DNA of 64,000 nucleotides from a virus, in IMG/VR virus record IMGVR_UViG_3300042945_002173. One strand, given 5' to 3'. The notes beneath the pieces were generated by a model. The model was not told the origin of the DNA, searched no databases, and was given only the letters and a program-made list of their open reading frames with translations. The stretch's first letter is position 1; each line of letters begins with the position of its first letter. The translations under genes were made by a program, and so were the position numbers. Positions 1 to 64,000 of this stretch are shown here, piece after piece.

Positions 1-1
1 A

Positions 2-313
2 GAATCGTATCGTCCCCGTGAGTTTTTGATTGAACTTCAAACTCATATGGAGGAGGAGTTGTATATAAAAACTCTTTTGCATGAACTGGTCCACCTGCGG
101 CAGTGGGTGCTAGGTTCGCTGCGGATGCGACGTGGAAAAATGTGTTATGGTAAAGTTCAAGTCGAACTTTATGACTATTGGCATCAACCACATGAAATAG
201 AAGCACGAGAGCAAGAAGAAACCTTATATCTGAGGTATCTGATTGAGAAGAACTGTGTGCCACCTACCAAAGTGGCACAGTTCTTCCCGAACCGCCTGAT
301 GGTGGCGCTATAA
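2..313 (+). CDS. Putative HExxH metallopeptidase-like protein, 5'-truncated by the window
   Basis: Frame open from base 2; TLLHELVHLRQW and PHEIEAR motifs. Confidence 0.6.
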   Translation, partial: ESYRPREFLIELQTHMEEELYIKTLLHELVHLRQWVLGSLRMRRGKMCYGKVQVELYDYWHQPHEIEAREQEETLYLRYLIEKNCVPPTKVAQFFPNRLMVAL

Positions 314-314
314 T
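256..314 (+). promoter_or_regulatory. Dyad TGTGCCA-N10-TGGCACA plus -10 TATAAT
   Basis: Perfect dyad at 256-279, TATAAT at 309-314, ATG at 339. Confidence 0.7.
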
Positions 315-338
315 TACAAGGTAATCAAGGGAACCACA

Positions 339-497
339 ATGGTCACCGACACCGCACAGGATGCCCAGATCCGCCGTTCTATCATTAAATCGGTGAGCGG
401 CATGGATCTTCGCCTTCTGCAACGAATTGCCTATGAGGTTCGTTGTGAAGAACTGGGCATTCGCCCTGATGGTTGGAAACTCTACCCTGAGAACTGA
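339..497 (+). CDS. Hypothetical protein, 52 aa (MVTDTAQDAQ...)
   Basis: Read manually; follows a promoter/leader and abuts the next ORF. Confidence 0.7.
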   Translation: MVTDTAQDAQIRRSIIKSVSGMDLRLLQRIAYEVRCEELGIRPDGWKLYPEN

Positions 498-500
498 TTC

Positions 501-704
501 ATGAAACTTTCTACTACTTCTGTCACCAAGATTGCTGATGCTCTCAAACCAGCAGTCATTGATTACATTTATGAAGATGAAGGATTTGTTGAATATATGC
601 AAACTGCCGTGGTAGAGGGTATTCGCAATGCGATGGGAGATATGGATGAGGATTTACTTTTTGAACTGGGTATGTTAATCTTTGATCGGATCGAACTGAA
701 ATGA
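501..704 (+). CDS. Hypothetical protein
   Basis: ORF track; tightly packed operon. Confidence 0.7.
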   Translation: MKLSTTSVTKIADALKPAVIDYIYEDEGFVEYMQTAVVEGIRNAMGDMDEDLLFELGMLIFDRIELK

Positions 705-931
705 TGAACGAGCAACGAAACAAAGTAATTCAATATGCCGTTGTTGTGAGCACTATTCTCAACTTAGGAATGTGCCTGAATTTGTATCTTCAACTTGGTA
801 GAATGCAATATCAAGTAGCACAAATAGACAGTGATATTTCAAGTGCTGTTGAAGCATTGAGTCGTTATATTTGGGAAATCAAAAACAATGAAGTAAGTAA
901 TTCTGAAACTTATCCAGGAGGACTTCAATGA
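701..931 (+). CDS. Hypothetical membrane-anchored protein
   Basis: N-terminal hydrophobic helix; ATGA overlaps on both sides. Confidence 0.65.
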   Translation: MMNEQRNKVIQYAVVVSTILNLGMCLNLYLQLGRMQYQVAQIDSDISSAVEALSRYIWEIKNNEVSNSETYPGGLQ

Positions 932-1239
932 TTGGATTGATCGCTGGTTTGACGTGTGGAATCGCTACATACTACGGTGTTGGTGATGGTTTCCATGGAC
1001 AAACAACCGCTAATGGTGAACGGTTTGATGCTTATCGTTGGACTGCAGCTCATCCTTATCTTCCTATGGGTACGAGGATTCGGGTAACCAATCAGGATAA
1101 TCTCAAACAAGTGATTGTGAGAGTGAATGATCGTGGTCCATATTCTCATGCAGATCTAGATCTATCCTATGCTGCATTTGCACATATTCAATCTCCCCGC
1201 AAGGGTAACGCCACTATTTGTTATCGTGTAATCGGATGA
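928..1239 (+). CDS. RlpA-like double-psi beta-barrel lytic transglycosylase
   Basis: ATYYG..FHGQTTANGERFD, TAAHPYLPMGT, VRVNDRGP, DLS motifs. Confidence 0.85.
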   Translation: MIGLIAGLTCGIATYYGVGDGFHGQTTANGERFDAYRWTAAHPYLPMGTRIRVTNQDNLKQVIVRVNDRGPYSHADLDLSYAAFAHIQSPRKGNATICYRVIG

Positions 1240-1610
1240 AAAAACTTCTTTTTGCTGCTGCGATTCTGTTCTCTGCACCAGTTTATGCACAACAGTCACC
1301 AACGAATTATCAACCATTTCGTTATGAAACATCTTGTGCTCTGATGTATGAGGGTGAACCAATGACGGATCTGTGTGTGGTGATTGAAACCCGTGAAAAA
1401 GGTGGAGCACTTCGCACTCGTAATATCTTTTCAAATCGATTCAGTCTGACGATCAAAGGAAGATTTGATAAGCAGAAAGGTTATATGACCTGGGATTCTC
1501 ATAATAAGTATGAATATAAATGGGACTATAAGATCGGTCAGGTTGGAGAACTTGGTGTCTGGTCTGAGGTTATGCCTAGTTTTTATTTGCAAAACGTAAG
1601 TTGGGATTGA
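1236..1610 (+). CDS. Hypothetical exported protein
   Basis: MKKLLFAAAILFSAPVYA signal peptide; start at the ATGA overlap. Confidence 0.7.
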   Translation: MKKLLFAAAILFSAPVYAQQSPTNYQPFRYETSCALMYEGEPMTDLCVVIETREKGGALRTRNIFSNRFSLTIKGRFDKQKGYMTWDSHNKYEYKWDYKIGQVGELGVWSEVMPSFYLQNVSWD

Positions 1611-1613
1611 ATA

Positions 1614-1823
1614 ATGAAAATTACAGAAGCAACAGTTAATTTAAATGTACATGAGATGGGTGTGATTCTTTCTGCACTGCAAAATCTTGAAAATGCAGAT
1701 GAACATCGTATTGCCAGAGAATATGGCAGTGTGCCAGCACTTTATGATAAACTCTATTCCTACTGGGAGCAGATGGACAGATCGCAAACTGGACTACGGT
1801 ACGATGTGGTGCCCTCCTTCTGA
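1614..1823 (+). CDS. Hypothetical protein
   Basis: ORF track, operon packing. Confidence 0.7.
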   Translation: MKITEATVNLNVHEMGVILSALQNLENADEHRIAREYGSVPALYDKLYSYWEQMDRSQTGLRYDVVPSF

Positions 1824-1856
1824 GGTTATAATACAAAGGTAATCGGGACACACCCA

Positions 1857-2117
1857 ATGCAAACGCCTCAACTGACCAGCAAGGACGGCAATATGGTGGT
1901 TGACTTCTATCCCGTCAAGACTCCTTATGGTGATATTTCTGAAACTTGGGTACTTCGTACAGTCACCTTTGCTCCTCACGGTCAAGTGTCAAAGAAGTTT
2001 CTCAACAAAGTAGAAATGCTGTTGGACATCCGTGAGCGTGTGGCATACGGTTACAATCAAACGGGTGATAACTCCAATCTTCCCCAACTTGGAAATCCGA
2101 TGGCAGGTGCCTGCTGA
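1857..2117 (+). CDS. Hypothetical protein
   Basis: Preceded by degenerate dyad (1773-1796) and TATAAT (1827). Confidence 0.7.
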   Translation: MQTPQLTSKDGNMVVDFYPVKTPYGDISETWVLRTVTFAPHGQVSKKFLNKVEMLLDIRERVAYGYNQTGDNSNLPQLGNPMAGAC

Positions 2118-2263
2118 TGAAAACTTCTTATTGGTTTCTTGGTATCATTGCCATTCTCATGTGGAACGGAATGATCATCAAACGTGATCAAGAACTGTTC
2201 AAGGCATATGATAAGGTCTGTGCCGAACTTCCCTCTCATCCTCATTGCCATCTTTCCAAATGA
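2117..2263 (+). CDS. Small membrane protein (MKTSYWFLGIIAILMW...)
   Basis: Read manually; overlaps both neighbours; TM helix plus two Cys. Confidence 0.6.
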   Translation: MKTSYWFLGIIAILMWNGMIIKRDQELFKAYDKVCAELPSHPHCHLSK

Positions 2264-2442
2264 ACGACGAAGACATTCAACAATTTATGAATGCATTTGA
2301 TGATTTTATGAAGCATTCTGAGGTTGAGCAATTTAATCATGATGCCTGGTTGATTGCTAAACAATACACTGATCATTTTTATGAGCAGAAAGCAGCAGAA
2401 CTGGAAGTGACTGTTGATTATTACATTCAGGAGTTTGTATGA
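2260..2442 (+). CDS. Hypothetical acidic protein
   Basis: ORF; ATG at 2260 overlaps the upstream stop. Confidence 0.65.
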   Translation: MNDEDIQQFMNAFDDFMKHSEVEQFNHDAWLIAKQYTDHFYEQKAAELEVTVDYYIQEFV

Positions 2443-2609
2443 ACGATCAAACCAAATTCATTTTTGCACTTATGCAGATTGAGAACATTTCAAATCTCAT
2501 CACAGGAAATGAATATGAAAGGTTCTTTGCTTCACATCTCATTCCAATCAAAGTTGAACTGGAAAGGCAATTGACAAATCTCACTCATTCCTCTAAAATT
2601 AAGGAGTAA
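2439..2609 (+). CDS. Hypothetical protein (MNDQTKFIFALMQ...)
   Basis: Read manually; ATGA overlap. Confidence 0.6.
   Translation: MNDQTKFIFALMQIENISNLITGNEYERFFASHLIPIKVELERQLTNLTHSSKIKE
2571..2599 (+). promoter_or_regulatory. Sigma70-type promoter
   Basis: TTGACA-N17-TAAAAT upstream of ORF 2623. Confidence 0.7.
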
Positions 2610-2622
2610 TTTAGAAATACTA

Positions 2623-2853
2623 ATGAAATCACTTTACATTGTTGACTACTGGGTTCCGTTTCCTTCTTCTGAATATGGTGGTGTTGTATCACTAATCGCT
2701 GAGAATGATACGGAAGCATTCCAACTCCTTGCCGATGAAGATGGTTTTGATGACAGTTATCAGAATCTAATCATGCCCAATGTCGTCAAGGCACAGAAGT
2801 TCAAACTTGTGGATGATTATGAATCTGGTATTATTGATGCATTTACCACCTGA
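2623..2853 (+). CDS. Hypothetical protein
   Basis: ORF with AGGAG upstream. Confidence 0.7.
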   Translation: MKSLYIVDYWVPFPSSEYGGVVSLIAENDTEAFQLLADEDGFDDSYQNLIMPNVVKAQKFKLVDDYESGIIDAFTT

Positions 2854-2858
2854 TAATT

Positions 2859-3029
2859 ATGGAAGAAAGACTCTATCGCATTGAAGAACTTTGTACAACT
2901 GGTTGGGAACTGGTTGAAGAAAAGTATGTTAATATGACAAAAGAACGCACTCAGGAAGTTTTAAATCAACTGATTGCCGATGGTTATAATCCTAATACAT
3001 TACGTGCCGTACCCAATCCACAAAAATGA
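2859..3029 (+). CDS. Hypothetical protein (MEERLYRIEEL...)
   Basis: Read manually; fills the gap and overlaps the next start. Confidence 0.65.
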   Translation: MEERLYRIEELCTTGWELVEEKYVNMTKERTQEVLNQLIADGYNPNTLRAVPNPQK

Positions 3030-3304
3030 TTGAGTTTCCTCATAAACCACCAGCAGGTTATTCTTATGAACAAGTTCCATTTAAACGTAATGTTATTGCA
3101 ATCTGGATTCATAATCATTACAGGTTTGTTTACAATGGCGGTGGGATTACTCGTAGCATCTGGGGATTCTACAATCTCAAAACCAAGTGCTTCCACTCTC
3201 CTATCAACGCCAAAACAGTCGGTGATCAAGTAAACATTGAACAAACAACTCCATACTCTGCTATGATACCTAAACTCTCACCTCTCGAACTTGCTTATGT
3301 CTAA
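3026..3304 (+). CDS. Hypothetical protein
   Basis: ORF track, operon packing. Confidence 0.7.
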   Translation: MIEFPHKPPAGYSYEQVPFKRNVIAIWIHNHYRFVYNGGGITRSIWGFYNLKTKCFHSPINAKTVGDQVNIEQTTPYSAMIPKLSPLELAYV

Positions 3305-3545
3305 GTATAGTCCACGCCTGAATGATTATGTTCAATGGAAGAAAGGTGTCGAAGGATGGGTGTATTTTGTTGATAAAGAATATATCACCATCGAAACCAA
3401 CGTCCGCCCAAAAGATCAATTCAATGTCCAGGCGTGTTCTATTCATAAGAATGAAAGGTTATTGGTACTTTGTTACAAGGAACAGTGGAATGAATTAACT
3501 TATGTCGGACATCGTGTTGATCAGTATTCAACTACAATCATATGA
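3297..3545 (+). CDS. Hypothetical protein
   Basis: ORF track; ATG at 3297. Confidence 0.65.
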   Translation: MSKYSPRLNDYVQWKKGVEGWVYFVDKEYITIETNVRPKDQFNVQACSIHKNERLLVLCYKEQWNELTYVGHRVDQYSTTII

Positions 3546-3787
3546 AACAGAAGAGAACAGTATGGAGATGGTGGGCAAAAGCATTAGGAGAGAAGGCAAG
3601 TAAATGTGACAAAGAATCAGACCACATTGCTATTATACGTACTGTTATATTCAGTACTTATCTCATTACTAATCTATTCATTATTGCAGGCGTAATTCGA
3701 CATTGGAACAAAAATGAAATACCAGGTTGTATACTACAAATTGAAGAAGGACCAGAAGAAAGCGAAACAAGAAGCAATCTTTTATAA
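3542..3787 (+). CDS. Hypothetical membrane protein
   Basis: WRWWAKALGEK followed by a TM segment. Confidence 0.65.
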   Translation: MKQKRTVWRWWAKALGEKASKCDKESDHIAIIRTVIFSTYLITNLFIIAGVIRHWNKNEIPGCILQIEEGPEESETRSNLL

Positions 3788-3866
3788 TATTGAAGATGCC
3801 TCACTCTGGGAGCAACATATTAAGGAACAAGGTTATGTAAATTCTGAGATTGTACCAATCTTCTAA
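3714..3866 (+). CDS. Hypothetical protein (MKYQVVYYK...)
   Basis: Read manually; overlaps the 3' end of the previous ORF. Confidence 0.5.
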   Translation: MKYQVVYYKLKKDQKKAKQEAIFYNIEDASLWEQHIKEQGYVNSEIVPIF

Positions 3867-3891
3867 ATACAAAAAAGATTTCCAAGAAACA

Positions 3892-4095
3892 ATGAAGACG
3901 TTTGCACAATTAATGGAACAGATTCATGGTCCAGTAAATCGAACGGAAGTTGCGCTCGCAAAGACCAGAGCAAACATTGCCTCAGAGCGTCTTCGCAGAA
4001 GGCGTCAGTATCAACAAGGTCTTCATACGACGATGCACTTAAATCAGACCGCAGAAAAGGAAGACAGAAAAAAAGCAGAAGTTTATAATACCTGA
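3892..4095 (+). CDS. Small basic protein with capsid-targeting-like N-terminus
   Basis: MKTFAQLMEQ start; CTAAATA late-like promoter about 25 nt upstream. Confidence 0.55.
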   Translation: MKTFAQLMEQIHGPVNRTEVALAKTRANIASERLRRRRQYQQGLHTTMHLNQTAEKEDRKKAEVYNT

Positions 4096-4137
4096 TTAAC
4101 CGCAAAACCTACATTGGAATCTCCGCTGTTGTTACAT

Positions 4138-4947
4138 TCATTTGTTATAAAACCAGTAATATCCTTTCCAACTATAATGCCCAGGATTGCGTAAACTTTT
4201 AATCAATCCGGTACCTTTACCAGAGCCACCTAATACTCTCACAGCATCTGCAATAGATTCATAACGGGCACTTATTTCACCTGTTTTTTTATTTACAGCA
4301 AATACCGATTTCTTTTTAGATTTGTCTTCTAAGATCTGCCACTTGTGTCCATAGGCAGTACCATCTTTTCTGGCAGCAAGTAGAATATTACTATTTTTAT
4401 TCGGATCACCAGTAAGAGATAATGCTGCCATACGAGCATTCTCATAGTCAGTACAGATTCCAGTTTCTAAATTCTTTCCACGTATTGGAAGACCACAATG
4501 TTTTCCATTACCTCTGTTCTCTTCTGTAAGAGCACCCCAAGGTTCTATCTTTGCTTTTGTAGTTAATGCAATAGATATGTTTTCAATATGTTCTGATGTA
4601 AGTATCTTTTGCTTTGCTTTTTCTGTTATTTTTTGTTTTGTTTCTTCACTGAATATTGGACGTTCACCACCACTTGTAGCATTATATCCTTCTTTAAATG
4701 TATTATGTTGTTTGATCCAATATTCTTCTCTTTCATTTAATAAACTCTCATCACATTCATCTATTTCTTTAATCATGAAGTTGTGATTGCCATATTTACG
4801 CATGGCACGATGTAGGGGTTTATCACTCATTCTTATTGCTTCTTGTATGTGTTGTTGCCACCTTTTATTCATTCCTTGGGTGGTCTGACCAACATACTTG
4901 TGCCCGTTTTGCTTGTTGATAATTAGGTAGATGATTCCCTGTGCCAT
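4138..4947 (-). mobile_element. Free-standing GIY-YIG homing endonuclease with NUMOD-type C-terminal DNA-binding repeats
   Basis: GIIYLI...YVGQT, RW..H, LNEREEYWI, GYN..SGG; opposite strand to neighbours. Confidence 0.85.
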
Positions 4948-5082
4948 TGATATGATATGCTACATTCTTTATATATTGTACATAACGATTAAAATATAAT
5001 ACATAATGGTGAATTTAAAAAAGTTAAAATTATTGTATGGTGTAGTTAATGTTATATTAAATTATTGTGTGTGTTTTATAAT

Positions 5083-5111
5083 ATTCTCAATAATTATTGT
5101 TTATTGAGAAT
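5083..5111. repeat. Inverted repeat ATTCTCAATAA-N7-TTATTGAGAAT (copy 1)
   Basis: Perfect 11-bp arms; second copy at 5788-5817. Confidence 0.8.
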
Positions 5112-5158
5112 CAATTAGGTATTATGTTGAGAATACCCAGATCTTATGCAAGCTTAGC

Positions 5159-5187
5159 ACGTTAGCATAAGGAGCGCAGTTTGTCAA
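5159..5187 (-). promoter_or_regulatory. Sigma70-type promoter facing the GIY-YIG gene
   Basis: Minus strand TTGACA-N17-TAACGT. Confidence 0.5.
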
Positions 5188-5238
5188 GTCCGCCGCCCGC
5201 GAAAATTTCCCGAGACCCCACACAAGACTTATAATGCC

Positions 5239-5267
5239 TTGACAATCTTATAAGTTCGTGATAGAAT
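5239..5267 (+). promoter_or_regulatory. Sigma70-type promoter reading into the repeat cluster
   Basis: TTGACA-N17-TAGAAT. Confidence 0.7.
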
Positions 5268-5513
5268 CTCGACGAGTTATGTTACGAGATGCACATAAAT
5301 TCGACGAGACATCATATATATTGGTATGAATCTCGACGAGACCTATATCTAGACTAGATTGCATCTCGACGAGTTTTATGCTACAATACGAAAGCGTTCA
5401 CAAATCTCGACGAGCTTATGTACGACGACTACGATCTCGACTACACATACACAGGCAACGATTACGCGGATCTCGACGAGTATTATGCACGAGATACACA
5501 GGATCTCGACGAG
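5266..5513. repeat. Cluster 1 of ATCTCGACGAG interrupted palindromes
   Basis: Copies near 5266, 5299, 5330, 5363, 5404, 5434, 5470, 5503, spaced 30-41 bp. Confidence 0.85.
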
Positions 5514-5570
5514 GATTATGCGCGAGATGGGCAAGATTACGAATCACTTGCATATCGTCATTATGCATGA
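5418..5570 (+). CDS. Asp/Tyr-rich 50-aa protein (MYDDYDLDY...)
   Basis: Read manually; promoter TTGCAT-N17-TACAAT at 5359-5387. Confidence 0.6.
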   Translation: MYDDYDLDYTYTGNDYADLDEYYARDTQDLDEDYARDGQDYESLAYRHYA

Positions 5571-5601
5571 TATAATCTAGACACATCGCATCTAGACACC
5601 T

Positions 5602-5754
5602 ATGCTAGCACAAAAGCGCATTGTACAGGTTACACTAGACATTATGTGTTATGATGATCTAGATCTAGATCATATTAATTGGCGAGAACTATTACAACTC
5701 GAACCGAATGAAGATCTCCATTGTAGGGTGAAAGAGTTCGATCCATTCGATTAA
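5602..5754 (+). CDS. Hypothetical 50-aa protein (MLAQKRIVQVTLDI...)
   Basis: Read manually; promoter TTGCAT-N17-TATAAT at 5548-5576. Confidence 0.65.
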   Translation: MLAQKRIVQVTLDIMCYDDLDLDHINWRELLQLEPNEDLHCRVKEFDPFD

Positions 5755-5787
5755 TGTGACAGTTCTTGAATTGGCACAAGATCCCCT

Positions 5788-5817
5788 ATTCTCAATAAGG
5801 GGTTTCTTATTGAGAAT
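5788..5817. repeat. Inverted repeat ATTCTCAATAA-N8-TTATTGAGAAT (copy 2)
   Basis: Same arms as 5083-5111. Confidence 0.8.
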
Positions 5818-5824
5818 GAATATT

Positions 5825-5886
5825 TTATGGCAGGGGGAGTGGCGATGTATTGTCGTCAGCAGGGATACCCTTCCCCTCATTAGATT
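5825..5886. ncRNA. Candidate structured small RNA, three-way junction (copy 1)
   Basis: Homologous to 10081-10143 with a compensatory change; minus-strand promoter TTGATT-N17-TATCTT at 5921-5893. Confidence 0.5.
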
Positions 5887-5892
5887 TCTTAT

Positions 5893-5988
5893 AAGATAGC
5901 AGAGCATTAATCCCAAATCAAGGGGAATTGTGCCAGTTCTCCTAGTGGCACAAGGGGGGTTGTAATCTGCCGCCGAGCGGGTTATGTT
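5893..5988. promoter_or_regulatory. Divergent promoter pair around the TGTGCCA-N10-TGGCACA dyad
   Basis: Dyad 5929-5952 with a -35 hexamer 7 bp from each arm; both spacers 17 bp. Confidence 0.65.
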
Positions 5989-6013
5989 GGTTTCGTTCCT
6001 GAGGGATTGCTCA

Positions 6014-6217
6014 ATGGTTCTTCTCACTGCCACAAACTACGGTTGCGTTTTTACTCTTTCTCAGGAAGATGGTGATGAATTGTATTATGCTCCGATTTAT
6101 GCTGATGGTAGTGTAAATCTTGGTGAATTTGCGCCAGTTGATATGGATAGCGCAGATATGGATCATATGGAACTTTTTGATATCAGAAACCAATTGCGTG
6201 AGATGGTGGAGGTGTGA
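6014..6217 (+). CDS. Hypothetical acidic protein
   Basis: ATG after TTCGTTCCTGAG leader. Confidence 0.65.
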   Translation: MVLLTATNYGCVFTLSQEDGDELYYAPIYADGSVNLGEFAPVDMDSADMDHMELFDIRNQLREMVEV

Positions 6218-6296
6218 CGGTTTAACAAGTGGCACAAGGGGGGTTGCAATGCCCCCCATCCCCTGATACATTACATTCGTTCCTGAGACACCGACC

Positions 6297-6770
6297 ATGC
6301 TGACTGGCAACGCACTGCTGATCAAGGTTAACGAAATGCAGGCACAAAACCCGCCTGCTAAGATGTCTGAAATCGTTCGTGCCTGTGGGTATGAACTGGA
6401 AGGCAAACTGAAGTATACTCAATTCTACACTGAGTTGCTGACTGTCAAAGGTATCCTGAACAATGATACTTTGGAGAATGAAATCTCTGAGGAGAATCAG
6501 GATCTGTATGCCGAACTGTGTAACCGTTATGGTTCGGATGCAATCGATGCATTCCTGGAACTCTATGATGAAAATGATCTGGGTAATTTTGAAGATGCCT
6601 ATCAGGGTCGTTATGATTCTGAGGCAGCATTTGCAGAGGAAATCACCACTGATTGTTATGGTTTGAACGTTCCTTCGTTCGTGATCATTGACTGGCAAGC
6701 AACTTGGGATCAGGGTCTCTATTATGACTATGATTTCGTGGATGGTTTCGTGTTCAGCAAGAATTGGTAA
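6297..6770 (+). CDS. Picocyanobacterial AbrB-like N-terminal domain fused to an ArdA-like antirestriction domain
   Basis: MLTG..LL.KV..SEIVRACGY..FYTELL..KG followed by acidic FEDAYQGRYDSE.AFAEE...IDWQATW...YDY..VDGFVF. Confidence 0.6.
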   Translation: MLTGNALLIKVNEMQAQNPPAKMSEIVRACGYELEGKLKYTQFYTELLTVKGILNNDTLENEISEENQDLYAELCNRYGSDAIDAFLELYDENDLGNFEDAYQGRYDSEAAFAEEITTDCYGLNVPSFVIIDWQATWDQGLYYDYDFVDGFVFSKNW

Positions 6771-6935
6771 TCTCGACTAGATGATATCAAGATCTCGACG
6801 AGACATACACAATTCGTCGAGATCGCATATACGATATACACATCTCGACGACATATACACACGATATTATAATCTCGACGCACATACACATACGTATCGA
6901 GATGTGCAAGAATACGTGACACATTCTCGACACCC
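6770..6935. repeat. Cluster 2 of ATCTCGAC(GAG) motifs with CA/TA-alternating spacers
   Basis: Copies near 6770, 6792, 6813 (reverse), 6842, 6872, 6897 (reverse), 6925; no credible ORF. Confidence 0.8.
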
Positions 6936-7032
6936 ACCCACCACGTGAGCTCGCCTTATGTGCAAGAATATGTGCTTCACCCCACTCACCCCTTCCCACA
7001 CCATCTAGATGTGCTTTTTATATTCTTAGACT

Positions 7033-7056
7033 AATACCCCTTCGGGGTATTGTTTC
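7033..7056 (+). terminator. Hairpin, possible intrinsic terminator
   Basis: AATACCCC-TTC-GGGGTATT followed by GTTT. Confidence 0.5.
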
Positions 7057-7114
7057 ACATCTCTTTAGTATATCTTATAGAGTCTAGATTCTTATCTTCA
7101 ATGGGAACAAAGGT

Positions 7115-7210
7115 ATTCTAATCAATATTTTGAGTACTGTCAAGCCCCTGTGGTCCAGTTCGTGAAGTGGTACAAGATCGGTTGCAATCCGATGATCCCC
7201 CTGATAAATT
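7115..7210. promoter_or_regulatory. Divergent promoter pair around a dyad variant
   Basis: Minus TTGACA-N17-TAGAAT (7143-7115); dyad TGGTCCA-N10-TGGTACA 7151-7174; plus TTGCAA-N17-TAAATT. Confidence 0.65.
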
Positions 7211-7233
7211 ACATTCGTTCCTGAGATTTCGCC

Positions 7234-7392
7234 ATGACTGAGGTTAAAGTTCGGGTCGAAACTAACGACGGTTGCGTGACATTTTGGTATGAAAAGTCCA
7301 GAGTCAAGAATCCCACCGAAGTTGTGTGCAATCGTGTCACTGAACAGTTAATGGGTCTTAACATTAAAGAGGTGAGTGTGACAGTCGCCTAA
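7234..7392 (+). CDS. Hypothetical 52-aa protein (MTEVKVRVET...)
   Basis: Read manually; leader shared with ORF 6297. Confidence 0.65.
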   Translation: MTEVKVRVETNDGCVTFWYEKSRVKNPTEVVCNRVTEQLMGLNIKEVSVTVA

Positions 7393-7460
7393 GTGCCACA
7401 TCGGTGCTTGCTAAGCACCTCCCCCCGTGCCATACTACGTTTGTTCCTGAGAGACACACC

Positions 7461-7589
7461 ATGTTTGATGAACTCTGGCAAGAGATTCAAGATGCTCCTG
7501 GTGAGATCTTTGACATTCCCGAACTTCGTGATCTGGATGATGACAAGTTCGATGTCAATGACTACATCAACGGAAACTACGACTACTGA
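7461..7589 (+). CDS. Very acidic 42-aa protein (MFDELWQEIQD...)
   Basis: ATG after dyad, promoter and leader. Confidence 0.65.
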   Translation: MFDELWQEIQDAPGEIFDIPELRDLDDDKFDVNDYINGNYDY

Positions 7590-7786
7590 TGTTGTTTCAA
7601 GTCACCGCAATCGAGTTTGATTTTGATGAGGATGATGACTTTCCCGAGCATCAATTCTCTAACATTACCGATGAAACGATTGGTATGATTTGGGAAGCAG
7701 ATGATGAAGATGATCTAGTTGAAGAGATCACATGTGCCACAGGTTGGTGCATCAAATCCATTGATTATCGTCACGTTCTGAAATGA
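7589..7786 (+). CDS. Acidic hypothetical protein
   Basis: ORF track; coupled to neighbours. Confidence 0.7.
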   Translation: MLFQVTAIEFDFDEDDDFPEHQFSNITDETIGMIWEADDEDDLVEEITCATGWCIKSIDYRHVLK

Positions 7787-7983
7787 CCAACAATGCACCC
7801 TATGGTTGCCAAACCTATAAGGATCTGCTGGTCATGTTACAATCTATGACAGCAGAGCAGTTGGACTGCACTCCGACAGTGTATGATCCTGATGCGGATG
7901 AGTATTATCCCATCACAACACTGCTCACCGCATCTGACACCAACGACGTGTTAGACTCTGATCATCCTTACCTTTCCTTCTGA
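7783..7983 (+). CDS. Acidic hypothetical protein
   Basis: ORF track; coupled to neighbours. Confidence 0.7.
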   Translation: MTNNAPYGCQTYKDLLVMLQSMTAEQLDCTPTVYDPDADEYYPITTLLTASDTNDVLDSDHPYLSF

Positions 7984-8174
7984 TGAACCGTTCTGAACTT
8001 CAAGATGCTTTCATTCTGCAACTGCTGGATGACATGGATCTCAAAACAATGACCCAACTCTGTTATGATTATCTGGATGAGGGTTATGCTAAGTATTCTG
8101 ATGAAGAATTGCTCAGTGAGTGTAATGAATACTATCCCGAACTGCTAGGCGATCCTGCCGTGTCGGACGGTTGA
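7983..8174 (+). CDS. Acidic hypothetical protein
   Basis: ORF track; coupled to neighbours. Confidence 0.7.
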   Translation: MNRSELQDAFILQLLDDMDLKTMTQLCYDYLDEGYAKYSDEELLSECNEYYPELLGDPAVSDG

Positions 8175-8243
8175 GCAAGTGGCACACAGGGGGTTGCGAG
8201 CACCGTGCCCCCGTGCCATACTACGTTCATCAGCAAACAACCA

Positions 8244-9143
8244 ATGCAAAACAAGCACCAAGAGCACCCCGAAGACACCATCCTCACGGGCGACCTTTCC
8301 GTTCTGGATTGGTTCACTGCTGCTGGCGCTCTGAGCGTTAAGATCGACGGTGCCCCTGCAATCGTGTGGGGCACTGATCCTGCAACGGGTACGTTCTTCG
8401 TGGGCACTAAGGCAGTATTCAACAAAAAGAAGATTCGTATTGCTCACTCTCACGATGAGATTGACCAGCATTATGAAGGCAATGTAGCAGACATTCTTCA
8501 TTCGTGCTTTGATTATCTGCCACGCACCGAGTCTATCATTCAGGGTGACTTTATCGGGTTTGGTGGTGAAACTGAATACACTCCGAACGTGATCACCTAT
8601 AAGTTCGGTGATGTAGTTTCGCAACGTATTATCATCGCACCTCACACCTATTATGAAGCAAACGATGACCTTCGTGATAGTTGGGCATTGCCCCTGATGG
8701 TGAATCTGCAAAGCGATGATGACGTTCTGTTCGTGAAACCTGATGCCTACATTGTACACAATCAGACCTCATTCGCTGATGTAAAAGAGGTTTGTGATTT
8801 CGCTCGCCAGATGTCAACTGCGTGTGAGTTCGTTTCTAACAAAGAAGCAGCAGAGATCAAAAAGCAAATTAACGCCTGCATTCGTGCGGGTGAAGAGATC
8901 AATCCTGAGGACTTCGATTGTGACACTAACCTGATGCGTTTGTGGGCATTGGTGAAGTCAATCAAAGATGACTGTTTGTTCCTCTGCCGTAACAATGGTC
9001 CTGCTGCTTATCTCTACGGCAACAGAATCGACGCTGAGGGTTATGTGATGACCAATGAGTTTGGTATGTTCAAACTGGTCAATCGTGAGGTCTTTTCTAA
9101 CGCTAACTTCAACCACGGACGCTTTCAGTGTGCCAATCGTTGA
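8244..9143 (+). CDS. DUF6267-like protein with RNA-ligase/nucleotidyltransferase-like motifs
   Basis: HxEHPED, SVKIDGAPA (KxDG), IIQGD, EGYV, FKLV. Confidence 0.55.
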   Translation: MQNKHQEHPEDTILTGDLSVLDWFTAAGALSVKIDGAPAIVWGTDPATGTFFVGTKAVFNKKKIRIAHSHDEIDQHYEGNVADILHSCFDYLPRTESIIQGDFIGFGGETEYTPNVITYKFGDVVSQRIIIAPHTYYEANDDLRDSWALPLMVNLQSDDDVLFVKPDAYIVHNQTSFADVKEVCDFARQMSTACEFVSNKEAAEIKKQINACIRAGEEINPEDFDCDTNLMRLWALVKSIKDDCLFLCRNNGPAAYLYGNRIDAEGYVMTNEFGMFKLVNREVFSNANFNHGRFQCANR

Positions 9144-9209
9144 AGTGGCACAAGGGGGATTGACTCCCCCCTTCTCACCCTTTATAGTAACTTCAGTTCA
9201 ATCAAACCA

Positions 9210-9776
9210 ATGGAAACCTTCCTCGAGACTTCCTTCCAGAATGTACGTTCTTCAAAGCGTACAGATGAGTTCCACAAGGTGCTTTTAGATGAGGTTCTGA
9301 ATGCAAACCCTCAGTGGGCAGAGTATGACTGGCAGTATGAATACCAACTGCCCGTAGACGGTTTCGGAGGCACCTTTGACATTGACATTGCTGGGTTTGT
9401 TGATAGTCAACTTAAAGTTGCAATTCTTGGCAAAGCACTCAACAGCAACATCAACAAAAACATCAAAAATTATGCTAACACCAGTGTAGGCGAAGCGGCA
9501 CGTTTGATGTACGCTCCTGACATCATCCTGGAAAAAGTGCTGTTCGTGAGTGTTCTTCCCCGTGTGGCACCTCGCTTCAACAAAGCAGGCGAAGTTCAGG
9601 GATTCGATGACGTTGTGGGTGCCAAAGAGCGCACTAAGATTAACACCGTTTTGCAGTTCCAATACGGTGGCAAAGTAGAGGCAATCGACCTGTTCTTTGA
9701 CATTGACAATGTTAAAGTTCTGACTGAGTTCAACACCGTTAGCATCAGCAACCTGGATCCGCTGGTGCTGGTGTGA
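9210..9776 (+). CDS. Putative PD-(D/E)xK restriction-endonuclease-like protein
   Basis: EY.LP...FDIDIA...VAILGK..NSNINKNIKNYAN...GE; promoter TTGACT...TATAGT. Confidence 0.4.
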   Translation: METFLETSFQNVRSSKRTDEFHKVLLDEVLNANPQWAEYDWQYEYQLPVDGFGGTFDIDIAGFVDSQLKVAILGKALNSNINKNIKNYANTSVGEAARLMYAPDIILEKVLFVSVLPRVAPRFNKAGEVQGFDDVVGAKERTKINTVLQFQYGGKVEAIDLFFDIDNVKVLTEFNTVSISNLDPLVLV

Positions 9777-9854
9777 CGGTTCAGGGGGTGGCACACGCTG
9801 CCCCCATCCTGCTCCGCTGTGCCTTTATACTGATCTCAGTTCAGACAAAGACCG

Positions 9855-10028
9855 ATGACCCGCTACGACGTGATCTGCCCTTCCGCTCCCTGGGAGAACA
9901 CTACCACTGATGAGGATCGTGCCTACGACCTCTGCTATTCTCTGAGCGAGGACTACGGTTACGCTGAGATTCGCCAGAACGGAATGGTCATCGCAGACTA
10001 TGGCAACCCTGCCACCTTCCTTGGTTGA
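9855..10028 (+). CDS. Cassette protein, 57 aa (MTRYDVICPSAPWEN...)
   Basis: Read manually; ATG after the leader. Confidence 0.75.
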   Translation: MTRYDVICPSAPWENTTTDEDRAYDLCYSLSEDYGYAEIRQNGMVIADYGNPATFLG

Positions 10029-10034
10029 CACTAA

Positions 10035-10060
10035 GGGGAGCAAATACGCTCCCTTTTTTT
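10035..10060 (+). terminator. Intrinsic terminator
   Basis: GGGAGC-AAATAC-GCTCCC followed by a T run. Confidence 0.8.
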
Positions 10061-10080
10061 ATACTTTTCTTTTTTTTATT

Positions 10081-10143
10081 TTATGGCAGGGGGCGTGGCG
10101 ACCGTTTTCGTCATCAGGGCTACCCCGCCCCTTCTTCGCTTGT
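10081..10143. ncRNA. Candidate structured small RNA, three-way junction (copy 2)
   Basis: Homologue of 5825-5886; minus-strand promoter TTGCTG-N16-TATACT at 10177-10150. Confidence 0.5.
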
Positions 10144-10263
10144 GACCTCAGTATAGGGCCGCGGCAATCCCCAGCAACCACTGCTGTGCCAGTTCCCGAA
10201 CCGTCCACCAAACCGCCCACTGCCCCCCTGATGCCCTATACTGATCTCATGAAACAAACCAAG

Positions 10264-10413
10264 ATGACTCACGACGAACTGATCGCTAGCGTGATGGCAG
10301 AGTACACCGCCAAGGTCAACCGTGAGGAAGCATACCGCCAAGCGGTGCGCCGTGGTGAGATCGCTCCCCCTCAGGTCCAATCCACCAACTGGAACATCAG
10401 CGACCGCCATTGA
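10264..10413 (+). CDS. Cassette protein (MTHDELIASV...WNISDRH)
   Basis: ATG after the leader; alternative start at 10249. Confidence 0.7.
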   Translation: MTHDELIASVMAEYTAKVNREEAYRQAVRRGEIAPPQVQSTNWNISDRH

Positions 10414-10454
10414 GCGGCGCTGCCCTTAGAATGACCTCAGATCAAACGAACCCC

Positions 10455-10595
10455 ATGATCCGCTACGAAGTCCGCTACCAGGTGCCCTACAACCAGTGTG
10501 AGTGGCGCTCTCAGTTCTTCCGCACCTATGATGAGGCGATGCGGATGGTAGAGTTCTACCGCTCCTGTGGATCCCCTGCTCACCTGGCACCATGA
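10455..10595 (+). CDS. Cassette protein (MIRYEVRYQVPYN...)
   Basis: ATG after the leader. Confidence 0.7.
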   Translation: MIRYEVRYQVPYNQCEWRSQFFRTYDEAMRMVEFYRSCGSPAHLAP

Positions 10596-10759
10596 TCAAA
10601 GCACTGACCCGCTCCCGTTCCCCTGAGTTTCACCGCGCCACCATGCTGCGCCTCCTGATCACCGCTCTGCTGCTCTGGGGATTCTGGGAACCGCTGCGCC
10701 CCATCCGCAATGTGACAGCTCAGGCACTGGACACCGCTGCCGACCTGATCGCCCGCTGA
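10592..10759 (+). CDS. Small membrane protein (MIKALTRSRS...)
   Basis: Read manually; ATGA overlap; TM segment. Confidence 0.65.
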   Translation: MIKALTRSRSPEFHRATMLRLLITALLLWGFWEPLRPIRNVTAQALDTAADLIAR

Positions 10760-10792
10760 CCCTTTATACTGATCTCAGTTCAGACGACACCG

Positions 10793-10963
10793 ATGATCGA
10801 CCTCCTAAACCGCGTGGGGATCGTTGCCCTTGCTCTGCTCTTCATTGTGGGCGGCGCCCATCTGGCGGCTCAGGGCAATGCCCACCGCAACGCTGAATGT
10901 CGTGCTAACGGTGGCAAGGTGGTTGTCTTTCAGAATCGGCCGCCAGGGTGTGTCCTGCCCTGA
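10793..10963 (+). CDS. TM-anchored two-Cys cassette protein, paralog of 13485
   Basis: Read manually: TM plus GNA....C...GG.V.......C. Confidence 0.7.
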   Translation: MIDLLNRVGIVALALLFIVGGAHLAAQGNAHRNAECRANGGKVVVFQNRPPGCVLP

Positions 10964-11054
10964 ACCCAGTGCCGCCGGCGGCACTGGCACACTGAACCAC
11001 ATGGACCCCCTCCCTGACCCCCTATACTGATCTCAGTTCACAAGCGAACCCACC

Positions 11055-11306
11055 ATGAAAGTTCAGCAAGTCGGTAGCAACCAAACCGAAGTGACCCTGG
11101 CAGACGGGACCTGCATCCTGTTCTCCTACGATCAACCCGTCGCCGCCATCGTGCCTGGCAAAGGGTGGATTCGCACCGCTCAGCAGTGGAGCGCCACCAC
11201 CACCAAGCATGTCAACGCCTGGATTCGCAAGCATCGCGGCAACTACGTCATCGGTGAGGTTGCCAGTGTGCCACAATGGGATCTGGACCAACTGGTGGCG
11301 TTCTGA
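11055..11306 (+). CDS. Cassette protein, 83 aa
   Basis: ORF after the leader; LFSY..PVAA...WS.TT.KH.N.W. Confidence 0.75.
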   Translation: MKVQQVGSNQTEVTLADGTCILFSYDQPVAAIVPGKGWIRTAQQWSATTTKHVNAWIRKHRGNYVIGEVASVPQWDLDQLVAF

Positions 11307-11353
11307 GGGGCGCCACCCCCTACAATACTCTCAGATCAGAGGAACCCCCCCCG

Positions 11354-11551
11354 ATGAAACTCTCCAAAAAGCAAAGGATTGTCGCCGTTCCTATTATCAT
11401 TGTTCTGGCAATTCCTGCTATTCTCCTAAAAGTTGCGACGGAGATTTTCTACATCCTCTCCAACATTTTTGGGGCATCTGCTGATAAATTGGAGAAACTA
11501 AATCTTGCTTGGGGTGAACAGTTTCAAACCTTCATCAAGACTGTCTTGTGA
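11354..11551 (+). CDS. Cassette membrane protein, AT-rich relative to neighbours
   Basis: ATG after the leader; TM segment. Confidence 0.65.
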   Translation: MKLSKKQRIVAVPIIIVLAIPAILLKVATEIFYILSNIFGASADKLEKLNLAWGEQFQTFIKTVL

Positions 11552-11630
11552 CAGTCCAGCAAGTGGCACAAAGCACCGCCGCCTGACCCCCTGACCCCTT
11601 ACAATACTTTCAGTTCACAAGCAACCGACC

Positions 11631-11807
11631 ATGACCTACGCTCAGATCACCGCTTCCAACCTCAGCGCCTCCGCTGCCCGCTCCGCGATCTGTGATCTGG
11701 CAGATCAGTTCTCCTGGGAGACCGTCGCCCGTGAGATGCTCTCCCGCATGTCAGGTGATGAGGCACGGGAGTTTGTGGAAGACTTCCAGCGCCTCTATGC
11801 CGACTGA
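11631..11807 (+). CDS. Cassette protein (MTYAQITASNL...)
   Basis: Read manually. Confidence 0.75.
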   Translation: MTYAQITASNLSASAARSAICDLADQFSWETVAREMLSRMSGDEAREFVEDFQRLYAD

Positions 11808-11881
11808 GGCACTGGCACACGGGGGGCACCAACCCCCCACCCCCGACCTGCTATACTGATCTCAGTTCAAACGACCCGACC

Positions 11882-12067
11882 ATGAAAGTTTACGCCGTTA
11901 TCGCTGGTGAGGATTATGCGGGGCAGGACTTCGATTCCCTGCGCCTGTTCGATTGCCTCTCCGCTGCCCAAGCATACGAAAAAGAACTGCAGCAGCAGTT
12001 CGGCGTAGACTATACCCTGCTGGAGGTGCGGGAGGTTTGCATGGAATCCGCTCTCTGTGCCGCCTGA
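11882..12067 (+). CDS. Cassette protein
   Basis: ORF after the leader. Confidence 0.75.
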   Translation: MKVYAVIAGEDYAGQDFDSLRLFDCLSAAQAYEKELQQQFGVDYTLLEVREVCMESALCAA

Positions 12068-12142
12068 GGCACTGGCACAAGGGTCCTGAGCACCGACCCT
12101 AAACTGCTCTACAATTCTCTCAGTTCACAACCCGAACCGATC

Positions 12143-12349
12143 ATGCGCTACAATCCCGCCACCGATCGCGCCCTGAGCATTGATGAGATCGCCGCGCAGT
12201 GTAAGGCAGCGATCATGAAGGCATCCGCTCCCGCTCCTGCTCCCTGCTCCTGGGAGGATGTTGCTGCCCTGGAGGATGATGACTTCTACGCTGAGAACCC
12301 TGTTCTCTGGGGATTCGCCTGGGAGAATGATCTGATGATCGCCGCCTGA
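12143..12349 (+). CDS. Cassette protein
   Basis: ORF after the leader. Confidence 0.75.
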   Translation: MRYNPATDRALSIDEIAAQCKAAIMKASAPAPAPCSWEDVAALEDDDFYAENPVLWGFAWENDLMIAA

Positions 12350-12355
12350 TACAAT

Positions 12356-12412
12356 GGGAGCGGGAGCGCCTACGGCGGAACGCCTACGGCGTTAACGCCC
12401 TTAAAGACTCCC
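12356..12412 (+). other. Structured leader with twin CGCC-TAC-GGCG hairpins inside a GGGAG/CTCCC stem
   Basis: Direct reading. Confidence 0.5.
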
Positions 12413-12445
12413 ACACCAAACCACAACCCACAATCCTAGCACACC

Positions 12446-12577
12446 ATGTCCCGCGAACTTGCCCTCTCCCTGCTCCGCTCTGGCAACGACGGCGCTGAGA
12501 TCCTGCAGATTCTGGAAACGATCGCCGCCGATGATGGCAGCGACGCAGAACCCACCCTAGAAGAAATCCAATTCTGA
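12446..12577 (+). CDS. Acidic cassette protein (MSRELALSLL...)
   Basis: Read manually. Confidence 0.7.
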   Translation: MSRELALSLLRSGNDGAEILQILETIAADDGSDAEPTLEEIQF

Positions 12578-12647
12578 TAGTGGCACAACGGAGGGGGACA
12601 CCCCTTCCCTTTTGCCTCTATACTGATCTCAGTTCAGACAAAGACCG

Positions 12648-12794
12648 ATGACCGACTTCTTCGCTTCCTACCTCTCTGACCTCTCCGCTCTGTCGGGTGC
12701 TGACCTCTCCTGCCTGCTGTGCGACGCCGTCGACTTCGATGACGATGCTGCCTTTCAGGTGATCATCGCTGAGATGCAGGCACGGGGCATCTGA
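12648..12794 (+). CDS. Cassette protein (MTDFFASYL...)
   Basis: Read manually. Confidence 0.7.
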   Translation: MTDFFASYLSDLSALSGADLSCLLCDAVDFDDDAAFQVIIAEMQARGI

Positions 12795-12828
12795 TCTGCT
12801 ACAATACTCTCAACAGCAACGGACCCCG

Positions 12829-12990
12829 ATGCCTTCCTTCCGCGTTGTTACCACCGATGAGATGCCAGAGGTCCTGGGAGAGTTTCCCAACCTGGCATAT
12901 GCCGATATGTTTGCTGAGGCACTGATGCACCAGAGATGCCAACGCTCAACCGTCGAGCATTGGGATGGCAGGGAATGGGTTTCCCTCTGA
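12829..12990 (+). CDS. Cassette protein (MPSFRVVTT...)
   Basis: Read manually. Confidence 0.7.
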   Translation: MPSFRVVTTDEMPEVLGEFPNLAYADMFAEALMHQRCQRSTVEHWDGREWVSL

Positions 12991-13029
12991 CCCGCGACCT
13001 GCTACAATACTCTCAGTTCAGACAACCCC

Positions 13030-13218
13030 ATGCACTGCACCACCTTCCCCGCCATCGTTTGGAACTGCGCCGATGAGAACGGGTGCATCCGCTGGTCCGC
13101 CGCCTGCCAGGCAGCAAAGGATCATGGTCTGTGGGATGACTTCCGCACCGACTATGGCACCACCGCCCGCTTCGGTCCCGTGGATGCGGGTGAGTTCCTT
13201 TCGTGGTTGGGGTATTGA
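13030..13218 (+). CDS. Cassette protein, DAGExLxWLGY family, copy 1
   Basis: Paralog of 14965 and 15226. Confidence 0.8.
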   Translation: MHCTTFPAIVWNCADENGCIRWSAACQAAKDHGLWDDFRTDYGTTARFGPVDAGEFLSWLGY

Positions 13219-13267
13219 CCCCTGCCCCCTTCGTGCTCTACAATTCTCTCAGTTCAGACAAAGACCG

Positions 13268-13450
13268 ATGACCCGCACCCTGACCGACGACCTCCTGGAC
13301 CTGGCAACTGCCATCGCTGCTGAGATGTATGGTTGCGATCTGGATCGCCTGGACCCTGAGGACCTGGCATGGTATGCTGACCGCACCGACGCAGACAACC
13401 TGGAGGAGATGGCAAACGACCTTGCTGCTGCCGCCTGGGAATCCTACTGA
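13268..13450 (+). CDS. Acidic cassette protein (MTRTLTDDLL...)
   Basis: ATG after the leader. Confidence 0.75.
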   Translation: MTRTLTDDLLDLATAIAAEMYGCDLDRLDPEDLAWYADRTDADNLEEMANDLAAAAWESY

Positions 13451-13484
13451 TCTGCTACAATACTCTCAACAGCAACGGACCCCG

Positions 13485-13661
13485 ATGCAAACTCTCAAAG
13501 CAACCGCCATCGCCCTCCTGGTCATCACGCTGGCGACCGCTGGATACGCTGCCCTGCTCCACAATGGCAACGCCCGCATCGAAGCCAAGTGCGCCGCTCA
13601 GGGTGGGCAGGTCATCACCGCCCCTGGTGAGATCAGCCGCTGCCTCCGCCCTGCCCGCTGA
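13485..13661 (+). CDS. TM-anchored two-Cys cassette protein, paralog of 10793
   Basis: ATG after the leader. Confidence 0.75.
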   Translation: MQTLKATAIALLVITLATAGYAALLHNGNARIEAKCAAQGGQVITAPGEISRCLRPAR

Positions 13662-13698
13662 TCTGCTACAATACTCTCAACCGACACCTCCCCCACCG

Positions 13699-13866
13699 AT
13701 GACCAACCACACCTGGGCCGACAACGCGATGCGCTGCGCCGCTGCCCGCGCTGCCGCCCTGCGTCCCTTTGAGCACGAGTCCTGGGCACACTACCGTCAG
13801 CAGCGGGAGCGGGAGACTCTGACCGCCCTGTGGCATCTCTACTGGGATCATGAGGTCGCCTTTTGA
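13699..13866 (+). CDS. Cassette protein (MTNHTWADN...)
   Basis: ATG after the leader. Confidence 0.7.
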   Translation: MTNHTWADNAMRCAAARAAALRPFEHESWAHYRQQRERETLTALWHLYWDHEVAF

Positions 13867-13898
13867 CCTGCTATAATTCTCTCAACCGCAACGGACCC

Positions 13899-14111
13899 AT
13901 GACCCTCACCCTCCAGGACCTGACCTTTGAAGAACTGGAATCGCTCTGGGATGACTGCCAGCGCAACGGCGACTATGACTTTCAGGATCGCCTGCTGCGG
14001 GAGATGCTCACCCGTGAGGATGCCTGCCCCGAATCCTATGACCTGCTCTGGGAGATGCAGGATGCAGGATGGAACGGTGGGGTCACTCAGGAGGACAGGG
14101 ACGCTCGCTGA
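13899..14111 (+). CDS. Acidic cassette protein (MTLTLQDLTFEE...)
   Basis: ATG after the leader. Confidence 0.75.
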   Translation: MTLTLQDLTFEELESLWDDCQRNGDYDFQDRLLREMLTREDACPESYDLLWEMQDAGWNGGVTQEDRDAR

Positions 14112-14180
14112 ACCGTCCACCTAGGGGCATCCTGCCCCCCTGCCGACCTGCTACAATTCTCTCAGTTCAGACAAAGACCG

Positions 14181-14384
14181 ATGACCAAAGCACAAGCGAT
14201 CGAAACCCTCTCCGCTCAGTTCAACGCTCCCTACGGCGGGACCTTCATCTCCGCTCTGAGCGGTGACCTGATTCAGGACATCATGATGGAGGGTGACATG
14301 GGCAAGACCTTCCACCGCTTTGGTAAGACCATTGTGGAAGACTCGAGTCTGATCGGTCTGGCACGCTACTACCAGACCCACTGA
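14181..14384 (+). CDS. Cassette protein
   Basis: ORF after the leader. Confidence 0.75.
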   Translation: MTKAQAIETLSAQFNAPYGGTFISALSGDLIQDIMMEGDMGKTFHRFGKTIVEDSSLIGLARYYQTH

Positions 14385-14391
14385 ACCCTAC

Positions 14392-14427
14392 GGGGCAGGT
14401 TGACCCCTGCCCCCGACCTGCTATACT
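14392..14427 (+). promoter_or_regulatory. Stem-loop promoter with -35 TTGACC as the loop of GGGGCAGG/CCTGCCCC
   Basis: Identical units also at 14903, 15164, 15426; TG-extended -10 TATACT. Confidence 0.8.
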
Positions 14428-14450
14428 GAACACGTTCACACCTGAACCCG

Positions 14451-14633
14451 ATGACCACCACCACCATCGACGGCATTCAATTCAAGGTCACCCGCCTGCC
14501 CGTTGCCCATGGCGCTAGCGCCAACCGTTGGGCATCCCGAATCAAAGGCGGTTCCTCCCGTGTTCGCACTGGTGCTGGTTCCCGATCGGTTCACCAGAGC
14601 ACCAAGGCAACCGCTCTGCAGGACGTTCGCTGA
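14451..14633 (+). CDS. Basic cassette protein
   Basis: ORF after the leader. Confidence 0.7.
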   Translation: MTTTTIDGIQFKVTRLPVAHGASANRWASRIKGGSSRVRTGAGSRSVHQSTKATALQDVR

Positions 14634-14671
14634 CCTGCTATACTGATCTCAGTTCACAACCCGAACCGACC

Positions 14672-14896
14672 ATGACCGATCCCACCCCCCTGCAGACGAT
14701 CCTTTCCCCCATCCGCTACCCGTTCGCGGTGGCGTTCGTGAAGGGCGATAAGATCGCCCGCACCCTTGCCTACGCCAGCACCCTGGAGGACTGCTACTTC
14801 CAGGTCCAGGGATGGCGCAGCGCCTATGGCAGCGCCGACTACATCATGGCAGAGCAGCAGGAGCGCAGCGGCAAGTCTTACTGGGTTGCCGTTTGA
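14672..14896 (+). CDS. Cassette protein (MTDPTPLQTIL...)
   Basis: ATG after the leader. Confidence 0.7.
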   Translation: MTDPTPLQTILSPIRYPFAVAFVKGDKIARTLAYASTLEDCYFQVQGWRSAYGSADYIMAEQQERSGKSYWVAV

Positions 14897-14964
14897 CCCT
14901 ACGGGGCAGGTTGACCCCTGCCCCCGACCTGCTATACTGATCTCAGTTCACAAGCAACCGACCG

Positions 14965-15156
14965 ATGCCTGAGACCTTCTCCGATCAACTGTTGACCATT
15001 GCCGATGACAACGGATGCGTCACCTATGACGACGCCCTGTATGCTGCCGACCTTCACGGCAGCATGAATGAGTTCCTGCAGGAGTACGGCACCGCTGACC
15101 ACTGGGGAATCTATGGGATCGACGCGGGCGAACTGTTGACCTGGTTGGGATACTGA
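14965..15156 (+). CDS. Cassette protein, DAGExLxWLGY family, copy 2
   Basis: Paralogy visible in the translations. Confidence 0.8.
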   Translation: MPETFSDQLLTIADDNGCVTYDDALYAADLHGSMNEFLQEYGTADHWGIYGIDAGELLTWLGY

Positions 15157-15225
15157 CCCCTATGGGGCAGGTTGACCCCTGCCCCCGACCTGCTATACTG
15201 ATTCCAGTTCACAAGCAACCGACCG

Positions 15226-15417
15226 ATGACCTGCTCCACCTTCCCCGCTCAGATCGCTGAAATCACCAACCCTGAGAACGGGACCATCTTCTGGATCGAA
15301 GCGGCATACGCTGCCAAACAGCACGGTCTGTGGGATGACTTCCGCACCGACTACGGCACGACCTCTGACTTTGGTGGGGTCGACGCTGGCGAATTTCTGG
15401 TGTGGTTGGGGTACTGA
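15226..15417 (+). CDS. Cassette protein, DAGExLxWLGY family, copy 3
   Basis: Paralogy visible in the translations. Confidence 0.8.
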   Translation: MTCSTFPAQIAEITNPENGTIFWIEAAYAAKQHGLWDDFRTDYGTTSDFGGVDAGEFLVWLGY

Positions 15418-15487
15418 TTCCCTATGGGGCAGGTTGACCCCTGCCCCCGACCTGCTATACTGATCTCAGTTCACACCCGAACCGACC

Positions 15488-15682
15488 ATGACCCGCTTCC
15501 CTCTCTCTCAGGCAACCCGCATCGCTGACCGCCAGACCGTGTGGATCTCTGCTGCTGATAATGCTAAGAATGCTGACGGTCGCCCCTCTCAGTACGTTCA
15601 CTGGGGTGTGCCTACTGCCATCATTGCTGGACAGTATTCTGAGTCTTGTGCTCACACCGTCAAAGCACCGTGCTTTGACTGA
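15488..15682 (+). CDS. Cassette protein
   Basis: ORF after the leader. Confidence 0.75.
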   Translation: MTRFPLSQATRIADRQTVWISAADNAKNADGRPSQYVHWGVPTAIIAGQYSESCAHTVKAPCFD

Positions 15683-15754
15683 TCTGTTCGTGGGGGTGGG
15701 GTGCCACCCTGCCCCCGACCTGCTATACTGATTCCAGTTCACAAGCAACCGACC

Positions 15755-15925
15755 ATGACCATGACCCTCGAAACCGCCAACCGTATTTGGGAAGACTGCT
15801 ATCAGAGCACCGACCTCACCCTTTGGGGTAAGTACACTCTGACTCAGCGGATGCAGGCAATCGAAACCCGCGATGCCCACGCTAACGGCGGATGGGGTCG
15901 GTGGAACATCAGCGACCGCGACTGA
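15755..15925 (+). CDS. Last cassette protein (…WNISDRD)
   Basis: ATG after the leader. Confidence 0.75.
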   Translation: MTMTLETANRIWEDCYQSTDLTLWGKYTLTQRMQAIETRDAHANGGWGRWNISDRD

Positions 15926-16050
15926 CCCCTGCGGGGCGCCGCGCCCTTATGGGTGCGTTCGTGCAGACGCAGGTCCCCCGCCGGGTGCGGGGGGTCGGGC
16001 GCGGCGCGTGATGGGGTATAAGGGGGGGTTGTTATAAAACCCATAACTAC
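15926..16050. other. GC-rich multibranch hairpin at the array end and composition boundary
   Basis: GCGCCGCGCCC (15936-46) pairs with GGGCGCGGCGC (15997-16007) and encloses two hairpins. Confidence 0.6.
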
Positions 16051-16184
16051 CCTAACCTACAAAGTGTTACGGAAGCGCGATAAATCATAAAGGCATTTCA
16101 AATACTCTCAGAATCAAAAAATTCCGGAGATATAAACTACAATTATAAGGTTTGCTATATAATTCAAAAATAATAACTATCAGA

Positions 16185-16358
16185 ATGAGAAAAAAATCCG
16201 GAGAGGAAAAACGCCCCATAGAGGTTGATACAATCACAGGTGAGTATTCTATTAAACTACCAGAATGGATGATCAATGAACTTGGTTGGTATGAAGATAC
16301 TGAGATTCTTTTTAATCTTGATGGAAAGGACATTATTCTTTCAGAGGTAGATGAATGA
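16185..16358 (+). CDS. AbrB/MazE/SpoVT-like DNA-binding protein
   Basis: GEYSIKLPEWMINELGWYEDTEI pattern. Confidence 0.6.
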   Translation: MRKKSGEEKRPIEVDTITGEYSIKLPEWMINELGWYEDTEILFNLDGKDIILSEVDE

Positions 16359-16513
16359 AAAAATATGACATCTACGCTAAGGATCGATGTTTATTTCAGA
16401 ATGTTGATGAAAAAGAATTCGAAATAACTTGGAGTACTTTAAAGAATATGGTTGGTTTAATGAAGACAGATTACTCAGTAGAAGATCTATATTACCAGGA
16501 AGTCACCAATTGA
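16355..16513 (+). CDS. Hypothetical protein (MKKYDIYAKDRCLF...)
   Basis: Read manually; ATGA overlap; resembles ORF 17318. Confidence 0.65.
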   Translation: MKKYDIYAKDRCLFQNVDEKEFEITWSTLKNMVGLMKTDYSVEDLYYQEVTN

Positions 16514-16538
16514 CAACCGCTACATAATACTGTATGAT
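16510..16538 (+). promoter_or_regulatory. Sigma70-type promoter
   Basis: TTGACA-N17-TATGAT. Confidence 0.7.
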
Positions 16539-16560
16539 ATGATTGAAAATTAATCAAGTT

Positions 16561-17316
16561 ATGACAAAAGGATTTACTGTAAAGGCAAAAAGTCCAGTAG
16601 TCGCCAAAGAACCTGAATGGGACTACGATAAGGCAAGAGAAATGGTACGGGGAAAGACAATTGTATTCTGTCTTCCTGGTCGTGGTGTTTCTTATACATA
16701 TCTGAAAAACTTTGTTCAACTTTGTTTTGATCTAGTACAAGCAGGTGCAAGTATTCAGATCTCACAAGATTATAGTTCGATGGTGAACTTTGCACGTTGT
16801 AAGTGTCTAGGTGCAAATGTTCTTCGTGGTCCTGATCAGAAACCTTGGGACGGTAAACTGAAATACGACTGGCAACTGTGGATTGATAGTGATATCGTCT
16901 TTAACAGTGAAAAGTTCTGGCAACTGGTTCTGATGGATCAGGACATTGCTGCTGGTTGGTATTGTACAGAAGATGGTATGACAACCTCTGTTGCACATTG
17001 GTTGGATGAAGATGATTTCAGAGGCAATGGTGGTGTAATGAACCATGAAACTCTGGAAAGTATTCAGAAGCGACGGAAGCCATTTACTGTTGATTACACT
17101 GGATTTGGTTGGGTACTCATCAAGAACGGTGTCTTTGAACATGATGAGATGAAGTATCCTTGGTTTGCTCCGAAGATGCAAGTCTTTGAATCTGGTGAAG
17201 TACAAGACATGTGTGGAGAAGACGTATCCTTCTGTTTGGATGCAAAAGAAGCAGGATTTGAAATCTGGTGTGATCCTCGCATTCGCGTTGGTCACGAAAA
17301 GTCACGAATCATCTAA
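16561..17316 (+). CDS. Glycosyltransferase-like (GT-A fold) protein
   Basis: LWIDSDIVF (DxD), GFG..LIK..VFE, GEDVSFC, RVGH. Confidence 0.7.
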   Translation: MTKGFTVKAKSPVVAKEPEWDYDKAREMVRGKTIVFCLPGRGVSYTYLKNFVQLCFDLVQAGASIQISQDYSSMVNFARCKCLGANVLRGPDQKPWDGKLKYDWQLWIDSDIVFNSEKFWQLVLMDQDIAAGWYCTEDGMTTSVAHWLDEDDFRGNGGVMNHETLESIQKRRKPFTVDYTGFGWVLIKNGVFEHDEMKYPWFAPKMQVFESGEVQDMCGEDVSFCLDAKEAGFEIWCDPRIRVGHEKSRII

Positions 17317-17317
17317 G

Positions 17318-17482
17318 ATGGCACAAGAGCGGTATAATATTCTCTGTAAGGGGAGGAAGATATACCAAAACCTTACAGAGGAAGAATACTTCGATACTAT
17401 GGAGGATCTGTCTCAACAGTTCTATCAGACAGGTTCTCCAAATCCAAGCGAACTTGAAACTGAAATTTATTTGGAGAATTAA
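17318..17482 (+). CDS. Hypothetical protein (MAQERYNILCK...)
   Basis: ATG at 17318 inside the tracked ORF. Confidence 0.65.
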   Translation: MAQERYNILCKGRKIYQNLTEEEYFDTMEDLSQQFYQTGSPNPSELETEIYLEN

Positions 17483-17487
17483 TCAAA

Positions 17488-17640
17488 ATGGCAAAAGCAA
17501 GCGGTGGTCTCAACAAGCGCACTTCTTATATTCCAGGGCCTCCTAAGAAGTCTCGCCAAGGCGATGGGGGAGGAACTAAGTACGCAGCGTCTTCTCGCAA
17601 TGGGGCTCGTAAAAAGTATAGAGGACAAGGTAAAGGATAA
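17488..17640 (+). CDS. Small basic Gly/Lys-rich protein ending KKYRGQGKG
   Basis: Read manually; GGAG upstream. Confidence 0.65.
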   Translation: MAKASGGLNKRTSYIPGPPKKSRQGDGGGTKYAASSRNGARKKYRGQGKG

Positions 17641-17642
17641 TC

Positions 17643-18278
17643 ATGGCATATTTAAACCATAGTCTTCCGGATTGGTCTTGTTATATTCGTAACGAATTTC
17701 TTTTTAACCATAAAATGGGACATGGTGAAGTGACCAAATGTGATGTTCATTGTGTTGCAAGCATTGAGAAAAGAGTTCCTTTGTTTGAAGCATTTTTAGA
17801 AAATGGCGTGAATTGGACTCGTCGTCCTCTTCACGCTTTTTGCTGGAAACCAGATGCACCGATTGAACCTCTTGAAGATATTATGTATTGGGACTGCTTT
17901 TCTCCCTATATTGATGTTCAAAAACGTGCGCGACTTGCTGGATTACAGGCAGAATTAATTCGTCCTGATGGAAAAAAAGTCGTTGGAACTTATATGTTCA
18001 CTCTTGATTGGTCTTGGGAAAACAAAGGTGTTACAGATCTTAATTTTTCAGAGACACCTGAACATAAATGTGCCCATTTATTCAAAGTAGAAACTGGAAA
18101 TTACTACGCATATCCAAATAATCGCATTATTTGGTATGATAATGCTTGGACATTTAACAGAATTAATAAAAATCCTGGTTATGAAATCGATTTAACGGTT
18201 TATTCTGTTGAAAATAAAAGAAAAATTGAAACGTCCGATCACTATATGTACGAAATCACTGATTTGGAACAAAAATAA
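17643..18278 (+). CDS. Hypothetical phage protein
   Basis: 211-aa ORF in operon. Confidence 0.75.
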   Translation: MAYLNHSLPDWSCYIRNEFLFNHKMGHGEVTKCDVHCVASIEKRVPLFEAFLENGVNWTRRPLHAFCWKPDAPIEPLEDIMYWDCFSPYIDVQKRARLAGLQAELIRPDGKKVVGTYMFTLDWSWENKGVTDLNFSETPEHKCAHLFKVETGNYYAYPNNRIIWYDNAWTFNRINKNPGYEIDLTVYSVENKRKIETSDHYMYEITDLEQK

Positions 18279-18316
18279 ATAAATTTTTACAAAATCCTGA
18301 GTTGAAACAGCATTCA

Positions 18317-18643
18317 ATGGGTAAACACCTGCTCCTCGAGGTGTATGATGTTAATTTTGACCTAATCAATGACGTAGAATCTCTACAAAACGTCATGATT
18401 AGAGGCATTGAACGTGCTAAAATGACCGTTTTGAACGTCTTTTCGCACTGTTTTATACCACAAGGTTGTACAGTCGTGATTGCACTTGCCGAAAGTCATG
18501 TTTCTTGCCATACTTGGCCTGAAAATGGGTGTCTGGCAGTGGATGTATACACTTGTGGTGAAGGAAATCCTAAATTAATCGCCCTAGAAATACTCAAATA
18601 CCTCAATTCGGACTCTTATTCGTTACGTGAAGTCGATCGTTAA
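18317..18643 (+). CDS. speD: S-adenosylmethionine decarboxylase proenzyme
   Basis: MGKHLL, LAESHVSCHTWPE self-cleavage motif, DVYTCG. Confidence 0.92.
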   Translation: MGKHLLLEVYDVNFDLINDVESLQNVMIRGIERAKMTVLNVFSHCFIPQGCTVVIALAESHVSCHTWPENGCLAVDVYTCGEGNPKLIALEILKYLNSDSYSLREVDR

Positions 18644-18711
18644 ATAGACATAAGGAGATAGCAACCTCCTTTATAAAAGTTCTGTTTTATTCGTTTAAAA
18701 CAGGAGCTAAA

Positions 18712-18954
18712 ATGTCTAATTTACCAGTCGATAGGGATTCAAATTACATGTATGATATGTGGGGAACCACAAAATTAATCACTGATTATAGTTCAGAGCA
18801 ACCAAAAAGAGTGATTCAAGAGGTTATGCACGACTCTGCACCACGTCATGACCTTAAAAAACAAACTGAGTTGCATGAAAAAATTCGTAACGATGAAGAC
18901 TATGATGATTGGGAATATGGAACAGAACCAAACTATGGATCTTCCTGGCACTAG
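18712..18954 (+). CDS. Hypothetical protein
   Basis: ORF with AGGAG; two-hairpin leader. Confidence 0.7.
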   Translation: MSNLPVDRDSNYMYDMWGTTKLITDYSSEQPKRVIQEVMHDSAPRHDLKKQTELHEKIRNDEDYDDWEYGTEPNYGSSWH

Positions 18955-18955
18955 G

Positions 18956-18963
18956 TATAAATA
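18956..18963 (+). promoter_or_regulatory. T4-type late promoter
   Basis: TATAAATA upstream of gp25; also at 33710, 43324, 58969, 60105. Confidence 0.75.
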
Positions 18964-18985
18964 GTGCAAGAAAATCTACTTATCA

Positions 18986-19387
18986 ATGGCAGTCACACGA
19001 ATATCCAGGGGATTTAAGGATATTAGTTTTTCTTTTGAGCCACATCCTGTGACAAAAGATCTACCTGTCTTGATTAATGAGAGAGCGATTACTAGATCTG
19101 TTCGCAATTTAGTAGAAACAATCCCAACAGAAAGATTTTTTAATCCATTGTTGGGATCTGATATTCGCAGAAGTTTGTTTGAATTTGTTGATTATGGATC
19201 TGCTTCTGTAATTGAAGATCAGATTAAAACAACAATTAATAATTTTGAGGATAGAGTTAATAATGTTCAAGTTGAAGTTGAACCAAGACCAGATAATAAT
19301 GAATTTGAAGTCACTATTATATTTGATATTATTGGGCAAGATTTCCCAACACAACAATTTTCATTCTTACTAGAGGCAACAAGATAA
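18986..19387 (+). CDS. g25: Baseplate wedge subunit gp25
   Basis: DISFSF..HP, SVRNLVET...ERFF.P.LGS; synteny. Confidence 0.9.
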   Translation: MAVTRISRGFKDISFSFEPHPVTKDLPVLINERAITRSVRNLVETIPTERFFNPLLGSDIRRSLFEFVDYGSASVIEDQIKTTINNFEDRVNNVQVEVEPRPDNNEFEVTIIFDIIGQDFPTQQFSFLLEATR

Positions 19388-19388
19388 A

Positions 19389-21314
19389 ATGCCTTTTACA
19401 CAATTTACGAATCTAGATTTCGATCAGATTAAAACACAGATTAAAGATTACCTTCGTGCAAATTCAAATTTCACTGATTTTGATTTTGAAGGATCTAATT
19501 TTTCTGTTTTAATTGATACTCTCGCATATAATACTTATATTACAGCATTTAACTCTAATATGGTTGTTAATGAATCCTTCTTGGATTCTGCAACTGTAAG
19601 AGAAAATGTTGTTTCTTTGGCAAGGAACATTGGTTACGTACCACGCTCCAAAACCGCCTCTAAGGCGGCGATTACATTTGAGGTTCCTACCACTACCGCA
19701 AGTCCTTTTCTCACTCTTCAAGCGGGTCTGGTATGCGTAGGATCGTATGATAACACATCATATAGATTTTCAATTTCAGAAGATATTACAACGACTGTTA
19801 ATAATGGAATTGCTAGATTTGGGTCATCTTCGTCACCGGTTTATATCTATCAAGGAAATTTACTAACAAAACAATGGACAGTTGATAAATCACAAGATCA
19901 AAGATTTATTTTAGATAACCCAAATATTGATATTTCAAGGCTTGTGGTGTATGTAAAAGGAATTAATGACAGTGGGATTGGAAGAGAATATTATAAGGTA
20001 GATAATATTCTAAGGTTGAATAAAAATTCAGAAATATATCTAACTCAAGAAGTTCAAGATGAAAAGTATGAACTTCTTTTTGGTGATGGATATTTTGGTA
20101 AGCAGTTGGAAAATAATGCGGTAATTACAGCAAAGTATGTGGTAACTGATGGTGAAAGAGGTAATGGAGCATCTGCATTTGATTTCCAAGGAAATTTTGT
20201 GGATGCCTCCAATATTCGTGTAATTCCATCAGGACCAATTACTATTAATACAATTGAAAAATCATCAAATGGTGGAGAAATTGAGCCAGTAGCATCTATT
20301 AAATATTTTGCTCCAAGACTTTATTCTGCACAATATCGAGCAGTCACTTCTCGTGATTATGAGGCTATTGTTCAATCAATATATCCAAATGCAGAATCTG
20401 TTGCAGTTGTTGGTGGTGAAGAGTTGACTCCACCACAATATGGTAAGGTTCAAATTAGTATTAAACCAAAAAATGGTACATATGTTTCTGATTTTGATAA
20501 GCAAAATATTTTAAACAGGTTAAAGCAATATTCAATCGCTGGAATTAATCAACAAATAATCGATCTTAAAATTCTATATGTTGAGATTGATTCTTCAGTT
20601 TACTATAATACAAATCAAGTATCAAATGTAAATAGTCTAAAAACATCTATTATATCAGCATTAACCGAATACTCTAAAAATGTTGATATGAATAGATTTG
20701 GTGGTAGATTTAAATATAGTAAGGTCGTACAATTGATTGATAGAGTTGACAATGCAATTACTTCTAATATTACTAAGGTCAGAATTAGAAGGGATATGAA
20801 AGCCCTAGTAAATCAATTTGCTCAGTATGAGATATGTTTTGGGAATCGTTTTCATATCAATCCACAAGGATACAATATAAAAAGCACAGGATTTAAAGTT
20901 CAAGGATCGGATGATATTGTTTACTTCACCGATGTTCCAAGAAAAAGTGCTGATGGGCAGTTAGATGGTAGCAATAAAGGAGATTTAGCAGTTATTAGGC
21001 AAACTGAAAGGGGTAAAAATACAGTTGTTTTAAAATCTATTGGTACAGTAGATTATTTTAATGGAGAAATTATCGTTAATACGATTAATATCACCTCAAC
21101 AGTAGCAGATAATGAAATCATTGAAATTCAGGCATTCCCAGATTCCAATGATGTTGTTGGGTTAAAAGATTTATATTTGAGTTTTGATATTTCCAATAGT
21201 GAGATAAATATGATTAGAGACGTTATTGCTTCTGGAGAGGATATTTCCGGAGTTACTTTTACAAGAGACTACTATACTTCAAGTTATTCTAACGGAGACA
21301 TCGAGAGGAAATAA
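19389..21314 (+). CDS. g6: Baseplate wedge subunit gp6
   Basis: LDFDQIK, DFDFEGS, ESFLDSA, RAVT..DY. Confidence 0.92.
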   Translation: MPFTQFTNLDFDQIKTQIKDYLRANSNFTDFDFEGSNFSVLIDTLAYNTYITAFNSNMVVNESFLDSATVRENVVSLARNIGYVPRSKTASKAAITFEVPTTTASPFLTLQAGLVCVGSYDNTSYRFSISEDITTTVNNGIARFGSSSSPVYIYQGNLLTKQWTVDKSQDQRFILDNPNIDISRLVVYVKGINDSGIGREYYKVDNILRLNKNSEIYLTQEVQDEKYELLFGDGYFGKQLENNAVITAKYVVTDGERGNGASAFDFQGNFVDASNIRVIPSGPITINTIEKSSNGGEIEPVASIKYFAPRLYSAQYRAVTSRDYEAIVQSIYPNAESVAVVGGEELTPPQYGKVQISIKPKNGTYVSDFDKQNILNRLKQYSIAGINQQIIDLKILYVEIDSSVYYNTNQVSNVNSLKTSIISALTEYSKNVDMNRFGGRFKYSKVVQLIDRVDNAITSNITKVRIRRDMKALVNQFAQYEICFGNRFHINPQGYNIKSTGFKVQGSDDIVYFTDVPRKSADGQLDGSNKGDLAVIRQTERGKNTVVLKSIGTVDYFNGEIIVNTINITSTVADNEIIEIQAFPDSNDVVGLKDLYLSFDISNSEINMIRDVIASGEDISGVTFTRDYYTSSYSNGDIERK

Positions 21315-21317
21315 AAT

Positions 21318-24300
21318 ATGTCAGATTTTGAGAAGAGAGTACAAATCAATAAGATTATTGAGAGTCAACTTCCAGAATTTATAGTTTCGGATTTTCCAAA
21401 AGCAACTGAATTTTTCAAACAATACTACATTTCGCAAGAGTTCCAAGGTGGAACTGTAGATATTGCAGAAAACTTAGATCAGTATTTGAAGCTTGATAAT
21501 TTAGTTCCAGAAGTCGTTACTGGTCAAACATCATTAGTATATGATGTAACATCCTCTGCTGGAATTGTTACTGTTACCTCTACAAAAGGTTTTCCATCTG
21601 AATATGGTCTATTAAAAATAGACGATGAAATTATCACGTATACTGGTATTACAACAAATACTTTTACCGGATGTGTGCGTGGATTTAGCGGAATTACCAA
21701 TTATTCTAATGTTGGTATTTCTAGTTTTGATGATAATGTTAATAAACAAAGTTTAACATTCTCAAAAACTACAGCAGCAAGTCATAATAAAACTTCAATT
21801 GTAACTAATTTAAGCGTATTATTTTTACAAGAATTTTATAAAAAATTAAAATATACCTTTACACCTGGATTAGAAAATTATGATTTTGTTTCTGACCTTG
21901 ATGTTGGGAACTTTATTAAACACGCAAGAGATTTTTATCAGTCAAAAGGTATTGAAGAATCTGTAAAAATTCTCTTTAAGGTTTTATATGGTGTAGATGC
22001 GAATGTTTTAGATCTTGAAGCAAGATTAATTAAACCATCAGCAGCAGACTACATTAGAAGAGAAATTGTTGTAGCTAAAAATATTTCAGGTAATCCACTA
22101 AATTTAGAAGGACAAACTATATTTAAATCAACGGATACAACAACTAACGCATCAGTATCCGATGTTGAAATTTTTACAAAAAACAACGAAACCTATTATC
22201 AATTGGGTTTATTTGTTGGTTATAATGAAAGAGATTTGATTGAAGGAATTTTTACAATTCCAGGAAAAACAAAAGTATTAGAAAATGTTTCCGTTGGATC
22301 TTCTATTATTTCTGTTGATTCTACTATTGGATTTGGGCAAACTGGTACACTGATATCTGGAGATAATATTATTGATTATACTTCAAAAAGTATCAATCAA
22401 TTTTTTGGATGCACTGGAATTACTGATTCAATATCAATTGCATCTGATATCAGATCAAATGAAACTATTTTTGGATATGAAAATGGTGATACATCAAAAA
22501 GAGTTGATTTGCGTATAACCGGAGTTATTTCTGGATTTGAAGAATTAGGAAATGTATCACTTATTGATGAAGGTGAAGAAATAACAGTTAAAAATCTTGG
22601 AGAGATTATTGACAATCCTACATCTGGAGATAAGACTTATAAAGAAGTATTTGCAAATTCTTGGATTTATAATACAAGCACCAGATATCAAGTATCTAGT
22701 ATTTCTGGATCCACTTTCACTTTACTGAGTTTAATTGATAAATCTAGTTTAAGAGAAGGTGATACAGTTGATATTTTATATTCATACACAAATAATATTG
22801 CCTCTTCAAATGCAATTGTTACCAGTATTAACACTGCTCTAAATCAGATTATTCTGAGCAATATTTCTGGATTTACACCAGTTTCAACACAATCATATGA
22901 TATCAGAAGAAAGATAAAAAAAGCAACAAGTTTAAATGTTCCTCTTGTACTTGGCAATAATAACTATATTTCAAATACATTAAACGTTTATAATAATCTA
23001 GATAAAGAATCCTACGTAGCATCAAACTCTCTACCATCATATCAGATTAATGACGAGATCGTAGAATCTAGTATACCTAATGGTTCATCATCTTATCTTG
23101 ATGATTATGATAGTGTTTCTCAGGCATATTCTATTATTAGATTTCCATCAAATGTAAGATTTATTGATGGTGATGTTGTTGTATATACATCAAGTAATCC
23201 ACTTTCTGGTTTAATATCTGGATTTGAATATTATGTAAGATTAGTTGGGACTAATGGTATAAGATTATATGCATCAAAATCTCTTCTTAGTGGATCGGAA
23301 TATGTTAGATTCCAAGAAAAAACAACTTCTGGAACTCATGTTTTTACACTAAAAAGGCATGAGAATAGAAATATTTCAGCAAATAAAATTTTAAGAAAAT
23401 TTCCAATAGAAAAAATTACATCAAATAATGGAACATCTTTAAGAAGATCCATCAATAATGTAATAGGTGGAATTGGTCTCTTAATCGATGGTGTGGAAAT
23501 TTCTTGTCCAGAATCATTAGATAAGATTTATTATGGACCAATTAAAGAATTTAACGTATTAAATTCTGGTAAAGATTATGATGTTGTTAATCCACCAAGA
23601 ATTATAATTTCCTCTGGTTCAACGACTGGAACTGGAGTTACTGCTCTTGTTGATCCAATTATTAGTGGAATCGTAAAATCGGTTTATGTTGATCCACAGG
23701 ACTTTGATGTTGATACTGCTATTTCAATTACTTTAACTGGTGGCAATGGATCTGGTTGCATTTTAGAACCAATTATAGGAGAAAGATTTAGGGAAGTTGA
23801 ATTTGATAGTAGGGCACTTACAATTGGAGGTGGTGTAGATTTAACTGATGAAACCATCACATTCCAAACTTTTCATAATTTTGCCGATGGAGAAAGAATA
23901 ATTTATAATCAAAATGGAAATGATCCATTATTGATTGGAACTTTTGGTGATGTATCAAATACTCCAACTGGAGCATTGGTAAGTGGTGATGAGTATATTG
24001 CTAAATTTGTAAATACAAGGACAATTAAACTTTTTAATACAGAATCTGATTATTTGTCTGGAATTAATACAATTGGGTTTTCAACCTCTACTTCATTTTC
24101 TGGAATTCATAAGTTTAGAACATTATCTAAAAAAACAATTAGAAATATAAAGGTTTTAGAAGGTGGATCTGGATATCAATATAGAAAATTAAGAGTTAAA
24201 GCATCTGGAATTTCCACTGATTATAATACTATAACTTTTAAGAATCATGGTTTTAAAACTGGTGATGTTATTATCTACTCCTCAACTGGAACAGAAATTT

Positions 24301-27300
24301 CTGGTTTATCGACAACGTCTAGTTATTCAGTAAAAACTATTGATTCTGATACTTTTAAATTAATTAATGTTGGATTTGGAGCTACGGTAACTACAGATCT
24401 TGTAAGAGATAAGATTGTAAATATTAATTCCACTGGATCTGGATATCATATTTTCGAATATCCTCCAATTCAAGTCACTGCAAATGTATCTTATGGATCA
24501 ACATTTACAGGTAGTTTCACATTTACTCCAATTGTTACTGGCGAAATTATAGGATCATACTTATATGAAAACGGAACTGAGTATGGATCAAATACTTTAA
24601 ATCTACACAAAAAACCATTAATTACTGTTAAAAATGGAAAAAATGCACAATTAAATCCTATTGTTTCAAATGGTAGAATAATTGATGTTCAAGTTTTAAG
24701 TACTGGATCTGAGTATTATTCAACACCAGAACTTATTATAGATGGAAATGGTACTGGTGCTATACTTAGACCAGTCATAGATGATGGAAAGATTACTAAC
24801 GTCATTGTTATCAATTCTGGTATTGGTTATAGCGACTCTAATACATCTATTAGAGTAAAACCAAGAGGTTCTGGAGCAATATTTGATACTAGTGTTAGAG
24901 ATCTAACAGTTAATGATGCTGAAAGATATGCAACTTACTCGAGAACTTTAAATACAAAAATATTTTCAAGTCTCAATAAAAATCTTACTGAGGATTCTCT
25001 TGTTTATGGAATATATGGATATTCGGAGGATTTAGCAAGTAATTATTTTGATAATGGAATTTCTCACTCTCCAATTATTGGATGGGCATATGATGGAAAT
25101 CCAATTTATGGACCTTATGGATATTCGGATCCAAATGACATTCAGTCTGGTGTTAGACTTTTGAATCCCAGTTATTCATTAAATTCTGGAAATATTTCAA
25201 ATAGACCATCATTTACTTCTGGATTTTTTATTGAAGATTTTGAATATACTGGAAATGGAGACCTTGATAGGCATAATGGTAGATTTTGTAAAACACCAGA
25301 ATTTCCAAATGGTGTATATGCATATTTTGCTAGTGTAACTAGAAGCATTACTTCTAATAAACTTGAACCTCTTTACCCATATTTTATTGGAAATACATTT
25401 AGGTCTTCTTTTATTGAGGAAAATTCTTACTTAAATCAAAGTTTTGATTTCAATAATTCAAATCTTATTAGAAATACTTTACCATATAAACTCAATGATA
25501 AGTATGCAAATTATGATTTCTTACTAGAACCTTATGAAATAATACCACAAGTATCAGTTATTGAATCTGTTAAATCCGGTAGTGTTAATAGTATTGATAT
25601 AATTGATGGTGGAACAGGTTATAGAATTGGAGAGACTGTAAATTTTGATGAGGAAGGTACGGAAGGAACAGGTCTTAGAGCTGAAATTTCTGAACTTGTA
25701 GGTAAAAACGTTACTAGTATTGAAACATCACTAGAAACTTATACTTCATGTGTTTTCGTATCCGATACGGATCAGTCTGTTTTTGCATATTACAGATCAG
25801 GATTTGATTTGCTTAATAATGACACTGTACTAATCAGTGGTCTTTCAACATCAATTAATAACCTACCAGGATCAAAATCAATAGGGTTAACAACAGAAAC
25901 TGTTGGTTTAGCAATAACTATGAGTAGTTATTCATCTACTCCTGGTGGAAAATCTGAAGATATTTTTGTCACTACTAGACCAACAGTATCAATTGGCGGA
26001 AGTATCAGTATTAAGTCAAATCTTGGTACAGAAATTGTAAAGGTTTTAAATGATTATAATAATGGTGTTTTAAAGGTTAAGAGATTTGCTAGTTCTGGTG
26101 TTGCACATACTTATAGCAGTAGATTAGATGTTTTAAATGATAAAATTACTATAAAAAGTAGATCTAAAATACCACAGTTTGATTCTAAACCAAATGATCT
26201 AGTTTATTTTAATGCAAAAAATTCTGTTGGTATTGGGACAACTTTTGGAGGAGCAATATATAAAACATTTACTATTGGAGTTACATCCGAAACAGTATCT
26301 ATTCCTTACAGAAGCATTTATTTACCAAACCATCCATTTAAAACTGGTCAAAGAGTTACATTTACAAAATCCGATCTCGCAGGTGTTGACTCTTTAATTG
26401 TTGGTAATGATGCATCTTCATTAAATACATTCCAAATTCCAAATACTCTTACTTTAACATCTGACGTTTATATAATTAATAAAGGTAAAGATTATGTTGG
26501 ACTTGTAACCCAAGTTGGATTAACAACAAACAGTGAGGGTCTATATTTTTATAGTGATGGTACAGATAACTCCGAATATCTATTACAAACAAATTATAAT
26601 CAAGTAACTGGTCAAATTGATAGAGTGGTGACTGTTGTAAGCACTGCTCAAAGTCATGGGTTATTGAATAATGACTCTATTAAGTTGACCATAGTTCCTA
26701 ACGTTATCGTTGGTGTTGGAACTACATCAGCATTAACACTAACATTTAATGAAACTGATAAAAAAATATTAGTCAATCCAGTAGGTGTTAATTCTTCACA
26801 AATTAATACTACATCTAACACAATTACTATAACTAATCACGGATATAATACTGGTGATAAAATTTTCTATAATAGTACTCAGGTTGCTTCTGGATTAGAA
26901 ACTGGATCATACTATGTAATTAAAGATAATAATAATGAATTCAGACTTGCAGAAACTCTTTATGAGACTATTCCACCGAATGAGAAAGTTGTAAACATTG
27001 TTGGAACTGGTGCATCTATTCATACTTTTGCCCTTATAAATCCAAGCATAAACGTTGTTAAAAATTCTACGATACAGTTTAATCTTGGTGATTCATCTCT
27101 GAATGGTTATAAACTTAAAATTTTTAAAGATGAAGAATTAAAAAATGAATTTGTAAGCACAAGTGATTCTAGAAACTTTAATGTTACTGGAGTTGGTACA
27201 GTTGGATTTGGAACTGCATCACTTTCAATCAAGTGTACAGAAAATACTCCATCAAAACTTTTCTATGCTCTAGAAAAATCTGGTTATATAAGTACCGCTG

Positions 27301-30300
27301 ATAAAGATGTTAGAAATTATTCTCAAATTAATTATGTAGATAGTGAATACAATGGAACATATAGTATTTTTGGAATATCAACAAATTCTTTTAAGATATC
27401 TCCATCACAAGTTCCATCCGTTTTAAAATATACTTCTGATCAAACTGATAAATTAGAATATTCTACAAAATCTTCAACAGCAATAAATGGTTCTATTGGA
27501 AAAATAAAAATTATTTCTGAAGGATTTAATTTCAAAAAACTTCCGAAATTTAAAGACATAACTACTGAAGAAGGACAGGATGCTAATATTGTAGCAGTAT
27601 CAACTTCTATCGGAAGAATTAAAAATGTTAGAATTAAAGATGTTGGATATGAATATCCATCTGATAAAACTCTGACTCCTGAAGCATTTATTTCACCTAT
27701 TGTAAAATTAGATAATTCTAATACAATTGATGAAATTGATATAGTTTCGGGAGGTTCTAGGTATTTAACTGCACCAGATTTGTTACTTTGGAACGATAAA
27801 ACAAAAACAGTTATTGATAGTTCTTCTTTAATTGCAATTACTCCAAGTGGTGCAATTTCGGAAGTAAATCAAATAGCACCAATATATGGATTAAAATCTG
27901 ATCAACATAAAGTTATTGCAATTAATAATTCTAATGGAGCTGGAATTAGTTCAATAGTTACTGGAAACACTGGTGTTGCAACTTGCACATTATCGACACC
28001 AATTTTAGGATTTACTGCACCATTATTTGCAGATGGTGATGAAATTTTTGTTGAAGGTATTGATTTAATTGATAATGGAACAGGATATAATTCTAAAAAT
28101 TATGATTATAGATTTTTCAAAGTACAGTCTTATGTTAATTCTAATCCAGCAGTCTTAACTTTTGCGGTTGTAGATGAACTAGGTGTTGGATTGTCAACAA
28201 ATCCAGGAATTGCAAAAACTTTCCAATCTGGATATGCAACTATTATTAATAAGAAACATTATCCAGAAATTAATGTAATTAAAAAGAGAGCAGCATTTGC
28301 ATTAAACGAGCAATTGTTTGTTAATACTGGTACAGGATTTATTGAGAGAGATCTATATGTATCCTCTATAAGAGATGAATATATTAAGGTTAATGGGTCT
28401 TACGCACTTAAAAAGGGTGATCAAATTAAAGGAAAAGTAAGTGGTGCAATATCAGATGTAAGTTCTGTTAATCAAAATAAATCTAAATTTAAAATTGACT
28501 ATTCATCTAAACAAAACATTGGGTGGAGAAATGATATTGGAAAATTAAGCGAAGATTATCAGGTTACTCCTGATAATGATTATTATCAAAATCTTTCTTA
28601 TTCTATTAAGAGTCCAATAACTTGGGATAAATTTGTTTCTCCTGTTAATAGTATTATTCACCCAGCTGGATTGAAAAATTTCGCAGATGTTGGCATTATA
28701 TCATCAACAAGAGCTTCTGTTGGACTTTCTGGAACAACAAATAGCATAGCTGTTTTAGACGTTATTGAAGAAAAAAGAGTAGATGTTATTAATAATTTTG
28801 ATAATGTTATTGACTATGACATCAGAACAAATCCAGATCAATCCAAGTACTTAAAAATACAAAATAGAAAATTAACTGATTATACTGAATGTAGGACTAA
28901 TAGAGTTTTAATTCATGATGATATTAGTTCAAGATTTTCAAGCAGAGGGTTTGAAGATCCATTTGTAGAAATTGAAGAAATTGATACTATTGATTCTCAT
29001 GTAAGATATACAATTCAGATTGTGGATCCTGATACATATGATTCACAAATAACCGAACTTGTGCTACAAACAACAACATTAGACTCTATCTTATTTGAAA
29101 AATATACGGCATATAGTAATGAATTGCTTGGGGAGTTTAGTGCAAATGTTGATGATGCTGGAAGAAAAACTCTAATATTTACACCAACAGACAGATTTGA
29201 TAGAGATCATGACATTAAAATTTTGAAGAAAACTTTTGCATCTCCAGAAGTAGGGTCGGGAATTGGAACTAATACATTCGGTTCTATTAATTTAATAGGA
29301 TCTACTATCATTGGAATTTCCAGTGTGGGAACAGCAAATAGTATAAGAACTATCGCACAGTTCTCAGATACTAACTTTAACGGTTTATTTGCAAATATTG
29401 AAGTTACAAATACTCTAAGCAAAGAAGTAAATTATATTGAAGCTGCATTAGATTTTGATGGATCAAATACGTATCTAAGTGAGTATTACTTTGACACTAG
29501 AACTCAATCATATAGTCTATCTTCTATTGGCATTGTAACAGCAATCTACGATCCTAATGCGGGAATTGTATCATTTAGAGTTCAAAATGATGAAGTTAAC
29601 CTTCTAGATGTTAGATCTAATATTGTAGGGTTTGCTGCAACTAGTTCTGGTATTGGGACTTATAGATTTTCTTTACCTGGACAACCAATTGGAGCAGAGA
29701 GAACTGCCAAGTTAGAATCAACCGTTGGTTTTGGCACTACTTCTATTAAAGTAGGAACATTTGATTTAGATTTAATATCATCTGTTTCATCTATTGTAAG
29801 AGTTTCTTCTGGAAACAGTTCTGCAATTCATCAGGTTTCAGTTTTAAACGATACTGAAAATATAACCGTTGTTCCTGGTCCTTTTTCACCAACAAATAAT
29901 GTAACAGGACTTGGAACTTTTGGAGGAGAAATTTCTGGAAATAAATTCTTCTTAAATTTCTACCCAGATTCTTCAAGTTCCAATACAAATATTCAAGGAT
30001 TTAATGAAGTCCTTTATACGTATAGTGATTTTGATAATGAACCACCTTCATTAAAGTATGGAAATACGACTCAAAGTCTATTTTTATCCGCATATGATGG
30101 CATTAATGGTACAAGAGCAAATAAAGTCAACTTTACCTTAAAACATGAAGAGATTCCCATTTATAAAAAGGTATTTGATCCATCAGATTCTACTACACTT
30201 AACCTATCTACTGGTGTATTCACCATTAGAAATCACTTCTTTAATACAGGAGAAGAATTAATTTATAGTCCCAAATCATCTTTTATTGGTGTTGGTCAAA

Positions 30301-33300
30301 GTGCAATGGGAATTGGTGCAACATCAAATTATCTTGGTATTGTTACTAATAGATTACCAGAAAAAGTGTATCCTATTGCACTTACACCAGATACATTTAA
30401 GTTGGCAACTAGAAAATCTTATGCATCTTTAGGTATTGGCGTAACATTTACTGATGTTGGTCTCGGCAATGCTCATGAATTGGAAATGACTAAAAAACTC
30501 TCAAAGAGTGTCATTTCTCTTGATGGTATTGTACAGCAACCCATTACGTTTACTCCAATATCACATCGTTTAGATTATAACAGTGGTGGAATTAGTGCTG
30601 GAATTTCTACTTTCAACCTTAGTGGTATTTCCTCAATACAACCAAGAGATATTCTAAAAATTGATGAAGAATATATGAAAGTTATTGAAGTTGGTGTAAG
30701 TTCAAATACAGGAGGGAAAATTACAGGTATTATTAATTCTTCTGGAATTTCAACTTTCCCAACAGTTTCTGTTGTAAGAGCATCTGTTGGCAGTACTGCT
30801 ACCACACATACTGATGGTGCAACCGTTCAGGTTTATAGAGGTTCATTCAATATAGTTGGAAATGAAATTTGGTTTGTGGATCCACCCAAAGGAAATACAA
30901 GAGCAAGAAGAGATGCAAGTAATCTTCCTTATGTAAGGGCTCAATATGCAGGAAGAACATTCCTAAGATCAAACTATGACACAAATATGATATTTGATGA
31001 TGTTTCAGATCAATTCACTGGAATTGGAAAAACATACACTATGACTGTTGAAGGAATTAACACAACTGGTGTTTCTATTGGCAACGGTATATTGTTTATT
31101 AATGGTGTATTCCAAACTCCAACAACTATTAATAATGCTGGGAACAACTATGAATTTGCAAATGACAACGTTGCTGGTATCTCCAGTGTTGTATTTACAG
31201 GTATCACTTCAACAGATGGAACATATATTAAATCTGATTTCGATATTAACCAAAATCAACTTCCAAGAGGAGGTCTAATTGTTTCACTGGGATCAACTCC
31301 AGGATTAGGATATGCTCCACTAGTCGGTGCAAAAGTAAGAGCTGTATTAAATGGATCAGGAACTATTACCAGTATAACGGGAATTTCTCATACTGGTCCT
31401 GGGCAATCAATTAGCACTGCATCTTATAATAATGAAACTGGTATTATAGAAATAACAACTACATCAAATCACAATTTTGTTGGTGGTGATAGAATTAAAT
31501 TGGTTGGTTTAGGATTTACTTGCCCATCAGGTGCAGGTATTGTATCTTACTTCCCATCACGAGGATTGGATTATTCTTATGATATTGTTAATATTATTTC
31601 TTCTAATTCATTTACCGCAAATGTAGGAACTAGCACTTTACCACATTCCTATATTGGATTTGGTACTGTTTTCCCTTGGTATGATTTAAATTATGGTTCT
31701 GGATATAGAGATCCTGTTTCAATAGGTGTTACTGACCCTAATCATGCAGGTGCAGGAGCAACTATTACAGCAACAGTTGGTGCTGGTGGTACATTAGCAT
31801 TCAATGTTATTAGTGGAGGATCTGGATACGTTGAACCATATATTAAAATACCAGAACCAATTTATGAAAATCTTCCAGTTATTGGAGTTTCCAGAGTTGG
31901 TGTTGGATCAACAACTGCAACTGGTTCTAATTTGTTGATGAATATTAAAATTGGTCCTTCTCCATCAACTGTTGGAATTGGTTCAACACTATTTCTTGTT
32001 GAATCTTTCCAAATTTCAAGACCAGGTTATGCATTCCAAGTTGGAGATATATTTAAACCTGTTGGACTTGTTACTGCAAAAGATTACGTTCAACCATTAG
32101 AAGAGTTCCAACTTGAAGTTGTTGAAACATTCCAGGACTTTTTCTCTTCCTGGTCTTTTGGGGAAATGAATTACATTGATAGCATTTCTACATTACAAAA
32201 TGGAAGTAGAACAAGATTCCCACTTTATTACAATGGACAGTTATTAAGTTTTGAAGTTGATCCAAATAATCCTCTTTCTGGAGCAATTAATCTTGATGCT
32301 GTTCTTCTAATCTTTGTAAATGGAGTAATACAAGAACCAACATATGCTTACAGATTTTTTGGTGGAACATCATTTGAATTTACTGAGGCACCAAAATCAT
32401 CCGATAAAGTTGATATCTTTTTCTACATTGGTCAAAATGGAGTTGATATTTCAATAATTGATGTTAATGAAACAATAAAAATTGGTGATGATGTATTTGT
32501 TAGAAAAAATCCATTTTATCCATTAATAACCGATCAAGATAGAGATAGAACTATTGTTGATATTAGTGGTTCTGATACTGTTGAAACAGATCTTTATGTT
32601 GGAACTTCAATTAATGATACAAATTACCGCCCAATAGAATGGATCAAACAAAAAACAGATAAGTACATTAAAGGAGATGTTGTTTATAAAACACGCGACT
32701 CTCTTGAACCATTTGTTTATCCAACTGCAAAAATAATAGGAGATGTTACAGCAAGTTCTTCAAATATTTTTGTGGATAATGCTCAATTCTTTAATTATGA
32801 AGAAAATAATTATGGAATTACAATAACTTCTGTTGATGGTCTAATAGTTCAAGGAACAGATCCGGTTGCTGCTGCATTTACTGCAACAGTTTCGGCAGCA
32901 GGAACTATTTCTGCAATTACTATAACAAATCCAGGATTTGGATATTCGACAAGTGTTCCTATTAAAATTTCTAATCCTAGAGTTGGTGTCGGAACGTTCA
33001 GTTTAGAAACTGTTGGATTGGGTGTGGGTATTGGTATTGGAATAACCGCAACTGCTATTGCTAATGTTTCTGGAAGTCAGATAGTTTCAGTATCCATTAC
33101 AAATCCTGGATTTGGATACACTGTGGCACCAAATCTTATTATTGAGGTTCCACCAGTAACAAGTGAAAAAATTACAGGAATTGCAAATATACAAGGTTTT
33201 AGTGGTATTATTACTGGCATTAGCACTACTACTGGAACTGGCGGACATCCATTAGCACTAAAAATTAATTTTAGAGCAAATGCTTCAGATGCAAATGATT

Positions 33301-33701
33301 TGCAAGCAGGATATCCAATATTTGTATACAACACAACTGTTGGAAATGGAGTTACCTCTGTTAATAGTAACGATTCTTCTGTAGTTGGAATAGGAACTAG
33401 TTTCTTAGATAATGTTTATATTGTTAATTCAAAAACTAATTTCGGACCAGATGCAGAAATAATATGTAATATTAAATCAAATAGCAACGTTATCGGAATT
33501 GCTACCACAGGATCTCTTACACTACCATTAGGAAATATTTCTTGGGGTAGATTATATAATTTCTCTTCTAGAACCAATCCGATTTCTATTGGAGTTACTG
33601 GTTTAATTGTTGACTCTGGATTATCAACATTCCCAACTATACAAAGGAGAACATTTGGATTAAGAAATAGTGGTGCTATTAGGAAACTTTCTAACTTATA
33701 A
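21318..33701 (+). CDS. Giant baseplate wedge initiator gp7-like protein, 4127 aa
   Basis: Lies between gp6 and gp8; FYQSKG..S..LF, HPAG; internal YHYH-like segment. Confidence 0.75.
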   Translation: MSDFEKRVQINKIIESQLPEFIVSDFPKATEFFKQYYISQEFQGGTVDIAENLDQYLKLDNLVPEVVTGQTSLVYDVTSSAGIVTVTSTKGFPSEYGLLKIDDEIITYTGITTNTFTGCVRGFSGITNYSNVGISSFDDNVNKQSLTFSKTTAASHNKTSIVTNLSVLFLQEFYKKLKYTFTPGLENYDFVSDLDVGNFIKHARDFYQSKGIEESVKILFKVLYGVDANVLDLEARLIKPSAADYIRREIVVAKNISGNPLNLEGQTIFKSTDTTTNASVSDVEIFTKNNETYYQLGLFVGYNERDLIEGIFTIPGKTKVLENVSVGSSIISVDSTIGFGQTGTLISGDNIIDYTSKSINQFFGCTGITDSISIASDIRSNETIFGYENGDTSKRVDLRITGVISGFEELGNVSLIDEGEEITVKNLGEIIDNPTSGDKTYKEVFANSWIYNTSTRYQVSSISGSTFTLLSLIDKSSLREGDTVDILYSYTNNIASSNAIVTSINTALNQIILSNISGFTPVSTQSYDIRRKIKKATSLNVPLVLGNNNYISNTLNVYNNLDKESYVASNSLPSYQINDEIVESSIPNGSSSYLDDYDSVSQAYSIIRFPSNVRFIDGDVVVYTSSNPLSGLISGFEYYVRLVGTNGIRLYASKSLLSGSEYVRFQEKTTSGTHVFTLKRHENRNISANKILRKFPIEKITSNNGTSLRRSINNVIGGIGLLIDGVEISCPESLDKIYYGPIKEFNVLNSGKDYDVVNPPRIIISSGSTTGTGVTALVDPIISGIVKSVYVDPQDFDVDTAISITLTGGNGSGCILEPIIGERFREVEFDSRALTIGGGVDLTDETITFQTFHNFADGERIIYNQNGNDPLLIGTFGDVSNTPTGALVSGDEYIAKFVNTRTIKLFNTESDYLSGINTIGFSTSTSFSGIHKFRTLSKKTIRNIKVLEGGSGYQYRKLRVKASGISTDYNTITFKNHGFKTGDVIIYSSTGTEISGLSTTSSYSVKTIDSDTFKLINVGFGATVTTDLVRDKIVNINSTGSGYHIFEYPPIQVTANVSYGSTFTGSFTFTPIVTGEIIGSYLYENGTEYGSNTLNLHKKPLITVKNGKNAQLNPIVSNGRIIDVQVLSTGSEYYSTPELIIDGNGTGAILRPVIDDGKITNVIVINSGIGYSDSNTSIRVKPRGSGAIFDTSVRDLTVNDAERYATYSRTLNTKIFSSLNKNLTEDSLVYGIYGYSEDLASNYFDNGISHSPIIGWAYDGNPIYGPYGYSDPNDIQSGVRLLNPSYSLNSGNISNRPSFTSGFFIEDFEYTGNGDLDRHNGRFCKTPEFPNGVYAYFASVTRSITSNKLEPLYPYFIGNTFRSSFIEENSYLNQSFDFNNSNLIRNTLPYKLNDKYANYDFLLEPYEIIPQVSVIESVKSGSVNSIDIIDGGTGYRIGETVNFDEEGTEGTGLRAEISELVGKNVTSIETSLETYTSCVFVSDTDQSVFAYYRSGFDLLNNDTVLISGLSTSINNLPGSKSIGLTTETVGLAITMSSYSSTPGGKSEDIFVTTRPTVSIGGSISIKSNLGTEIVKVLNDYNNGVLKVKRFASSGVAHTYSSRLDVLNDKITIKSRSKIPQFDSKPNDLVYFNAKNSVGIGTTFGGAIYKTFTIGVTSETVSIPYRSIYLPNHPFKTGQRVTFTKSDLAGVDSLIVGNDASSLNTFQIPNTLTLTSDVYIINKGKDYVGLVTQVGLTTNSEGLYFYSDGTDNSEYLLQTNYNQVTGQIDRVVTVVSTAQSHGLLNNDSIKLTIVPNVIVGVGTTSALTLTFNETDKKILVNPVGVNSSQINTTSNTITITNHGYNTGDKIFYNSTQVASGLETGSYYVIKDNNNEFRLAETLYETIPPNEKVVNIVGTGASIHTFALINPSINVVKNSTIQFNLGDSSLNGYKLKIFKDEELKNEFVSTSDSRNFNVTGVGTVGFGTASLSIKCTENTPSKLFYALEKSGYISTADKDVRNYSQINYVDSEYNGTYSIFGISTNSFKISPSQVPSVLKYTSDQTDKLEYSTKSSTAINGSIGKIKIISEGFNFKKLPKFKDITTEEGQDANIVAVSTSIGRIKNVRIKDVGYEYPSDKTLTPEAFISPIVKLDNSNTIDEIDIVSGGSRYLTAPDLLLWNDKTKTVIDSSSLIAITPSGAISEVNQIAPIYGLKSDQHKVIAINNSNGAGISSIVTGNTGVATCTLSTPILGFTAPLFADGDEIFVEGIDLIDNGTGYNSKNYDYRFFKVQSYVNSNPAVLTFAVVDELGVGLSTNPGIAKTFQSGYATIINKKHYPEINVIKKRAAFALNEQLFVNTGTGFIERDLYVSSIRDEYIKVNGSYALKKGDQIKGKVSGAISDVSSVNQNKSKFKIDYSSKQNIGWRNDIGKLSEDYQVTPDNDYYQNLSYSIKSPITWDKFVSPVNSIIHPAGLKNFADVGIISSTRASVGLSGTTNSIAVLDVIEEKRVDVINNFDNVIDYDIRTNPDQSKYLKIQNRKLTDYTECRTNRVLIHDDISSRFSSRGFEDPFVEIEEIDTIDSHVRYTIQIVDPDTYDSQITELVLQTTTLDSILFEKYTAYSNELLGEFSANVDDAGRKTLIFTPTDRFDRDHDIKILKKTFASPEVGSGIGTNTFGSINLIGSTIIGISSVGTANSIRTIAQFSDTNFNGLFANIEVTNTLSKEVNYIEAALDFDGSNTYLSEYYFDTRTQSYSLSSIGIVTAIYDPNAGIVSFRVQNDEVNLLDVRSNIVGFAATSSGIGTYRFSLPGQPIGAERTAKLESTVGFGTTSIKVGTFDLDLISSVSSIVRVSSGNSSAIHQVSVLNDTENITVVPGPFSPTNNVTGLGTFGGEISGNKFFLNFYPDSSSSNTNIQGFNEVLYTYSDFDNEPPSLKYGNTTQSLFLSAYDGINGTRANKVNFTLKHEEIPIYKKVFDPSDSTTLNLSTGVFTIRNHFFNTGEELIYSPKSSFIGVGQSAMGIGATSNYLGIVTNRLPEKVYPIALTPDTFKLATRKSYASLGIGVTFTDVGLGNAHELEMTKKLSKSVISLDGIVQQPITFTPISHRLDYNSGGISAGISTFNLSGISSIQPRDILKIDEEYMKVIEVGVSSNTGGKITGIINSSGISTFPTVSVVRASVGSTATTHTDGATVQVYRGSFNIVGNEIWFVDPPKGNTRARRDASNLPYVRAQYAGRTFLRSNYDTNMIFDDVSDQFTGIGKTYTMTVEGINTTGVSIGNGILFINGVFQTPTTINNAGNNYEFANDNVAGISSVVFTGITSTDGTYIKSDFDINQNQLPRGGLIVSLGSTPGLGYAPLVGAKVRAVLNGSGTITSITGISHTGPGQSISTASYNNETGIIEITTTSNHNFVGGDRIKLVGLGFTCPSGAGIVSYFPSRGLDYSYDIVNIISSNSFTANVGTSTLPHSYIGFGTVFPWYDLNYGSGYRDPVSIGVTDPNHAGAGATITATVGAGGTLAFNVISGGSGYVEPYIKIPEPIYENLPVIGVSRVGVGSTTATGSNLLMNIKIGPSPSTVGIGSTLFLVESFQISRPGYAFQVGDIFKPVGLVTAKDYVQPLEEFQLEVVETFQDFFSSWSFGEMNYIDSISTLQNGSRTRFPLYYNGQLLSFEVDPNNPLSGAINLDAVLLIFVNGVIQEPTYAYRFFGGTSFEFTEAPKSSDKVDIFFYIGQNGVDISIIDVNETIKIGDDVFVRKNPFYPLITDQDRDRTIVDISGSDTVETDLYVGTSINDTNYRPIEWIKQKTDKYIKGDVVYKTRDSLEPFVYPTAKIIGDVTASSSNIFVDNAQFFNYEENNYGITITSVDGLIVQGTDPVAAAFTATVSAAGTISAITITNPGFGYSTSVPIKISNPRVGVGTFSLETVGLGVGIGIGITATAIANVSGSQIVSVSITNPGFGYTVAPNLIIEVPPVTSEKITGIANIQGFSGIITGISTTTGTGGHPLALKINFRANASDANDLQAGYPIFVYNTTVGNGVTSVNSNDSSVVGIGTSFLDNVYIVNSKTNFGPDAEIICNIKSNSNVIGIATTGSLTLPLGNISWGRLYNFSSRTNPISIGVTGLIVDSGLSTFPTIQRRTFGLRNSGAIRKLSNL

Positions 33702-33735
33702 ACACAAGGTATAAATACATAAAAAACGTTTAACA

Positions 33736-35295
33736 ATGTCAGCACTTGTTACTGATCAATTTAGGATTTTGAATGCTAGTAATTTTGTAGATTCTGTCGA
33801 ATCTACAAATAATTCATATTATATTGCAGTTGGGTTACCAAATCCAACTGCAGTTGGATTTGGAAGATCCACAAATTGGAACACTAATCCACCAGCACCA
33901 GTAGATAATTTTTCATATGTGGATCATTATGGTGATACTATTTTATATGGTAAAAGAATAACCTCTGCAAATATTAGAAGGATAATTAGAAGAATAGATT
34001 GGACGGCAGGAAATAGATATGAAATGTATAGAAATGATTATAGTATTCTCAATCCAAGTCCATTAACTAATTCATCTAGACTATATGATGCAAATTACTA
34101 TGTAATGAATAGTGATTATAGAGTTTATGTTTGTATTGAAAATGGGTCAAATGGTACAAATGTAAAAGGTAATGTATCTCAGGACGAACCAACATTTACA
34201 GATTTAGAACCATCAAGGGCAGGTGATAGTGGTGATGGATATATTTGGAAATATCTTTTTACTGTTTCACCTAGCGATATTGTTAAATTTGATTCTACAG
34301 AGTATATAACTGTTCCAAATGGTTGGTTAACATCTAATGATTCTCAAATATTAGCAGTTAGAGAGTCAGCAGATTCCACAGTAAATAATAACCAGATTAA
34401 AACAGTATATATTGAGAAGGCAGGAGCAAATTACTCAAATGGATTAGGGCAAGAATTTAATATACTTGGTGATGGAAGCGGTGGTAGAGTTAGGGTTGAT
34501 GTTGAAGGTGGAAAAGTAACTAATACAATTGTTACTTCGGGAGGAAAAAATTATAGTTATGGATTGGTTGATTTAGGATCAATTAATTTAAATTCTACTG
34601 GAACTAGTGCAAAATTAGTTCCTATTATTCCACCTTCAAGAGGACATGGTTATGATATCTATACAGAACTTGGAACAGATAAAGTTTTAGTTTATGCTAG
34701 ATTTGATGATTCTACAAAAGATTTTCCAGTAGATACTAGTTTTGCTCAGGTTTGTATTATAAAAAATCCAACAGCATTTGGGTCTTCGACAGTATATACT
34801 GACAATACTTTTACTGGTTTATACTCAATGTTATTTTCATCTATTACCGGCACCCCAACGGTAGGAGAAAAAATTGAGCAGATAGTTTCTAGTGGATCAT
34901 CCAAAGCGATTGGATATGTAGCTTCTTGGGACAGTGAAACAAAAGTTTTAAAATATTTTGTGGATCGTTCTTTATATTACAATCAAACAACACTTGATCA
35001 ACAAGATTATGTTGGCATTTCTACAAATGGTAGACTTTATCCGTTCGAATCTTCTGCTAATCAAGTTATTGGAAAATCCTCAGGATTTTCTGCTTCAATA
35101 TTTACTGGATTTTCTGGAATTTCAACAAATCCAACAGGATCAAAATTAATTAATTTGGGTGTTAACTTTACTTCTGGGTTAGCAACTCCTGAAATAAATA
35201 AAGGATCGGGAGATATAATCTACCTCGACAATAGACCTACAATTAGTAGGAGTGCCCGTCAAAAAGAAGACATCAAAATAGTACTGGAATTTTAA
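33736..35295 (+). CDS. g8: Baseplate wedge subunit gp8
   Basis: YRVYVC..N, DGYIWKYL, C-terminal QKEDIKIVLEF. Confidence 0.88.
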   Translation: MSALVTDQFRILNASNFVDSVESTNNSYYIAVGLPNPTAVGFGRSTNWNTNPPAPVDNFSYVDHYGDTILYGKRITSANIRRIIRRIDWTAGNRYEMYRNDYSILNPSPLTNSSRLYDANYYVMNSDYRVYVCIENGSNGTNVKGNVSQDEPTFTDLEPSRAGDSGDGYIWKYLFTVSPSDIVKFDSTEYITVPNGWLTSNDSQILAVRESADSTVNNNQIKTVYIEKAGANYSNGLGQEFNILGDGSGGRVRVDVEGGKVTNTIVTSGGKNYSYGLVDLGSINLNSTGTSAKLVPIIPPSRGHGYDIYTELGTDKVLVYARFDDSTKDFPVDTSFAQVCIIKNPTAFGSSTVYTDNTFTGLYSMLFSSITGTPTVGEKIEQIVSSGSSKAIGYVASWDSETKVLKYFVDRSLYYNQTTLDQQDYVGISTNGRLYPFESSANQVIGKSSGFSASIFTGFSGISTNPTGSKLINLGVNFTSGLATPEINKGSGDIIYLDNRPTISRSARQKEDIKIVLEF

Positions 35296-35298
35296 AAA

Positions 35299-38200
35299 AT
35301 GCCACAAAAGACTAATCTCAATGTAAGTCCTTATTATGATGATTTTGATAAGGCAGACAATTATTATAGAGTTCTTTTTAAACCTGGATATCCTGTTCAG
35401 GCAAGAGAGTTAACAGGATTACAGTCTATTTTACAAAATCAAGTAGAATCTTTTGGAAGTCATATTTTTAAAGAAGGTTCTATGGTAATTCCTGGGGGAG
35501 TTACTTGTGACAATGCATTTACAACAATAAAAGTAAATAATGATCACTTGGGCATCGATGTTACAGTCTATCTTGATGCATTAAAAAATGCCAACACTGG
35601 TAGAGGAACAAAGGTAAGAGGTCAAACTTCAGGTGTTGTTGGTACTATTAAGGGATATCTTTTACCCCCAGAAGAAGGAGTTGAGCAAATAACTTTATTT
35701 GTTAAGTATCGTGATGGTGCAGATGATGGTGAAGGTATAGAATTCTTAGATGGAGAGGTTTTAATACTAGAAGAAAATATTACCTATGGAAATACTGCAC
35801 TTAACAGTGGAGATTCTGTATTAACATTGGTATCAACAAATTCAACTGCAACTGGATATGCAGTTGGTGTTTCGCAGGGTGTATATTTTATTAGGGGTAT
35901 TTTTCTTGATGTTCCTAATACGCAAATTATTTTAGATCCATATAATAATGAACCTTCATATAGAGTTGGTTTTGACATTCTTGAAGAAATTGTTACTTCT
36001 GATGATGATGTAGATTTAAATGATAATGCAAAAGGATTTACCAATTATGCTGCACCTGGTGCAGACAGATTAAAAATAAGTGTCAAATTATCTAAAAAAC
36101 AATTAACAGATTTTAATGATACAAATTTTGTAGAATTAGTTAAGATTGACAAAGGTCAAATTAAAAAACTACAAAATAAGTCAGATTATAGCGTAATTAA
36201 GGATTATTTTGCAAAAAGAACTTTTGAAGAGTCTGGAAATTATGCAGTAAATCCATTTACAATATCTGTTGCTAATTCATTGAATGATGAAATTGGTAAT
36301 GGAGGTCTTTATCTTGAAGGAGAAAAAACAGAACAAGGAAATATTCCTTCTGATGATTTATTGTCAGTAAAAGTATCTGCTGGAACTGCGTATGTTAAAG
36401 GATTTGATATTGATTTAGTTGGCGGAGCAGTTGTCGATGCTCCAAAACCAAGAACAACCAAAAAAGTTGATAGTGCTTTAGTTCCTTTTGCGACAGGAAG
36501 TCTTTTAAAAGTTAATAATGTTCATGGAGTTCCATATTTAAATATTGGTGCATCACAGAGTGGTGCTCAAACAACACAGGCAAATATTATAGAACTTTAT
36601 AATAGGAGAAGAGATGCTTCTGGAGATGGTCCAGGAACTGCTGGTGGTGGTGGAACCAAGATTGGAGAGGCGAGAGTTTATTGGTATGGCGTATCTGATG
36701 CCCAATATACCGGAGATAGCACAACTTGGGACTTGTATTTGTTTGATGTTCAAACTTATACGACTCTTTATCTAGCAAAAGAATATACTACAACAGAAGT
36801 TCCACTTTCTTCATTTATTAGAGGTTTGTCCAGTGGCGCTACTGGTTATCTTGCAGCAAAACCAAATAGTTCTGCATATAGTTTGTCACAAACTTCTGGA
36901 ACATTTTTGGTTGGTGAACAAGTTATTATAAATGAAAATCCAGAACTTAAAATTGGTATTCAAGCACTTAATGCATACACAACGGAGGATATAAAATCAG
37001 TCTATCAAGATTCGACTGCTTTGAATAGTTCTTTACAAGCAGACTTTTTTGCTGACACTGTTCTATATGAAAGAACTCCTCCTAATTTTTCTATCACTGA
37101 TAAACTAACAATAAGTAGTGGAACTACTGGCAGAGTTGCTGGGAGATTTTTCAGTGGTACAACAGGCATTAAAACGGAAGCAATAATTAAATATCAATTT
37201 AGTGGTCAAAGTGATCCAAACTACAATAGAATTACAGCAATTGCTGCTGATGGAACTAATATAACTCTTGCGTCTGCTGGTGTTGCGGTTACTTCTGTTG
37301 CAAGAGTATCAGTAGATAATGGAGATTCAGTATTTTCCTTGATGGAACCAAAGATAACAAATCTTGATTCATCAGGATTATATACAATTCTTCCAAAAGA
37401 AAATATTGCCTCTGTTGATTTATCACAATCTGAACTTACAATTACAAAACAAATTACTGGCAGATCAACAAATGCATTTGGTTCCTTAACAATTACAGCA
37501 TCTGATGCTTTAGATTCTACATCTGGAATTACTAGTGCATTTTTTGAATCTTTTGATGCTGAAAGATATTCAGTTCATTATAGTGATGGAACTACAGATG
37601 AATTAAATTCAGGCAAATTCACACTTGGATCTAATGGCAATTCAATTACTTTTACAGGTTTAAGAATAAATCAGTCAAATATAACTGTAATTGCTACATT
37701 GAAGAAAAGACAGGTTACAAATAAATCAAAAGAATTTATAAGAAGTAGACAACTATCAGTTATTAGAACTAGTGGAATTTCCACACAAACAGGATCATCT
37801 GCCACTGGTCTTAGTACAAGTAAGTATTATGGTCTAAGAGTAGAAGATAATGAAATATCTTTAAACGTTCCTGATGTTGTTAATGTTCGTGCAGTATATG
37901 AGTCCACAGACACATCAACTCCTGTTTTAGATAAATTAACTTTTGCTACTGGATTAGCATTAGATTCTAATGCAATTACTGGTGAACAATTGATGGGACA
38001 AACTAGTAGAGCAGTTGCACAAATTGTCAATAAGGCAGCAGCAACAATAGAATTTGTACCTTTAAATGAAAATAAGTTTGAAGTTGGCGAAACTGTCATA
38101 TTTAAAGAATCTTCTATCAGTGCGGTTATACAGCAAATAACCCCAGGTAGTTATATTAATAAGACTAATGACTATACATTGGATAAATCTCATAAGAGTC

Positions 38201-41200
38201 AATATTGTGATTATTCTAGAATAAGGAGAAAGGTAGGAAGTTCTATCCCATCTCGCCAATTATTAATTATCTTTGATTACTATAAAGTAGCATCGGGAAA
38301 TAGTGGAGATTTATTTACTGTAAATTCATATACTCAGGATAGATATTTGAATGATATTCCCATAATTCCTGATCAAATTCGTGCATCTGATGTTCTTGAT
38401 TTTAGACCAAGAGTTCAAGAATTTGATCCTTCAACAACAAATGCATCACCATTTGCATTTAGTTCAAGATCTTATGAAAGCACTTTTAGGTATGCAATTT
38501 CTCCTGATGAAACCTCATTTATTGGATATAGTTATTATTTGCCAAGAGTTGATTTAGTAACAGTTAATCGTCTTGGCGAAGTTGAAATTGTTCAAGGTGA
38601 ACCTAGCGACACTCCACGTGCTCCATTTCTTGCAGATGATGCAATGGAGTTGGCTCAAATTAGTTATCCAGCATATCTTTATAATCCTCAAAAAGATCCA
38701 AAAATCTTATTGAGAGATAATAGAAGATTTACTATGAGAGATATTGGAAAACTTGAGCAAAGAATTGAGAATTTAGAAGATATTACAAGTTTGAGTATGC
38801 TCGAACTTAAAGCACAAACTCTTGAAGTTACTGATGCAAATGGTCTCAATAGATTTAAATCAGGATTTGTTGTTACTAGTTTTAAAGACAAATCTCTTGC
38901 TGATATGAGATATACGACCATTGATATCAGTAAATCTGATCCAACTGGAATTACTCCTGTTGATTTTTGGTCAATTCCTGCTGAATTAGCATTAGATCCT
39001 GGTATTGATCGTTCGACAACTGATATAACACAGAACTTAAAATTATTAGATCCAAATATTCAAAAAACTGGTGATTTGTTAACATTAGCATATACTGAAG
39101 TTGATTGGATTGAGCAACCACATGCGACTAATGTTGAAAATGTTAACCCATTTAACGTAATAGTTTTTGTCGGGGGAGTAGTATTAGATCCAGCATCTGA
39201 TAATTGGGTTAGAACAATTTATATTGATGAGCACAGAACCGAATCTACTGGAGCAAATTGGGTACAAGAGGCAAATACTTTTGTTAATGAAAATGTAACT
39301 GAATTTAATGGACCTCATCCTAATGCTGATGGAACCAGGATCATTAAAAGAGGTTCTTTAGTTACAACAACTACTACTACAACTACTCAATATACACCAA
39401 AATTAACTGGTCCTTCTAGGGAATTTAATTATGTAGAAGATGTGAAAATTAGTGGTGATGTAGATCCATTTATGCGTTCGAGAAATGTATATTTTGCAGC
39501 AAATGGATTAAGACCATTCACAAAACATTATCATTATTTGGATAGTCAACAAGTTGATATTATTCCAAAACTTTGTGAAATTGAAATGCAATCTGGAACT
39601 TTCCAAGTATTTGAAAATGCTCGAATTTATAAGCGTTATGCTGGTGGTAAGCAGATAGGATATATTAGAATCCAAAAACCAAATCATAAGTTTGGAGATA
39701 CTTCTAGACCAGATATTGGAGCTGGGTTGGGAGCACCAGACGTACTCGTTGAAACATATACAGTTGATCCATATGATAAAACAAGGCCAGCTCCTGGTGA
39801 TTCTTATTCTGCAACATCAAAATTAATTAACTTTGGTGTTAGAGCTCTCGCAAACGAGGAAAGATATTATGGATATGTAGAAAATGGTTCGATTATTGTT
39901 GGAGAAACCAGTGGTGCTATTGCAAAAATTAAAAGAGCAGAATTAGTAACAGATAATTGGGGTGATGTTATTGGAAACTTCTTCTTTAGAGATCCAAATT
40001 CAAATCCACCACCACTATCCAAAGTCAGAAGCGGAACAAAAACTGTAAAAGTTACCGCAGTACCACCAGGAGTTACGCCTTTACCAGGATCTACGGTATT
40101 TGCTAGTGAAGCACTAGGAACATATAGTGGATCTGGAACTATCTTAACTCAAGAGACAAGTAGAGTTTCCGTTAGAAATCCACCCCCACCAGTAGCTAAA
40201 CCAACAGACATTCAAGTTCAAACAAAAGCAGTTCATAGAGATCCTCTTGCACAATCATTTACTGTTGATGGTAAAGGAGTATTTTTAACATCATTTGATT
40301 TATATTTTGCAGCGAAAGATCCTCAAGCAAAGATTTATGTAGAACTTAGAACTGTTGAACTAGGAACTCCAACTTCATTCCTTGTTCAAGATTATACACA
40401 AGTTGCATTAAATCCTGATCAAATAAACATTGCTGAGACAACATTTGGCGTTAAGAGTATGGCAGGATTTGATGATGCTGCAAGTGGCGCTACACCAGGT
40501 CAATTTGGTTATGAAGTTGACTATCCATATGCAAAATCACAAGGTTTCTCTGATGCCGATATCAGATATTTCTTAGAAAATGTATATACTGGTAATATTG
40601 GAACAAAAATGAAAGAGATTTTGATGGACACTAGTTGGGGAGTATATGCCAAACCTACTATTCCAGAACCAGTCCCAACTAGAGTTCGTTTCCCATCTCC
40701 TGTATTCTTAGAAGCAGGTAGAGAATATGCAATCGTAATTCTTTCACCAGCATCTGATGCATATGAAATGTGGACTGCCACAATGGGCAAGAAAACTGTT
40801 AAAACACAAAATCTCCCAGATTCTCAGAATGTAATTGTTACTAAACAGTATATTGGTGGAAGTTTATTCAAATCTCAAAATGGAACTATTTGGACTGCTA
40901 GCCAGTATCAAGATCTTACATTTAAACTTTATAAAGCTAAATTTGTTCCATCTGGAACCCTAACATTCTATAATACAGATCTTACACCTGGTGGAACAAA
41001 TGTTCAGACACTTGAAAGCAATCCAGTTGAAGGTTTACCAAGAAAATTAAAAGTATCAATCTCAGGAACTTTAAACCCTGTTGTTGTTCCAGGTACTAAA
41101 ATTGGTGAGGGATCCAGTCCAAGTATTACTGGTATTGTTGAAAATCTTGGTGGACCAATTTCTGCAACAGGAACTGGTTCTGTTGGTATTGTTGCTGTTG

Positions 41201-42921
41201 GAGCTGGTTATTCAAATGGAACGTATACATCAGTTCCATTATATTCAATTACTGGAAAAGGATCTGGTGCTCAGGCAACAATCACTATCTCTGGTTCTAT
41301 CGTTTCTGGTGTTAATATTACTTCAGTAGGAAATGGATATGTAACTGGCGAAATACTAGGAATTACCTCAACAAGCGTTGGTGGTGGTAGTGGTGCCAGA
41401 ATTGGAGTCAAAACACGCGGAGCTGCTGATTCAATTTATCTTACTAATGTTCAAGGTGAAAACTTTACAAACAGTGCGACTCTTGTTTATTATACAAATC
41501 CTAATTCAGAATCATCAAGGACTACTGCTACTGCAACTGTATCTTCATCATCTCTCATTTCTAACGAATACTCTGGAAATGTTTTTAGAGTTAAGCAGTA
41601 TAATCATGCACACCATGGGGGCAATAATAAGATTGAAGTTAATAATGTTTCTCCAGATAGAGAAACAACAACACTTACTGCACCATTTGGTTTAAATGAT
41701 ACTGTCGTATCTGTTGCAAATACAACTATATTCTCAACATTTGAAGGAATAACAACAAGTCGTGGATATGCGTTGATACAGAATGAGGTTGTATCTTATA
41801 GTAATATAACCAGAGTTTCCGGTAACGCAGGAACTCTTTCAATTGATGGAAGATCTTTAAACAATACAGTTAAAACTCAACACGATGCCGATGAATTTAT
41901 ACAACCCTATGAAGTGAATGGTGTTTCTTTGATGAGAATTAACAAAACTCACGACATACCTTCATCTTATTATACTTCAGAAAATTCAAATCTAGATAAC
42001 TACTTCTTAGAGTTTGATAGATCATCCCCAACAAATAGATCTAGTGGGGGTTCAATGATTAATTTTGCATCTCAGAAAGGATTTGGTGGAGATACTGTTA
42101 GTGTTTCTCAGAACTATCAATTTAGTTCTATTCAACCAATGTTCAATATAATTACTCCTGGTAAAGGAACATCAGCATCTGCACAACTTAGAACTATTTC
42201 TGGAACGAGTGCTGGTGGATCAGAAGTTTCATTCCTGGATCAAGGATACGATCCTGTTCCTTTGAATACTGTAGTTCACTATCCAACACCAAGAATGGTT
42301 GCATCTAAGATTAATGAGACTACAAGACTAACAACATTACCATCAAATAAATCTTTAACTTTGAAAGTTGACTTCAAAACTGAGGACGAAAATCTATCAC
42401 CGGTGATGGATATTCAAAATTCTACTTTTATTCTTGGTAGAAATAGGTCTAATAGTCCAATTTCTAATTATGTGGATGATTCTAGATCTAATCAAATTAA
42501 TAACGATCCCCATGGATCTGTATTTGTTACTCAGATAATTTCTCTTGCTCAACCAGCAACTAGTTTGAGAGTTCTTGTTGCAGCAAATAGACAAGAAAGT
42601 GCTGATTTTAGAGTCTTCTATAGATTATTTAAGGCAGATTCTAGTGATATTCCTCAAAGCTATGTACCATTCCCTGGATATGACAACTTAATTGATACTG
42701 ATGGTGATGGATTTGGTGATCAAGTTATCAATTTGAACAATAATAGTGGAAGGGCAGATGCTTTTGTATCACCTAATGATGCAATATCTTATTCAGAGTA
42801 CCAATTTACTGCAAATAATCTAGAACAATTTGATGGATTTGCAATTAAAATTGTAATGTCATCAACAAATGAATCAACCCCAGTAAAACTTAAAGATTTT
42901 AGATGTATTGCTCTTGCCTAA
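35299..42921 (+). CDS. VrlC/DUF4815-like virion structural protein, 2540 aa
   Basis: PYYDDFD, VQARELT.LQ, APGADRL, DPLAQSF. Confidence 0.8.
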   Translation: MPQKTNLNVSPYYDDFDKADNYYRVLFKPGYPVQARELTGLQSILQNQVESFGSHIFKEGSMVIPGGVTCDNAFTTIKVNNDHLGIDVTVYLDALKNANTGRGTKVRGQTSGVVGTIKGYLLPPEEGVEQITLFVKYRDGADDGEGIEFLDGEVLILEENITYGNTALNSGDSVLTLVSTNSTATGYAVGVSQGVYFIRGIFLDVPNTQIILDPYNNEPSYRVGFDILEEIVTSDDDVDLNDNAKGFTNYAAPGADRLKISVKLSKKQLTDFNDTNFVELVKIDKGQIKKLQNKSDYSVIKDYFAKRTFEESGNYAVNPFTISVANSLNDEIGNGGLYLEGEKTEQGNIPSDDLLSVKVSAGTAYVKGFDIDLVGGAVVDAPKPRTTKKVDSALVPFATGSLLKVNNVHGVPYLNIGASQSGAQTTQANIIELYNRRRDASGDGPGTAGGGGTKIGEARVYWYGVSDAQYTGDSTTWDLYLFDVQTYTTLYLAKEYTTTEVPLSSFIRGLSSGATGYLAAKPNSSAYSLSQTSGTFLVGEQVIINENPELKIGIQALNAYTTEDIKSVYQDSTALNSSLQADFFADTVLYERTPPNFSITDKLTISSGTTGRVAGRFFSGTTGIKTEAIIKYQFSGQSDPNYNRITAIAADGTNITLASAGVAVTSVARVSVDNGDSVFSLMEPKITNLDSSGLYTILPKENIASVDLSQSELTITKQITGRSTNAFGSLTITASDALDSTSGITSAFFESFDAERYSVHYSDGTTDELNSGKFTLGSNGNSITFTGLRINQSNITVIATLKKRQVTNKSKEFIRSRQLSVIRTSGISTQTGSSATGLSTSKYYGLRVEDNEISLNVPDVVNVRAVYESTDTSTPVLDKLTFATGLALDSNAITGEQLMGQTSRAVAQIVNKAAATIEFVPLNENKFEVGETVIFKESSISAVIQQITPGSYINKTNDYTLDKSHKSQYCDYSRIRRKVGSSIPSRQLLIIFDYYKVASGNSGDLFTVNSYTQDRYLNDIPIIPDQIRASDVLDFRPRVQEFDPSTTNASPFAFSSRSYESTFRYAISPDETSFIGYSYYLPRVDLVTVNRLGEVEIVQGEPSDTPRAPFLADDAMELAQISYPAYLYNPQKDPKILLRDNRRFTMRDIGKLEQRIENLEDITSLSMLELKAQTLEVTDANGLNRFKSGFVVTSFKDKSLADMRYTTIDISKSDPTGITPVDFWSIPAELALDPGIDRSTTDITQNLKLLDPNIQKTGDLLTLAYTEVDWIEQPHATNVENVNPFNVIVFVGGVVLDPASDNWVRTIYIDEHRTESTGANWVQEANTFVNENVTEFNGPHPNADGTRIIKRGSLVTTTTTTTTQYTPKLTGPSREFNYVEDVKISGDVDPFMRSRNVYFAANGLRPFTKHYHYLDSQQVDIIPKLCEIEMQSGTFQVFENARIYKRYAGGKQIGYIRIQKPNHKFGDTSRPDIGAGLGAPDVLVETYTVDPYDKTRPAPGDSYSATSKLINFGVRALANEERYYGYVENGSIIVGETSGAIAKIKRAELVTDNWGDVIGNFFFRDPNSNPPPLSKVRSGTKTVKVTAVPPGVTPLPGSTVFASEALGTYSGSGTILTQETSRVSVRNPPPPVAKPTDIQVQTKAVHRDPLAQSFTVDGKGVFLTSFDLYFAAKDPQAKIYVELRTVELGTPTSFLVQDYTQVALNPDQINIAETTFGVKSMAGFDDAASGATPGQFGYEVDYPYAKSQGFSDADIRYFLENVYTGNIGTKMKEILMDTSWGVYAKPTIPEPVPTRVRFPSPVFLEAGREYAIVILSPASDAYEMWTATMGKKTVKTQNLPDSQNVIVTKQYIGGSLFKSQNGTIWTASQYQDLTFKLYKAKFVPSGTLTFYNTDLTPGGTNVQTLESNPVEGLPRKLKVSISGTLNPVVVPGTKIGEGSSPSITGIVENLGGPISATGTGSVGIVAVGAGYSNGTYTSVPLYSITGKGSGAQATITISGSIVSGVNITSVGNGYVTGEILGITSTSVGGGSGARIGVKTRGAADSIYLTNVQGENFTNSATLVYYTNPNSESSRTTATATVSSSSLISNEYSGNVFRVKQYNHAHHGGNNKIEVNNVSPDRETTTLTAPFGLNDTVVSVANTTIFSTFEGITTSRGYALIQNEVVSYSNITRVSGNAGTLSIDGRSLNNTVKTQHDADEFIQPYEVNGVSLMRINKTHDIPSSYYTSENSNLDNYFLEFDRSSPTNRSSGGSMINFASQKGFGGDTVSVSQNYQFSSIQPMFNIITPGKGTSASAQLRTISGTSAGGSEVSFLDQGYDPVPLNTVVHYPTPRMVASKINETTRLTTLPSNKSLTLKVDFKTEDENLSPVMDIQNSTFILGRNRSNSPISNYVDDSRSNQINNDPHGSVFVTQIISLAQPATSLRVLVAANRQESADFRVFYRLFKADSSDIPQSYVPFPGYDNLIDTDGDGFGDQVINLNNNSGRADAFVSPNDAISYSEYQFTANNLEQFDGFAIKIVMSSTNESTPVKLKDFRCIALA

Positions 42922-42922
42922 T

Positions 42923-43138
42923 ATGACTGATACTAATGATTTAATTCCTGTTGAAGGTTATAATAATCTTTTTAGGGATAGAAATACTGGTGCTATACTT
43001 AATAAAGACAAATCTGCTTACAATAATTATATGAGAATGAAAGATCAAAAGCAGAAAGAAAAAAATGAAATAGATCAGATTAAATCTGATATTGAAGAAA
43101 TTAAATTTTTATTAAAGGAGTTAATTAATGGATCCTGA
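42923..43138 (+). CDS. Hypothetical protein
   Basis: VEG..NL.RD..TGAILN plus coiled coil. Confidence 0.7.
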   Translation: MTDTNDLIPVEGYNNLFRDRNTGAILNKDKSAYNNYMRMKDQKQKEKNEIDQIKSDIEEIKFLLKELINGS

Positions 43139-43328
43139 TAAAATTAATTTAGAGAATCTAAGCAAAAGTTTTGAATATTTTAAAGCAGCATCAGAAATTG
43201 ATAATATCGAATGTTTAGATACTCTAAGAAACATTGCAAAATCTTATCTAAAACTTTATTTTAAGCAACAAGAAGTCATTTCTTCTTTTGGTACTTCATT
43301 TGAATCTATCGGATTTGATCAAGTATAA
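43128..43328 (+). CDS. Hypothetical protein
   Basis: ORF with AGGAG. Confidence 0.7.
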   Translation: MDPDKINLENLSKSFEYFKAASEIDNIECLDTLRNIAKSYLKLYFKQQEVISSFGTSFESIGFDQV

Positions 43329-43357
43329 ATATATTTTAGATCCTGAACTGTTTATAA

Positions 43358-43585
43358 ATGGCAGAAATTAAGGTCAGAGTAGGGCAACAACCCGCAGTAA
43401 AAGTTATATCTTCACTTGCTGGTGCTCAAGGTCTTTCTTTGTCTGAACTTAGTGATGTTAATGCCACAAATCTACTTGATGGTATGGTTCTAGTTTATAA
43501 TGGTGCCACTAGAAAATGGGACGCTACATTAACCCTTACACCAGGGGCAACACAGAATTTAGACATCAACGGGGGAAATTTCTAA
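43358..43585 (+). CDS. Small putative structural protein
   Basis: Late promoter upstream; ends INGGNF. Confidence 0.65.
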   Translation: MAEIKVRVGQQPAVKVISSLAGAQGLSLSELSDVNATNLLDGMVLVYNGATRKWDATLTLTPGATQNLDINGGNF

Positions 43586-45265
43586 ATGGCAAGTATTATT
43601 AGGATCAAAAGATCCTCAGGTACTAACAAACCTTCTAGTCTAAATTGGGGTGAATTAGCATATGTAACAGGTATTGGAAGTTACGGGGGTCTTAATCAAT
43701 ATAAAGATAGAATTTATGTTGGTGATGATGGTAATAATGTAAATCCAGTAGGTGGATATTATTATACCTCCATGATGGAGCACCAACCAGGCACTATTGC
43801 TGGTGTTTCAAATACAAGAAATAGTGATGGTGGTATAGTTGCTGTTCTTGATAGCAATAGAAAAGTAGATCAGTGGAACGTAGATAACTTACGTCTTGAT
43901 GGTAATACATTATTATCAACTAATACTGATGGTGATATTGTTTTAGATCCAAATGGAACTGGTGAAGTTAATATTGTTGATGATAATTATCTAAGTTTTG
44001 GTAATGATAAAGATGTAAAACTTAGATATGATGAAGCAACTGATAATAGATTTGAAATAGAAGGTGCTGATTGGGCATTTGCCGATGGCGTAGCAATTAA
44101 CATTGGCGATATAACTGAATCTACCAATAAAGACACCGGTGCTCTTGTAGTTGAGGGTGGTGTTGGAATTGATAAAAATCTGAATGTTGGTGGATCAATA
44201 AACATTAGTGGAACATCAATATTTGACTCTGTTAGAATTGAAAATAATGTAATATCGACATTACCTGGTAGTGGTGATACCCTATACATTGATCCATATC
44301 CTGATGGATTAAGTAGTGATGGAACAGTTGTTATTAAAGGTAATCTGCATGTTGATGGAACAACCACATCAGTAAACTCAACAGTTCTATCAATTAATGA
44401 TCCAATAATTGTTATTGGTGACGTAACAAGCACTAGAACTGTTATGTCGCCAGTGGCATCTGGTGTTTCGACAATTACTATTGATTCTGTAGTTGGCATC
44501 AATACCGGAGATATTATTCAAGGTAGTGCATCATTACCAAATAGTGGTATAACAACTATTACAGCATATAATAGTACCACAAAAATTATTACTATTCAAG
44601 GAACCACAACTGCTGGAATTAGTACAACTACACAATTAACAATTACACATGCATTTGATACTAATACTGATCGTGGTGTTGCTTTTGATTATAATACTGG
44701 CGTAGGTACAGCAAACAATAAGACTGGATTTTTTGGTTATATTGATGGTACAAATACTGGTAGTGCCGCACCAGCAAGATCATGGACTTATATTCCAGAT
44801 TCTACAATTACATCTCCTGGAAATGTAACTGGAACAAGAGGATATCTTGATGTTAAGGGTATCTATTACCAAACAGGTGATTTTAATACTCACGGTGTTG
44901 TATATTTTGATTCTGACGGACTTCAAACATCTACAAATAATCCAGCATCACCAGTAATCACATCTAAGCAGGTATTAACTGCTATCACAAAAATTACACT
45001 TGCATTACCATCTTCTATTACTGTTACAGCAGGTGATTTAATTCGCCAGGATACGAGTAATGCATATGGAATTGTTGAAACTGGTGGAACATTAGTATCA
45101 GTAAGTCTGATAGGTGTTGAGGGTACATTTACTAATACTTATAATATTAGAAAAGAAGGTGATAATGGAGCAATTCAAAATCTCTCCATAACACCCTCTA
45201 CCGTTTCGACCATATATACTAATAAGCCACATTGGACATCAACTCTAGACGGGGGAACTTTTTGA
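43586..45265 (+). CDS. Putative fibre/structural protein
   Basis: IRIKRS..T..P..L..GELA N-terminus; GALVVEGGVGI; ends LDGGTF. Confidence 0.65.
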   Translation: MASIIRIKRSSGTNKPSSLNWGELAYVTGIGSYGGLNQYKDRIYVGDDGNNVNPVGGYYYTSMMEHQPGTIAGVSNTRNSDGGIVAVLDSNRKVDQWNVDNLRLDGNTLLSTNTDGDIVLDPNGTGEVNIVDDNYLSFGNDKDVKLRYDEATDNRFEIEGADWAFADGVAINIGDITESTNKDTGALVVEGGVGIDKNLNVGGSINISGTSIFDSVRIENNVISTLPGSGDTLYIDPYPDGLSSDGTVVIKGNLHVDGTTTSVNSTVLSINDPIIVIGDVTSTRTVMSPVASGVSTITIDSVVGINTGDIIQGSASLPNSGITTITAYNSTTKIITIQGTTTAGISTTTQLTITHAFDTNTDRGVAFDYNTGVGTANNKTGFFGYIDGTNTGSAAPARSWTYIPDSTITSPGNVTGTRGYLDVKGIYYQTGDFNTHGVVYFDSDGLQTSTNNPASPVITSKQVLTAITKITLALPSSITVTAGDLIRQDTSNAYGIVETGGTLVSVSLIGVEGTFTNTYNIRKEGDNGAIQNLSITPSTVSTIYTNKPHWTSTLDGGTF

Positions 45266-45268
45266 TTC

Positions 45269-45481
45269 ATGACAAGAGATAGTGAAGTTGATATTAATGT
45301 TTTAGTGCGTTTGTATAATCAAAAATTATCAACACTAACAAATCAAAATGTTTTGTTAGAAGCAAAACTCCAAACTTTATCTGATGATTTTGCTCAAGAA
45401 AAAAATGAACTTTTAGCAGCAAATCTTGAACTTCAAAATAAGTATGATGAGTTGAAGAAATCCAAAGAATCTGAAGAGTAA
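45269..45481 (+). CDS. Hypothetical coiled-coil protein
   Basis: ORF track. Confidence 0.7.
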   Translation: MTRDSEVDINVLVRLYNQKLSTLTNQNVLLEAKLQTLSDDFAQEKNELLAANLELQNKYDELKKSKESEE

Positions 45482-45489
45482 AGAGAAAA

Positions 45490-46326
45490 ATGGCAAAACC
45501 AGCAAGTAGGCAAGAACTTATTGATTACTGTCTAAGGCGTCTAGGAGCGCCTGTGCTGGAAATTAATGTTGATGATGATCAAATTGATGATCTAGTCGAC
45601 GATGCCCTTCAATACTTCAATGAGCGCCATTTTGATGGTGTTGAAAGAATGTATTTAAAGTATCAAATAACACAAGATGATATTGATAGGGGTAAAGCAA
45701 CTTCAAAGACACCAAGAGGACCTGGAATTACAACATCAACAGCAACATCGACAACTGGAACAACATATAATTGGTATGAGTCTTCAAATTATATTCAAGT
45801 TCCAGATTCAGTAATTGGTATTGAAAATGTATTTAAGTTTGATACTAGTTCCATCTCTGGTGGAATGTTTAGTATCAAATATCAGTTATTTTTAAATGAC
45901 TTATATTATTTTAACTCGGTTGAGCTTTTACAATATTCCATGGTTAAATCATATCTATCAGATATTGATTTTTTACTTACAACAGATAAACAGTTAAGAT
46001 TTAATAAAAGACAAAATAGATTATATTTGGATATTGAATGGGGAGCACAATCTGCCGGAAACTTTCTTGTCTTGGATTGTTATAGAATTTTAAATCCAAA
46101 TGATTTTACAAAAGTCTATAATGATAGTTTTGTAAAAAGATATTTAACTGCATTAATTAAGAGGCAGTGGGGTCAAAACTTAATCAAGTTTAGAGGAGTT
46201 AAATTGCCAGGTGGACTGGAATTTAATGGTAGAGAAATCTATGAAGATGCTGAAAGAGAAATTGATGAAATAACCAAGAGAATGTCAATGGATTATGAAC
46301 TTCCACCATACGACTTTATTGGATAA
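45490..46326 (+). CDS. g13: Neck protein gp13
   Basis: LRRLGAPVLEINV, KRQWGQNL.KF..LPGG. Confidence 0.92.
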   Translation: MAKPASRQELIDYCLRRLGAPVLEINVDDDQIDDLVDDALQYFNERHFDGVERMYLKYQITQDDIDRGKATSKTPRGPGITTSTATSTTGTTYNWYESSNYIQVPDSVIGIENVFKFDTSSISGGMFSIKYQLFLNDLYYFNSVELLQYSMVKSYLSDIDFLLTTDKQLRFNKRQNRLYLDIEWGAQSAGNFLVLDCYRILNPNDFTKVYNDSFVKRYLTALIKRQWGQNLIKFRGVKLPGGLEFNGREIYEDAEREIDEITKRMSMDYELPPYDFIG

Positions 46327-47774
46327 TGGCACTTAATCCTTTCTTTTTACAGGGAACATCTTCTGAACAAAGACTTATTCAGGATTTGGTAAATGAGCAT
46401 CTTAGAATGCATGGAATTGAGGTTGTTTATATTCCAAGAAAATTTGTTAATAGAAAAACTATCATAGAAGAAGTACAAACTTCTAGATTTGATGATAACT
46501 TTGCAATTGAAGCATATGTAAACTCATATGATGGGTATTCTGGGGCAGGAGATATTTTAACAAAGTTTGGAATGAGTTTGAGGGATGAATTATTAATTAC
46601 AATCTCAAAGGAAAGATTTGAAGATTTTATTGCACCATTTCTAGGTGCATTGGATGATGGTAGTGGTGAAGGTGAAGTTATTTTAAGCACTAGACCAAGA
46701 GAAGGAGATTTAATTTATTTTCCTCTTGGTCAAAGACTTTTTGAAGTTAAATTTGTAGAACATGAACAACCTTTTTACCAATTAGGTAAGAATTATGTTT
46801 ATGAATTAAAATGTGAACTCTTTGAATATGAAGACGAGATTATTGATACCTCTATCGATGAAATTGATACCCAAGTTCAGGAAGAAGGTTATATTACAAC
46901 TTTAAAATTGATTGGAGTTGGTAGAACAGCAACAGCATCAGGATCAATACTTGGTTCAGTTGGTTCGGGTTATATTAAACAAATTTTCTTAAATAATGAT
47001 GGTTATGGATATACTTCCTCACCAATAGTTGCAATAAGTAGTTCACCAACAGGATTATCTGGGGATAATGCAACGGCAGTTGCTATTACGACAGTTAGAG
47101 GTGGAGTTAGATCTGTTGAGAGAATTTACTTGACAAATGCTGGTGCAGGTTATACTGTTCCACCAACCATAACGATTTCTGGTGGAGGAGGGGCAGGTGC
47201 TGCTGCAACATGTTCAATAGAAACAACTTATAATGGTGTTATAAGATTTACTATAAATGATTCAGGTGTTGGATATGGAACTGCACCAGTTGTTACAGTC
47301 TCCGCACCTGGGCAATTATCAATTAATGGTATAGGACAAACTGCTGTTGGTATTGCTTCCATGGGTATAGTTGGTAGTTCAAACGTTGTAAGAGCAATAT
47401 ATGTTTCTAATCCTGGTTTTGGATATACTTCAGCACCAACAATAACTATTGCAAATCCAGAAACACTTACTGGATTTGGAACTTATCTGTTTAATGAGGT
47501 TATAAGAGGTTCTAGATCACAAATTAGAGCAAGAGTTAAAAGTTGGGACAAAGATACTAATATTCTTAAAATTTCAAATGTTGGAATTGGTGCGACACAA
47601 CTTACATTTATACCAGGTGAAACGATCATTGGAACAGAATCGGGAGCTCTTTACACTGTTCAAGGTTTTGAAAGAATGGATACATATGATAAATATAGTC
47701 AAAATGATGAGATTGAAGAAGAAGCAGATCTCATTGTAGATTTTTCAGAATCAAATCCTTTTGGTAATTACTAA
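46326..47774 (+). CDS. g14: Neck protein gp14
   Basis: PREGDLIYFP, PFYQLGK; C-terminal FSESNPFG. Confidence 0.9.
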   Translation: MALNPFFLQGTSSEQRLIQDLVNEHLRMHGIEVVYIPRKFVNRKTIIEEVQTSRFDDNFAIEAYVNSYDGYSGAGDILTKFGMSLRDELLITISKERFEDFIAPFLGALDDGSGEGEVILSTRPREGDLIYFPLGQRLFEVKFVEHEQPFYQLGKNYVYELKCELFEYEDEIIDTSIDEIDTQVQEEGYITTLKLIGVGRTATASGSILGSVGSGYIKQIFLNNDGYGYTSSPIVAISSSPTGLSGDNATAVAITTVRGGVRSVERIYLTNAGAGYTVPPTITISGGGGAGAAATCSIETTYNGVIRFTINDSGVGYGTAPVVTVSAPGQLSINGIGQTAVGIASMGIVGSSNVVRAIYVSNPGFGYTSAPTITIANPETLTGFGTYLFNEVIRGSRSQIRARVKSWDKDTNILKISNVGIGATQLTFIPGETIIGTESGALYTVQGFERMDTYDKYSQNDEIEEEADLIVDFSESNPFGNY

Positions 47775-48574
47775 TGTTAGGAACCTATTATTATCACGAA
47801 ATTATAAGAAAGACCATAATTGCTTTCGGTACACTTTTTAATCAAATTCATATTCGTCACACTGATCAGAGTGGAAATAACGTTAGTGATATGAGGGTTC
47901 CTATTGCTTATGGTCCAAGACAAAAATTTCTTGCGAGAATTCAACAGCAACCAGAATTAAATAAAGCAACACAAATTTCGTTACCAAGAATGTCATTTGA
48001 GATGACTTCTATTCAATACGACCCAACAAGGAAAACAAGTGTAACTCAAACATTTAAAGCATGTGATGATGGTGGAAAAATAAAAAAAGTTTTTATGCCT
48101 GTTCCATATAATATTGGATTCGAATTAAATATTTTAACTAAGTTAAATGATGATGCTTTGCAGATCGTAGAGCAAGTTTTACCGTATTTTCAACCAGGAT
48201 TTAATTTAACAATAGATTTAGTTGATTCTATTGGTGAACAAAGGGATATTCCCATGGTTTTAGAAAATATATCTTTTCAGGATGATTATGAGGGTGATTT
48301 TTCTACCAGAAGAGCTTTAATATATACTTTATCATTTACAGCAAAGACTTATCTGTTTGGACCAATTGCAGAAAGTTCAGAAGGTCTTATTCGCAAGGTA
48401 CAGGTTGATCTTTATACAAATACCGATGTTGCTAATGCTAAACGTGAAGTAAGATATACAGTTACTCCTGATCCTTATGATGCAAATCCAGATGATGACT
48501 TCGGATTTAATGAAAATTGGGAATTCTTTGGAGACTCAAAAGAATTTAGTCCAACTCGTAAAATAGATATCTAA
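47774..48574 (+). CDS. g15: Tail sheath stabiliser/terminator gp15
   Basis: FGTLFN, VPIAYGP, LPRMSFE. Confidence 0.92.
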   Translation: MLGTYYYHEIIRKTIIAFGTLFNQIHIRHTDQSGNNVSDMRVPIAYGPRQKFLARIQQQPELNKATQISLPRMSFEMTSIQYDPTRKTSVTQTFKACDDGGKIKKVFMPVPYNIGFELNILTKLNDDALQIVEQVLPYFQPGFNLTIDLVDSIGEQRDIPMVLENISFQDDYEGDFSTRRALIYTLSFTAKTYLFGPIAESSEGLIRKVQVDLYTNTDVANAKREVRYTVTPDPYDANPDDDFGFNENWEFFGDSKEFSPTRKIDI

Positions 48575-48580
48575 TAAATT

Positions 48581-49000
48581 ATGTCAAATAACTATGATAG
48601 CATTGACAATGCCTTGAATATAAAAAGTGAAATAGTTAATGTTGAAAAAGAAACTCCAATTGTTAAGGTTGAAAGTTCTAGTAATGACATTAAAAAAGAT
48701 TATGAATATACAAGAGCAAATTTATATTCTCTTATAGAAAAGGGGCAAGAAGCCATTAATGGAATAATGGAACTTGCAGCAGAGAGTGATCAACCAAGAG
48801 CATATGAAGTTGCTGGTCAGTTGATTAAGAGTGTAGGTGATGTAACAGATAAATTGATTGACTTACAAAAGAAATTAAAAGATGTTGAGGAAGATACTGT
48901 AAAAACAACTAATAATGTTACTAATAATGCAGTGTTTGTTGGATCAACTTCGGAACTTTCAAAGTTACTTAAACAAGGTTTTCTAAATAATAAAGAATAG
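48581..49000 (+). CDS. g16: Terminase small subunit gp16
   Basis: DYEYTR, PRAYEVAGQL, VFVGST.EL. Confidence 0.9.
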   Translation: MSNNYDSIDNALNIKSEIVNVEKETPIVKVESSSNDIKKDYEYTRANLYSLIEKGQEAINGIMELAAESDQPRAYEVAGQLIKSVGDVTDKLIDLQKKLKDVEEDTVKTTNNVTNNAVFVGSTSELSKLLKQGFLNNKE

Positions 49001-49010
49001 ATTTTTTCTT

Positions 49011-50768
49011 ATGAGTTGGTCTAACGATTATAAAAAATCAATAGACTGTGGAAATCCAAAAGGATTTTCGCAAAAGGCACATTGTGCTGCTCGTAGGAAA
49101 AGAAAAAGAGGTGAAGAAACCAAGTCTAAATCACCATTTAGCGAACAAAAAGAAATGAGCGAAACCCGTTACTGTAAGTTGTGTAGGAAAATAGAGCAAA
49201 GGGATGGATGCTCCTATGGACCTTTAATGTGGGATAGATATTCTACGCCGATTCTTACCATGAATCAGATTAAATATGATCGAAACCGACCTCATCCTGC
49301 CAATGAGTCAAAAGATCATGAATATTCAATGGCTCGCTCAGAGTTATCAACCATTGCGAAGGCGACTAAAAAACTTCAGAAAAAAATGAAGAAAGGTGAG
49401 GGTGAGATTGAAGCATGGGTTCAATCAAAGATTACAAAAGCAGCAGACTATATTGATACGGCAGCAGATTATGTAGATAGTGGTGAAATGAATAAAGAAG
49501 AAGTTGAAATATTAGAAGGTAAGAGAGACGGGAAATCAGCAAAAGATAAAGATTATTCTCTTCGTGATTGGTTTAAAGGTGGTGGATGGGTTCAAGCAGG
49601 TGGTAAGTATGATGGAAAACCTTGTGCTAAACAACCTGGACAAAAAACAAAACCATTCTGCCGCGATGCTGACGATAGAGCATCAATGAGTAAGGAAGAA
49701 AGAAATAAAAGAGCAGCAAAAAAACGTAAAGAAGACCCAAATCCAAATAGAAAAGGAAAGGCAAAGTTTGTAACTGTTGAACAAGTTGATGCCAGTAAGT
49801 ATGGAAAAACCCCAGATCAGATCTTACAGGATATTATAGATAAAGATAAAAAAGGACCAAACAAATACGGTGGTGGACAAGTAATTAAAACTGGTTTACA
49901 AAAAGCACATTTTGAACCAGAAGGTGAACAACTAGATGAACTGTGGGGTAAAGTTGCTATCGGTGCAGGTGCTGCCTTTATTCCATATCTTTTAAAAAAG
50001 TTCGCAAAACCAGCAGTTGATAAAGCAATTGATTCTCCTGCAACTGGTTCTGATGATTTGATTGATAAAATGAAGCAAAAAAGAGATGCTATTAATAAAG
50101 CAACTCAAAAAAATTCTTATGAACCAGAAGGTGATATGGTAGAAGAAAAAGACGCTTGTTATAAGAAGGTAAAGGCAAGGTATGATGTTTGGCCAAGTGC
50201 ATATGCTTCTGGCGCACTAGTCAAGTGCCGCAAAGTTGGTGCAAAAAATTGGGGAAATAAAACTAAAAAAGAAGGATATGAATTTTCTAATTGGAGAGAT
50301 GAATTCTTCCCAACAGAAGTTGAATCTGTAAATATTATTGAACCACAACCATTACAACCATCAAAGGGTATTGGAAGTGAAATTTTAGATGAGGCAGGTA
50401 AAAAGTGCTGGAAAGGTTACAAAAAATCAGGAACACAAGAACTGTTTGGTAAAACTTACAACCGTTGTGTAAAGGAAGGATATTCTGATTGGAGAACAGA
50501 GATTTCCGAAGATTGGCAATCAGTAAATCGTAAAGATAAAACTGATGGTCTAAGTCAAGCAGCAGTTGATGCTTATCGTCGTGAGAATCCAGGTTCAAAA
50601 CTTCAAACTGCGGTAACTGAAAAGAAACCAAAAGGAAAGAGAGCAAAGCGTCGTGCTAATTTCTGCCGACGTATGAAAGGGATGAAATCAAAACTCACAT
50701 CATCAAAAACAGCAAGAGATCCAGATTCAAGAATTAACAAAGCATTACGCCGTTGGAGGTGCAGATAA
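49011..50768 (+). CDS. Modular Lys-rich protein built of short phage-type modules
   Basis: SIDC.NPKGFSQKAHC, DHEYSMAR, SLRDWF, DACY.KVK..Y.VWPSAY, KCWKGY, NFC.RM.G...RW.C. Confidence 0.7.
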   Translation: MSWSNDYKKSIDCGNPKGFSQKAHCAARRKRKRGEETKSKSPFSEQKEMSETRYCKLCRKIEQRDGCSYGPLMWDRYSTPILTMNQIKYDRNRPHPANESKDHEYSMARSELSTIAKATKKLQKKMKKGEGEIEAWVQSKITKAADYIDTAADYVDSGEMNKEEVEILEGKRDGKSAKDKDYSLRDWFKGGGWVQAGGKYDGKPCAKQPGQKTKPFCRDADDRASMSKEERNKRAAKKRKEDPNPNRKGKAKFVTVEQVDASKYGKTPDQILQDIIDKDKKGPNKYGGGQVIKTGLQKAHFEPEGEQLDELWGKVAIGAGAAFIPYLLKKFAKPAVDKAIDSPATGSDDLIDKMKQKRDAINKATQKNSYEPEGDMVEEKDACYKKVKARYDVWPSAYASGALVKCRKVGAKNWGNKTKKEGYEFSNWRDEFFPTEVESVNIIEPQPLQPSKGIGSEILDEAGKKCWKGYKKSGTQELFGKTYNRCVKEGYSDWRTEISEDWQSVNRKDKTDGLSQAAVDAYRRENPGSKLQTAVTEKKPKGKRAKRRANFCRRMKGMKSKLTSSKTARDPDSRINKALRRWRCR

Positions 50769-51076
50769 TGAAAAGTTTTCAGCAGTTTATTTCAGAAAGT
50801 ATCACCATCAATGGTGATTTTAATGGAACTCTCAATGTAGGTTCCCCTCAACCCGAACAAGCAAGCGAGTCTTTCTTTGCTGATGTAGTTTGGGAAGGAA
50901 AGATGTATCGTTTAGAAGTAGAAGGCAAAATTCTTTCTAAGAATGAACTAGCAGAGCAAATTCAAGGAGAATATCCTGGTGCAATTGTTCATAACGTTTA
51001 TCCAAGTCAGGTAAATACTTCAAGAATTAAAAACGCACAAAGGTATCAACCAGAAAGATTGTCTTGGAGTGAGTGA
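50768..51076 (+). CDS. Hypothetical protein with capsid-targeting-like N-terminus
   Basis: MKSFQQFISE start. Confidence 0.65.
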   Translation: MKSFQQFISESITINGDFNGTLNVGSPQPEQASESFFADVVWEGKMYRLEVEGKILSKNELAEQIQGEYPGAIVHNVYPSQVNTSRIKNAQRYQPERLSWSE

Positions 51077-51079
51077 TTA

Positions 51080-52456
51080 ATGGCACAATTTAATAAAAAT
51101 ACTCAAGATTTTTTAAATCAAGAGAGAACTCTTTTTGAAGTGAATATGATCGCTAATAAAAATGGCGAGGTAGTTACACTTGACAACCCATTTCCAGTTA
51201 CTGGGACAATGGGAATTTCTACATCATCAACAGTATCAGTTACTCTACCTTCAACATCAACTGATGCATTTGGTAGACAAAGAATGTCTACCCCACTCAC
51301 ACTTTTTGATAGTTCCCACAGATACAGGGACAATAATCTTTGGAGTAGTTTAGTTGTTGGTACTGGTTCCACAGTTGGATTTGTAACGGCACAAGGTCTG
51401 ATCAATATTACTGTTGGTGTTGGAAGCACTGCATCAGTCATCAGAGAAACGACAAAAGTATTTTCATATCAACCAGGAAAATCATTACAAATATTAAATA
51501 CATTTGTATTCAACCCATCAAAAACAAATCTTCGCCAAAGAGTAGGATACTTTGGTGCAGATAATGGGATGTATTTGGAACTTGATGGAAGTAATTTATA
51601 TTTTGTAGAAAGAACATATGTTCCAGGAATTACAACAGAAACAAGAGTAGCACAAGCAAACTGGAACATTGATACAATGCTTGGTGCTGGACATTTAAAT
51701 CCATCTGGTGTCACATTAGATATTAGCAAAGCACAGATTATGTGGATGGATATTGAATGGTTAGGACTTGGAACTGTAAGACTAGGATTTGTAGTTAATG
51801 GGCAGTTTATTCATTGCCATTCATTCCATCACGCAAATATTATCAATACAACTTATATTACAACAGCATCATTACCTTTGAGATATGAGATTGCAAATAC
51901 CGGAATTACAACTAGTGCTAGCACACTCAAACAAGTTTGTTCTACTGTAATTTCAGAAGGTGGTTATGAACTTCGTGGATTGCAACAAGCAGTAGGAACA
52001 CCAGTTCAAACACCAGTCGATTTAACAACAGCAGGAACTTATTATACAGTTATATCAATTCGCCTCAAAGCAACACCAAATAGATTAGATGCAATTGTAA
52101 TTCTAACTGCACTTTCAATTCTTGGTATTACAAATAATGCAACTTATAACTGGCAAGTAAGAGCAACTGGAATATCTAATGGTGGAACTTGGACTGATAC
52201 TGGTCTCGATAGTGCTGTTGAATATAAGATTGATGGAGGAACTTATAGTGGTGGAAGAATATTAGCATCTGGATATCTGTACGGTTCCAATCAAGGTTCA
52301 ACGCCAGTAGATATTCTTAAAGAAGCATTATTTAAGTTCCAGTTAGAAAGGGATGCGTTAAGTGGAACACCATATGAACTTTCTATTGTATGTGCCTCTG
52401 ATGCTAATGGTGCAGATATTCACGCATCAATGGACTGGGAAGAAATTAGTAGGTAA
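51080..52456 (+). CDS. Hypothetical beta-rich protein, probably virion-associated
   Basis: 458-aa ORF in the late cluster. Confidence 0.65.
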   Translation: MAQFNKNTQDFLNQERTLFEVNMIANKNGEVVTLDNPFPVTGTMGISTSSTVSVTLPSTSTDAFGRQRMSTPLTLFDSSHRYRDNNLWSSLVVGTGSTVGFVTAQGLINITVGVGSTASVIRETTKVFSYQPGKSLQILNTFVFNPSKTNLRQRVGYFGADNGMYLELDGSNLYFVERTYVPGITTETRVAQANWNIDTMLGAGHLNPSGVTLDISKAQIMWMDIEWLGLGTVRLGFVVNGQFIHCHSFHHANIINTTYITTASLPLRYEIANTGITTSASTLKQVCSTVISEGGYELRGLQQAVGTPVQTPVDLTTAGTYYTVISIRLKATPNRLDAIVILTALSILGITNNATYNWQVRATGISNGGTWTDTGLDSAVEYKIDGGTYSGGRILASGYLYGSNQGSTPVDILKEALFKFQLERDALSGTPYELSIVCASDANGADIHASMDWEEISR

Positions 52457-52461
52457 TTATT

Positions 52462-54138
52462 ATGAGTGAAGTTTATCTTGGTAATCCCAATCTAAAAAAA
52501 GCAAATACTCAAATTGAATTTACAGAAGAACAAATTATTGAGTTCCTCAAATGTAAAGAAGATCCTGTTTATTTTGCAAGGAATTATATTAAGATTGTGT
52601 CTCTTGATCACGGTCTAGTTCCTTTTGAGATGTATCCTTTTCAGGAAAGATTGATTGAAAACTTTCATAAGAATAGATTTAACATCTGTAAGATGCCCCG
52701 ACAGACGGGTAAGTCTACTACTTGTGTATCATATCTTTTACATTATGCAGTTTTTAACGATAATGTTAATATTGCAATTCTAGCAAACAAAGCATCAACT
52801 GCTAGGGATCTTCTTGGAAGATTACAACTTGCTTACGAAAACTTGCCTAAATGGATGCAACAAGGTATTATATCTTGGAATAAGGGTAGTTTAGAATTAG
52901 AAAATGGCTCCAAGATTTCATCTAACTCTACTTCTTCATCTGCTGTCCGAGGCGGATCCTATAATGTCATCTTTCTTGACGAGTTCGCTTTCATCCCGAA
53001 TCACATTGCTGATGACTTCTTTGCCTCTGTTTATCCTACTATTTCTTCTGGACAGAGCACGAAAGTAATTATCGTATCTACTCCACGCGGTATGAATCAC
53101 TTCTACCGAATGTGGCATGATGCTGAAAGATCAAAAAATGAATACGTGCCAACTGATGTTCATTGGTCAGAAGTTCCTGGTAGGGATGAGTTATGGAAAC
53201 AGCAAACTATTGCCAACACTTCTGAGCAGCAGTTTAAGGTTGAGTTTGAGTGTGAATTCTTAGGATCTGTCAATACTCTCATTAATCCATCCAAACTAAG
53301 AAATTTAGTTTATGAGGATCCAATTAAAAGAAATGCTGGACTAGACATTTATCAAAATCCAATAGAAGAAAATAATTATCTGATAACTGTGGACGTTGCC
53401 AGAGGTCTAGGTAATGATTACTCTGCTTTTATTGTTTTTGATATTACACAGTTTCCATACAAAGTTGTAGCAAAGTATAGAAATAATGAAATTAAACCGA
53501 TGTTATTTCCAAGTATTATTCACGAAGTAGCAAAGGCATATAATAATTCTTGGTTGTTAATTGAGGTTAATGATATTGGTGATCAGGTTGCTAATATTTT
53601 ACATTTTGATTTAGAATATGATAACGTTCTTATGTGTGCAATGAGAGGACGTGCTGGGCAAATTGTTGGATCTGGATTTAGTGGAAAGAAATCTCAACTT
53701 GGGGTAAGAATGACTTCTGCCGTTAAGAAGTTGGGTTGCTCTAATTTAAAGACTTTGTTGGAAGATGATAAGTTACTGACTGTTGATTATGACATTATAT
53801 CAGAACTTACAACATTTGCACAGAGGCACAATTCTTTTGAAGCGGAAGAGGGATGTAATGATGACCTTGCAATGTGTTTAGTTATTTTTTCTTGGTTAGT
53901 TGCTCAGGATTACTTCAAGGAAATGACGGACAATGATGTTCGTAAGAGAATTTATGAGGAACAGAAAAATCAGATAGAACAGGATATGGCACCTTTTGGA
54001 TTTATTCTAGATGGTTTGGATGATGATACATTTATAGATGAGGTAACTGGTGATAGATGGATGCTTGCGAAAAAATCAGAAGATAATTGGAATTTGGATG
54101 AGTATGGTGATAGATCTTATATGTGGGAATATAGATAA
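52462..54138 (+). CDS. g17: Terminase large subunit gp17
   Basis: PRQTGKST Walker A, IFLDEFAF, DVARG, DDL. Confidence 0.96.
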   Translation: MSEVYLGNPNLKKANTQIEFTEEQIIEFLKCKEDPVYFARNYIKIVSLDHGLVPFEMYPFQERLIENFHKNRFNICKMPRQTGKSTTCVSYLLHYAVFNDNVNIAILANKASTARDLLGRLQLAYENLPKWMQQGIISWNKGSLELENGSKISSNSTSSSAVRGGSYNVIFLDEFAFIPNHIADDFFASVYPTISSGQSTKVIIVSTPRGMNHFYRMWHDAERSKNEYVPTDVHWSEVPGRDELWKQQTIANTSEQQFKVEFECEFLGSVNTLINPSKLRNLVYEDPIKRNAGLDIYQNPIEENNYLITVDVARGLGNDYSAFIVFDITQFPYKVVAKYRNNEIKPMLFPSIIHEVAKAYNNSWLLIEVNDIGDQVANILHFDLEYDNVLMCAMRGRAGQIVGSGFSGKKSQLGVRMTSAVKKLGCSNLKTLLEDDKLLTVDYDIISELTTFAQRHNSFEAEEGCNDDLAMCLVIFSWLVAQDYFKEMTDNDVRKRIYEEQKNQIEQDMAPFGFILDGLDDDTFIDEVTGDRWMLAKKSEDNWNLDEYGDRSYMWEYR

Positions 54139-54375
54139 ATGGATTTTGATATAGACGATCAAATTAATACACAACACTTATTATTTCTAGAAAGAACTTG
54201 TAGGATTTGTGGAGAAACAAAAAGTTTGATAGATGACTTTTATCTCACTCGTAAAGGTAGGGGTGCATTTCCTTCGGCATATGCATATGAGTGCAAAGAG
54301 TGTACAAAGAAAAGAGTTATATCGAATAGAAAAGGTACTTTAAAAGTAGTTGAGTGGGAATATCCTGATTGGTAA
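54139..54375 (+). CDS. Small Zn-finger protein
   Basis: CRIC...CKEC. Confidence 0.65.
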   Translation: MDFDIDDQINTQHLLFLERTCRICGETKSLIDDFYLTRKGRGAFPSAYAYECKECTKKRVISNRKGTLKVVEWEYPDW

Positions 54376-54457
54376 TCGTGTTCATTGATTGTTTCCCCAA
54401 TGAAAGTAGTCTTTTTCATAAATATTTTCAGATTAATTCTGGAAACGGAGAATAAAG

Positions 54458-56626
54458 ATGCCTCTAAATTTAGCATCTCCTGGAATTGTAGTAAGAGAGG
54501 TTGATTTAACTATTGGTAGGGTAGATCCAGTTTCTGGTTCTGTTGCGGCACTTGTTGCACCATTCGCAAAGGGACCTGTAGATCTTCCTCAATTAATAGA
54601 AAATGAGAATGATCTCTATCAGACTTTTGGTCAACCATATTCTACGGATAAGCATTATGAGAACTGGATGGTAGCATCCTCATATCTTGCTTATGGCGGG
54701 GTAATGAGAATTAGCAGATCAGATGATACTCTTCTGAAAAATGCTTTTGTTGGTGCAGCTTCGAGTGTAAAAATTAAAAGTGGTGAGCATTATAATCAAT
54801 TAGGATATGATGAAAATACTATCACTAATGTAACCTTTGCTGCAAAGAATCCTGGTACTTGGGCGAATGGAATTAAGGTTGCAATTATCGATGCGAAAGC
54901 AGACCAAATTTTAACAGGAGTTACAACAACTAATGTTCAAGTTGGTTATGGATTTACAGTTGCTATTCCATCTGGAACAATTTTACCAGGTGTTGGATCA
55001 ACTTCTTTAATTGGTGGATATTTTAAAGGTGTTATTACAGAAGTTGGAACTTCTCGAATTTCTACCAAACTTGTAAGTGTTGTCTCTGCTGCTGGTACAG
55101 AAACCGCAGTTGATTATCAGCAAAATGGCGTTTATGCACTTCCAAACACTGGTACTGTTGCCATTCATACTAACGGGCAGTCATCAGCATTTGCATCAAG
55201 AGCATACACAGGAGAAGCAGATTGGTTTGAGCAGCAAAGCATTACTCTTAGTGTAGGAAGCATTGAGTGGGATACTATTTCAAATAGACCATCTACTTCT
55301 GCATATGTTTCCGGAAGAGGCGGTAGATTTGATGAAGTTCACGTTGTTGTAATTGATGATTTGGGAACTATTACAGGAAATGCTGGAAGTATTCTTGAGA
55401 AGCATCTAAACCTTTCTAAGGCAACTGATGCAGAATATTCAGTAGGAAGTCCTTCTTATTGGAGAAAGTATCTTGAGACCAATTCGCAATATGTATTTGG
55501 TGGTTCTCAACCAGTTGGGGTTGTTACAACTGGATTTAGTGGAAACGGTTCTGCACAATTTGAATTAAATACAGATACTGGTTGGGATCAAGATGCCGCT
55601 GGTGTAATCTTTGCAGGCACTGGATCAAATACTTATACAATGGCAGGTGGTACAAATTATGGTGGAAAAACCGATCTAACAACATCAGGTGCTCTAAATT
55701 CTGGTTTAGACGATATTGTAAGTGGTTTAACTCTATTTGAAAATACTGAGGAATATGAAGTAGACTTCATTTTGATGGGATCAGCAAACTATGAAAAAGA
55801 AGATGCTCAGGCACTTGCCAATAAGTGTATTGCTGTTGCAGAAGTTAGAAAAGATGCAGTCGCATTTATTTCACCTTATAGAAAAGCATTCCTGAATGAT
55901 TCTTCTGTTGGAACTGTAACTGTTAATAGTGTAGATACAATCACAGACAATATTATAAGTTTCTATTCGCCAGTAACATCATCAACTTATGGTGTATTTG
56001 ATAGTGGTTATAAGTATATGTACGACCGCTTTAATGATACTTTCCGTTATGTTCCATTGAATGGTGATATTGCTGGAACTTGTGCAAGAACTGATATTCA
56101 ACAGTTCCCTTGGTTCTCACCAGCAGGAACTTCAAGAGGTGCAATTCTTAATGCAGTTAAACTCGCATATAATCCAGGTAAGAGTCAAAGAGATATTCTG
56201 TATTCAAACAGAATTAACCCAGTCATCTTTTCACCAGGTGCTGGAATTATCCTGTTCGGTGATAAAACTGGATTTGCTAAGTCATCTGCATTTGATAGAA
56301 TTAATGTTCGTAGACTCTTTATTTACCTCGAAGATGCTATTTCCGCTGCGGCGAAAGATTTCCTCTTTGAGTTCAATGATGAAATCACAAGAACAAGTTT
56401 TGTAAATATTGTTGAACCATTTCTCCGCGATGTTCAATCTAAGAGAGGTATTTTTGATTATGTTGTTATTTGTGATGAAACAAATAATACAGCAGCAGTT
56501 ATTGATTCAAATGAATTTGTTGCTGACATTTATATTAAACCAGCAAGATCGATTAATTATATCGGTCTAACCTTCATTGCCACCAGAACTGGTGTTGCTT
56601 TTGAAGAAGTAATCGGTTCAGTTTAA
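54458..56626 (+). CDS. g18: Tail sheath protein gp18
   Basis: SPGIVVREVD, WFSPAG..RG, FDRINVRRLF. Confidence 0.96.
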   Translation: MPLNLASPGIVVREVDLTIGRVDPVSGSVAALVAPFAKGPVDLPQLIENENDLYQTFGQPYSTDKHYENWMVASSYLAYGGVMRISRSDDTLLKNAFVGAASSVKIKSGEHYNQLGYDENTITNVTFAAKNPGTWANGIKVAIIDAKADQILTGVTTTNVQVGYGFTVAIPSGTILPGVGSTSLIGGYFKGVITEVGTSRISTKLVSVVSAAGTETAVDYQQNGVYALPNTGTVAIHTNGQSSAFASRAYTGEADWFEQQSITLSVGSIEWDTISNRPSTSAYVSGRGGRFDEVHVVVIDDLGTITGNAGSILEKHLNLSKATDAEYSVGSPSYWRKYLETNSQYVFGGSQPVGVVTTGFSGNGSAQFELNTDTGWDQDAAGVIFAGTGSNTYTMAGGTNYGGKTDLTTSGALNSGLDDIVSGLTLFENTEEYEVDFILMGSANYEKEDAQALANKCIAVAEVRKDAVAFISPYRKAFLNDSSVGTVTVNSVDTITDNIISFYSPVTSSTYGVFDSGYKYMYDRFNDTFRYVPLNGDIAGTCARTDIQQFPWFSPAGTSRGAILNAVKLAYNPGKSQRDILYSNRINPVIFSPGAGIILFGDKTGFAKSSAFDRINVRRLFIYLEDAISAAAKDFLFEFNDEITRTSFVNIVEPFLRDVQSKRGIFDYVVICDETNNTAAVIDSNEFVADIYIKPARSINYIGLTFIATRTGVAFEEVIGSV

Positions 56627-56646
56627 TTCACTAGAGGTTAAAAATC

Positions 56647-57237
56647 ATGCCAGCTAGAAACCAAATTAACCCACCCCCATTAAGAAAGATTACCGATTTC
56701 AAGAGTAAGTTAACTGGTGGTGGTGCTCGCCCTAATCTCTTTGAGGTTGTTCTAACTTTTCCAGATGCTGCACAACCAAGTACCGATGTTCTTGATAAAT
56801 CAAGATTCTTAGTAAAAGGTGCAAATCTACCAGCATCCAACGTCGCTCAAATTGAAGTTCCTTTTAGAGGAAGAGTATTAAAAATTGCAGGAGACAGAAC
56901 ATTTGATTCTTGGACTGTTACCGTCATCAACGACACTGACTTTGCGATTCGTTCTGCTTTTGAAAAGTGGATGAATGTTATTAACAGAGTGTCTGATAAC
57001 ACAGGTTTAACAAACCCAGCAGATTATCAAGCGGATGCTTATGTTTATCAACTTGATCGTGATGGATCTGCTCTAAGATCCTATCGTTTCTATGATGTGT
57101 TTCCAACTCAGGTTGCTCCTATTGAACTTACATATGATGGTCAAGGAATTGAAGAGTTCACCGTAGAACTTCAAGTTCAATGGTGGGAAGCAATTAAAGG
57201 AACTGGCACAAATGCTGGTGGTGAAGACATCAACTAA
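56647..57237 (+). CDS. g19: Tail tube protein gp19
   Basis: GGARPNLFEV, FRGR..KIAGDRTF..W. Confidence 0.95.
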   Translation: MPARNQINPPPLRKITDFKSKLTGGGARPNLFEVVLTFPDAAQPSTDVLDKSRFLVKGANLPASNVAQIEVPFRGRVLKIAGDRTFDSWTVTVINDTDFAIRSAFEKWMNVINRVSDNTGLTNPADYQADAYVYQLDRDGSALRSYRFYDVFPTQVAPIELTYDGQGIEEFTVELQVQWWEAIKGTGTNAGGEDIN

Positions 57238-57269
57238 ATAATAGAATAACAGGCAAAAAAGATTATACT

Positions 57270-58973
57270 ATGGCAAAACTTTTTGGTTTTTCTATTGATG
57301 ATAATAAAAATAAATCTCCTTCAATAATATCGCCCGTTCCTCAAACCAATGAGGACGGGTTTGATAATTATATTGCTAGTGGTTTTTATGGACAGTATGT
57401 TGATATTGAAGGAGTTTATCGAACTGAACATGATTTAATTAAAAGATACAGAGAAATGGCACTTCACCCAGAGTGTGATGGTGCTATTGAAGATGTTGTC
57501 AATGAAGCACTTGTCAGCGATCTTTACGATTCTCCAGTTGAAATTGAACTTTCTAATTTGAATGTAAGTGAATCGTTAAAGAAAAAAATAAGAGAGGAAT
57601 TTAAGTATCTAAAAGAAATCATGGACTTTGATAGAAAGTGCCATGAAATTTTTAGAAACTGGTATATTGATGGTAGAATTTATTATTTAAAGGTCATCGA
57701 TCTCAAAAATCCTCAGGCAGGGATTCAGGATTTGAGATATATTGATCCTATGAAGATGAGATATATTCGTCAAGAAAAGAAGAATAAAGATCCATATGCA
57801 AGAGTAAATGTAAAAAATACTGAAAATTCTTTGCCACAGAATATAGAGTTTGAAGAATATTTTCTCTATACTCCGACTCCAAATTATCCAACAGGAATGG
57901 TTTCTGGTGCTGGTTCTGGTAAAGCAGTAAAAATTGCAAAGGATTCCATTGTCTATTGCACTTCTGGTCTTGTAGATAGAAATAAAAATACCGTACTTTC
58001 ATATCTACATAAAGCAATTAAAGCACTTAATCAACTTCGTATGATTGAGGACTCTCTTGTAATCTATAGATTATCGAGAGCACCTGAGCGTAGAATTTTT
58101 TATATTGATGTTGGTAACCTTCCAAAGGTAAAAGCAGAGCAATACCTTAAAGAAGTAATGAATCGCTATCGCAATAAACTAGTTTATGATGCAGGAACTG
58201 GTGAAGTTCGTGATGATCGTAAATTTATGTCTATGATGGAGGATTTTTGGCTTCCTCGTCGTGAAGGAGGTAGAGGAACTGAAATTACTACTCTTCCTGG
58301 CGGTCAAAATCTTGGAGAACTTGCAGACATTGAGTATTTCCAGAAAAAACTGTATAGAGCACTTGGAGTTCCAGAGTCAAGAATCGCCGGAAGTGGAGAT
58401 GGATTTAATCTTGGCAGATCTTCTGAAATTTTAAGAGATGAACTTAAATTTGCTAAGTTTGTCGGTCGTTTGAGAAAAAGATTTGCTCAAATGTTTAATG
58501 ACATGTTGAGAACGCAATTGATTCTCAAAAACATTGTTTCTCCCGATGATTGGGAAATGATGGCAGATCATATTCAATATGATTTCTTGTATGATAACCA
58601 GTTTGCTGAACTTAAAGAGGCAGAACTTCTTAATGGTCGTTTAGGAACACTAGCAACCATTGAACCTTATATTGGAAAATATTTCTCAACAGAATATGTA
58701 AGAAAGAAAATTCTTCGTCAAACTGATTCTGAAATTATTGAAATTGATGAGCAAATTGAAGATGAAATTCAAAAGGGTATTATTCCAGATCCCTCTCAAA
58801 TAGATCCAATTACCGGAGCACCACTACCACAACCAGGAGAAGGTAATGGTATGGCGGGAATGGGTCAAGATGCAATGGGAATGGGAGAAGTTCCATCTGA
58901 ACCAAACCTAGATGCACAAGCGTCAGTAACAGATGCTCAGATGCAAAAAGATGCCAAAAAGGCTGAGATATAA
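57270..58973 (+). CDS. g20: Portal protein gp20
   Basis: RAPERRIFYIDVGNLPK, EDFWLPRREGGRGTEI. Confidence 0.97.
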   Translation: MAKLFGFSIDDNKNKSPSIISPVPQTNEDGFDNYIASGFYGQYVDIEGVYRTEHDLIKRYREMALHPECDGAIEDVVNEALVSDLYDSPVEIELSNLNVSESLKKKIREEFKYLKEIMDFDRKCHEIFRNWYIDGRIYYLKVIDLKNPQAGIQDLRYIDPMKMRYIRQEKKNKDPYARVNVKNTENSLPQNIEFEEYFLYTPTPNYPTGMVSGAGSGKAVKIAKDSIVYCTSGLVDRNKNTVLSYLHKAIKALNQLRMIEDSLVIYRLSRAPERRIFYIDVGNLPKVKAEQYLKEVMNRYRNKLVYDAGTGEVRDDRKFMSMMEDFWLPRREGGRGTEITTLPGGQNLGELADIEYFQKKLYRALGVPESRIAGSGDGFNLGRSSEILRDELKFAKFVGRLRKRFAQMFNDMLRTQLILKNIVSPDDWEMMADHIQYDFLYDNQFAELKEAELLNGRLGTLATIEPYIGKYFSTEYVRKKILRQTDSEIIEIDEQIEDEIQKGIIPDPSQIDPITGAPLPQPGEGNGMAGMGQDAMGMGEVPSEPNLDAQASVTDAQMQKDAKKAEI

Positions 58974-59001
58974 ATAAAGAATAGGAATATATTTTAATTT
59001 T

Positions 59002-59181
59002 ATGGAAGACCTTATCGATTTGATTGCGACAGATGCTGCTGCATCCGATATTCGTGACAAAATTCACGATGTTCTTTATTCAAAAGCAGCAGAAAGAATT
59101 GAACTTGCAAAACCAATCGTTGCCTCATCAATGTTTGGTGAAAGTGAGTATGAAGATGCACAAACTCAGGAAGAGGAATAA
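59002..59181 (+). CDS. Small acidic protein at the prohead-core position (MEDLIDLIATD...)
   Basis: Read manually; late promoter upstream; TAATG coupling. Confidence 0.65.
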   Translation: MEDLIDLIATDAAASDIRDKIHDVLYSKAAERIELAKPIVASSMFGESEYEDAQTQEEE

Positions 59182-59447
59182 TGACAACAAAAATTTTAGC
59201 AGATGAGCTAAATTTGCCAACCACAACAGGAACAGCTACAAGTTTTAGTGCAGCAACAGTTGTTCGTCTTGTGAATACAGATACGACTCCACATATTGTA
59301 ACAGTAGTTGAAACTCAAAGTGGAACGGGTATTGGTTCAATCACAATGCCTGCTGGAACAGTTGAGCAAATTGTTAAGATTGCAAGTCATTGTGTATTTG
59401 CTGATAGCAATAAGGTCAAAGGTGCAAAAGTAGGATTTACAAACTAA
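59181..59447 (+). CDS. Hypothetical protein
   Basis: ORF between gp20 and gp21. Confidence 0.7.
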   Translation: MTTKILADELNLPTTTGTATSFSAATVVRLVNTDTTPHIVTVVETQSGTGIGSITMPAGTVEQIVKIASHCVFADSNKVKGAKVGFTN

Positions 59448-59451
59448 AACA

Positions 59452-60102
59452 ATGAAACTCATCACAGAAGAAATTTCAAAAGTAGAATTTATTACCGAAG
59501 GTAAAGGATCTGCAAAAAAATCCTATATCAAAGGTATTTTCTTGCAGGCAGAACAAGTCAACAGAAATGGCAGAATGTATCCTCTTTCTATTATGGAAAG
59601 AGAGGTAAATCGCTATAATGAAGCATTTGTTCAAAAAGGTCGTGCTCTTGGAGAACTCGGTCACCCTGATGGACCTACCGTAAATCTTGATAGAGTTTCA
59701 CATAAAATTTGTGAACTTTATAAAGATGGTAATAATTTTATTGGTAAGGCACAACTTTTAGAAACTCCAATGGGTAAGATTGCAAAATCTCTCATTAGTG
59801 AGGGAGTTTGCCTTGGCGTTTCTTCTCGTGGTGTTGGTTCATTAAAGATGACCAATGAGGGTCATAAAGTTGTTGGTGAAGATTTTATGTTAGCAACTGC
59901 TGCTGATATCGTTGCCGACCCTTCTGCTCCTGACGCTTTTGTTCAGGGAATTATGGAAGGTAAAGAGTGGGTTTGGGAAGGTGGAATTCTTCGTGAAAGA
60001 CTTGCCGAGCAAACTCAAAAGAGAATTAATACTCTCGTAGATCAAAAAAGACTTGAAGAGCATAAGTTGAATTTATTCAACGATTTCCTCTCAAATCTTT
60101 AA
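59452..60102 (+). CDS. g21: Prohead protease gp21
   Basis: ALGELGHP, GVSSRG.GS, DIVADPSAP. Confidence 0.95.
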   Translation: MKLITEEISKVEFITEGKGSAKKSYIKGIFLQAEQVNRNGRMYPLSIMEREVNRYNEAFVQKGRALGELGHPDGPTVNLDRVSHKICELYKDGNNFIGKAQLLETPMGKIAKSLISEGVCLGVSSRGVGSLKMTNEGHKVVGEDFMLATAADIVADPSAPDAFVQGIMEGKEWVWEGGILRERLAEQTQKRINTLVDQKRLEEHKLNLFNDFLSNL

Positions 60103-60142
60103 TTTATAAATAAATATAGATTATCACAGAATCTAAACAAAA

Positions 60143-61225
60143 ATGTCCGTTGGTAGCAATTTACAAGAAATGGAAAACGTAGTAACCAAAGGGGCTGCAC
60201 CTGCTGAGCCAATGCCTTCGGCTGGTATTCCAGTTGAAGATCTCGGCGGTCCTACTCCTGATAATTATCGTCCAGACGACGATTCAGCAGCACTCAAAAC
60301 TCCTGGCGCAACTCTTGCTCAGGTCAAAGATGTTGTTAACGCAAAAGCGGTAAGAGCAGAAGAGACCGAAGTAGAGGAAGAAGTCATCGAAGAGGAGACT
60401 GAAGAGGAAGAGGATCTTGAAGGTGGCGAAGAAGGTGGTGAAGAGGAAGTTGAAGAGGAAGAAGAAGAAGTCGTAGAAGAAGATTTCAACATCGAAGAAG
60501 ATGTTAATGCTCTTCTAGCGGGTGAAGAACTCTCTGAAGAATTCCAAGAGAAAGCACGTACAATCTTTGAGGCAGCAATTAAATCAAGAGTTGCTGAAAT
60601 CAAAGAATCCCTTCAAGAATCGTATGCTGCTGCTCTTGTAGAAGAGCTTGATGCAATTAAGACTCAACTCACCGAAAGAGTTGATTCTTATCTTGAGTAT
60701 GTTGCTGATGAGTGGTTCCAAGAGAATGCACTCGCAGTAGAGCACGGTCTTAAGACCGAAATGACTGAATCATTCCTTGTAGGAATGAAGAGTCTTTTTG
60801 AAGATCATTATGTAACAATCCCTGAAGATAGATATGATGTAATCGAGAGCATGGTAGATAAACTTGATGAAATGGAAGAAAAACTCAACGAGCAAATCGA
60901 AAGAAACGTTGCTCTGAATAGAAGATTAGCTGAGTCGGTTGCTGATGTAATCTTTGCAGATGTCGCTGAGGGTCTCGCACTTTCTCAGAAGGACAAACTC
61001 GCTTCTCTTGCTGAAAATGTTGAGTTTGAAAGTGAAGCAGACTATCGTGAGAAGCTAGTAACTCTGAGGGAATCATATTTCCCATCAAACGCTGGTACTC
61101 AAAGAAGCGCAAGTGAGAATCTTTCGGAAGAAGTAACCACAGATGAGAAAGAGGCTCTTAATGAGTCCATTTCTCCAATGATGGCTGCTTACTTACAGAC
61201 TCTTTCAAGAGCTTCTAAAAAGTGA
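60143..61225 (+). CDS. g22: Prohead core scaffold gp22
   Basis: Glu-rich coiled coil, IFEAA, YLEYV..EW; synteny. Confidence 0.9.
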   Translation: MSVGSNLQEMENVVTKGAAPAEPMPSAGIPVEDLGGPTPDNYRPDDDSAALKTPGATLAQVKDVVNAKAVRAEETEVEEEVIEEETEEEEDLEGGEEGGEEEVEEEEEEVVEEDFNIEEDVNALLAGEELSEEFQEKARTIFEAAIKSRVAEIKESLQESYAAALVEELDAIKTQLTERVDSYLEYVADEWFQENALAVEHGLKTEMTESFLVGMKSLFEDHYVTIPEDRYDVIESMVDKLDEMEEKLNEQIERNVALNRRLAESVADVIFADVAEGLALSQKDKLASLAENVEFESEADYREKLVTLRESYFPSNAGTQRSASENLSEEVTTDEKEALNESISPMMAAYLQTLSRASKK

Positions 61226-61277
61226 TTTTTAGATTATACTCAAACAACAACACTTTTTAAAAAGAGGTAAAAATCAA

Positions 61278-62675
61278 ATGCAAATGTTCAATGCCGAGCA
61301 TCTGCAGGAGAAGTGGGCACCAATCCTCGACTATGATGGTCTTGATCCAATCAAAGATTCACATCGTAGAGCGGTAACCGCAATCCTGCTTGAAAACCAA
61401 GAAAGAGAACTTCGTGAAGAGAGAGCATTCCTCTCCGAAGCTCCAACCGTAAACACCAACAGTGGCGCTAATGCAGGTTTCTCTGCTGGTGCTTCTGCCC
61501 CTGTTGCTGGTTTCGACCCTGTTCTGATCTCCCTGATTAGACGTTCAATGCCTAACCTGGTCGCTTATGACCTCGCTGGCGTTCAACCAATGAACGGTCC
61601 TACTGGACTGATCTTCGCAATGCGCTCTAAGTACACCAACATGAGCGGCACCGAAGCACTGTTCAACGAAGCAGATACTGCATTCTCTGGACAGGACAGC
61701 GGATTCAACCTCACCAACGGATTTACCGCAGGTAACGTTGGTATGGGTACAACCACTCAGCGTGGAACCAATCCTGGTCTTCTGGATGCTACCTATCCTG
61801 CAACCGGTGACGCAACTACCTACAACGTAGGTCAGGGTATGCGTACCGATGATGCAGAGAATCTTGGTCAGACCAGTGGCGACCACTTTAACGAGATGGC
61901 ATTCTCGATCGAGAAAGTCACCGTTACTGCTAAGTCACGTGCTCTGAAAGCTGAGTACTCGCTCGAACTCGCACAAGACCTGAAGGCAATTCACGGTCTG
62001 AATGCAGAAGCTGAGCTTGCTAACATCCTCAGCACTGAGATCCTCGCTGAAATCAACCGCGAAGTTATCCGTACCATCTATAACGTTGCTGAGTCTGGTG
62101 CTCAGGCAAACGTTGCTACCGCTGGTACTTTCGACCTCGACGTTGACTCCAACGGTCGTTGGTCAGTTGAGAAGTTCAAGGGTCTGATCTTCCAGATCGA
62201 GCGTGACGCAAACGCTATCGCCCAGAGAACTCGTCGTGGCAAGGGTAACATGATCCTCTGCTCTGCTGACGTTGCTTCGGCACTCACCATGGCAGGTGTT
62301 CTTGATTACACCCCTGCACTCAACGCTAACCTCAACGTTGATGACACTGGTAACACCTTCGCTGGTGTTCTGCAAGGTAAGTATCGTGTTTATATCGATC
62401 CTTATGCTGCAAACGTATCTGCTAACCAGTACTACGTTGTTGGTTATAAAGGTTCTTCTCCTTATGATGCTGGTCTGTTCTACTGCCCATATGTACCTCT
62501 CCAGATGGTACGTGCAGTTGGTCAGGACACCTTCCAGCCTAAGATCGGCTTCAAGACTCGTTATGGAATTGTTGCTAACCCATTCTCGCAGGGTACTAGC
62601 GCAATCAGCGGTGCTGGTCTTGATCGTAACGCAAACCGTTACTACAGAAGAGTCAAGGTTACCAATTTAATGTGA
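61278..62675 (+). CDS. g23: Major capsid protein gp23
   Basis: GVQPMNGPTGLIFAMR, ELAQDLKAIHG, FQPKIGFKTRYG. Confidence 0.98.
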   Translation: MQMFNAEHLQEKWAPILDYDGLDPIKDSHRRAVTAILLENQERELREERAFLSEAPTVNTNSGANAGFSAGASAPVAGFDPVLISLIRRSMPNLVAYDLAGVQPMNGPTGLIFAMRSKYTNMSGTEALFNEADTAFSGQDSGFNLTNGFTAGNVGMGTTTQRGTNPGLLDATYPATGDATTYNVGQGMRTDDAENLGQTSGDHFNEMAFSIEKVTVTAKSRALKAEYSLELAQDLKAIHGLNAEAELANILSTEILAEINREVIRTIYNVAESGAQANVATAGTFDLDVDSNGRWSVEKFKGLIFQIERDANAIAQRTRRGKGNMILCSADVASALTMAGVLDYTPALNANLNVDDTGNTFAGVLQGKYRVYIDPYAANVSANQYYVVGYKGSSPYDAGLFYCPYVPLQMVRAVGQDTFQPKIGFKTRYGIVANPFSQGTSAISGAGLDRNANRYYRRVKVTNLM

Positions 62676-62695
62676 TCTCGATTCACATATCTGTC

Positions 62696-62723
62696 AGACC
62701 TCCCGAAAGGGGGGTCTTTTTTT
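62696..62723 (+). terminator. Intrinsic terminator after g23
   Basis: AGACCTCCC-GAAA-GGGGGGTCT followed by a T run. Confidence 0.9.
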
Positions 62724-62753
62724 ATCTAAATAAAAATAAAACTAGTAGTAACA

Positions 62754-62912
62754 ATGAAACCAACTCCAAGACAATCACAAGAAATTCATAAGAACTACGA
62801 AAGAGTTGTTGAGCACCTAATCAGTGAAGGTTATGCAGAAGACAAAGAGTCTGCTGATAGCATTATCTCAGGTATGAGTGAAGCGTGGTTCAATCTAATC
62901 ATTGCCGACTGA
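62754..62912 (+). CDS. Hypothetical 52-aa protein (MKPTPRQSQE...)
   Basis: Read manually; CTAAATA upstream. Confidence 0.65.
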   Translation: MKPTPRQSQEIHKNYERVVEHLISEGYAEDKESADSIISGMSEAWFNLIIAD

Positions 62913-62915
62913 TAA

Positions 62916-63356
62916 GTGAAAACTTTTAAACAGTTTCAAGAACAAGCACAACCAAGTTCAATATTTAAGTGGACCAAAAGACCAGAGTCAACGGACAAAA
63001 ATGTTGAAACTAGTTCTTATGGTCCAGGACTTTACGGAAACAAGACAGCAGATGGAACTGTTTTAACTCCAAAAACAAGAGGAGTTGCTCACAAAACTTT
63101 ACCACTTGGAACTCAGGTAAGAATTACAGATCCGAGAACTGGAAGATCAGTGACTGCACCTGTTATTGATAGGGGTCCATATCACGGTAATAGAGAGTAT
63201 GATTTGACAACAGGAACCACTCAACAACTCGGTTATCCAAATTATAAAGAATTTGGTGCAAGAACCCTTAAAGTCGGACCATTACCAAAACCAAAACTAA
63301 GTCCTATTTTTAAATATCCAGAAAAACCAAAATCAATCTTTAACTGGAAAAAATAA
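62916..63356 (+). CDS. RlpA-like lytic transglycosylase with capsid-targeting-like N-terminus
   Basis: SSYGPGLYGNKTADG, AHKTLPLGT, VIDRGPY, DL; GTG start, MKTFKQFQE. Confidence 0.8.
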   Translation: MKTFKQFQEQAQPSSIFKWTKRPESTDKNVETSSYGPGLYGNKTADGTVLTPKTRGVAHKTLPLGTQVRITDPRTGRSVTAPVIDRGPYHGNREYDLTTGTTQQLGYPNYKEFGARTLKVGPLPKPKLSPIFKYPEKPKSIFNWKK

Positions 63357-63895
63357 TGTCTAATTGTAATTTTCCTGGACAAATTTCAAATAGAAATTTT
63401 CTAACAACTGTTGGGTTTAAATTTACTTTGGCAAAATATCCCCAAGTAGATTTCTTTGCCAATAGTGCCAGAATACCAGAGATTTCTCTTGCAACTACAA
63501 TACAACCTTCATACTTAAAGGATATTGACGTACCAGGTGAAAAATTAACCTATGGAGATTTAACTCTTAGGTTTATTGTTGATGAGAATATGGAAAATTA
63601 TATTGCAGTGTATGAATGGTTAACTGGACTTGGATTTCCAGAAACAACTCAACAATTTAAAAATTTGACCACAGATGATGCTGGTCAGAGAGATATGTTG
63701 GAAGCATTCAGTGATGGAACTTTACGTATTCTGAACAGTAATTATAGAGAAGTTGCAAAAGTTAAGTTTTTAGATTTATTCCCAACATCATTAAGTTCTC
63801 TTGATTTTGATGCCACACCAACTGACATCCAGTACTTTACAGCACAGGCATCTTTCAAGTATACTGTATACACTATAACTAGTTCGATTAAATGA
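63356..63895 (+). CDS. g3: Tail completion protein gp3
   Basis: PG.KL.YGDL.LRF.VDE..ENY, FP.SLS. Confidence 0.85.
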   Translation: MSNCNFPGQISNRNFLTTVGFKFTLAKYPQVDFFANSARIPEISLATTIQPSYLKDIDVPGEKLTYGDLTLRFIVDENMENYIAVYEWLTGLGFPETTQQFKNLTTDDAGQRDMLEAFSDGTLRILNSNYREVAKVKFLDLFPTSLSSLDFDATPTDIQYFTAQASFKYTVYTITSSIK

Positions 63896-64000
63896 ATCTT
63901 GATGAAATTCAGGAGATGTGGCAGAGAGATTCTGTCATTGATCCTGATAATTTACACGATGAGTCTTTAAAAATTCCTCAACTTCACTCCAAGTATTATA
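63892..64000 (+). CDS. uvsY: Recombination mediator UvsY, 3'-truncated by the window
   Basis: MNLDEIQEMW..DS.ID...L..ES..IP.LHSKY; position after g3. Confidence 0.75.
   Translation, partial: MNLDEIQEMWQRDSVIDPDNLHDESLKIPQLHSKYY

Follow-up and report, generated by a model that had tools for sequence, protein, structure and literature searches.

The window analysed here, a stretch of 64,000 nucleotides from a T4-like cyanomyovirus in which all genes lie on the plus strand, carries two repeats that are true copies of a non-coding cassette of ~95 bases and far from a chance likeness. In the reading that we prefer, and to which we give a probability of roughly 55%, each copy would be the gene of a minus-strand small RNA, divergent from a downstream operon such as the one of ORFans and an ArdA-like gene found here, and would sit inside a mobile cassette that marks the boundaries of gene shuffling. 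The RNA would be ~70-110 nt long, rather than the ~60 nt first proposed.

A repeated non-coding element of T4-like cyanophages

The two copies were confirmed at exactly the positions given in the preliminary description of this DNA (5825-5877 and 10081-10133). The window holds two matches to their 21-nt core, TTATGGCAGGGGGNGTGGCGA, where none is expected from 100 shuffles, and a covariance model scored both copies at 84.6-84.7 bits (E ~1e-20), with no further significant match elsewhere in the window. A covariance model and a virome search had been suggested as checks, and the element proved to belong to a large family. An nhmmer search returned 191 matches at 139 loci, representing 145 unique elements and lying mostly on IMG/VR contigs; the exact core was present in 35 IMG/VR contigs and a looser pattern in at least 118. 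Three cultured phages carry the element, S-SRM01 with two copies, DSL-LC03 with one and S-SSM7 with one diverged copy. Two to four copies were found at 44 loci, in tandem and 0.6-4.9 kb apart, a few pairs being back-to-back. The cassette is common to many T4-like cyanophages. The comparative tests used 101-145 distinct homologues, depending on the test, and since these are phylogenetically related, the counts given below exceed the number of independent events.

No conserved ORF was found on either strand across the homologues. The ATG is replaced by ATT, ATC, TTG, TTT or GTG among them and indels of 1-6 nt disrupt any reading frame, in agreement with the earlier view that the element is ORF-less. 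A search of Rfam 15 gave no match at gathering score across the whole window, nothing overlapping the elements on either strand of 5500-10500 at E up to 10, and nothing on either strand of seven related loci (~12 copies) at E up to 1. No Rfam family matches, and the element most resembles an undescribed small-RNA gene. The number of non-coding RNAs known from T4-like cyanophages is small; the literature consulted names CfrI, PhotoRC-II, wcaG, manA, glnA and abiF. If the preferred reading is true, a conserved small RNA would be present in more than 100 environmental cyanophage contigs and three cultured phage-host systems, where it is directly testable, and would add a regulatory layer beside the anti-restriction and ORFan genes.

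The covarying hairpin and its strand

The sole covarying helix of the family is a short hairpin with 35 distinct stem sequences and a conserved loop of 6 nt, TACCCY on the plus strand and RGGGUA on the minus strand. Its four inner pairs were Watson-Crick in 101/101 homologues; each occurs as three to four pair types, and double substitutions number 149. For covariation the hairpin scored 0.693, compared with 0.121 for shuffled alignments (0/500 reached 0.693) and no more than 0.144 for a control with slid partners. RNAalifold and mutual information detected no helix besides this hairpin, and no covarying helix involves the invariant core. On the minus strand the hairpin reads GGGGA-AGGGUA-UCCCU in copy 1 (5861..5876), with five pairs including one G-U, and GGGGC-GGGGUA-GCCCU in copy 2 (10116..10131). 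One 5-bp hairpin, followed by an invariant and unstructured 3' half, is the only structure that the aligned sequences support.

The hairpin also carries a strand signature. Pairs 1-5 are formed on the minus strand in 141-142 of 142 elements, pair 5 being G-U in 93 and Watson-Crick in 49, and pair 1 being G-U in nine; on the plus strand these G-U cells become A-C mismatches, and zero G-T occur across the five inner pairs. Because pair 5 and the sporadic mismatches are G-U on the minus strand and A-C on the plus strand, we assign the structure to the minus strand, and the statement that G-U pairs favour the plus strand is reversed for the supported helix. The window copies themselves fold better on the plus strand (z-scores of -2.4 and -2.75, against -1.7 and -1.9 on the minus strand), and there is no family-wide thermodynamic strand preference (-1.3 versus -1.5). 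The G-U signature would also be compatible with G-T pairs in minus-strand single-stranded DNA, which is the less natural alternative given the G-U pairs.

The preliminary description had folded the two copies into a three-way junction. Among 101 homologues this fold was paired at 72.2% against 71.2% when shuffled, with a covariation of 0.112 against 0.102. The outer stem and P2 showed no covariation, P2 lacked any compensatory change and had one pair broken in 57/101, and P3 (GGG/CCC) competes with the truly covarying helix. The apparent compensatory change from A-T to C-G in the outer stem was traced to its T/G partner, which is the closing base of the hairpin (GGGA/TCCC versus GGGC/GCCC), and the proposed outer-stem pairing was broken in at least three homologues. 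Thus, while two copies suggested a three-way junction, 145 copies revealed a different helix on the opposite strand, which is a caution in itself. An N4-type DNA-hairpin promoter was also considered and rejected. Such promoters have a 5-7 bp stem, a 3-nt loop and a fixed distance to the start, and go with a virion RNA polymerase gene; the loop here is 6 nt, the distance to the promoter box varies from 18 to 32 nt, and the 4127-aa ORF of the window has YHYH as its sole domain and T4-type baseplate genes as its neighbours.

The promoter box and the predicted RNA

In an HMM alignment built without reference to the box, a motif tAnnnTA stood out, with A76, T80 and A81 each conserved in 139/139 elements and T75 in 84%. 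Read on the minus strand, -12T, -11A and -7T are each present in 139/139 and the predicted +1 is an A in 141/145 (97%); on the plus strand -12T reaches just 84% and the +1 is not conserved. The complete conservation of the box as a minus-strand -10 hexamer, together with the start A, was our second reason for assigning the element to the minus strand. No conserved -35 was found on either strand across the family; in picocyanobacterial promoters the -35 is often missing. The box of copy 1, TAAGATA (5892..5898), is symmetric, with a minus-strand hexamer TATCTT (5898 to 5893) and a plus-strand hexamer TAAGAT, while that of copy 2, CAGTATA (10149..10155), gives a good minus-strand hexamer, TATACT (10150-10155), and a poor plus-strand one, CAGTAT. 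Both minus-strand hexamers belong to the box conserved family-wide, which bears out the earlier proposal of minus-strand promoters with starts near 5886 and 10143.

The predicted starts on the two strands fall at columns 69 and 87, exactly 18 bp apart. Symmetric bidirectional bacterial promoters share a -10 TAnnnTA and have starts 18 bp apart (Warman et al. 2021; PMC10268837), and often an mRNA comes from one arm while the opposite arm yields a non-coding RNA (PMC10268837). As far as sequence features go, the box has the TAnnnTA motif, the reciprocal -11A/-7T and the 18-bp start spacing of this class. In known bidirectional promoters, however, the divergent transcript tends to be a by-product that is not conserved, whereas in the present family conservation is stronger for the non-coding arm, which also carries a conserved structured sequence.

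From such a sigma-70-type promoter with a -10 only, transcription would start at the conserved A and yield an RNA antisense to every adjoining gene. Its 5' end, ACAAUC or ACAAGC, would lead into the 5-bp hairpin with the loop RGGGUA, followed by the unstructured, invariant UCGCCAC-N4-CCUGCCAUAAAAUA and an A-rich tract. Between the box and the hairpin loop lie 18 to 32 nt, mostly 21-32, and this variable spacing fits an RNA leader, while a DNA site phased with the -10 box would not show it. For copy 1 the RNA is predicted at 5780..5886 on the minus strand, with promoter and start taken from family conservation and a 3' end placed approximately at the end of a shared hairpin; the folded segment contains a 5' hairpin and a 12-bp 3' hairpin. 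For copy 2 promoter conservation and fold point to 10030..10143 on the minus strand, with a start at ~10143 and again an approximate 3' end. The invariant core, a proposed single-stranded seed, lies at 5821..5845 and 10077..10101 on the minus strand, and is supported by the repeat itself and by its conservation in the family.

The RNA would probably stop at, or close to, the terminator hairpin of the plus-strand operon upstream. A terminator scan placed this hairpin at 5787..5818 for copy 1, where it closes the upstream operon and is a possible end of the minus-strand RNA too, and at 10033..10056 for copy 2, where it is followed by a plus-strand T-run; the copy 1 hairpin sequence is also kept in two marine members of the family. 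The conserved block spans the segment from the box to this hairpin and then ends. A good plus-strand terminator is present in 67% of members, whereas on the minus strand only 18-33% have a U-rich tract behind the hairpin. With so few minus-strand U-tracts the RNA might instead extend past the hairpin, antisense to the gene upstream. Of the features expected of a base-pairing small RNA (a promoter of its own, a 5' stem-loop, a conserved single-stranded seed and a terminator hairpin), the promoter, the stem-loop and an unstructured invariant region are seen, and the 3' hairpin has a U-tail in only 18-33% of members. The earlier idea of an undescribed, ORF-less small RNA from a minus-strand promoter, with no Rfam match, stands in part, upheld by the family-wide conservation of that promoter and by the strand-specific G-U signature, and stripped of its three-way junction and CCA end.

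What the sequences show is family membership, covariation of the hairpin, the G-U signature, the conserved promoter and a mosaic gene context; the production of the RNA, the position of its end and its action by base-pairing we infer. In most members the symmetric box would also fire rightwards into the downstream operon, which in the window includes the ArdA-like anti-restriction gene, and RNA and operon would then be co-expressed. The RNA could be an early phage-encoded riboregulator that pairs through its invariant single-stranded 3' half, a step that we regard as doubtful when taken alone; no target complementary to the seed was found in the window apart from the element itself. A more far-reaching version, and an unlikely one as a whole, would have a new and widespread cyanophage small-RNA family, which the symmetric promoter fires together with early operons of anti-defence genes and ORFans, whose seed silences a conserved mRNA of host or phage while the cell is taken over, and whose mobile cassette drives shuffling among freshwater and marine Kyanoviridae. 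The seed would be complementary to UAUUUUAUGGCAGG...GUGGCGA, which resembles a translation start region.

Two described elements of T4-like cyanophages invite comparison. CfrI is an antisense RNA of the cyanomyovirus S-PM2 (PMC9964418), and like the RNA predicted here it is non-coding, antisense to adjoining genes and from a T4-like cyanophage. In contrast, the element described here lies between genes, has multiple copies and is widespread, the two being likened by description only. CfrI is ~225 nt, single-copy and antisense to a homing-endonuclease gene and psbA. Doron and colleagues (ISME J, 2016) reportedly described a 'novel regulatory element' of Syn9 early genes, abundant in genomes and metagenomes; by description, both are long conserved non-canonical motifs tied to transcription in T4-like cyanophages, with one motif per early transcription unit in Syn9 against one to four copies per genome here. 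In Syn9 itself the covariance model gave no match at E up to 1.

Cassette context and alternative readings

Genes downstream of the box are oriented away from it in 96 cases and towards it in 5, and they come from many unrelated families. In the window the operon downstream of copy 1 (5984..10028, plus strand), divergent from the predicted RNA, holds small ORFans, the ArdA-like gene (6297-6770, plus strand) and a DUF6267 gene (8205-9143, plus strand). The GC content rises stepwise at both copies. In four relatives the genes adjoining the element are reordered or replaced, and multiple copies lie in hyperplastic regions, in keeping with elements of the PeSL (promoter-early stem-loop) type, which recur in such regions and flank indels or replacements between close relatives. 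The cassette of ~150 bp (terminator, RNA and promoter) would serve as a homology patch, whatever the RNA does, at which related phages exchange gene modules. It marks recombination boundaries and could explain the reshuffling of hyperplastic, ORFan-rich cyanophage regions, a role hitherto shown only for PeSLs in enterobacterial and vibrio phages.

PeSLs are ~50-60 bp long and consist of a stem-loop with a -35/-10 promoter immediately behind it (Arbiol et al. 2010, PMC2839356; Comeau et al. 2014, PMC4122927); none has been described in cyanophages, a study of S-PM2 having reported few candidates. Like the present element they are short intergenic cassettes of a terminator-like stem-loop and a sigma-70-type promoter, repeated in hyperplastic regions at the boundaries of shuffled modules. 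The present element differs in its extra invariant segment of 70 bp with the covarying hairpin, and in that its best-conserved promoter faces the opposite way and has no -35. The PeSL architecture as such was rejected, the hairpin and -10 box being ~100 bp apart here, with the conserved 70-bp insert between and no -35 on either strand.

In the first alternative the cassette would act at the DNA level for the plus-strand genes, the box being the -10 of the downstream operon and the 80 bp upstream, with the core and the inverted repeat, a structural site or one bound by a host or phage factor; this would make it the cyanophage counterpart of the PeSLs known from other phages of the T4 type. It accounts for the plus-strand terminator that precedes the element in 67% of members, the co-oriented downstream genes, the plus-strand hexamer TAnnnT intact in 84%, the tandem copies in hyperplastic regions at module boundaries and the few back-to-back pairs, which resemble divergent promoters. 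Nevertheless we hold it to be unlikely. The 35 unrelated stem sequences rule out a sequence-specific dimer site, and the distance from inverted repeat to box varies by up to 14 bp, unphased with the helix. A81, the plus-strand -6, is 100% conserved, yet a plus-strand promoter would give it no function, the A-C versus G-U asymmetry is not explained by duplex DNA, and at copy 2, where the plus-strand hexamer is poor, the next gene has its own TATACT promoter (10237-10242).

It is improbable that the element is instead the 5' leader of a plus-strand RNA, starting at GCAGG from a -10-like nAnTAT close by upstream and acting in cis on the polymerase or the mRNA, for example as a put- or nut-like antiterminator that takes the polymerase through the hairpins of the operon. 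An nAwTAT hexamer does lie 6 nt ahead of the invariant GCAGG, with a spacing kept in S-SSM7, the element heads multi-gene operons rich in hairpins and both copies in the window have a good plus-strand fold. The put RNAs of HK022 and nut RNAs of lambda are antitermination RNAs that act on the sense strand downstream of a promoter, and share with the element a conserved linear sequence, a small hairpin with a conserved loop and a position, in few copies, at the head of early operons. The strand signature here, however, is antisense to the operon, with A-C mismatches on the plus strand, and there is neither sequence similarity to put or nut nor an Rfam match. Besides a 4-bp core no plus-strand helix is supported, the fully conserved box would be left without a role, and the AT-rich stretch doubles as the U-tract of the upstream terminator, which makes its conservation ambiguous.

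A replication-origin module like T4 oriF/oriG, in which a minus-strand RNA would form an R-loop in the 25-35 bp AT-rich tract that adjoins the core and prime the leading strand, is a long shot, also when joined with a variant in which the hairpin acts as minus-strand single-stranded DNA. The order of promoter, conserved transcribed segment and nearly pure A/T tract would suit it, as would one to few copies per genome, and G-T pairs fit a minus-strand DNA hairpin. Origins would hardly be expected, however, in up to four copies a few kb from one another, every copy with its own gene cassette; the AT tract is mostly the T-run of the terminator, no iteron or helicase-loading signature was found, and T4 origins are not known to have a conserved transcribed sequence or hairpin.

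Finally, a ~60-nt three-way-junction RNA serving as a tRNA mimic or decoy is most improbable, for although the window copies can fold so on the plus strand (-21.8 and -22.6 kcal/mol), the z-scores are only -1.8 and -1.3, the fold does no better than shuffled or slid controls in 101 homologues, the position of the tRNA-like GCCA end varies among C, A, G and T within the family, the loop is 6 nt rather than 7, and ARAGORN (0 genes) and Rfam were negative.

A conserved repeat outside Rfam

The non-coding element, of ~95 bases, lies in the window at 5825-5877 (copy 1) and 10081-10133 (copy 2), where the preliminary description had placed it, and its 21-nt core occurs twice, with 0 occurrences expected by chance. 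The exact core was recovered from 35 IMG/VR contigs and a looser core pattern from at least 118, and an nhmmer search with a family profile gave 191 hits, representing 139 loci and 145 unique elements. No Rfam family matched at any threshold tried. The repeat is real, conserved and outside Rfam. Among cultured phages, S-SRM01, which infects Synechococcus KCZYC6, carries two copies (88,583-88,681 and 90,135-90,231), DSL-LC03 one (82,226-82,321) and marine S-SSM7, a phage of WH8109, one that has diverged (50,919-51,004), all in unannotated intergenic DNA, and the family model found no convincing copy in Syn9, P-HM1, P-HM2, P-RSM6 or S-CRM01. Absence from these five phages, together with the mere one to four copies seen in carriers, led us to reject a general early promoter of cyanomyoviruses. 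A novel early-gene element was reportedly described in Syn9 by Doron et al. 2016; its comparison with the present element extends to the lack of a model match in Syn9. In bacterial genomes the looser pattern gave 61 matches against a chance expectation of ~69, only ~5 of them true copies. Host chromosomal copies were discounted, since the true ones (L142, L157, L188, L190 and L198) sit on short phage-like contigs of 1.3-7.9 kb, binned into unrelated Bacteroidetes, Nanopelagicaceae, Lishizhenia, Weeksellaceae and Poseidoniales MAGs, and these are almost certainly mis-binned cyanophage contigs.

In plus-strand order, the element consists of a hairpin, with a T-run after it in 67% of members; an AT-rich tract; the invariant core tATTTTAT-GCAGG-N4-GTGnCGA; a spacer of ~15 nt; a hairpin with the conserved loop TACCCY (sometimes GACCCT or TACCTC); a spacer of variable length with TTGT; and the symmetric -10 motif tAnnnTA (the box), beyond which conservation ceases. 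Protein coding was considered, as the core reads ATG-GCA-GG and both copies contain ORFs of 18-20 codons, but the ATG is not conserved and the frame is shifted by indels; a minus-strand micro-ORF at copy 2 likewise lacks conservation.

The covarying helix and its strand

One helix is supported, pairing columns 45-48 of the family alignment with columns 55-58. It is Watson-Crick in 101/101 sequences of a set pre-selected for a 4-bp stem, with three to four pair types at each position and double changes numbering 149, and its covariation score was reached by 0/500 shuffles. The bias of this selection was checked: 12 of 103 viral-contig sequences fail the 4-bp filter, and ~9 of the 12 are real copies whose stem still forms despite a closing mismatch or a variant loop. 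A profile-based set, assembled independently of the stem, agrees (35 different stems in 142 elements). Neither mutual information nor RNAalifold detected further helices on either strand. A pseudoknot joining the GGGGG run to the loop ACCCC was rejected: TTCG, ATCG, GTGA and others take the place of the G-run without any change in the loop, and no signal appeared in mutual information.

Two independent lines of sequence evidence point to the minus strand. Read on this strand, hairpin pairs 1-5 form in 141-142 of the 142 elements; 93 have G-U at pair 5 and 49 have G-C or a different Watson-Crick pair there, and nine have G-U at pair 1. On the plus strand those G-U cells would be A-C mismatches, and within the five inner pairs there is not a single G-T. 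Pair 5 changes on one side only, C replacing U while the opposing G stays fixed, which is the classic mark of a helix in minus-strand RNA. The second line comes from the box, in an HMM alignment built without reference to it. A76, T80 and A81 are each present in 139/139 and T75 in 84%; as a minus-strand -10 hexamer, -12T, -11A and -7T each reach 100%, and 11 nt downstream of -11A on that strand lies an A in 141 of the 145 elements. As a plus-strand hexamer the box lacks -12T in 16%, and the start predicted from it is unconserved; at copy 2 this hexamer is CAGTAT, and a TATACT promoter belonging to the next gene itself lies at 10237-10242.

A predicted minus-strand promoter and its candidate RNA

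The minus-strand promoters of the preliminary description were borne out in the window, with TATCTT (5893-5898) and a predicted start near 5886 at copy 1, and TATACT (10150-10155) and a predicted start near 10143 at copy 2. The predicted starts on the two strands are 18 bp apart, a geometry that matches published symmetric bidirectional promoters (PMC10268837). A sigma-54 promoter, an NtcA box and a T4 late promoter were misfits in spacing or sequence on inspection, the minus strand having ATAAAATA in place of the late motif ATAAATA. A hairpin promoter for an N4-like virion RNA polymerase was also rejected, since the giant ORFs of the window, one of 4127 aa with a YHYH domain (21318-33701, plus strand) and one of 2540 aa with DUF4815 (35299-42921, plus strand), are flanked by the baseplate genes gp6 and gp8 and are presumably baseplate or fibre proteins.

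A small RNA transcribed from the minus-strand promoter is the best-supported reading of the element, with a probability of roughly 0.55; this much of the preliminary description stands, and its structure and tRNA mimicry do not. The RNA would be ~70 nt from start to core end, or ~105-120 nt if the upstream hairpin ends it. This hairpin is best suited to the plus strand, and a minus-strand U-rich tail is found in only 18-33% of members, so that the predicted 3' end is provisional; one subfamily retains the hairpin's own sequence from freshwater through marine members. Folding predicts an RNA unstructured save for a 5' and a 3' hairpin. We favour a riboregulator that would base-pair through its invariant 3' half and be co-expressed with early ORFan and anti-restriction operons; matches to trans targets in the window were only at chance level. 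A 5' leader of minus-strand genes was rejected, as most of the apparent minus-strand ORFs downstream are either shadows of genes on the plus strand or a distant homing endonuclease.

A DNA regulatory cassette for plus-strand genes is a doubtful alternative. In its favour, genes right of the box point away from the box by 96 cases to 5; against it, the distance from box to loop varies from 18 to 32 nt across the family, a variation tolerable for an RNA leader but not for a DNA site phased with the -10 box. A plus-strand leader is improbable. The window copies do fold better as plus strand, which accounts for the model of the preliminary description and counts modestly against the minus-strand reading; family-wide, thermodynamics favours neither strand. 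An origin-type primer RNA or DNA hairpin is, if anything, more improbable still. The three-way junction first proposed is the least credible, given that 101 distinct homologues showed no gain over shuffled or slid controls, that its P2 stem lacks compensatory changes and its P3 stem overlaps the truly covarying helix, and that the associated tRNA mimicry was judged wrong, no tRNA being found.

Genomic setting and other repeats

Matches of T4 type among the large ORFs of the window include gp6, gp8, tail sheath, portal, scaffold, major capsid protein and large terminase, and its DNA resembles that of Synechococcus and Prochlorococcus myoviruses, with S-SRM01 as top match. All convincing genes lie on the plus strand, save for the region's only convincing minus-strand gene, which encodes a GIY-YIG homing endonuclease (4138-4947), ~0.9 kb left of copy 1. 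A hyperplastic region of tiny ORFs spans positions 1-18,000. The second gene after copy 1, within the operon downstream of it, encodes an ArdA-like anti-restriction protein of 157 aa (6297-6770, plus strand; PHROG 36653, E = 9e-17; Pfam ArdA, E = 1e-4, below cut-off). First downstream ORFs across the family form more than 15 clusters with no relation to one another, most of them lacking a known function and many ORFan families being represented, and a link to a single gene family was rejected.

Near 5.8 kb the GC content rises in a step from 38% to 44-48%, and it reaches 57-60% in a 6-kb island (10000-16000) packed with tiny plus-strand ORFs, the remainder being at 30-35%. The left edge of the island is exactly copy 2 and its right end lies near 16.0 kb, where homology with relatives restarts; it looks like a recently acquired module. 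In relatives of the window, modules are reordered and replaced on both sides of the element, matching the GC steps at both copies, and in such shuffling the cassette resembles the promoter-early stem-loop cassettes (PeSLs) of other T4-like phages, although it does not fit the PeSL definition. Copies are mostly tandem, 0.6-4.9 kb apart and up to four per locus, with a few back-to-back pairs. In two such pairs (L046, 6853-7118; L095, 2214-2467), where 65-75 bp separate the elements, the predicted minus-strand-type RNAs would run towards each other into a short spacer with hairpins of its own.

A second repeated cassette, distinct from the element, has at least 15 copies at 9814-15760 (for example 14897-14967, 15158-15228 and 15420-15490) and precedes almost every small gene there. 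It reads TTGACC-N16-TATACT (or TACAAT), then a conserved leader GATCTCAGTTCACAAGCAACCGACC and ATG, and these copies look like PeSL-type promoters. A family of intergenic palindromes, TGTGnCnGTT-loop-nGTGGCACAAGG, often with a GC hairpin after it, occurs at 257-278, 5755-5779, 5929-5953, 6213-6237, 8163-8187, 9130-9151, 9772-9796 and 11547-11571; it is conserved in sequence without covariation, and thus may serve as an operator, as a processing site or as a 3'-end hairpin. Just upstream of copy 1, a 33-nt repeat beginning GGATCTCGACGAGnATTATGC is present in three copies within small ORFs (5361-5533, plus strand).

Follow-up and report, generated by a model that had tools for sequence, protein, structure and literature searches.

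A probable cyanophage version of PeSL promoter cassettes: an array of mini-genes and repeated linkers

The array and its setting

The window analysed here is the whole 64,000-nt stretch of IMG/VR virus record IMGVR_UViG_3300042945_002173. Its core array (9826..15925, plus strand, GC 0.40-0.66) holds 25 plus-strand ATG mini-ORFs of 43-83 aa and 24 linkers, promoter-like repeats at 9826-15724 with a -10 to -10 spacing of 181-411 bp. A repeat precedes 24 of the 25 mini-ORFs; the exception is ORF 10592. The leader of the unit at 12350, with 90 nt, is atypical. This confirms the preliminary description, which had reported about 24 head-to-tail mini-gene cassettes delimited by repeats. The general layout is a stop codon, a dyad or GC hairpin, (TGn)TAYAMT, NNTCTCAGTTCA, a C/A-rich leader and ATG. 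With at most one mismatch, TAYAMTNNTYYCAGTTCA gave 16 matches, all on the plus strand and all within 9826-15741, against 0.05 in shuffles. The long identical blocks reported earlier were each verified in the sequence: a 42-nt block stands at 12791 and 13447 (42/42 identical), CTCAGTTCAGACAAAGACCG stands before ORFs 9855, 12648, 13268 and 14181, and the 38-nt GGGGCAGGTTGACCCCTGCCCCCGACCTGCTATACTGA has four copies in 14393-15463.

A 25th copy of the linker family (copy 9183; 9129..9209, plus strand) lies left of the core array. It is made up of a dyad (TGTGCCA-N10-TGGCACA), a GGGGG/CCCCC hairpin with TTGACT in its loop, TATAGT and a AACTTCAGTTCA leader, and heads a 188-aa gene (9210-9776, phrog_21547) that in three related loci (L021, L022 and L046) is found on the opposite side of the DUF6267 gene. 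The right boundary (15926..16040, plus strand) is a GC-rich multi-hairpin segment (-68 kcal/mol, z -2.4), past which GC drops to the mid-30s; homology to the backbones of relatives begins at 15943-15954.

Beyond the array the window carries a T4-like structural module (gp8, neck protein, gp15, terminase, sheath, gp20 portal and gp23), and its baseplate genes give 74-79% nucleotide matches to P-SSM2, P-SSM5 and S-SRM01. With T4-like core structural genes and cyanomyoviruses as its nearest matches, the virus is, judged by gene content, an uncultured freshwater T4-like cyanomyovirus of Kyanoviridae-like type, and the array is its hyperplastic accessory-gene region upstream of the baseplate module.

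GC is 57-60% in the array and 30-37% in the T4-like structural backbone; GC3 is 0.45-0.85 (mostly 0.6-0.8) in the array and 0.13-0.24 in the backbone. The preliminary description makes no mention of this GC and codon dichotomy. At the array edge GC falls by 25 points within about 50 bp near 16030, as it might if a GC-rich piece of another organism had been joined to a low-GC phage contig during assembly. Such an artefact is scarcely credible, since many IMG/VR contigs of different sample origin show the same junctions with the same flanking genes, and since a gene of lower GC, that at 9210, also follows a copy of the linker motif. Independently assembled contigs confirm many junctions, including both array edges: contig X8 (15725-16685, 0 differences) spans the right edge and another (9050-9855) the left. 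In lake-water metagenomes, no fewer than 20 runs contain 59-98% of the array words.

Linker classes and signals

Class A linkers (9772..12079, plus strand) carry a dyad, TGTGNCA-N10-TGNCACA, that starts 53-56 nt before the -10 box (dyads at 9772, 10711, 10968, 11267, 11547, 11796 and 12056), with the stop codon of the upstream ORF often inside or adjoining it. The dyad occurs in five copies in Syn9 against none in a reversed control, and most class A cargo has PHROG relatives in cultured cyanophages. Class B linkers (12791..14184, plus strand) are compact, with TGA, YCTGC and TACAAT or TATAAT forming an extended -10 (TGn), followed by NNTCTCA, then GTTCA or ACNGCA, a leader and ATG; no more than about 35-40 nt separate neighbouring genes, and their cargo gave no PHROG or Pfam match. 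Class C linkers (14386..15760, plus strand) are five 71-nt units, 75-100% alike, each with an 8-bp hairpin (GGGGCAGG/CCTGCCCC), a -35-like TTGACC in its loop, a 16-nt spacer, TGC-TATACT and a leader. The class C block of the closest relative has its own homogenised variant.

Copies anchored on CAGTTCA alone have a hexamer of the form TAnnnT 11 nt upstream in 276 of 332 cases; hexamer positions 1, 2, 4 and 6 are fixed while 3 and 5 are variable, and TGn precedes the hexamer in about one third of these copies. Few window units, 6 of 25, have a -35-like TTGACY at 16-18 nt. Of 327 units, 141 have a perfect hairpin of at least 6 bp (consensus ggggg...ccccc), compared with 30 in shuffles; most of these hairpins start about 30 nt before the -10, and they are absent from the compact class B linkers. 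No T run was found after the linker stem-loops, so that a terminator function for them is doubtful. The one clear intrinsic terminator previously noted near the array start was recovered at 10033-10056, together with a weaker one at 12590-12608. The leaders are unstructured (A 33%, C 42%, G 17%, T 8%). Absence of Shine-Dalgarno (SD) sequences, also noted earlier, holds for 24 of the 25 array ORFs and fails for one (GGAG, GAGG or AGGA upstream of 1/25 array ORFs versus 9/21 backbone ORFs).

We infer that the linkers may fire as promoters for host RNA polymerase, and that the cassettes may be expressed early. Doron and colleagues are said to have found that host-like promoters drive middle, not early, genes in T4-like cyanophages, which makes the label "early" uncertain for class B and class C units. 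The early genes of these phages are reportedly headed by a clade-wide upstream element. Like that element, the class A dyad heads genes from upstream, and it is a candidate for the same element; class B and C linkers differ in having no dyad.

Cassette genes

The cargo ORFs appear to be real genes, since dN/dS is 0.09-0.36 in 18 cargo families, indicating purifying selection, and in-frame GC3 > GC1 > GC2 in the array ORFs. None belongs to a Pfam family, 17 of the 25 have no PHROG, and none has a known function. That they are early effectors acting in host takeover or anti-defence is conjecture.

Paralog families had been reported among the cargo and are indeed present, WLGY in three copies and two further families in two copies each. 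WLGY copy 1 (13030..13218, plus strand, 62 aa) is 94.8% identical to its counterparts in L024 and L037 and about 72% to copy 3; copy 2 (14965..15156, plus strand, 63 aa) is 94% identical to the counterpart in L072 and G001, the latter being the closest relative; copy 3 (15226..15417, plus strand, 63 aa) has its best match in L040 (89%), and its equivalent slot in G001 holds two unrelated cassettes. Because each paralog has closer matches in other phages (89-95%) than among the other two window copies (about 72%), they appear to have been acquired independently.

Cassette exchange among related phages

An exact 22-nt repeat pattern was found in 75 IMG/VR contigs, most of which hold arrays; our own estimate, which uses the degeneracy of the pattern and assumes a size for the collection, puts the chance expectation below 1. 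Cellular genomes hold essentially no copy of the repeat. In five long contigs of relatives, all repeat copies lie in one array and in one orientation. The comparative data come entirely from metagenome contigs. Cassette order and content, whose comparison among relatives had been set beforehand as a refutation test for shuffling, are not shared: the 47 non-redundant arrays differ, sharing about 50 cargo families in varying combinations and orders (76 families in all, of which 25 are singletons). What follows a given cassette also varies: family 2 has 15 different successors across 22 arrays, and for every common family the number is large.

Pairwise comparisons place the differences at linkers. 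Between loci L033 and L046 one cassette has been inserted or deleted, with alignment edges that overlap by the 36-nt linker, and there is also a 13/1 order swap. The cassette with a 55-aa ORF at 13699-13866 (13654..13884, plus strand) is 98-100% identical to that in L004, L030 and L047, despite backbones only 76-79% identical to the window; against L030 the identity is 100% from the extended -10 of this cassette as far as the following -10, and it ends within both flanking linkers. G001, with a backbone 90-91% identical, shows two cassette replacements between conserved anchor cassettes. A private variant is common to its six linkers, which points to concerted evolution.

The ends of HSPs between the window and all loci are concentrated at linkers. 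A second refutation test set beforehand, breakpoints lying outside the repeats, likewise does not refute shuffling. Of the 52 independent breakpoints counted for cassettes with at least 95% identity, 47 fall in the repeats, at -31 to +34 of a -10, a result partly forced because alignments continue through any shared linker. This 66-nt span makes up about a quarter of a unit of about 250 bp, and the breakpoints are spread across it. Contigs from lake metagenomes have alternative joints at linkers, for instance from 11599 to 11852 (-10 to -10) and from 13015 to 13875; the back-joints may equally be cassette orders of other strains. Because repeats of 38-71 nt can join co-occurring strains chimerically, assembly errors could account for some of the apparent differences in order; against this, the same order was recovered from independent samples in three sets of loci (L021/L022/L046, L004/L030/L047 and L005/L032/L064). 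The comparisons support the earlier proposal that recombination at the repeats adds, deletes and reorders units of promoter plus ORF.

Relation to known systems

Promoter-early stem-loop (PeSL) cassettes are described in the T4-type phages RB49/phi1, T4/PST and KVP40/nt-1 (Arbiol, 2010, PMC2839356; Comeau, 2014, PMC4122927). For RB49, promoter activity, terminator activity and mini-circles have been shown (PMC2839356; PMC4122927). The suggestion that PeSL is the closest precedent stands. A PeSL element is an intergenic repeat before a small ORF, with a sigma-70-like promoter (-35 and -10) and, just upstream of it, a polyG...polyC stem-loop that acts as a terminator. The array linkers are likewise intergenic repeats before single small ORFans, with a putative sigma-70-type promoter and, in part of the units, a GGGG...CCCC stem-loop. 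Both systems occupy hyperplastic regions of T4-like genomes, and in both, relatives differ by insertions, deletions, replacements and displacements whose crossovers fall within the element, with homologous recombination over short stretches of homology as the proposed mechanism. The PeSL element has an SD and start codon at its 3' end, while array units include the start codon with an SD in just 1 of 25. The array further differs in having no AT-rich UP region, a -35 that is absent or in a hairpin loop, many units with an extended -10 or an upstream dyad instead, and a stem-loop that is optional and without a T run. Its linkers include the upstream stop codon and a conserved transcribed box, CAGTTCA; it is denser (24 units in 6 kb), and its cassettes make up a GC-rich compartment, with GC3 of about 0.7, of a phage that is otherwise AT-rich. 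As far as we found, the literature on PeSL-type cassettes describes none for cyanophages.

The preliminary description did not recognise the repeat family or the array size, but the architecture has more precedent than it assumed, as a milder form stands at the same locus in a cultured marine cyanomyovirus. S-RIM44 (KX349295.1, 61.6-63.6 kb) has a region of small genes upstream of gp25, just upstream of the baseplate wedge genes as is the array. Its units consist of a hairpin or dyad, a -10-like box (TAGACT, TATTGT or TACAAT), a C/A-rich leader without SD and a single small gene, some of these genes with raised GC3 (0.53-0.72). The S-RIM44 linkers are far more diverged among themselves than those of the array, and the GC contrast is milder. 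The families of ORFs 10249 and 11882 have homologs in S-RIM44. We know of no description of the S-RIM44 linkers as recombining cassettes. The "ORFanage" of S-PM2 has the same position upstream of baseplate wedge genes, and S-PM2 is without the high PeSL density of other T4-like phages (Puxty et al., 2015, PMC4503421).

With mobile integrons the array shares unidirectional single-gene cassettes, a shared pool and a fixed array end. It differs in that each cassette has its own promoter-like element, not a single Pc, and in that the linkers are not attC-like imperfect palindromes, many of them not folding. Crossover points are scattered from -31 to +34, unlike the fixed attC crossover. No integrase or recombinase domain, IntI included, was found in the window ORFs scanned, in agreement with the preliminary description.

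Interpretation

The array is probably a cyanophage version of PeSL promoter cassettes, in which units of linker plus mini-ORF recombine at their linkers. The linker would be a 40-70 nt composite that begins with the stop codon of the upstream gene, continues with an optional dyad operator or GC hairpin and a sigma-70-type -10, often extended (TGn), and ends with the conserved initial transcribed sequence CAGTTCA, a short C/A-rich SD-less leader and the start codon. Since the linkers are alike and in the same orientation, they would let the phage homologous-recombination machinery place a crossover at any point along their length, both inside a single genome and between phages that infect the same cell. 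As in the PeSL mechanism (Arbiol, 2010; Comeau, 2014), cassettes would in this way be lost, gained, exchanged or moved, and each gene would still have its stop, promoter and start. Exchange may proceed through mini-circles or co-infection. If this reading is true, the PeSL-style gain, loss, swap and reordering of genes at linkers extends to cyanophages.

The linkers could instead act mainly at the RNA level, each conserved AU-containing box and C/A-rich leader serving on one long transcript as a site of SD-independent ribosome loading or processing, with recombination at the repeats a by-product. The 24 SD-less ORFs, the G-poor and unstructured leaders, a conserved block that extends well beyond the -10 into the transcribed part, the near absence of terminators within the array and an ORF (10592) translated without its own linker would all fit. 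We nevertheless consider this unlikely, as the hexamer varies the way a -10 box does, keeping TAnnnT with positions 3 and 5 free, and often has TGn before it or TTGACC at 16-18 nt; an RNA element is not expected to keep those particular positions. That the repeats are simply strong promoter copies under selection, with cassette differences due to illegitimate recombination or vertical loss and no special role for the linkers, is improbable. Promoters of one class resemble each other in any phage, and the S-RIM44 units are similar and more diverged, but identity here runs over 40-71 nt, including positions without a known promoter role, each genome has private linker variants common to six neighbouring units, 90% of breakpoints lie in linkers that are about a quarter of the sequence, and single cassettes are 98-100% identical across 78%-identical backbones.

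Integron-like logic had also been proposed, and would imply site-specific exchange of circles by an unidentified recombinase at a fixed linker core such as CTGCTA or the hairpin. We hold this to be very improbable: one-gene cassettes, uniform orientation, a fixed distal boundary, hairpins in some linkers and the back-joints in contigs would agree with it, but many linkers have no hairpin, the ORFs scanned gave no recombinase, and homology shorter than 50 bp is enough for efficient recombination in T4-type phages (PMC2839356). Breakpoints scattered over about 65 nt, not at one position, make the mechanism look like homologous, PeSL-like recombination.

Atypical cassettes

The cassette at 11354..11551 (plus strand) encodes a 65-aa predicted membrane protein of a singleton family, is an outlier in composition (GC 0.40, GC3 0.45), and has the only SD-like match among array ORFs (GAGGA). 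An ORF-less, lower-GC "cassette" at 10029..10236 (no strand assigned) contains the clear plus-strand intrinsic terminator with its T run and, on the minus strand, a linker-like TATACT at about 10145-10159. It is 72-93% conserved in more than 20 related loci.

The cassette array and its genome

By gene content the virus is a T4-like cyanomyovirus: downstream of the array lie gp25/gp6/gp7-type baseplate genes, gp8, a neck protein, gp15, terminase, tail sheath, portal gp20 and major capsid gp23, and the nearest isolates (P-SSM2, P-SSM5 and S-SRM01) reach nucleotide identities of just 74–79%, over conserved genes. In 9826–15925 we found 24 promoter-like repeats, here called linkers, and 25 plus-strand ATG ORFs of 43–83 aa; the ORF that lacks a repeat is 10592, which overlaps the stop before it. 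An extra copy of the repeat at 9183 heads a 188-aa gene (9210–9776). The motif TAYAMTNNTYYCAGTTCA occurs 16 times (0.05 expected), always on the plus strand and inside the array stretch. These counts confirm the cassette array of the preliminary description, and every identical block that it quoted is present.

The edges of the array were also inspected. The DUF6267/phrog_455 gene (8244–9143) and the phrog_21547 gene (9210–9776) each have their own dyad-plus-promoter linker and stand in reversed order in three related loci (L021/L022/L046); larger genes therefore act as cassettes too, and the cassette region reaches to the left of its reported start. At the right edge, exactly at the boundary with the structural backbone, is a GC-rich multibranch hairpin (15926–16040; −68 kcal/mol, z −2.4), and homology to the backbones of relatives begins at 15943–15954; the hairpin may be a terminator or insulator ahead of the next module. 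An ORF-less unit of lower GC lies inside the array (10029–10236). An intrinsic terminator (10033–10056 plus a T run) is on its plus strand, and a linker-like CCCTATACTGAGGTCAC near 10143–10159 is on the minus strand and points left, towards structured, GC-rich sequence. In more than 20 related loci this unit is 72–93% conserved, at varying places in the array; it is a candidate antisense or small-RNA cassette. A tRNA search of the window found none, and Rfam gave nothing at gathering scores, only a single chance-level snoRNA match (E 0.41). A 268-aa ORF with a GIY-YIG domain (4138–4947, minus strand; Pfam E 1.9e-12), homing-endonuclease-like, sits among small genes that are all on the opposite strand.

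Linker anatomy

An alignment of 342 distinct linker copies from the window and its relatives gave a conserved core from about −12 to +27, counted from the first base of the −10 box (cCtgAcCtgC-TAYAMT-nnTCTCA-GTTCA-aAcgacccCc), with the ATG 27–33 nt past the −10 start. To avoid circularity the copies were re-anchored with CAGTTCA as the only guide. Of 332 copies, 276 then show TAnnnT as the hexamer 11 nt upstream, with positions 1, 2, 4 and 6 nearly fixed and 3 and 5 free, and TGn (an extended −10) precedes it in about one third of copies. This variation has the pattern of a sigma-70 −10 element, which is what the hexamer is predicted to be. If transcription starts about 7 nt past the −10, the 5′ UTR would be just 15–20 nt. 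The leader is rich in C (42%) and A (33%) and poor in G (17%) and T (8%). The claim that Shine-Dalgarno (SD) sequences are missing held for 24 of the 25 array ORFs and failed for one with an SD-like match; such matches precede 9 of 21 backbone genes. Compact units include the upstream ORF's TGA in the linker, and stop, predicted promoter, leader and start thus fit within about 35–40 nt. As compact natural parts without an SD, the linkers may serve in cyanobacterial expression.

Three linker classes follow one another along the array. Class A (9772–12079) carries the dyad TGTGNCA-N10-TGNCACA, starting 53–56 nt before the −10. Class B (12791–14184) consists of bare extended −10 units, two copies of which are identical at 42 of 42 positions. 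Class C (14386–15760) has 71-nt units in which TTGACC is displayed by an 8-bp hairpin (GGGGCAGG/CCTGCCCC), at a distance of 16 nt from TGC-TATACT. Over the whole linker family, 141 of 327 units have a perfect hairpin of at least 6 bp upstream of the −10, against 30 in shuffles.

The dyad occurs 12 times in the window (at 256, 5755, 5929, 6213, 7377, 9129, 9772, 10968, 11267, 11547, 11796 and 12056), against 3.3 expected, and five times in the marine phage Syn9 (NC_008296; 7098, 13055, 48558, 52996 and 127492), against none in a reversed control. Its recurrence in Syn9 makes a clade-wide operator probable: the dyad is probably the binding site of a host or phage regulator common to T4-like cyanophages. 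Middle genes of T4-like cyanophages are reportedly driven by host-like promoters and early genes by a separate element. Given that split, cassettes with the dyad and those with just an extended −10 may differ in temporal class, and the label "early" is uncertain.

Distribution and authenticity

The exact 22-nt pattern CTGCTAYAMTNNTCTCAGTTCA was found in 75 IMG/VR contigs, against a chance expectation of less than 1 that we estimate from the degeneracy of the pattern and an assumed collection size. Most of these contigs have arrays of 3–13 copies in a single orientation, and in five long contigs of relatives (26–91 kb) all linker copies lie in one array. Among 185,579 prokaryote genomes the pattern occurs once, so the linker is a phage element and mimicry of a host promoter is rejected. 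The single occurrence is in a Pirellulales MAG of a lake time series, on a 2.5-kb contig (L077, JBIKNV010000533.1, 2572 bp) that is most likely mis-binned phage DNA. Searches of the array by megablast and blastn against 50,697 phage records gave no match except one cassette homolog each in S-CREM1 and S-WAM2. The S-CREM1 homolog is in a tightly packed operon, with neither linkers nor a GC island.

In at least 20 metagenome runs from lake water (2020 and 2024), 59–98% of the words of the stretch recur. Many cassette junctions and both array edges are found, with zero differences, in contigs assembled independently; together with the many lake runs and IMG/VR contigs, this rules out a chimeric assembly of the GC island. 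One metatranscriptome run (X21) has contigs on a few cassettes, which show neither starts nor strand and may stem from DNA carry-over; array parts without RNA cover in this run are no evidence of silence.

Cassette shuffling among relatives

We extracted 428 cassettes from the window and 75 loci. Clustering of their products gave 76 families, 25 of which are singletons, and 47 distinct arrays were left after removal of redundancy. Contents and orders differ between relatives. Common families each have many different right-hand neighbors; family 2 has 15 successors in 22 arrays, as called by a procedure that needs TA[TC]A[AC]T with an ATG no more than 60 nt away and that misses some units, so that some successor calls skip a cassette. 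Some family adjacencies do recur (9-10, 15-2, 7-12 and 1-4-8). Judged from these sequences, the arrays keep a loose common order that is often altered by indels and replacements and occasionally by transposition.

Individual comparisons show the same events at the level of single units. Loci L033 and L046 are collinear through families 5 and 6, after which L033 has one extra cassette (family 45); the alignment blocks at this indel overlap by a 36-nt linker in L046, and farther along families 13 and 1 are in opposite order. The window cassette 13654–13884 equals its counterpart in locus L030 at every base, from GATCTGC-TACAAT of its own linker to CTGCTA of the next; outside these limits the two are unalignable on both sides, the neighbors on both sides differ, and backbone genes are 76–79% identical. 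Other single window cassettes have 92–96.5% identity to further loci, against 85–91% for the best backbone matches. The three window paralogs of the WLGY mini-protein family are 89–95% identical to copies elsewhere and about 72% among themselves; they were therefore acquired separately and not duplicated in place.

Breakpoints were mapped by taking all cassette pairs at least 95% identical in different loci and walking outwards until identity collapsed. Forty-seven of 52 non-redundant breakpoints fall at −31 to +34 of the −10 start, a span of 66 nt that makes up about one quarter of a unit of about 250 bp. Within it they are scattered over many positions. This scatter agrees with homologous crossover at any point of a linker and speaks against site-specific cutting at one fixed place. 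These breakpoints and the 47 distinct arrays support the core of the earlier proposal, that recombination between repeats adds, deletes and reorders units, and the indel breakpoints fall in the repeats as it had expected.

The closest relative (G001, that is L072/L080; backbone 90–91% identical) shares cassettes homologous to those at 14451, 14965, 15488 and 15755, and has two different cassettes in place of the one at 14672 and two others in place of the one at 15226. All six of its class C linkers carry a private variant, with loop TTGACGCC and hexamer TACACT, whereas the window copies have in common TTGACCCC and TATACT. Linkers are thus homogenised within a genome, a signature of repeated recombination or conversion.

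The comparative data are short-read metagenome contigs, in which repeats of 38–71 nt can mislead assemblers. We argue that most order differences are real, from the divergence between homologous cassettes and from identical orders in independent samples (L021/L022/L046, L004/L030/L047 and L005/L032/L064). Contigs from lake runs (Logan) also have alternative joints at linkers, e.g., 11599 to 11852 (−10 to −10), 13015 to 13875 and 13901 to 14149; the sides of these joints are 20–37 nt and may come from related strains, and circles and alternative orders look alike, so they show just that other orders exist in the population. Single cassettes are 98–100% identical between phages with backbones 78% identical. 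With presence in at least 20 dated lake runs, many array variants and shared cassettes, cassette gain, loss and spread could be tracked in nature and tied to host or defence turnover.

GC and codon compartment

The array has 57–60% GC against 30–37% in the structural backbone, and the fall takes place within about 50 bp at 16030. Third-codon-position GC (GC3) of array ORFs, in predicted frames, is 0.54–0.85 with one outlier at 0.45, against 0.13–0.24 in backbone genes; GC3 > GC1 > GC2 holds in nearly all mini-ORFs. There is no GC gradient along the array, GC3 being about 0.65–0.8 throughout. Cassettes of relatives are similar (407 ORFs; median GC 0.60, median GC3 0.74) beside right flanks of median GC 0.35. 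Not all small genes of the early region are GC-rich, since the operon-like small ORFs at 339–4095 have 38–42% GC.

Import from a host or recent host capture would be one origin for such composition. The family-2 ortholog of S-CREM1, closely similar in protein sequence, has GC3 of 0.39 against 0.67 in the window, family 1 is virus-only and the linker is missing from cellular genomes; we argue from these that the array gained its GC within phage lineages. For family 1 cargo in particular, a host origin finds no support, all 47 homologs being metagenomic or viral. Three candidate causes of gain within phages are considered. Genes translated before there are phage tRNAs may be selected for codons like those of the host; conversion in a recombination hot spot may be GC-biased; or the cassette pool may reside for long periods in higher-GC phages. 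A related phage of 45–55% GC also has family 1, behind a diverged linker. A bolder reading, which we put forward tentatively and consider rather unlikely, is a "two-speed" genome, in which the array is a separate compositional and evolutionary compartment, a promoter-equipped pool of mini-genes circulates between co-infecting cyanophages with quite different backbones, and a local force raises GC3 to about 0.74, against the 0.13–0.24 that persists in the backbone 50 bp away. GC-biased gene conversion linked with hyper-recombination could supply this force, as could selection for host-like codons in genes whose translation must precede the appearance of phage tRNAs. So extreme a GC3 split in one phage genome is relevant to the question of how phage genomes are moulded by codon usage, expression timing and recombination.

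Comparison with known systems

Promoter-early stem-loop (PeSL) cassettes of T4-type phages are repeated sigma-70-like early promoters with an adjacent terminating stem-loop of a G run and a C run, placed before ORFans in hyperplastic regions; their recombination leads to indels, replacements and release of mini-circles, and modular shuffling mediated by them has so far been described in three pairs of enterobacterial and vibrio phages (Arbiol 2010, PMC2839356; Comeau 2014, PMC4122927). PeSLs had been named as the closest precedent, and the window array does agree with them in location, ORFan association, −10 box and recombination signature. It differs in that the stem-loop of its linker family is in fewer than half of units and has no T run, the −35 is mostly missing, and the linkers have no SD. 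Judged by sequence, and with predicted promoters, the array of this freshwater cyanomyovirus lineage appears to work in the manner of PeSLs, by recombination of promoter cassettes; the SD-less linker and the striking GC and codon compartment are distinctive. PeSL logic thereby extends to a freshwater lineage of cyanophages that is abundant and has dozens of array variants in nature. An integron was rejected: the window ORFs that were scanned contain no integrase domain, the linkers do not resemble attC sites and crossovers are scattered. PeSLs were looked for in cyanophage S-PM2, with no comparable density (Puxty et al., 2015, PMC4503421), and our literature searches returned no description of GC-rich promoter-cassette arrays in cyanophages.

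The cultured marine phage S-RIM44 (KX349295.1) has, at the syntenic locus upstream of gp25 (61.6–63.6 kb), single small genes each behind a hairpin or dyad. Like those of the window, its units have a −10-like box and a C/A-rich, SD-less leader, and some of its small genes have GC3 of 0.53–0.72 against about 0.3–0.36 in nearby backbone genes. We know of no earlier description of this small-gene architecture, which is a milder version of that of the window array.

Cargo

dN/dS is 0.09–0.36 in all 18 families with enough pairs, so the mini-ORFs are genes. A Pfam search assigned a family to none of those in the array, and PHROG matches are all of unknown function and limited to the class A half. 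Class A cargo includes products with homologs in cultured phages (family 2 in S-CREM1; 10249 and 11882 in S-RIM44, Syn1, S-PM2 and ACG-2014), and an 83-aa family is present in very diverse phages; for cargo of the class B and C half no relatives were found among cultured phages. One cassette (11354–11551) is of low GC and has an SD, which shows that ORFs from other sources can enter the framework. The description of cargo as "early effector" or "anti-defence" genes is conjecture. The sole hint comes from a neighboring 157-aa gene (6297–6770, plus strand), which matches the ArdA antirestriction family below threshold (E 1.1e-4; 23.3 bits, cut-off 27). About 50 conserved mini-protein families provide a defined candidate set for host-takeover or anti-defence screens.

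WLGY is the most frequent family, with 47 metagenomic homologs labelled viral. Its predicted fold is a four-helix protein (pLDDT 79), for which Foldseek found no match in PDB at E ≤ 0.001; the weak look-alikes, of the EF-hand-pair type, are all EF-hand proteins (E 0.2–2, TM 0.4–0.6). The three window copies (13030–13218, 14965–15156 and 15226–15417) each contain two loop-helix segments similar to EF-hand loops: D-x-N-G-x-I and V-D-x-G-E-F-L-x-W-L. The likeness of the modelled protein to EF-hands is a lead only. Another cassette, in the closest relative (L080, about 643–900), encodes a 76-aa protein of EIRDEI/NIHDEIRDEI peptide repeats.
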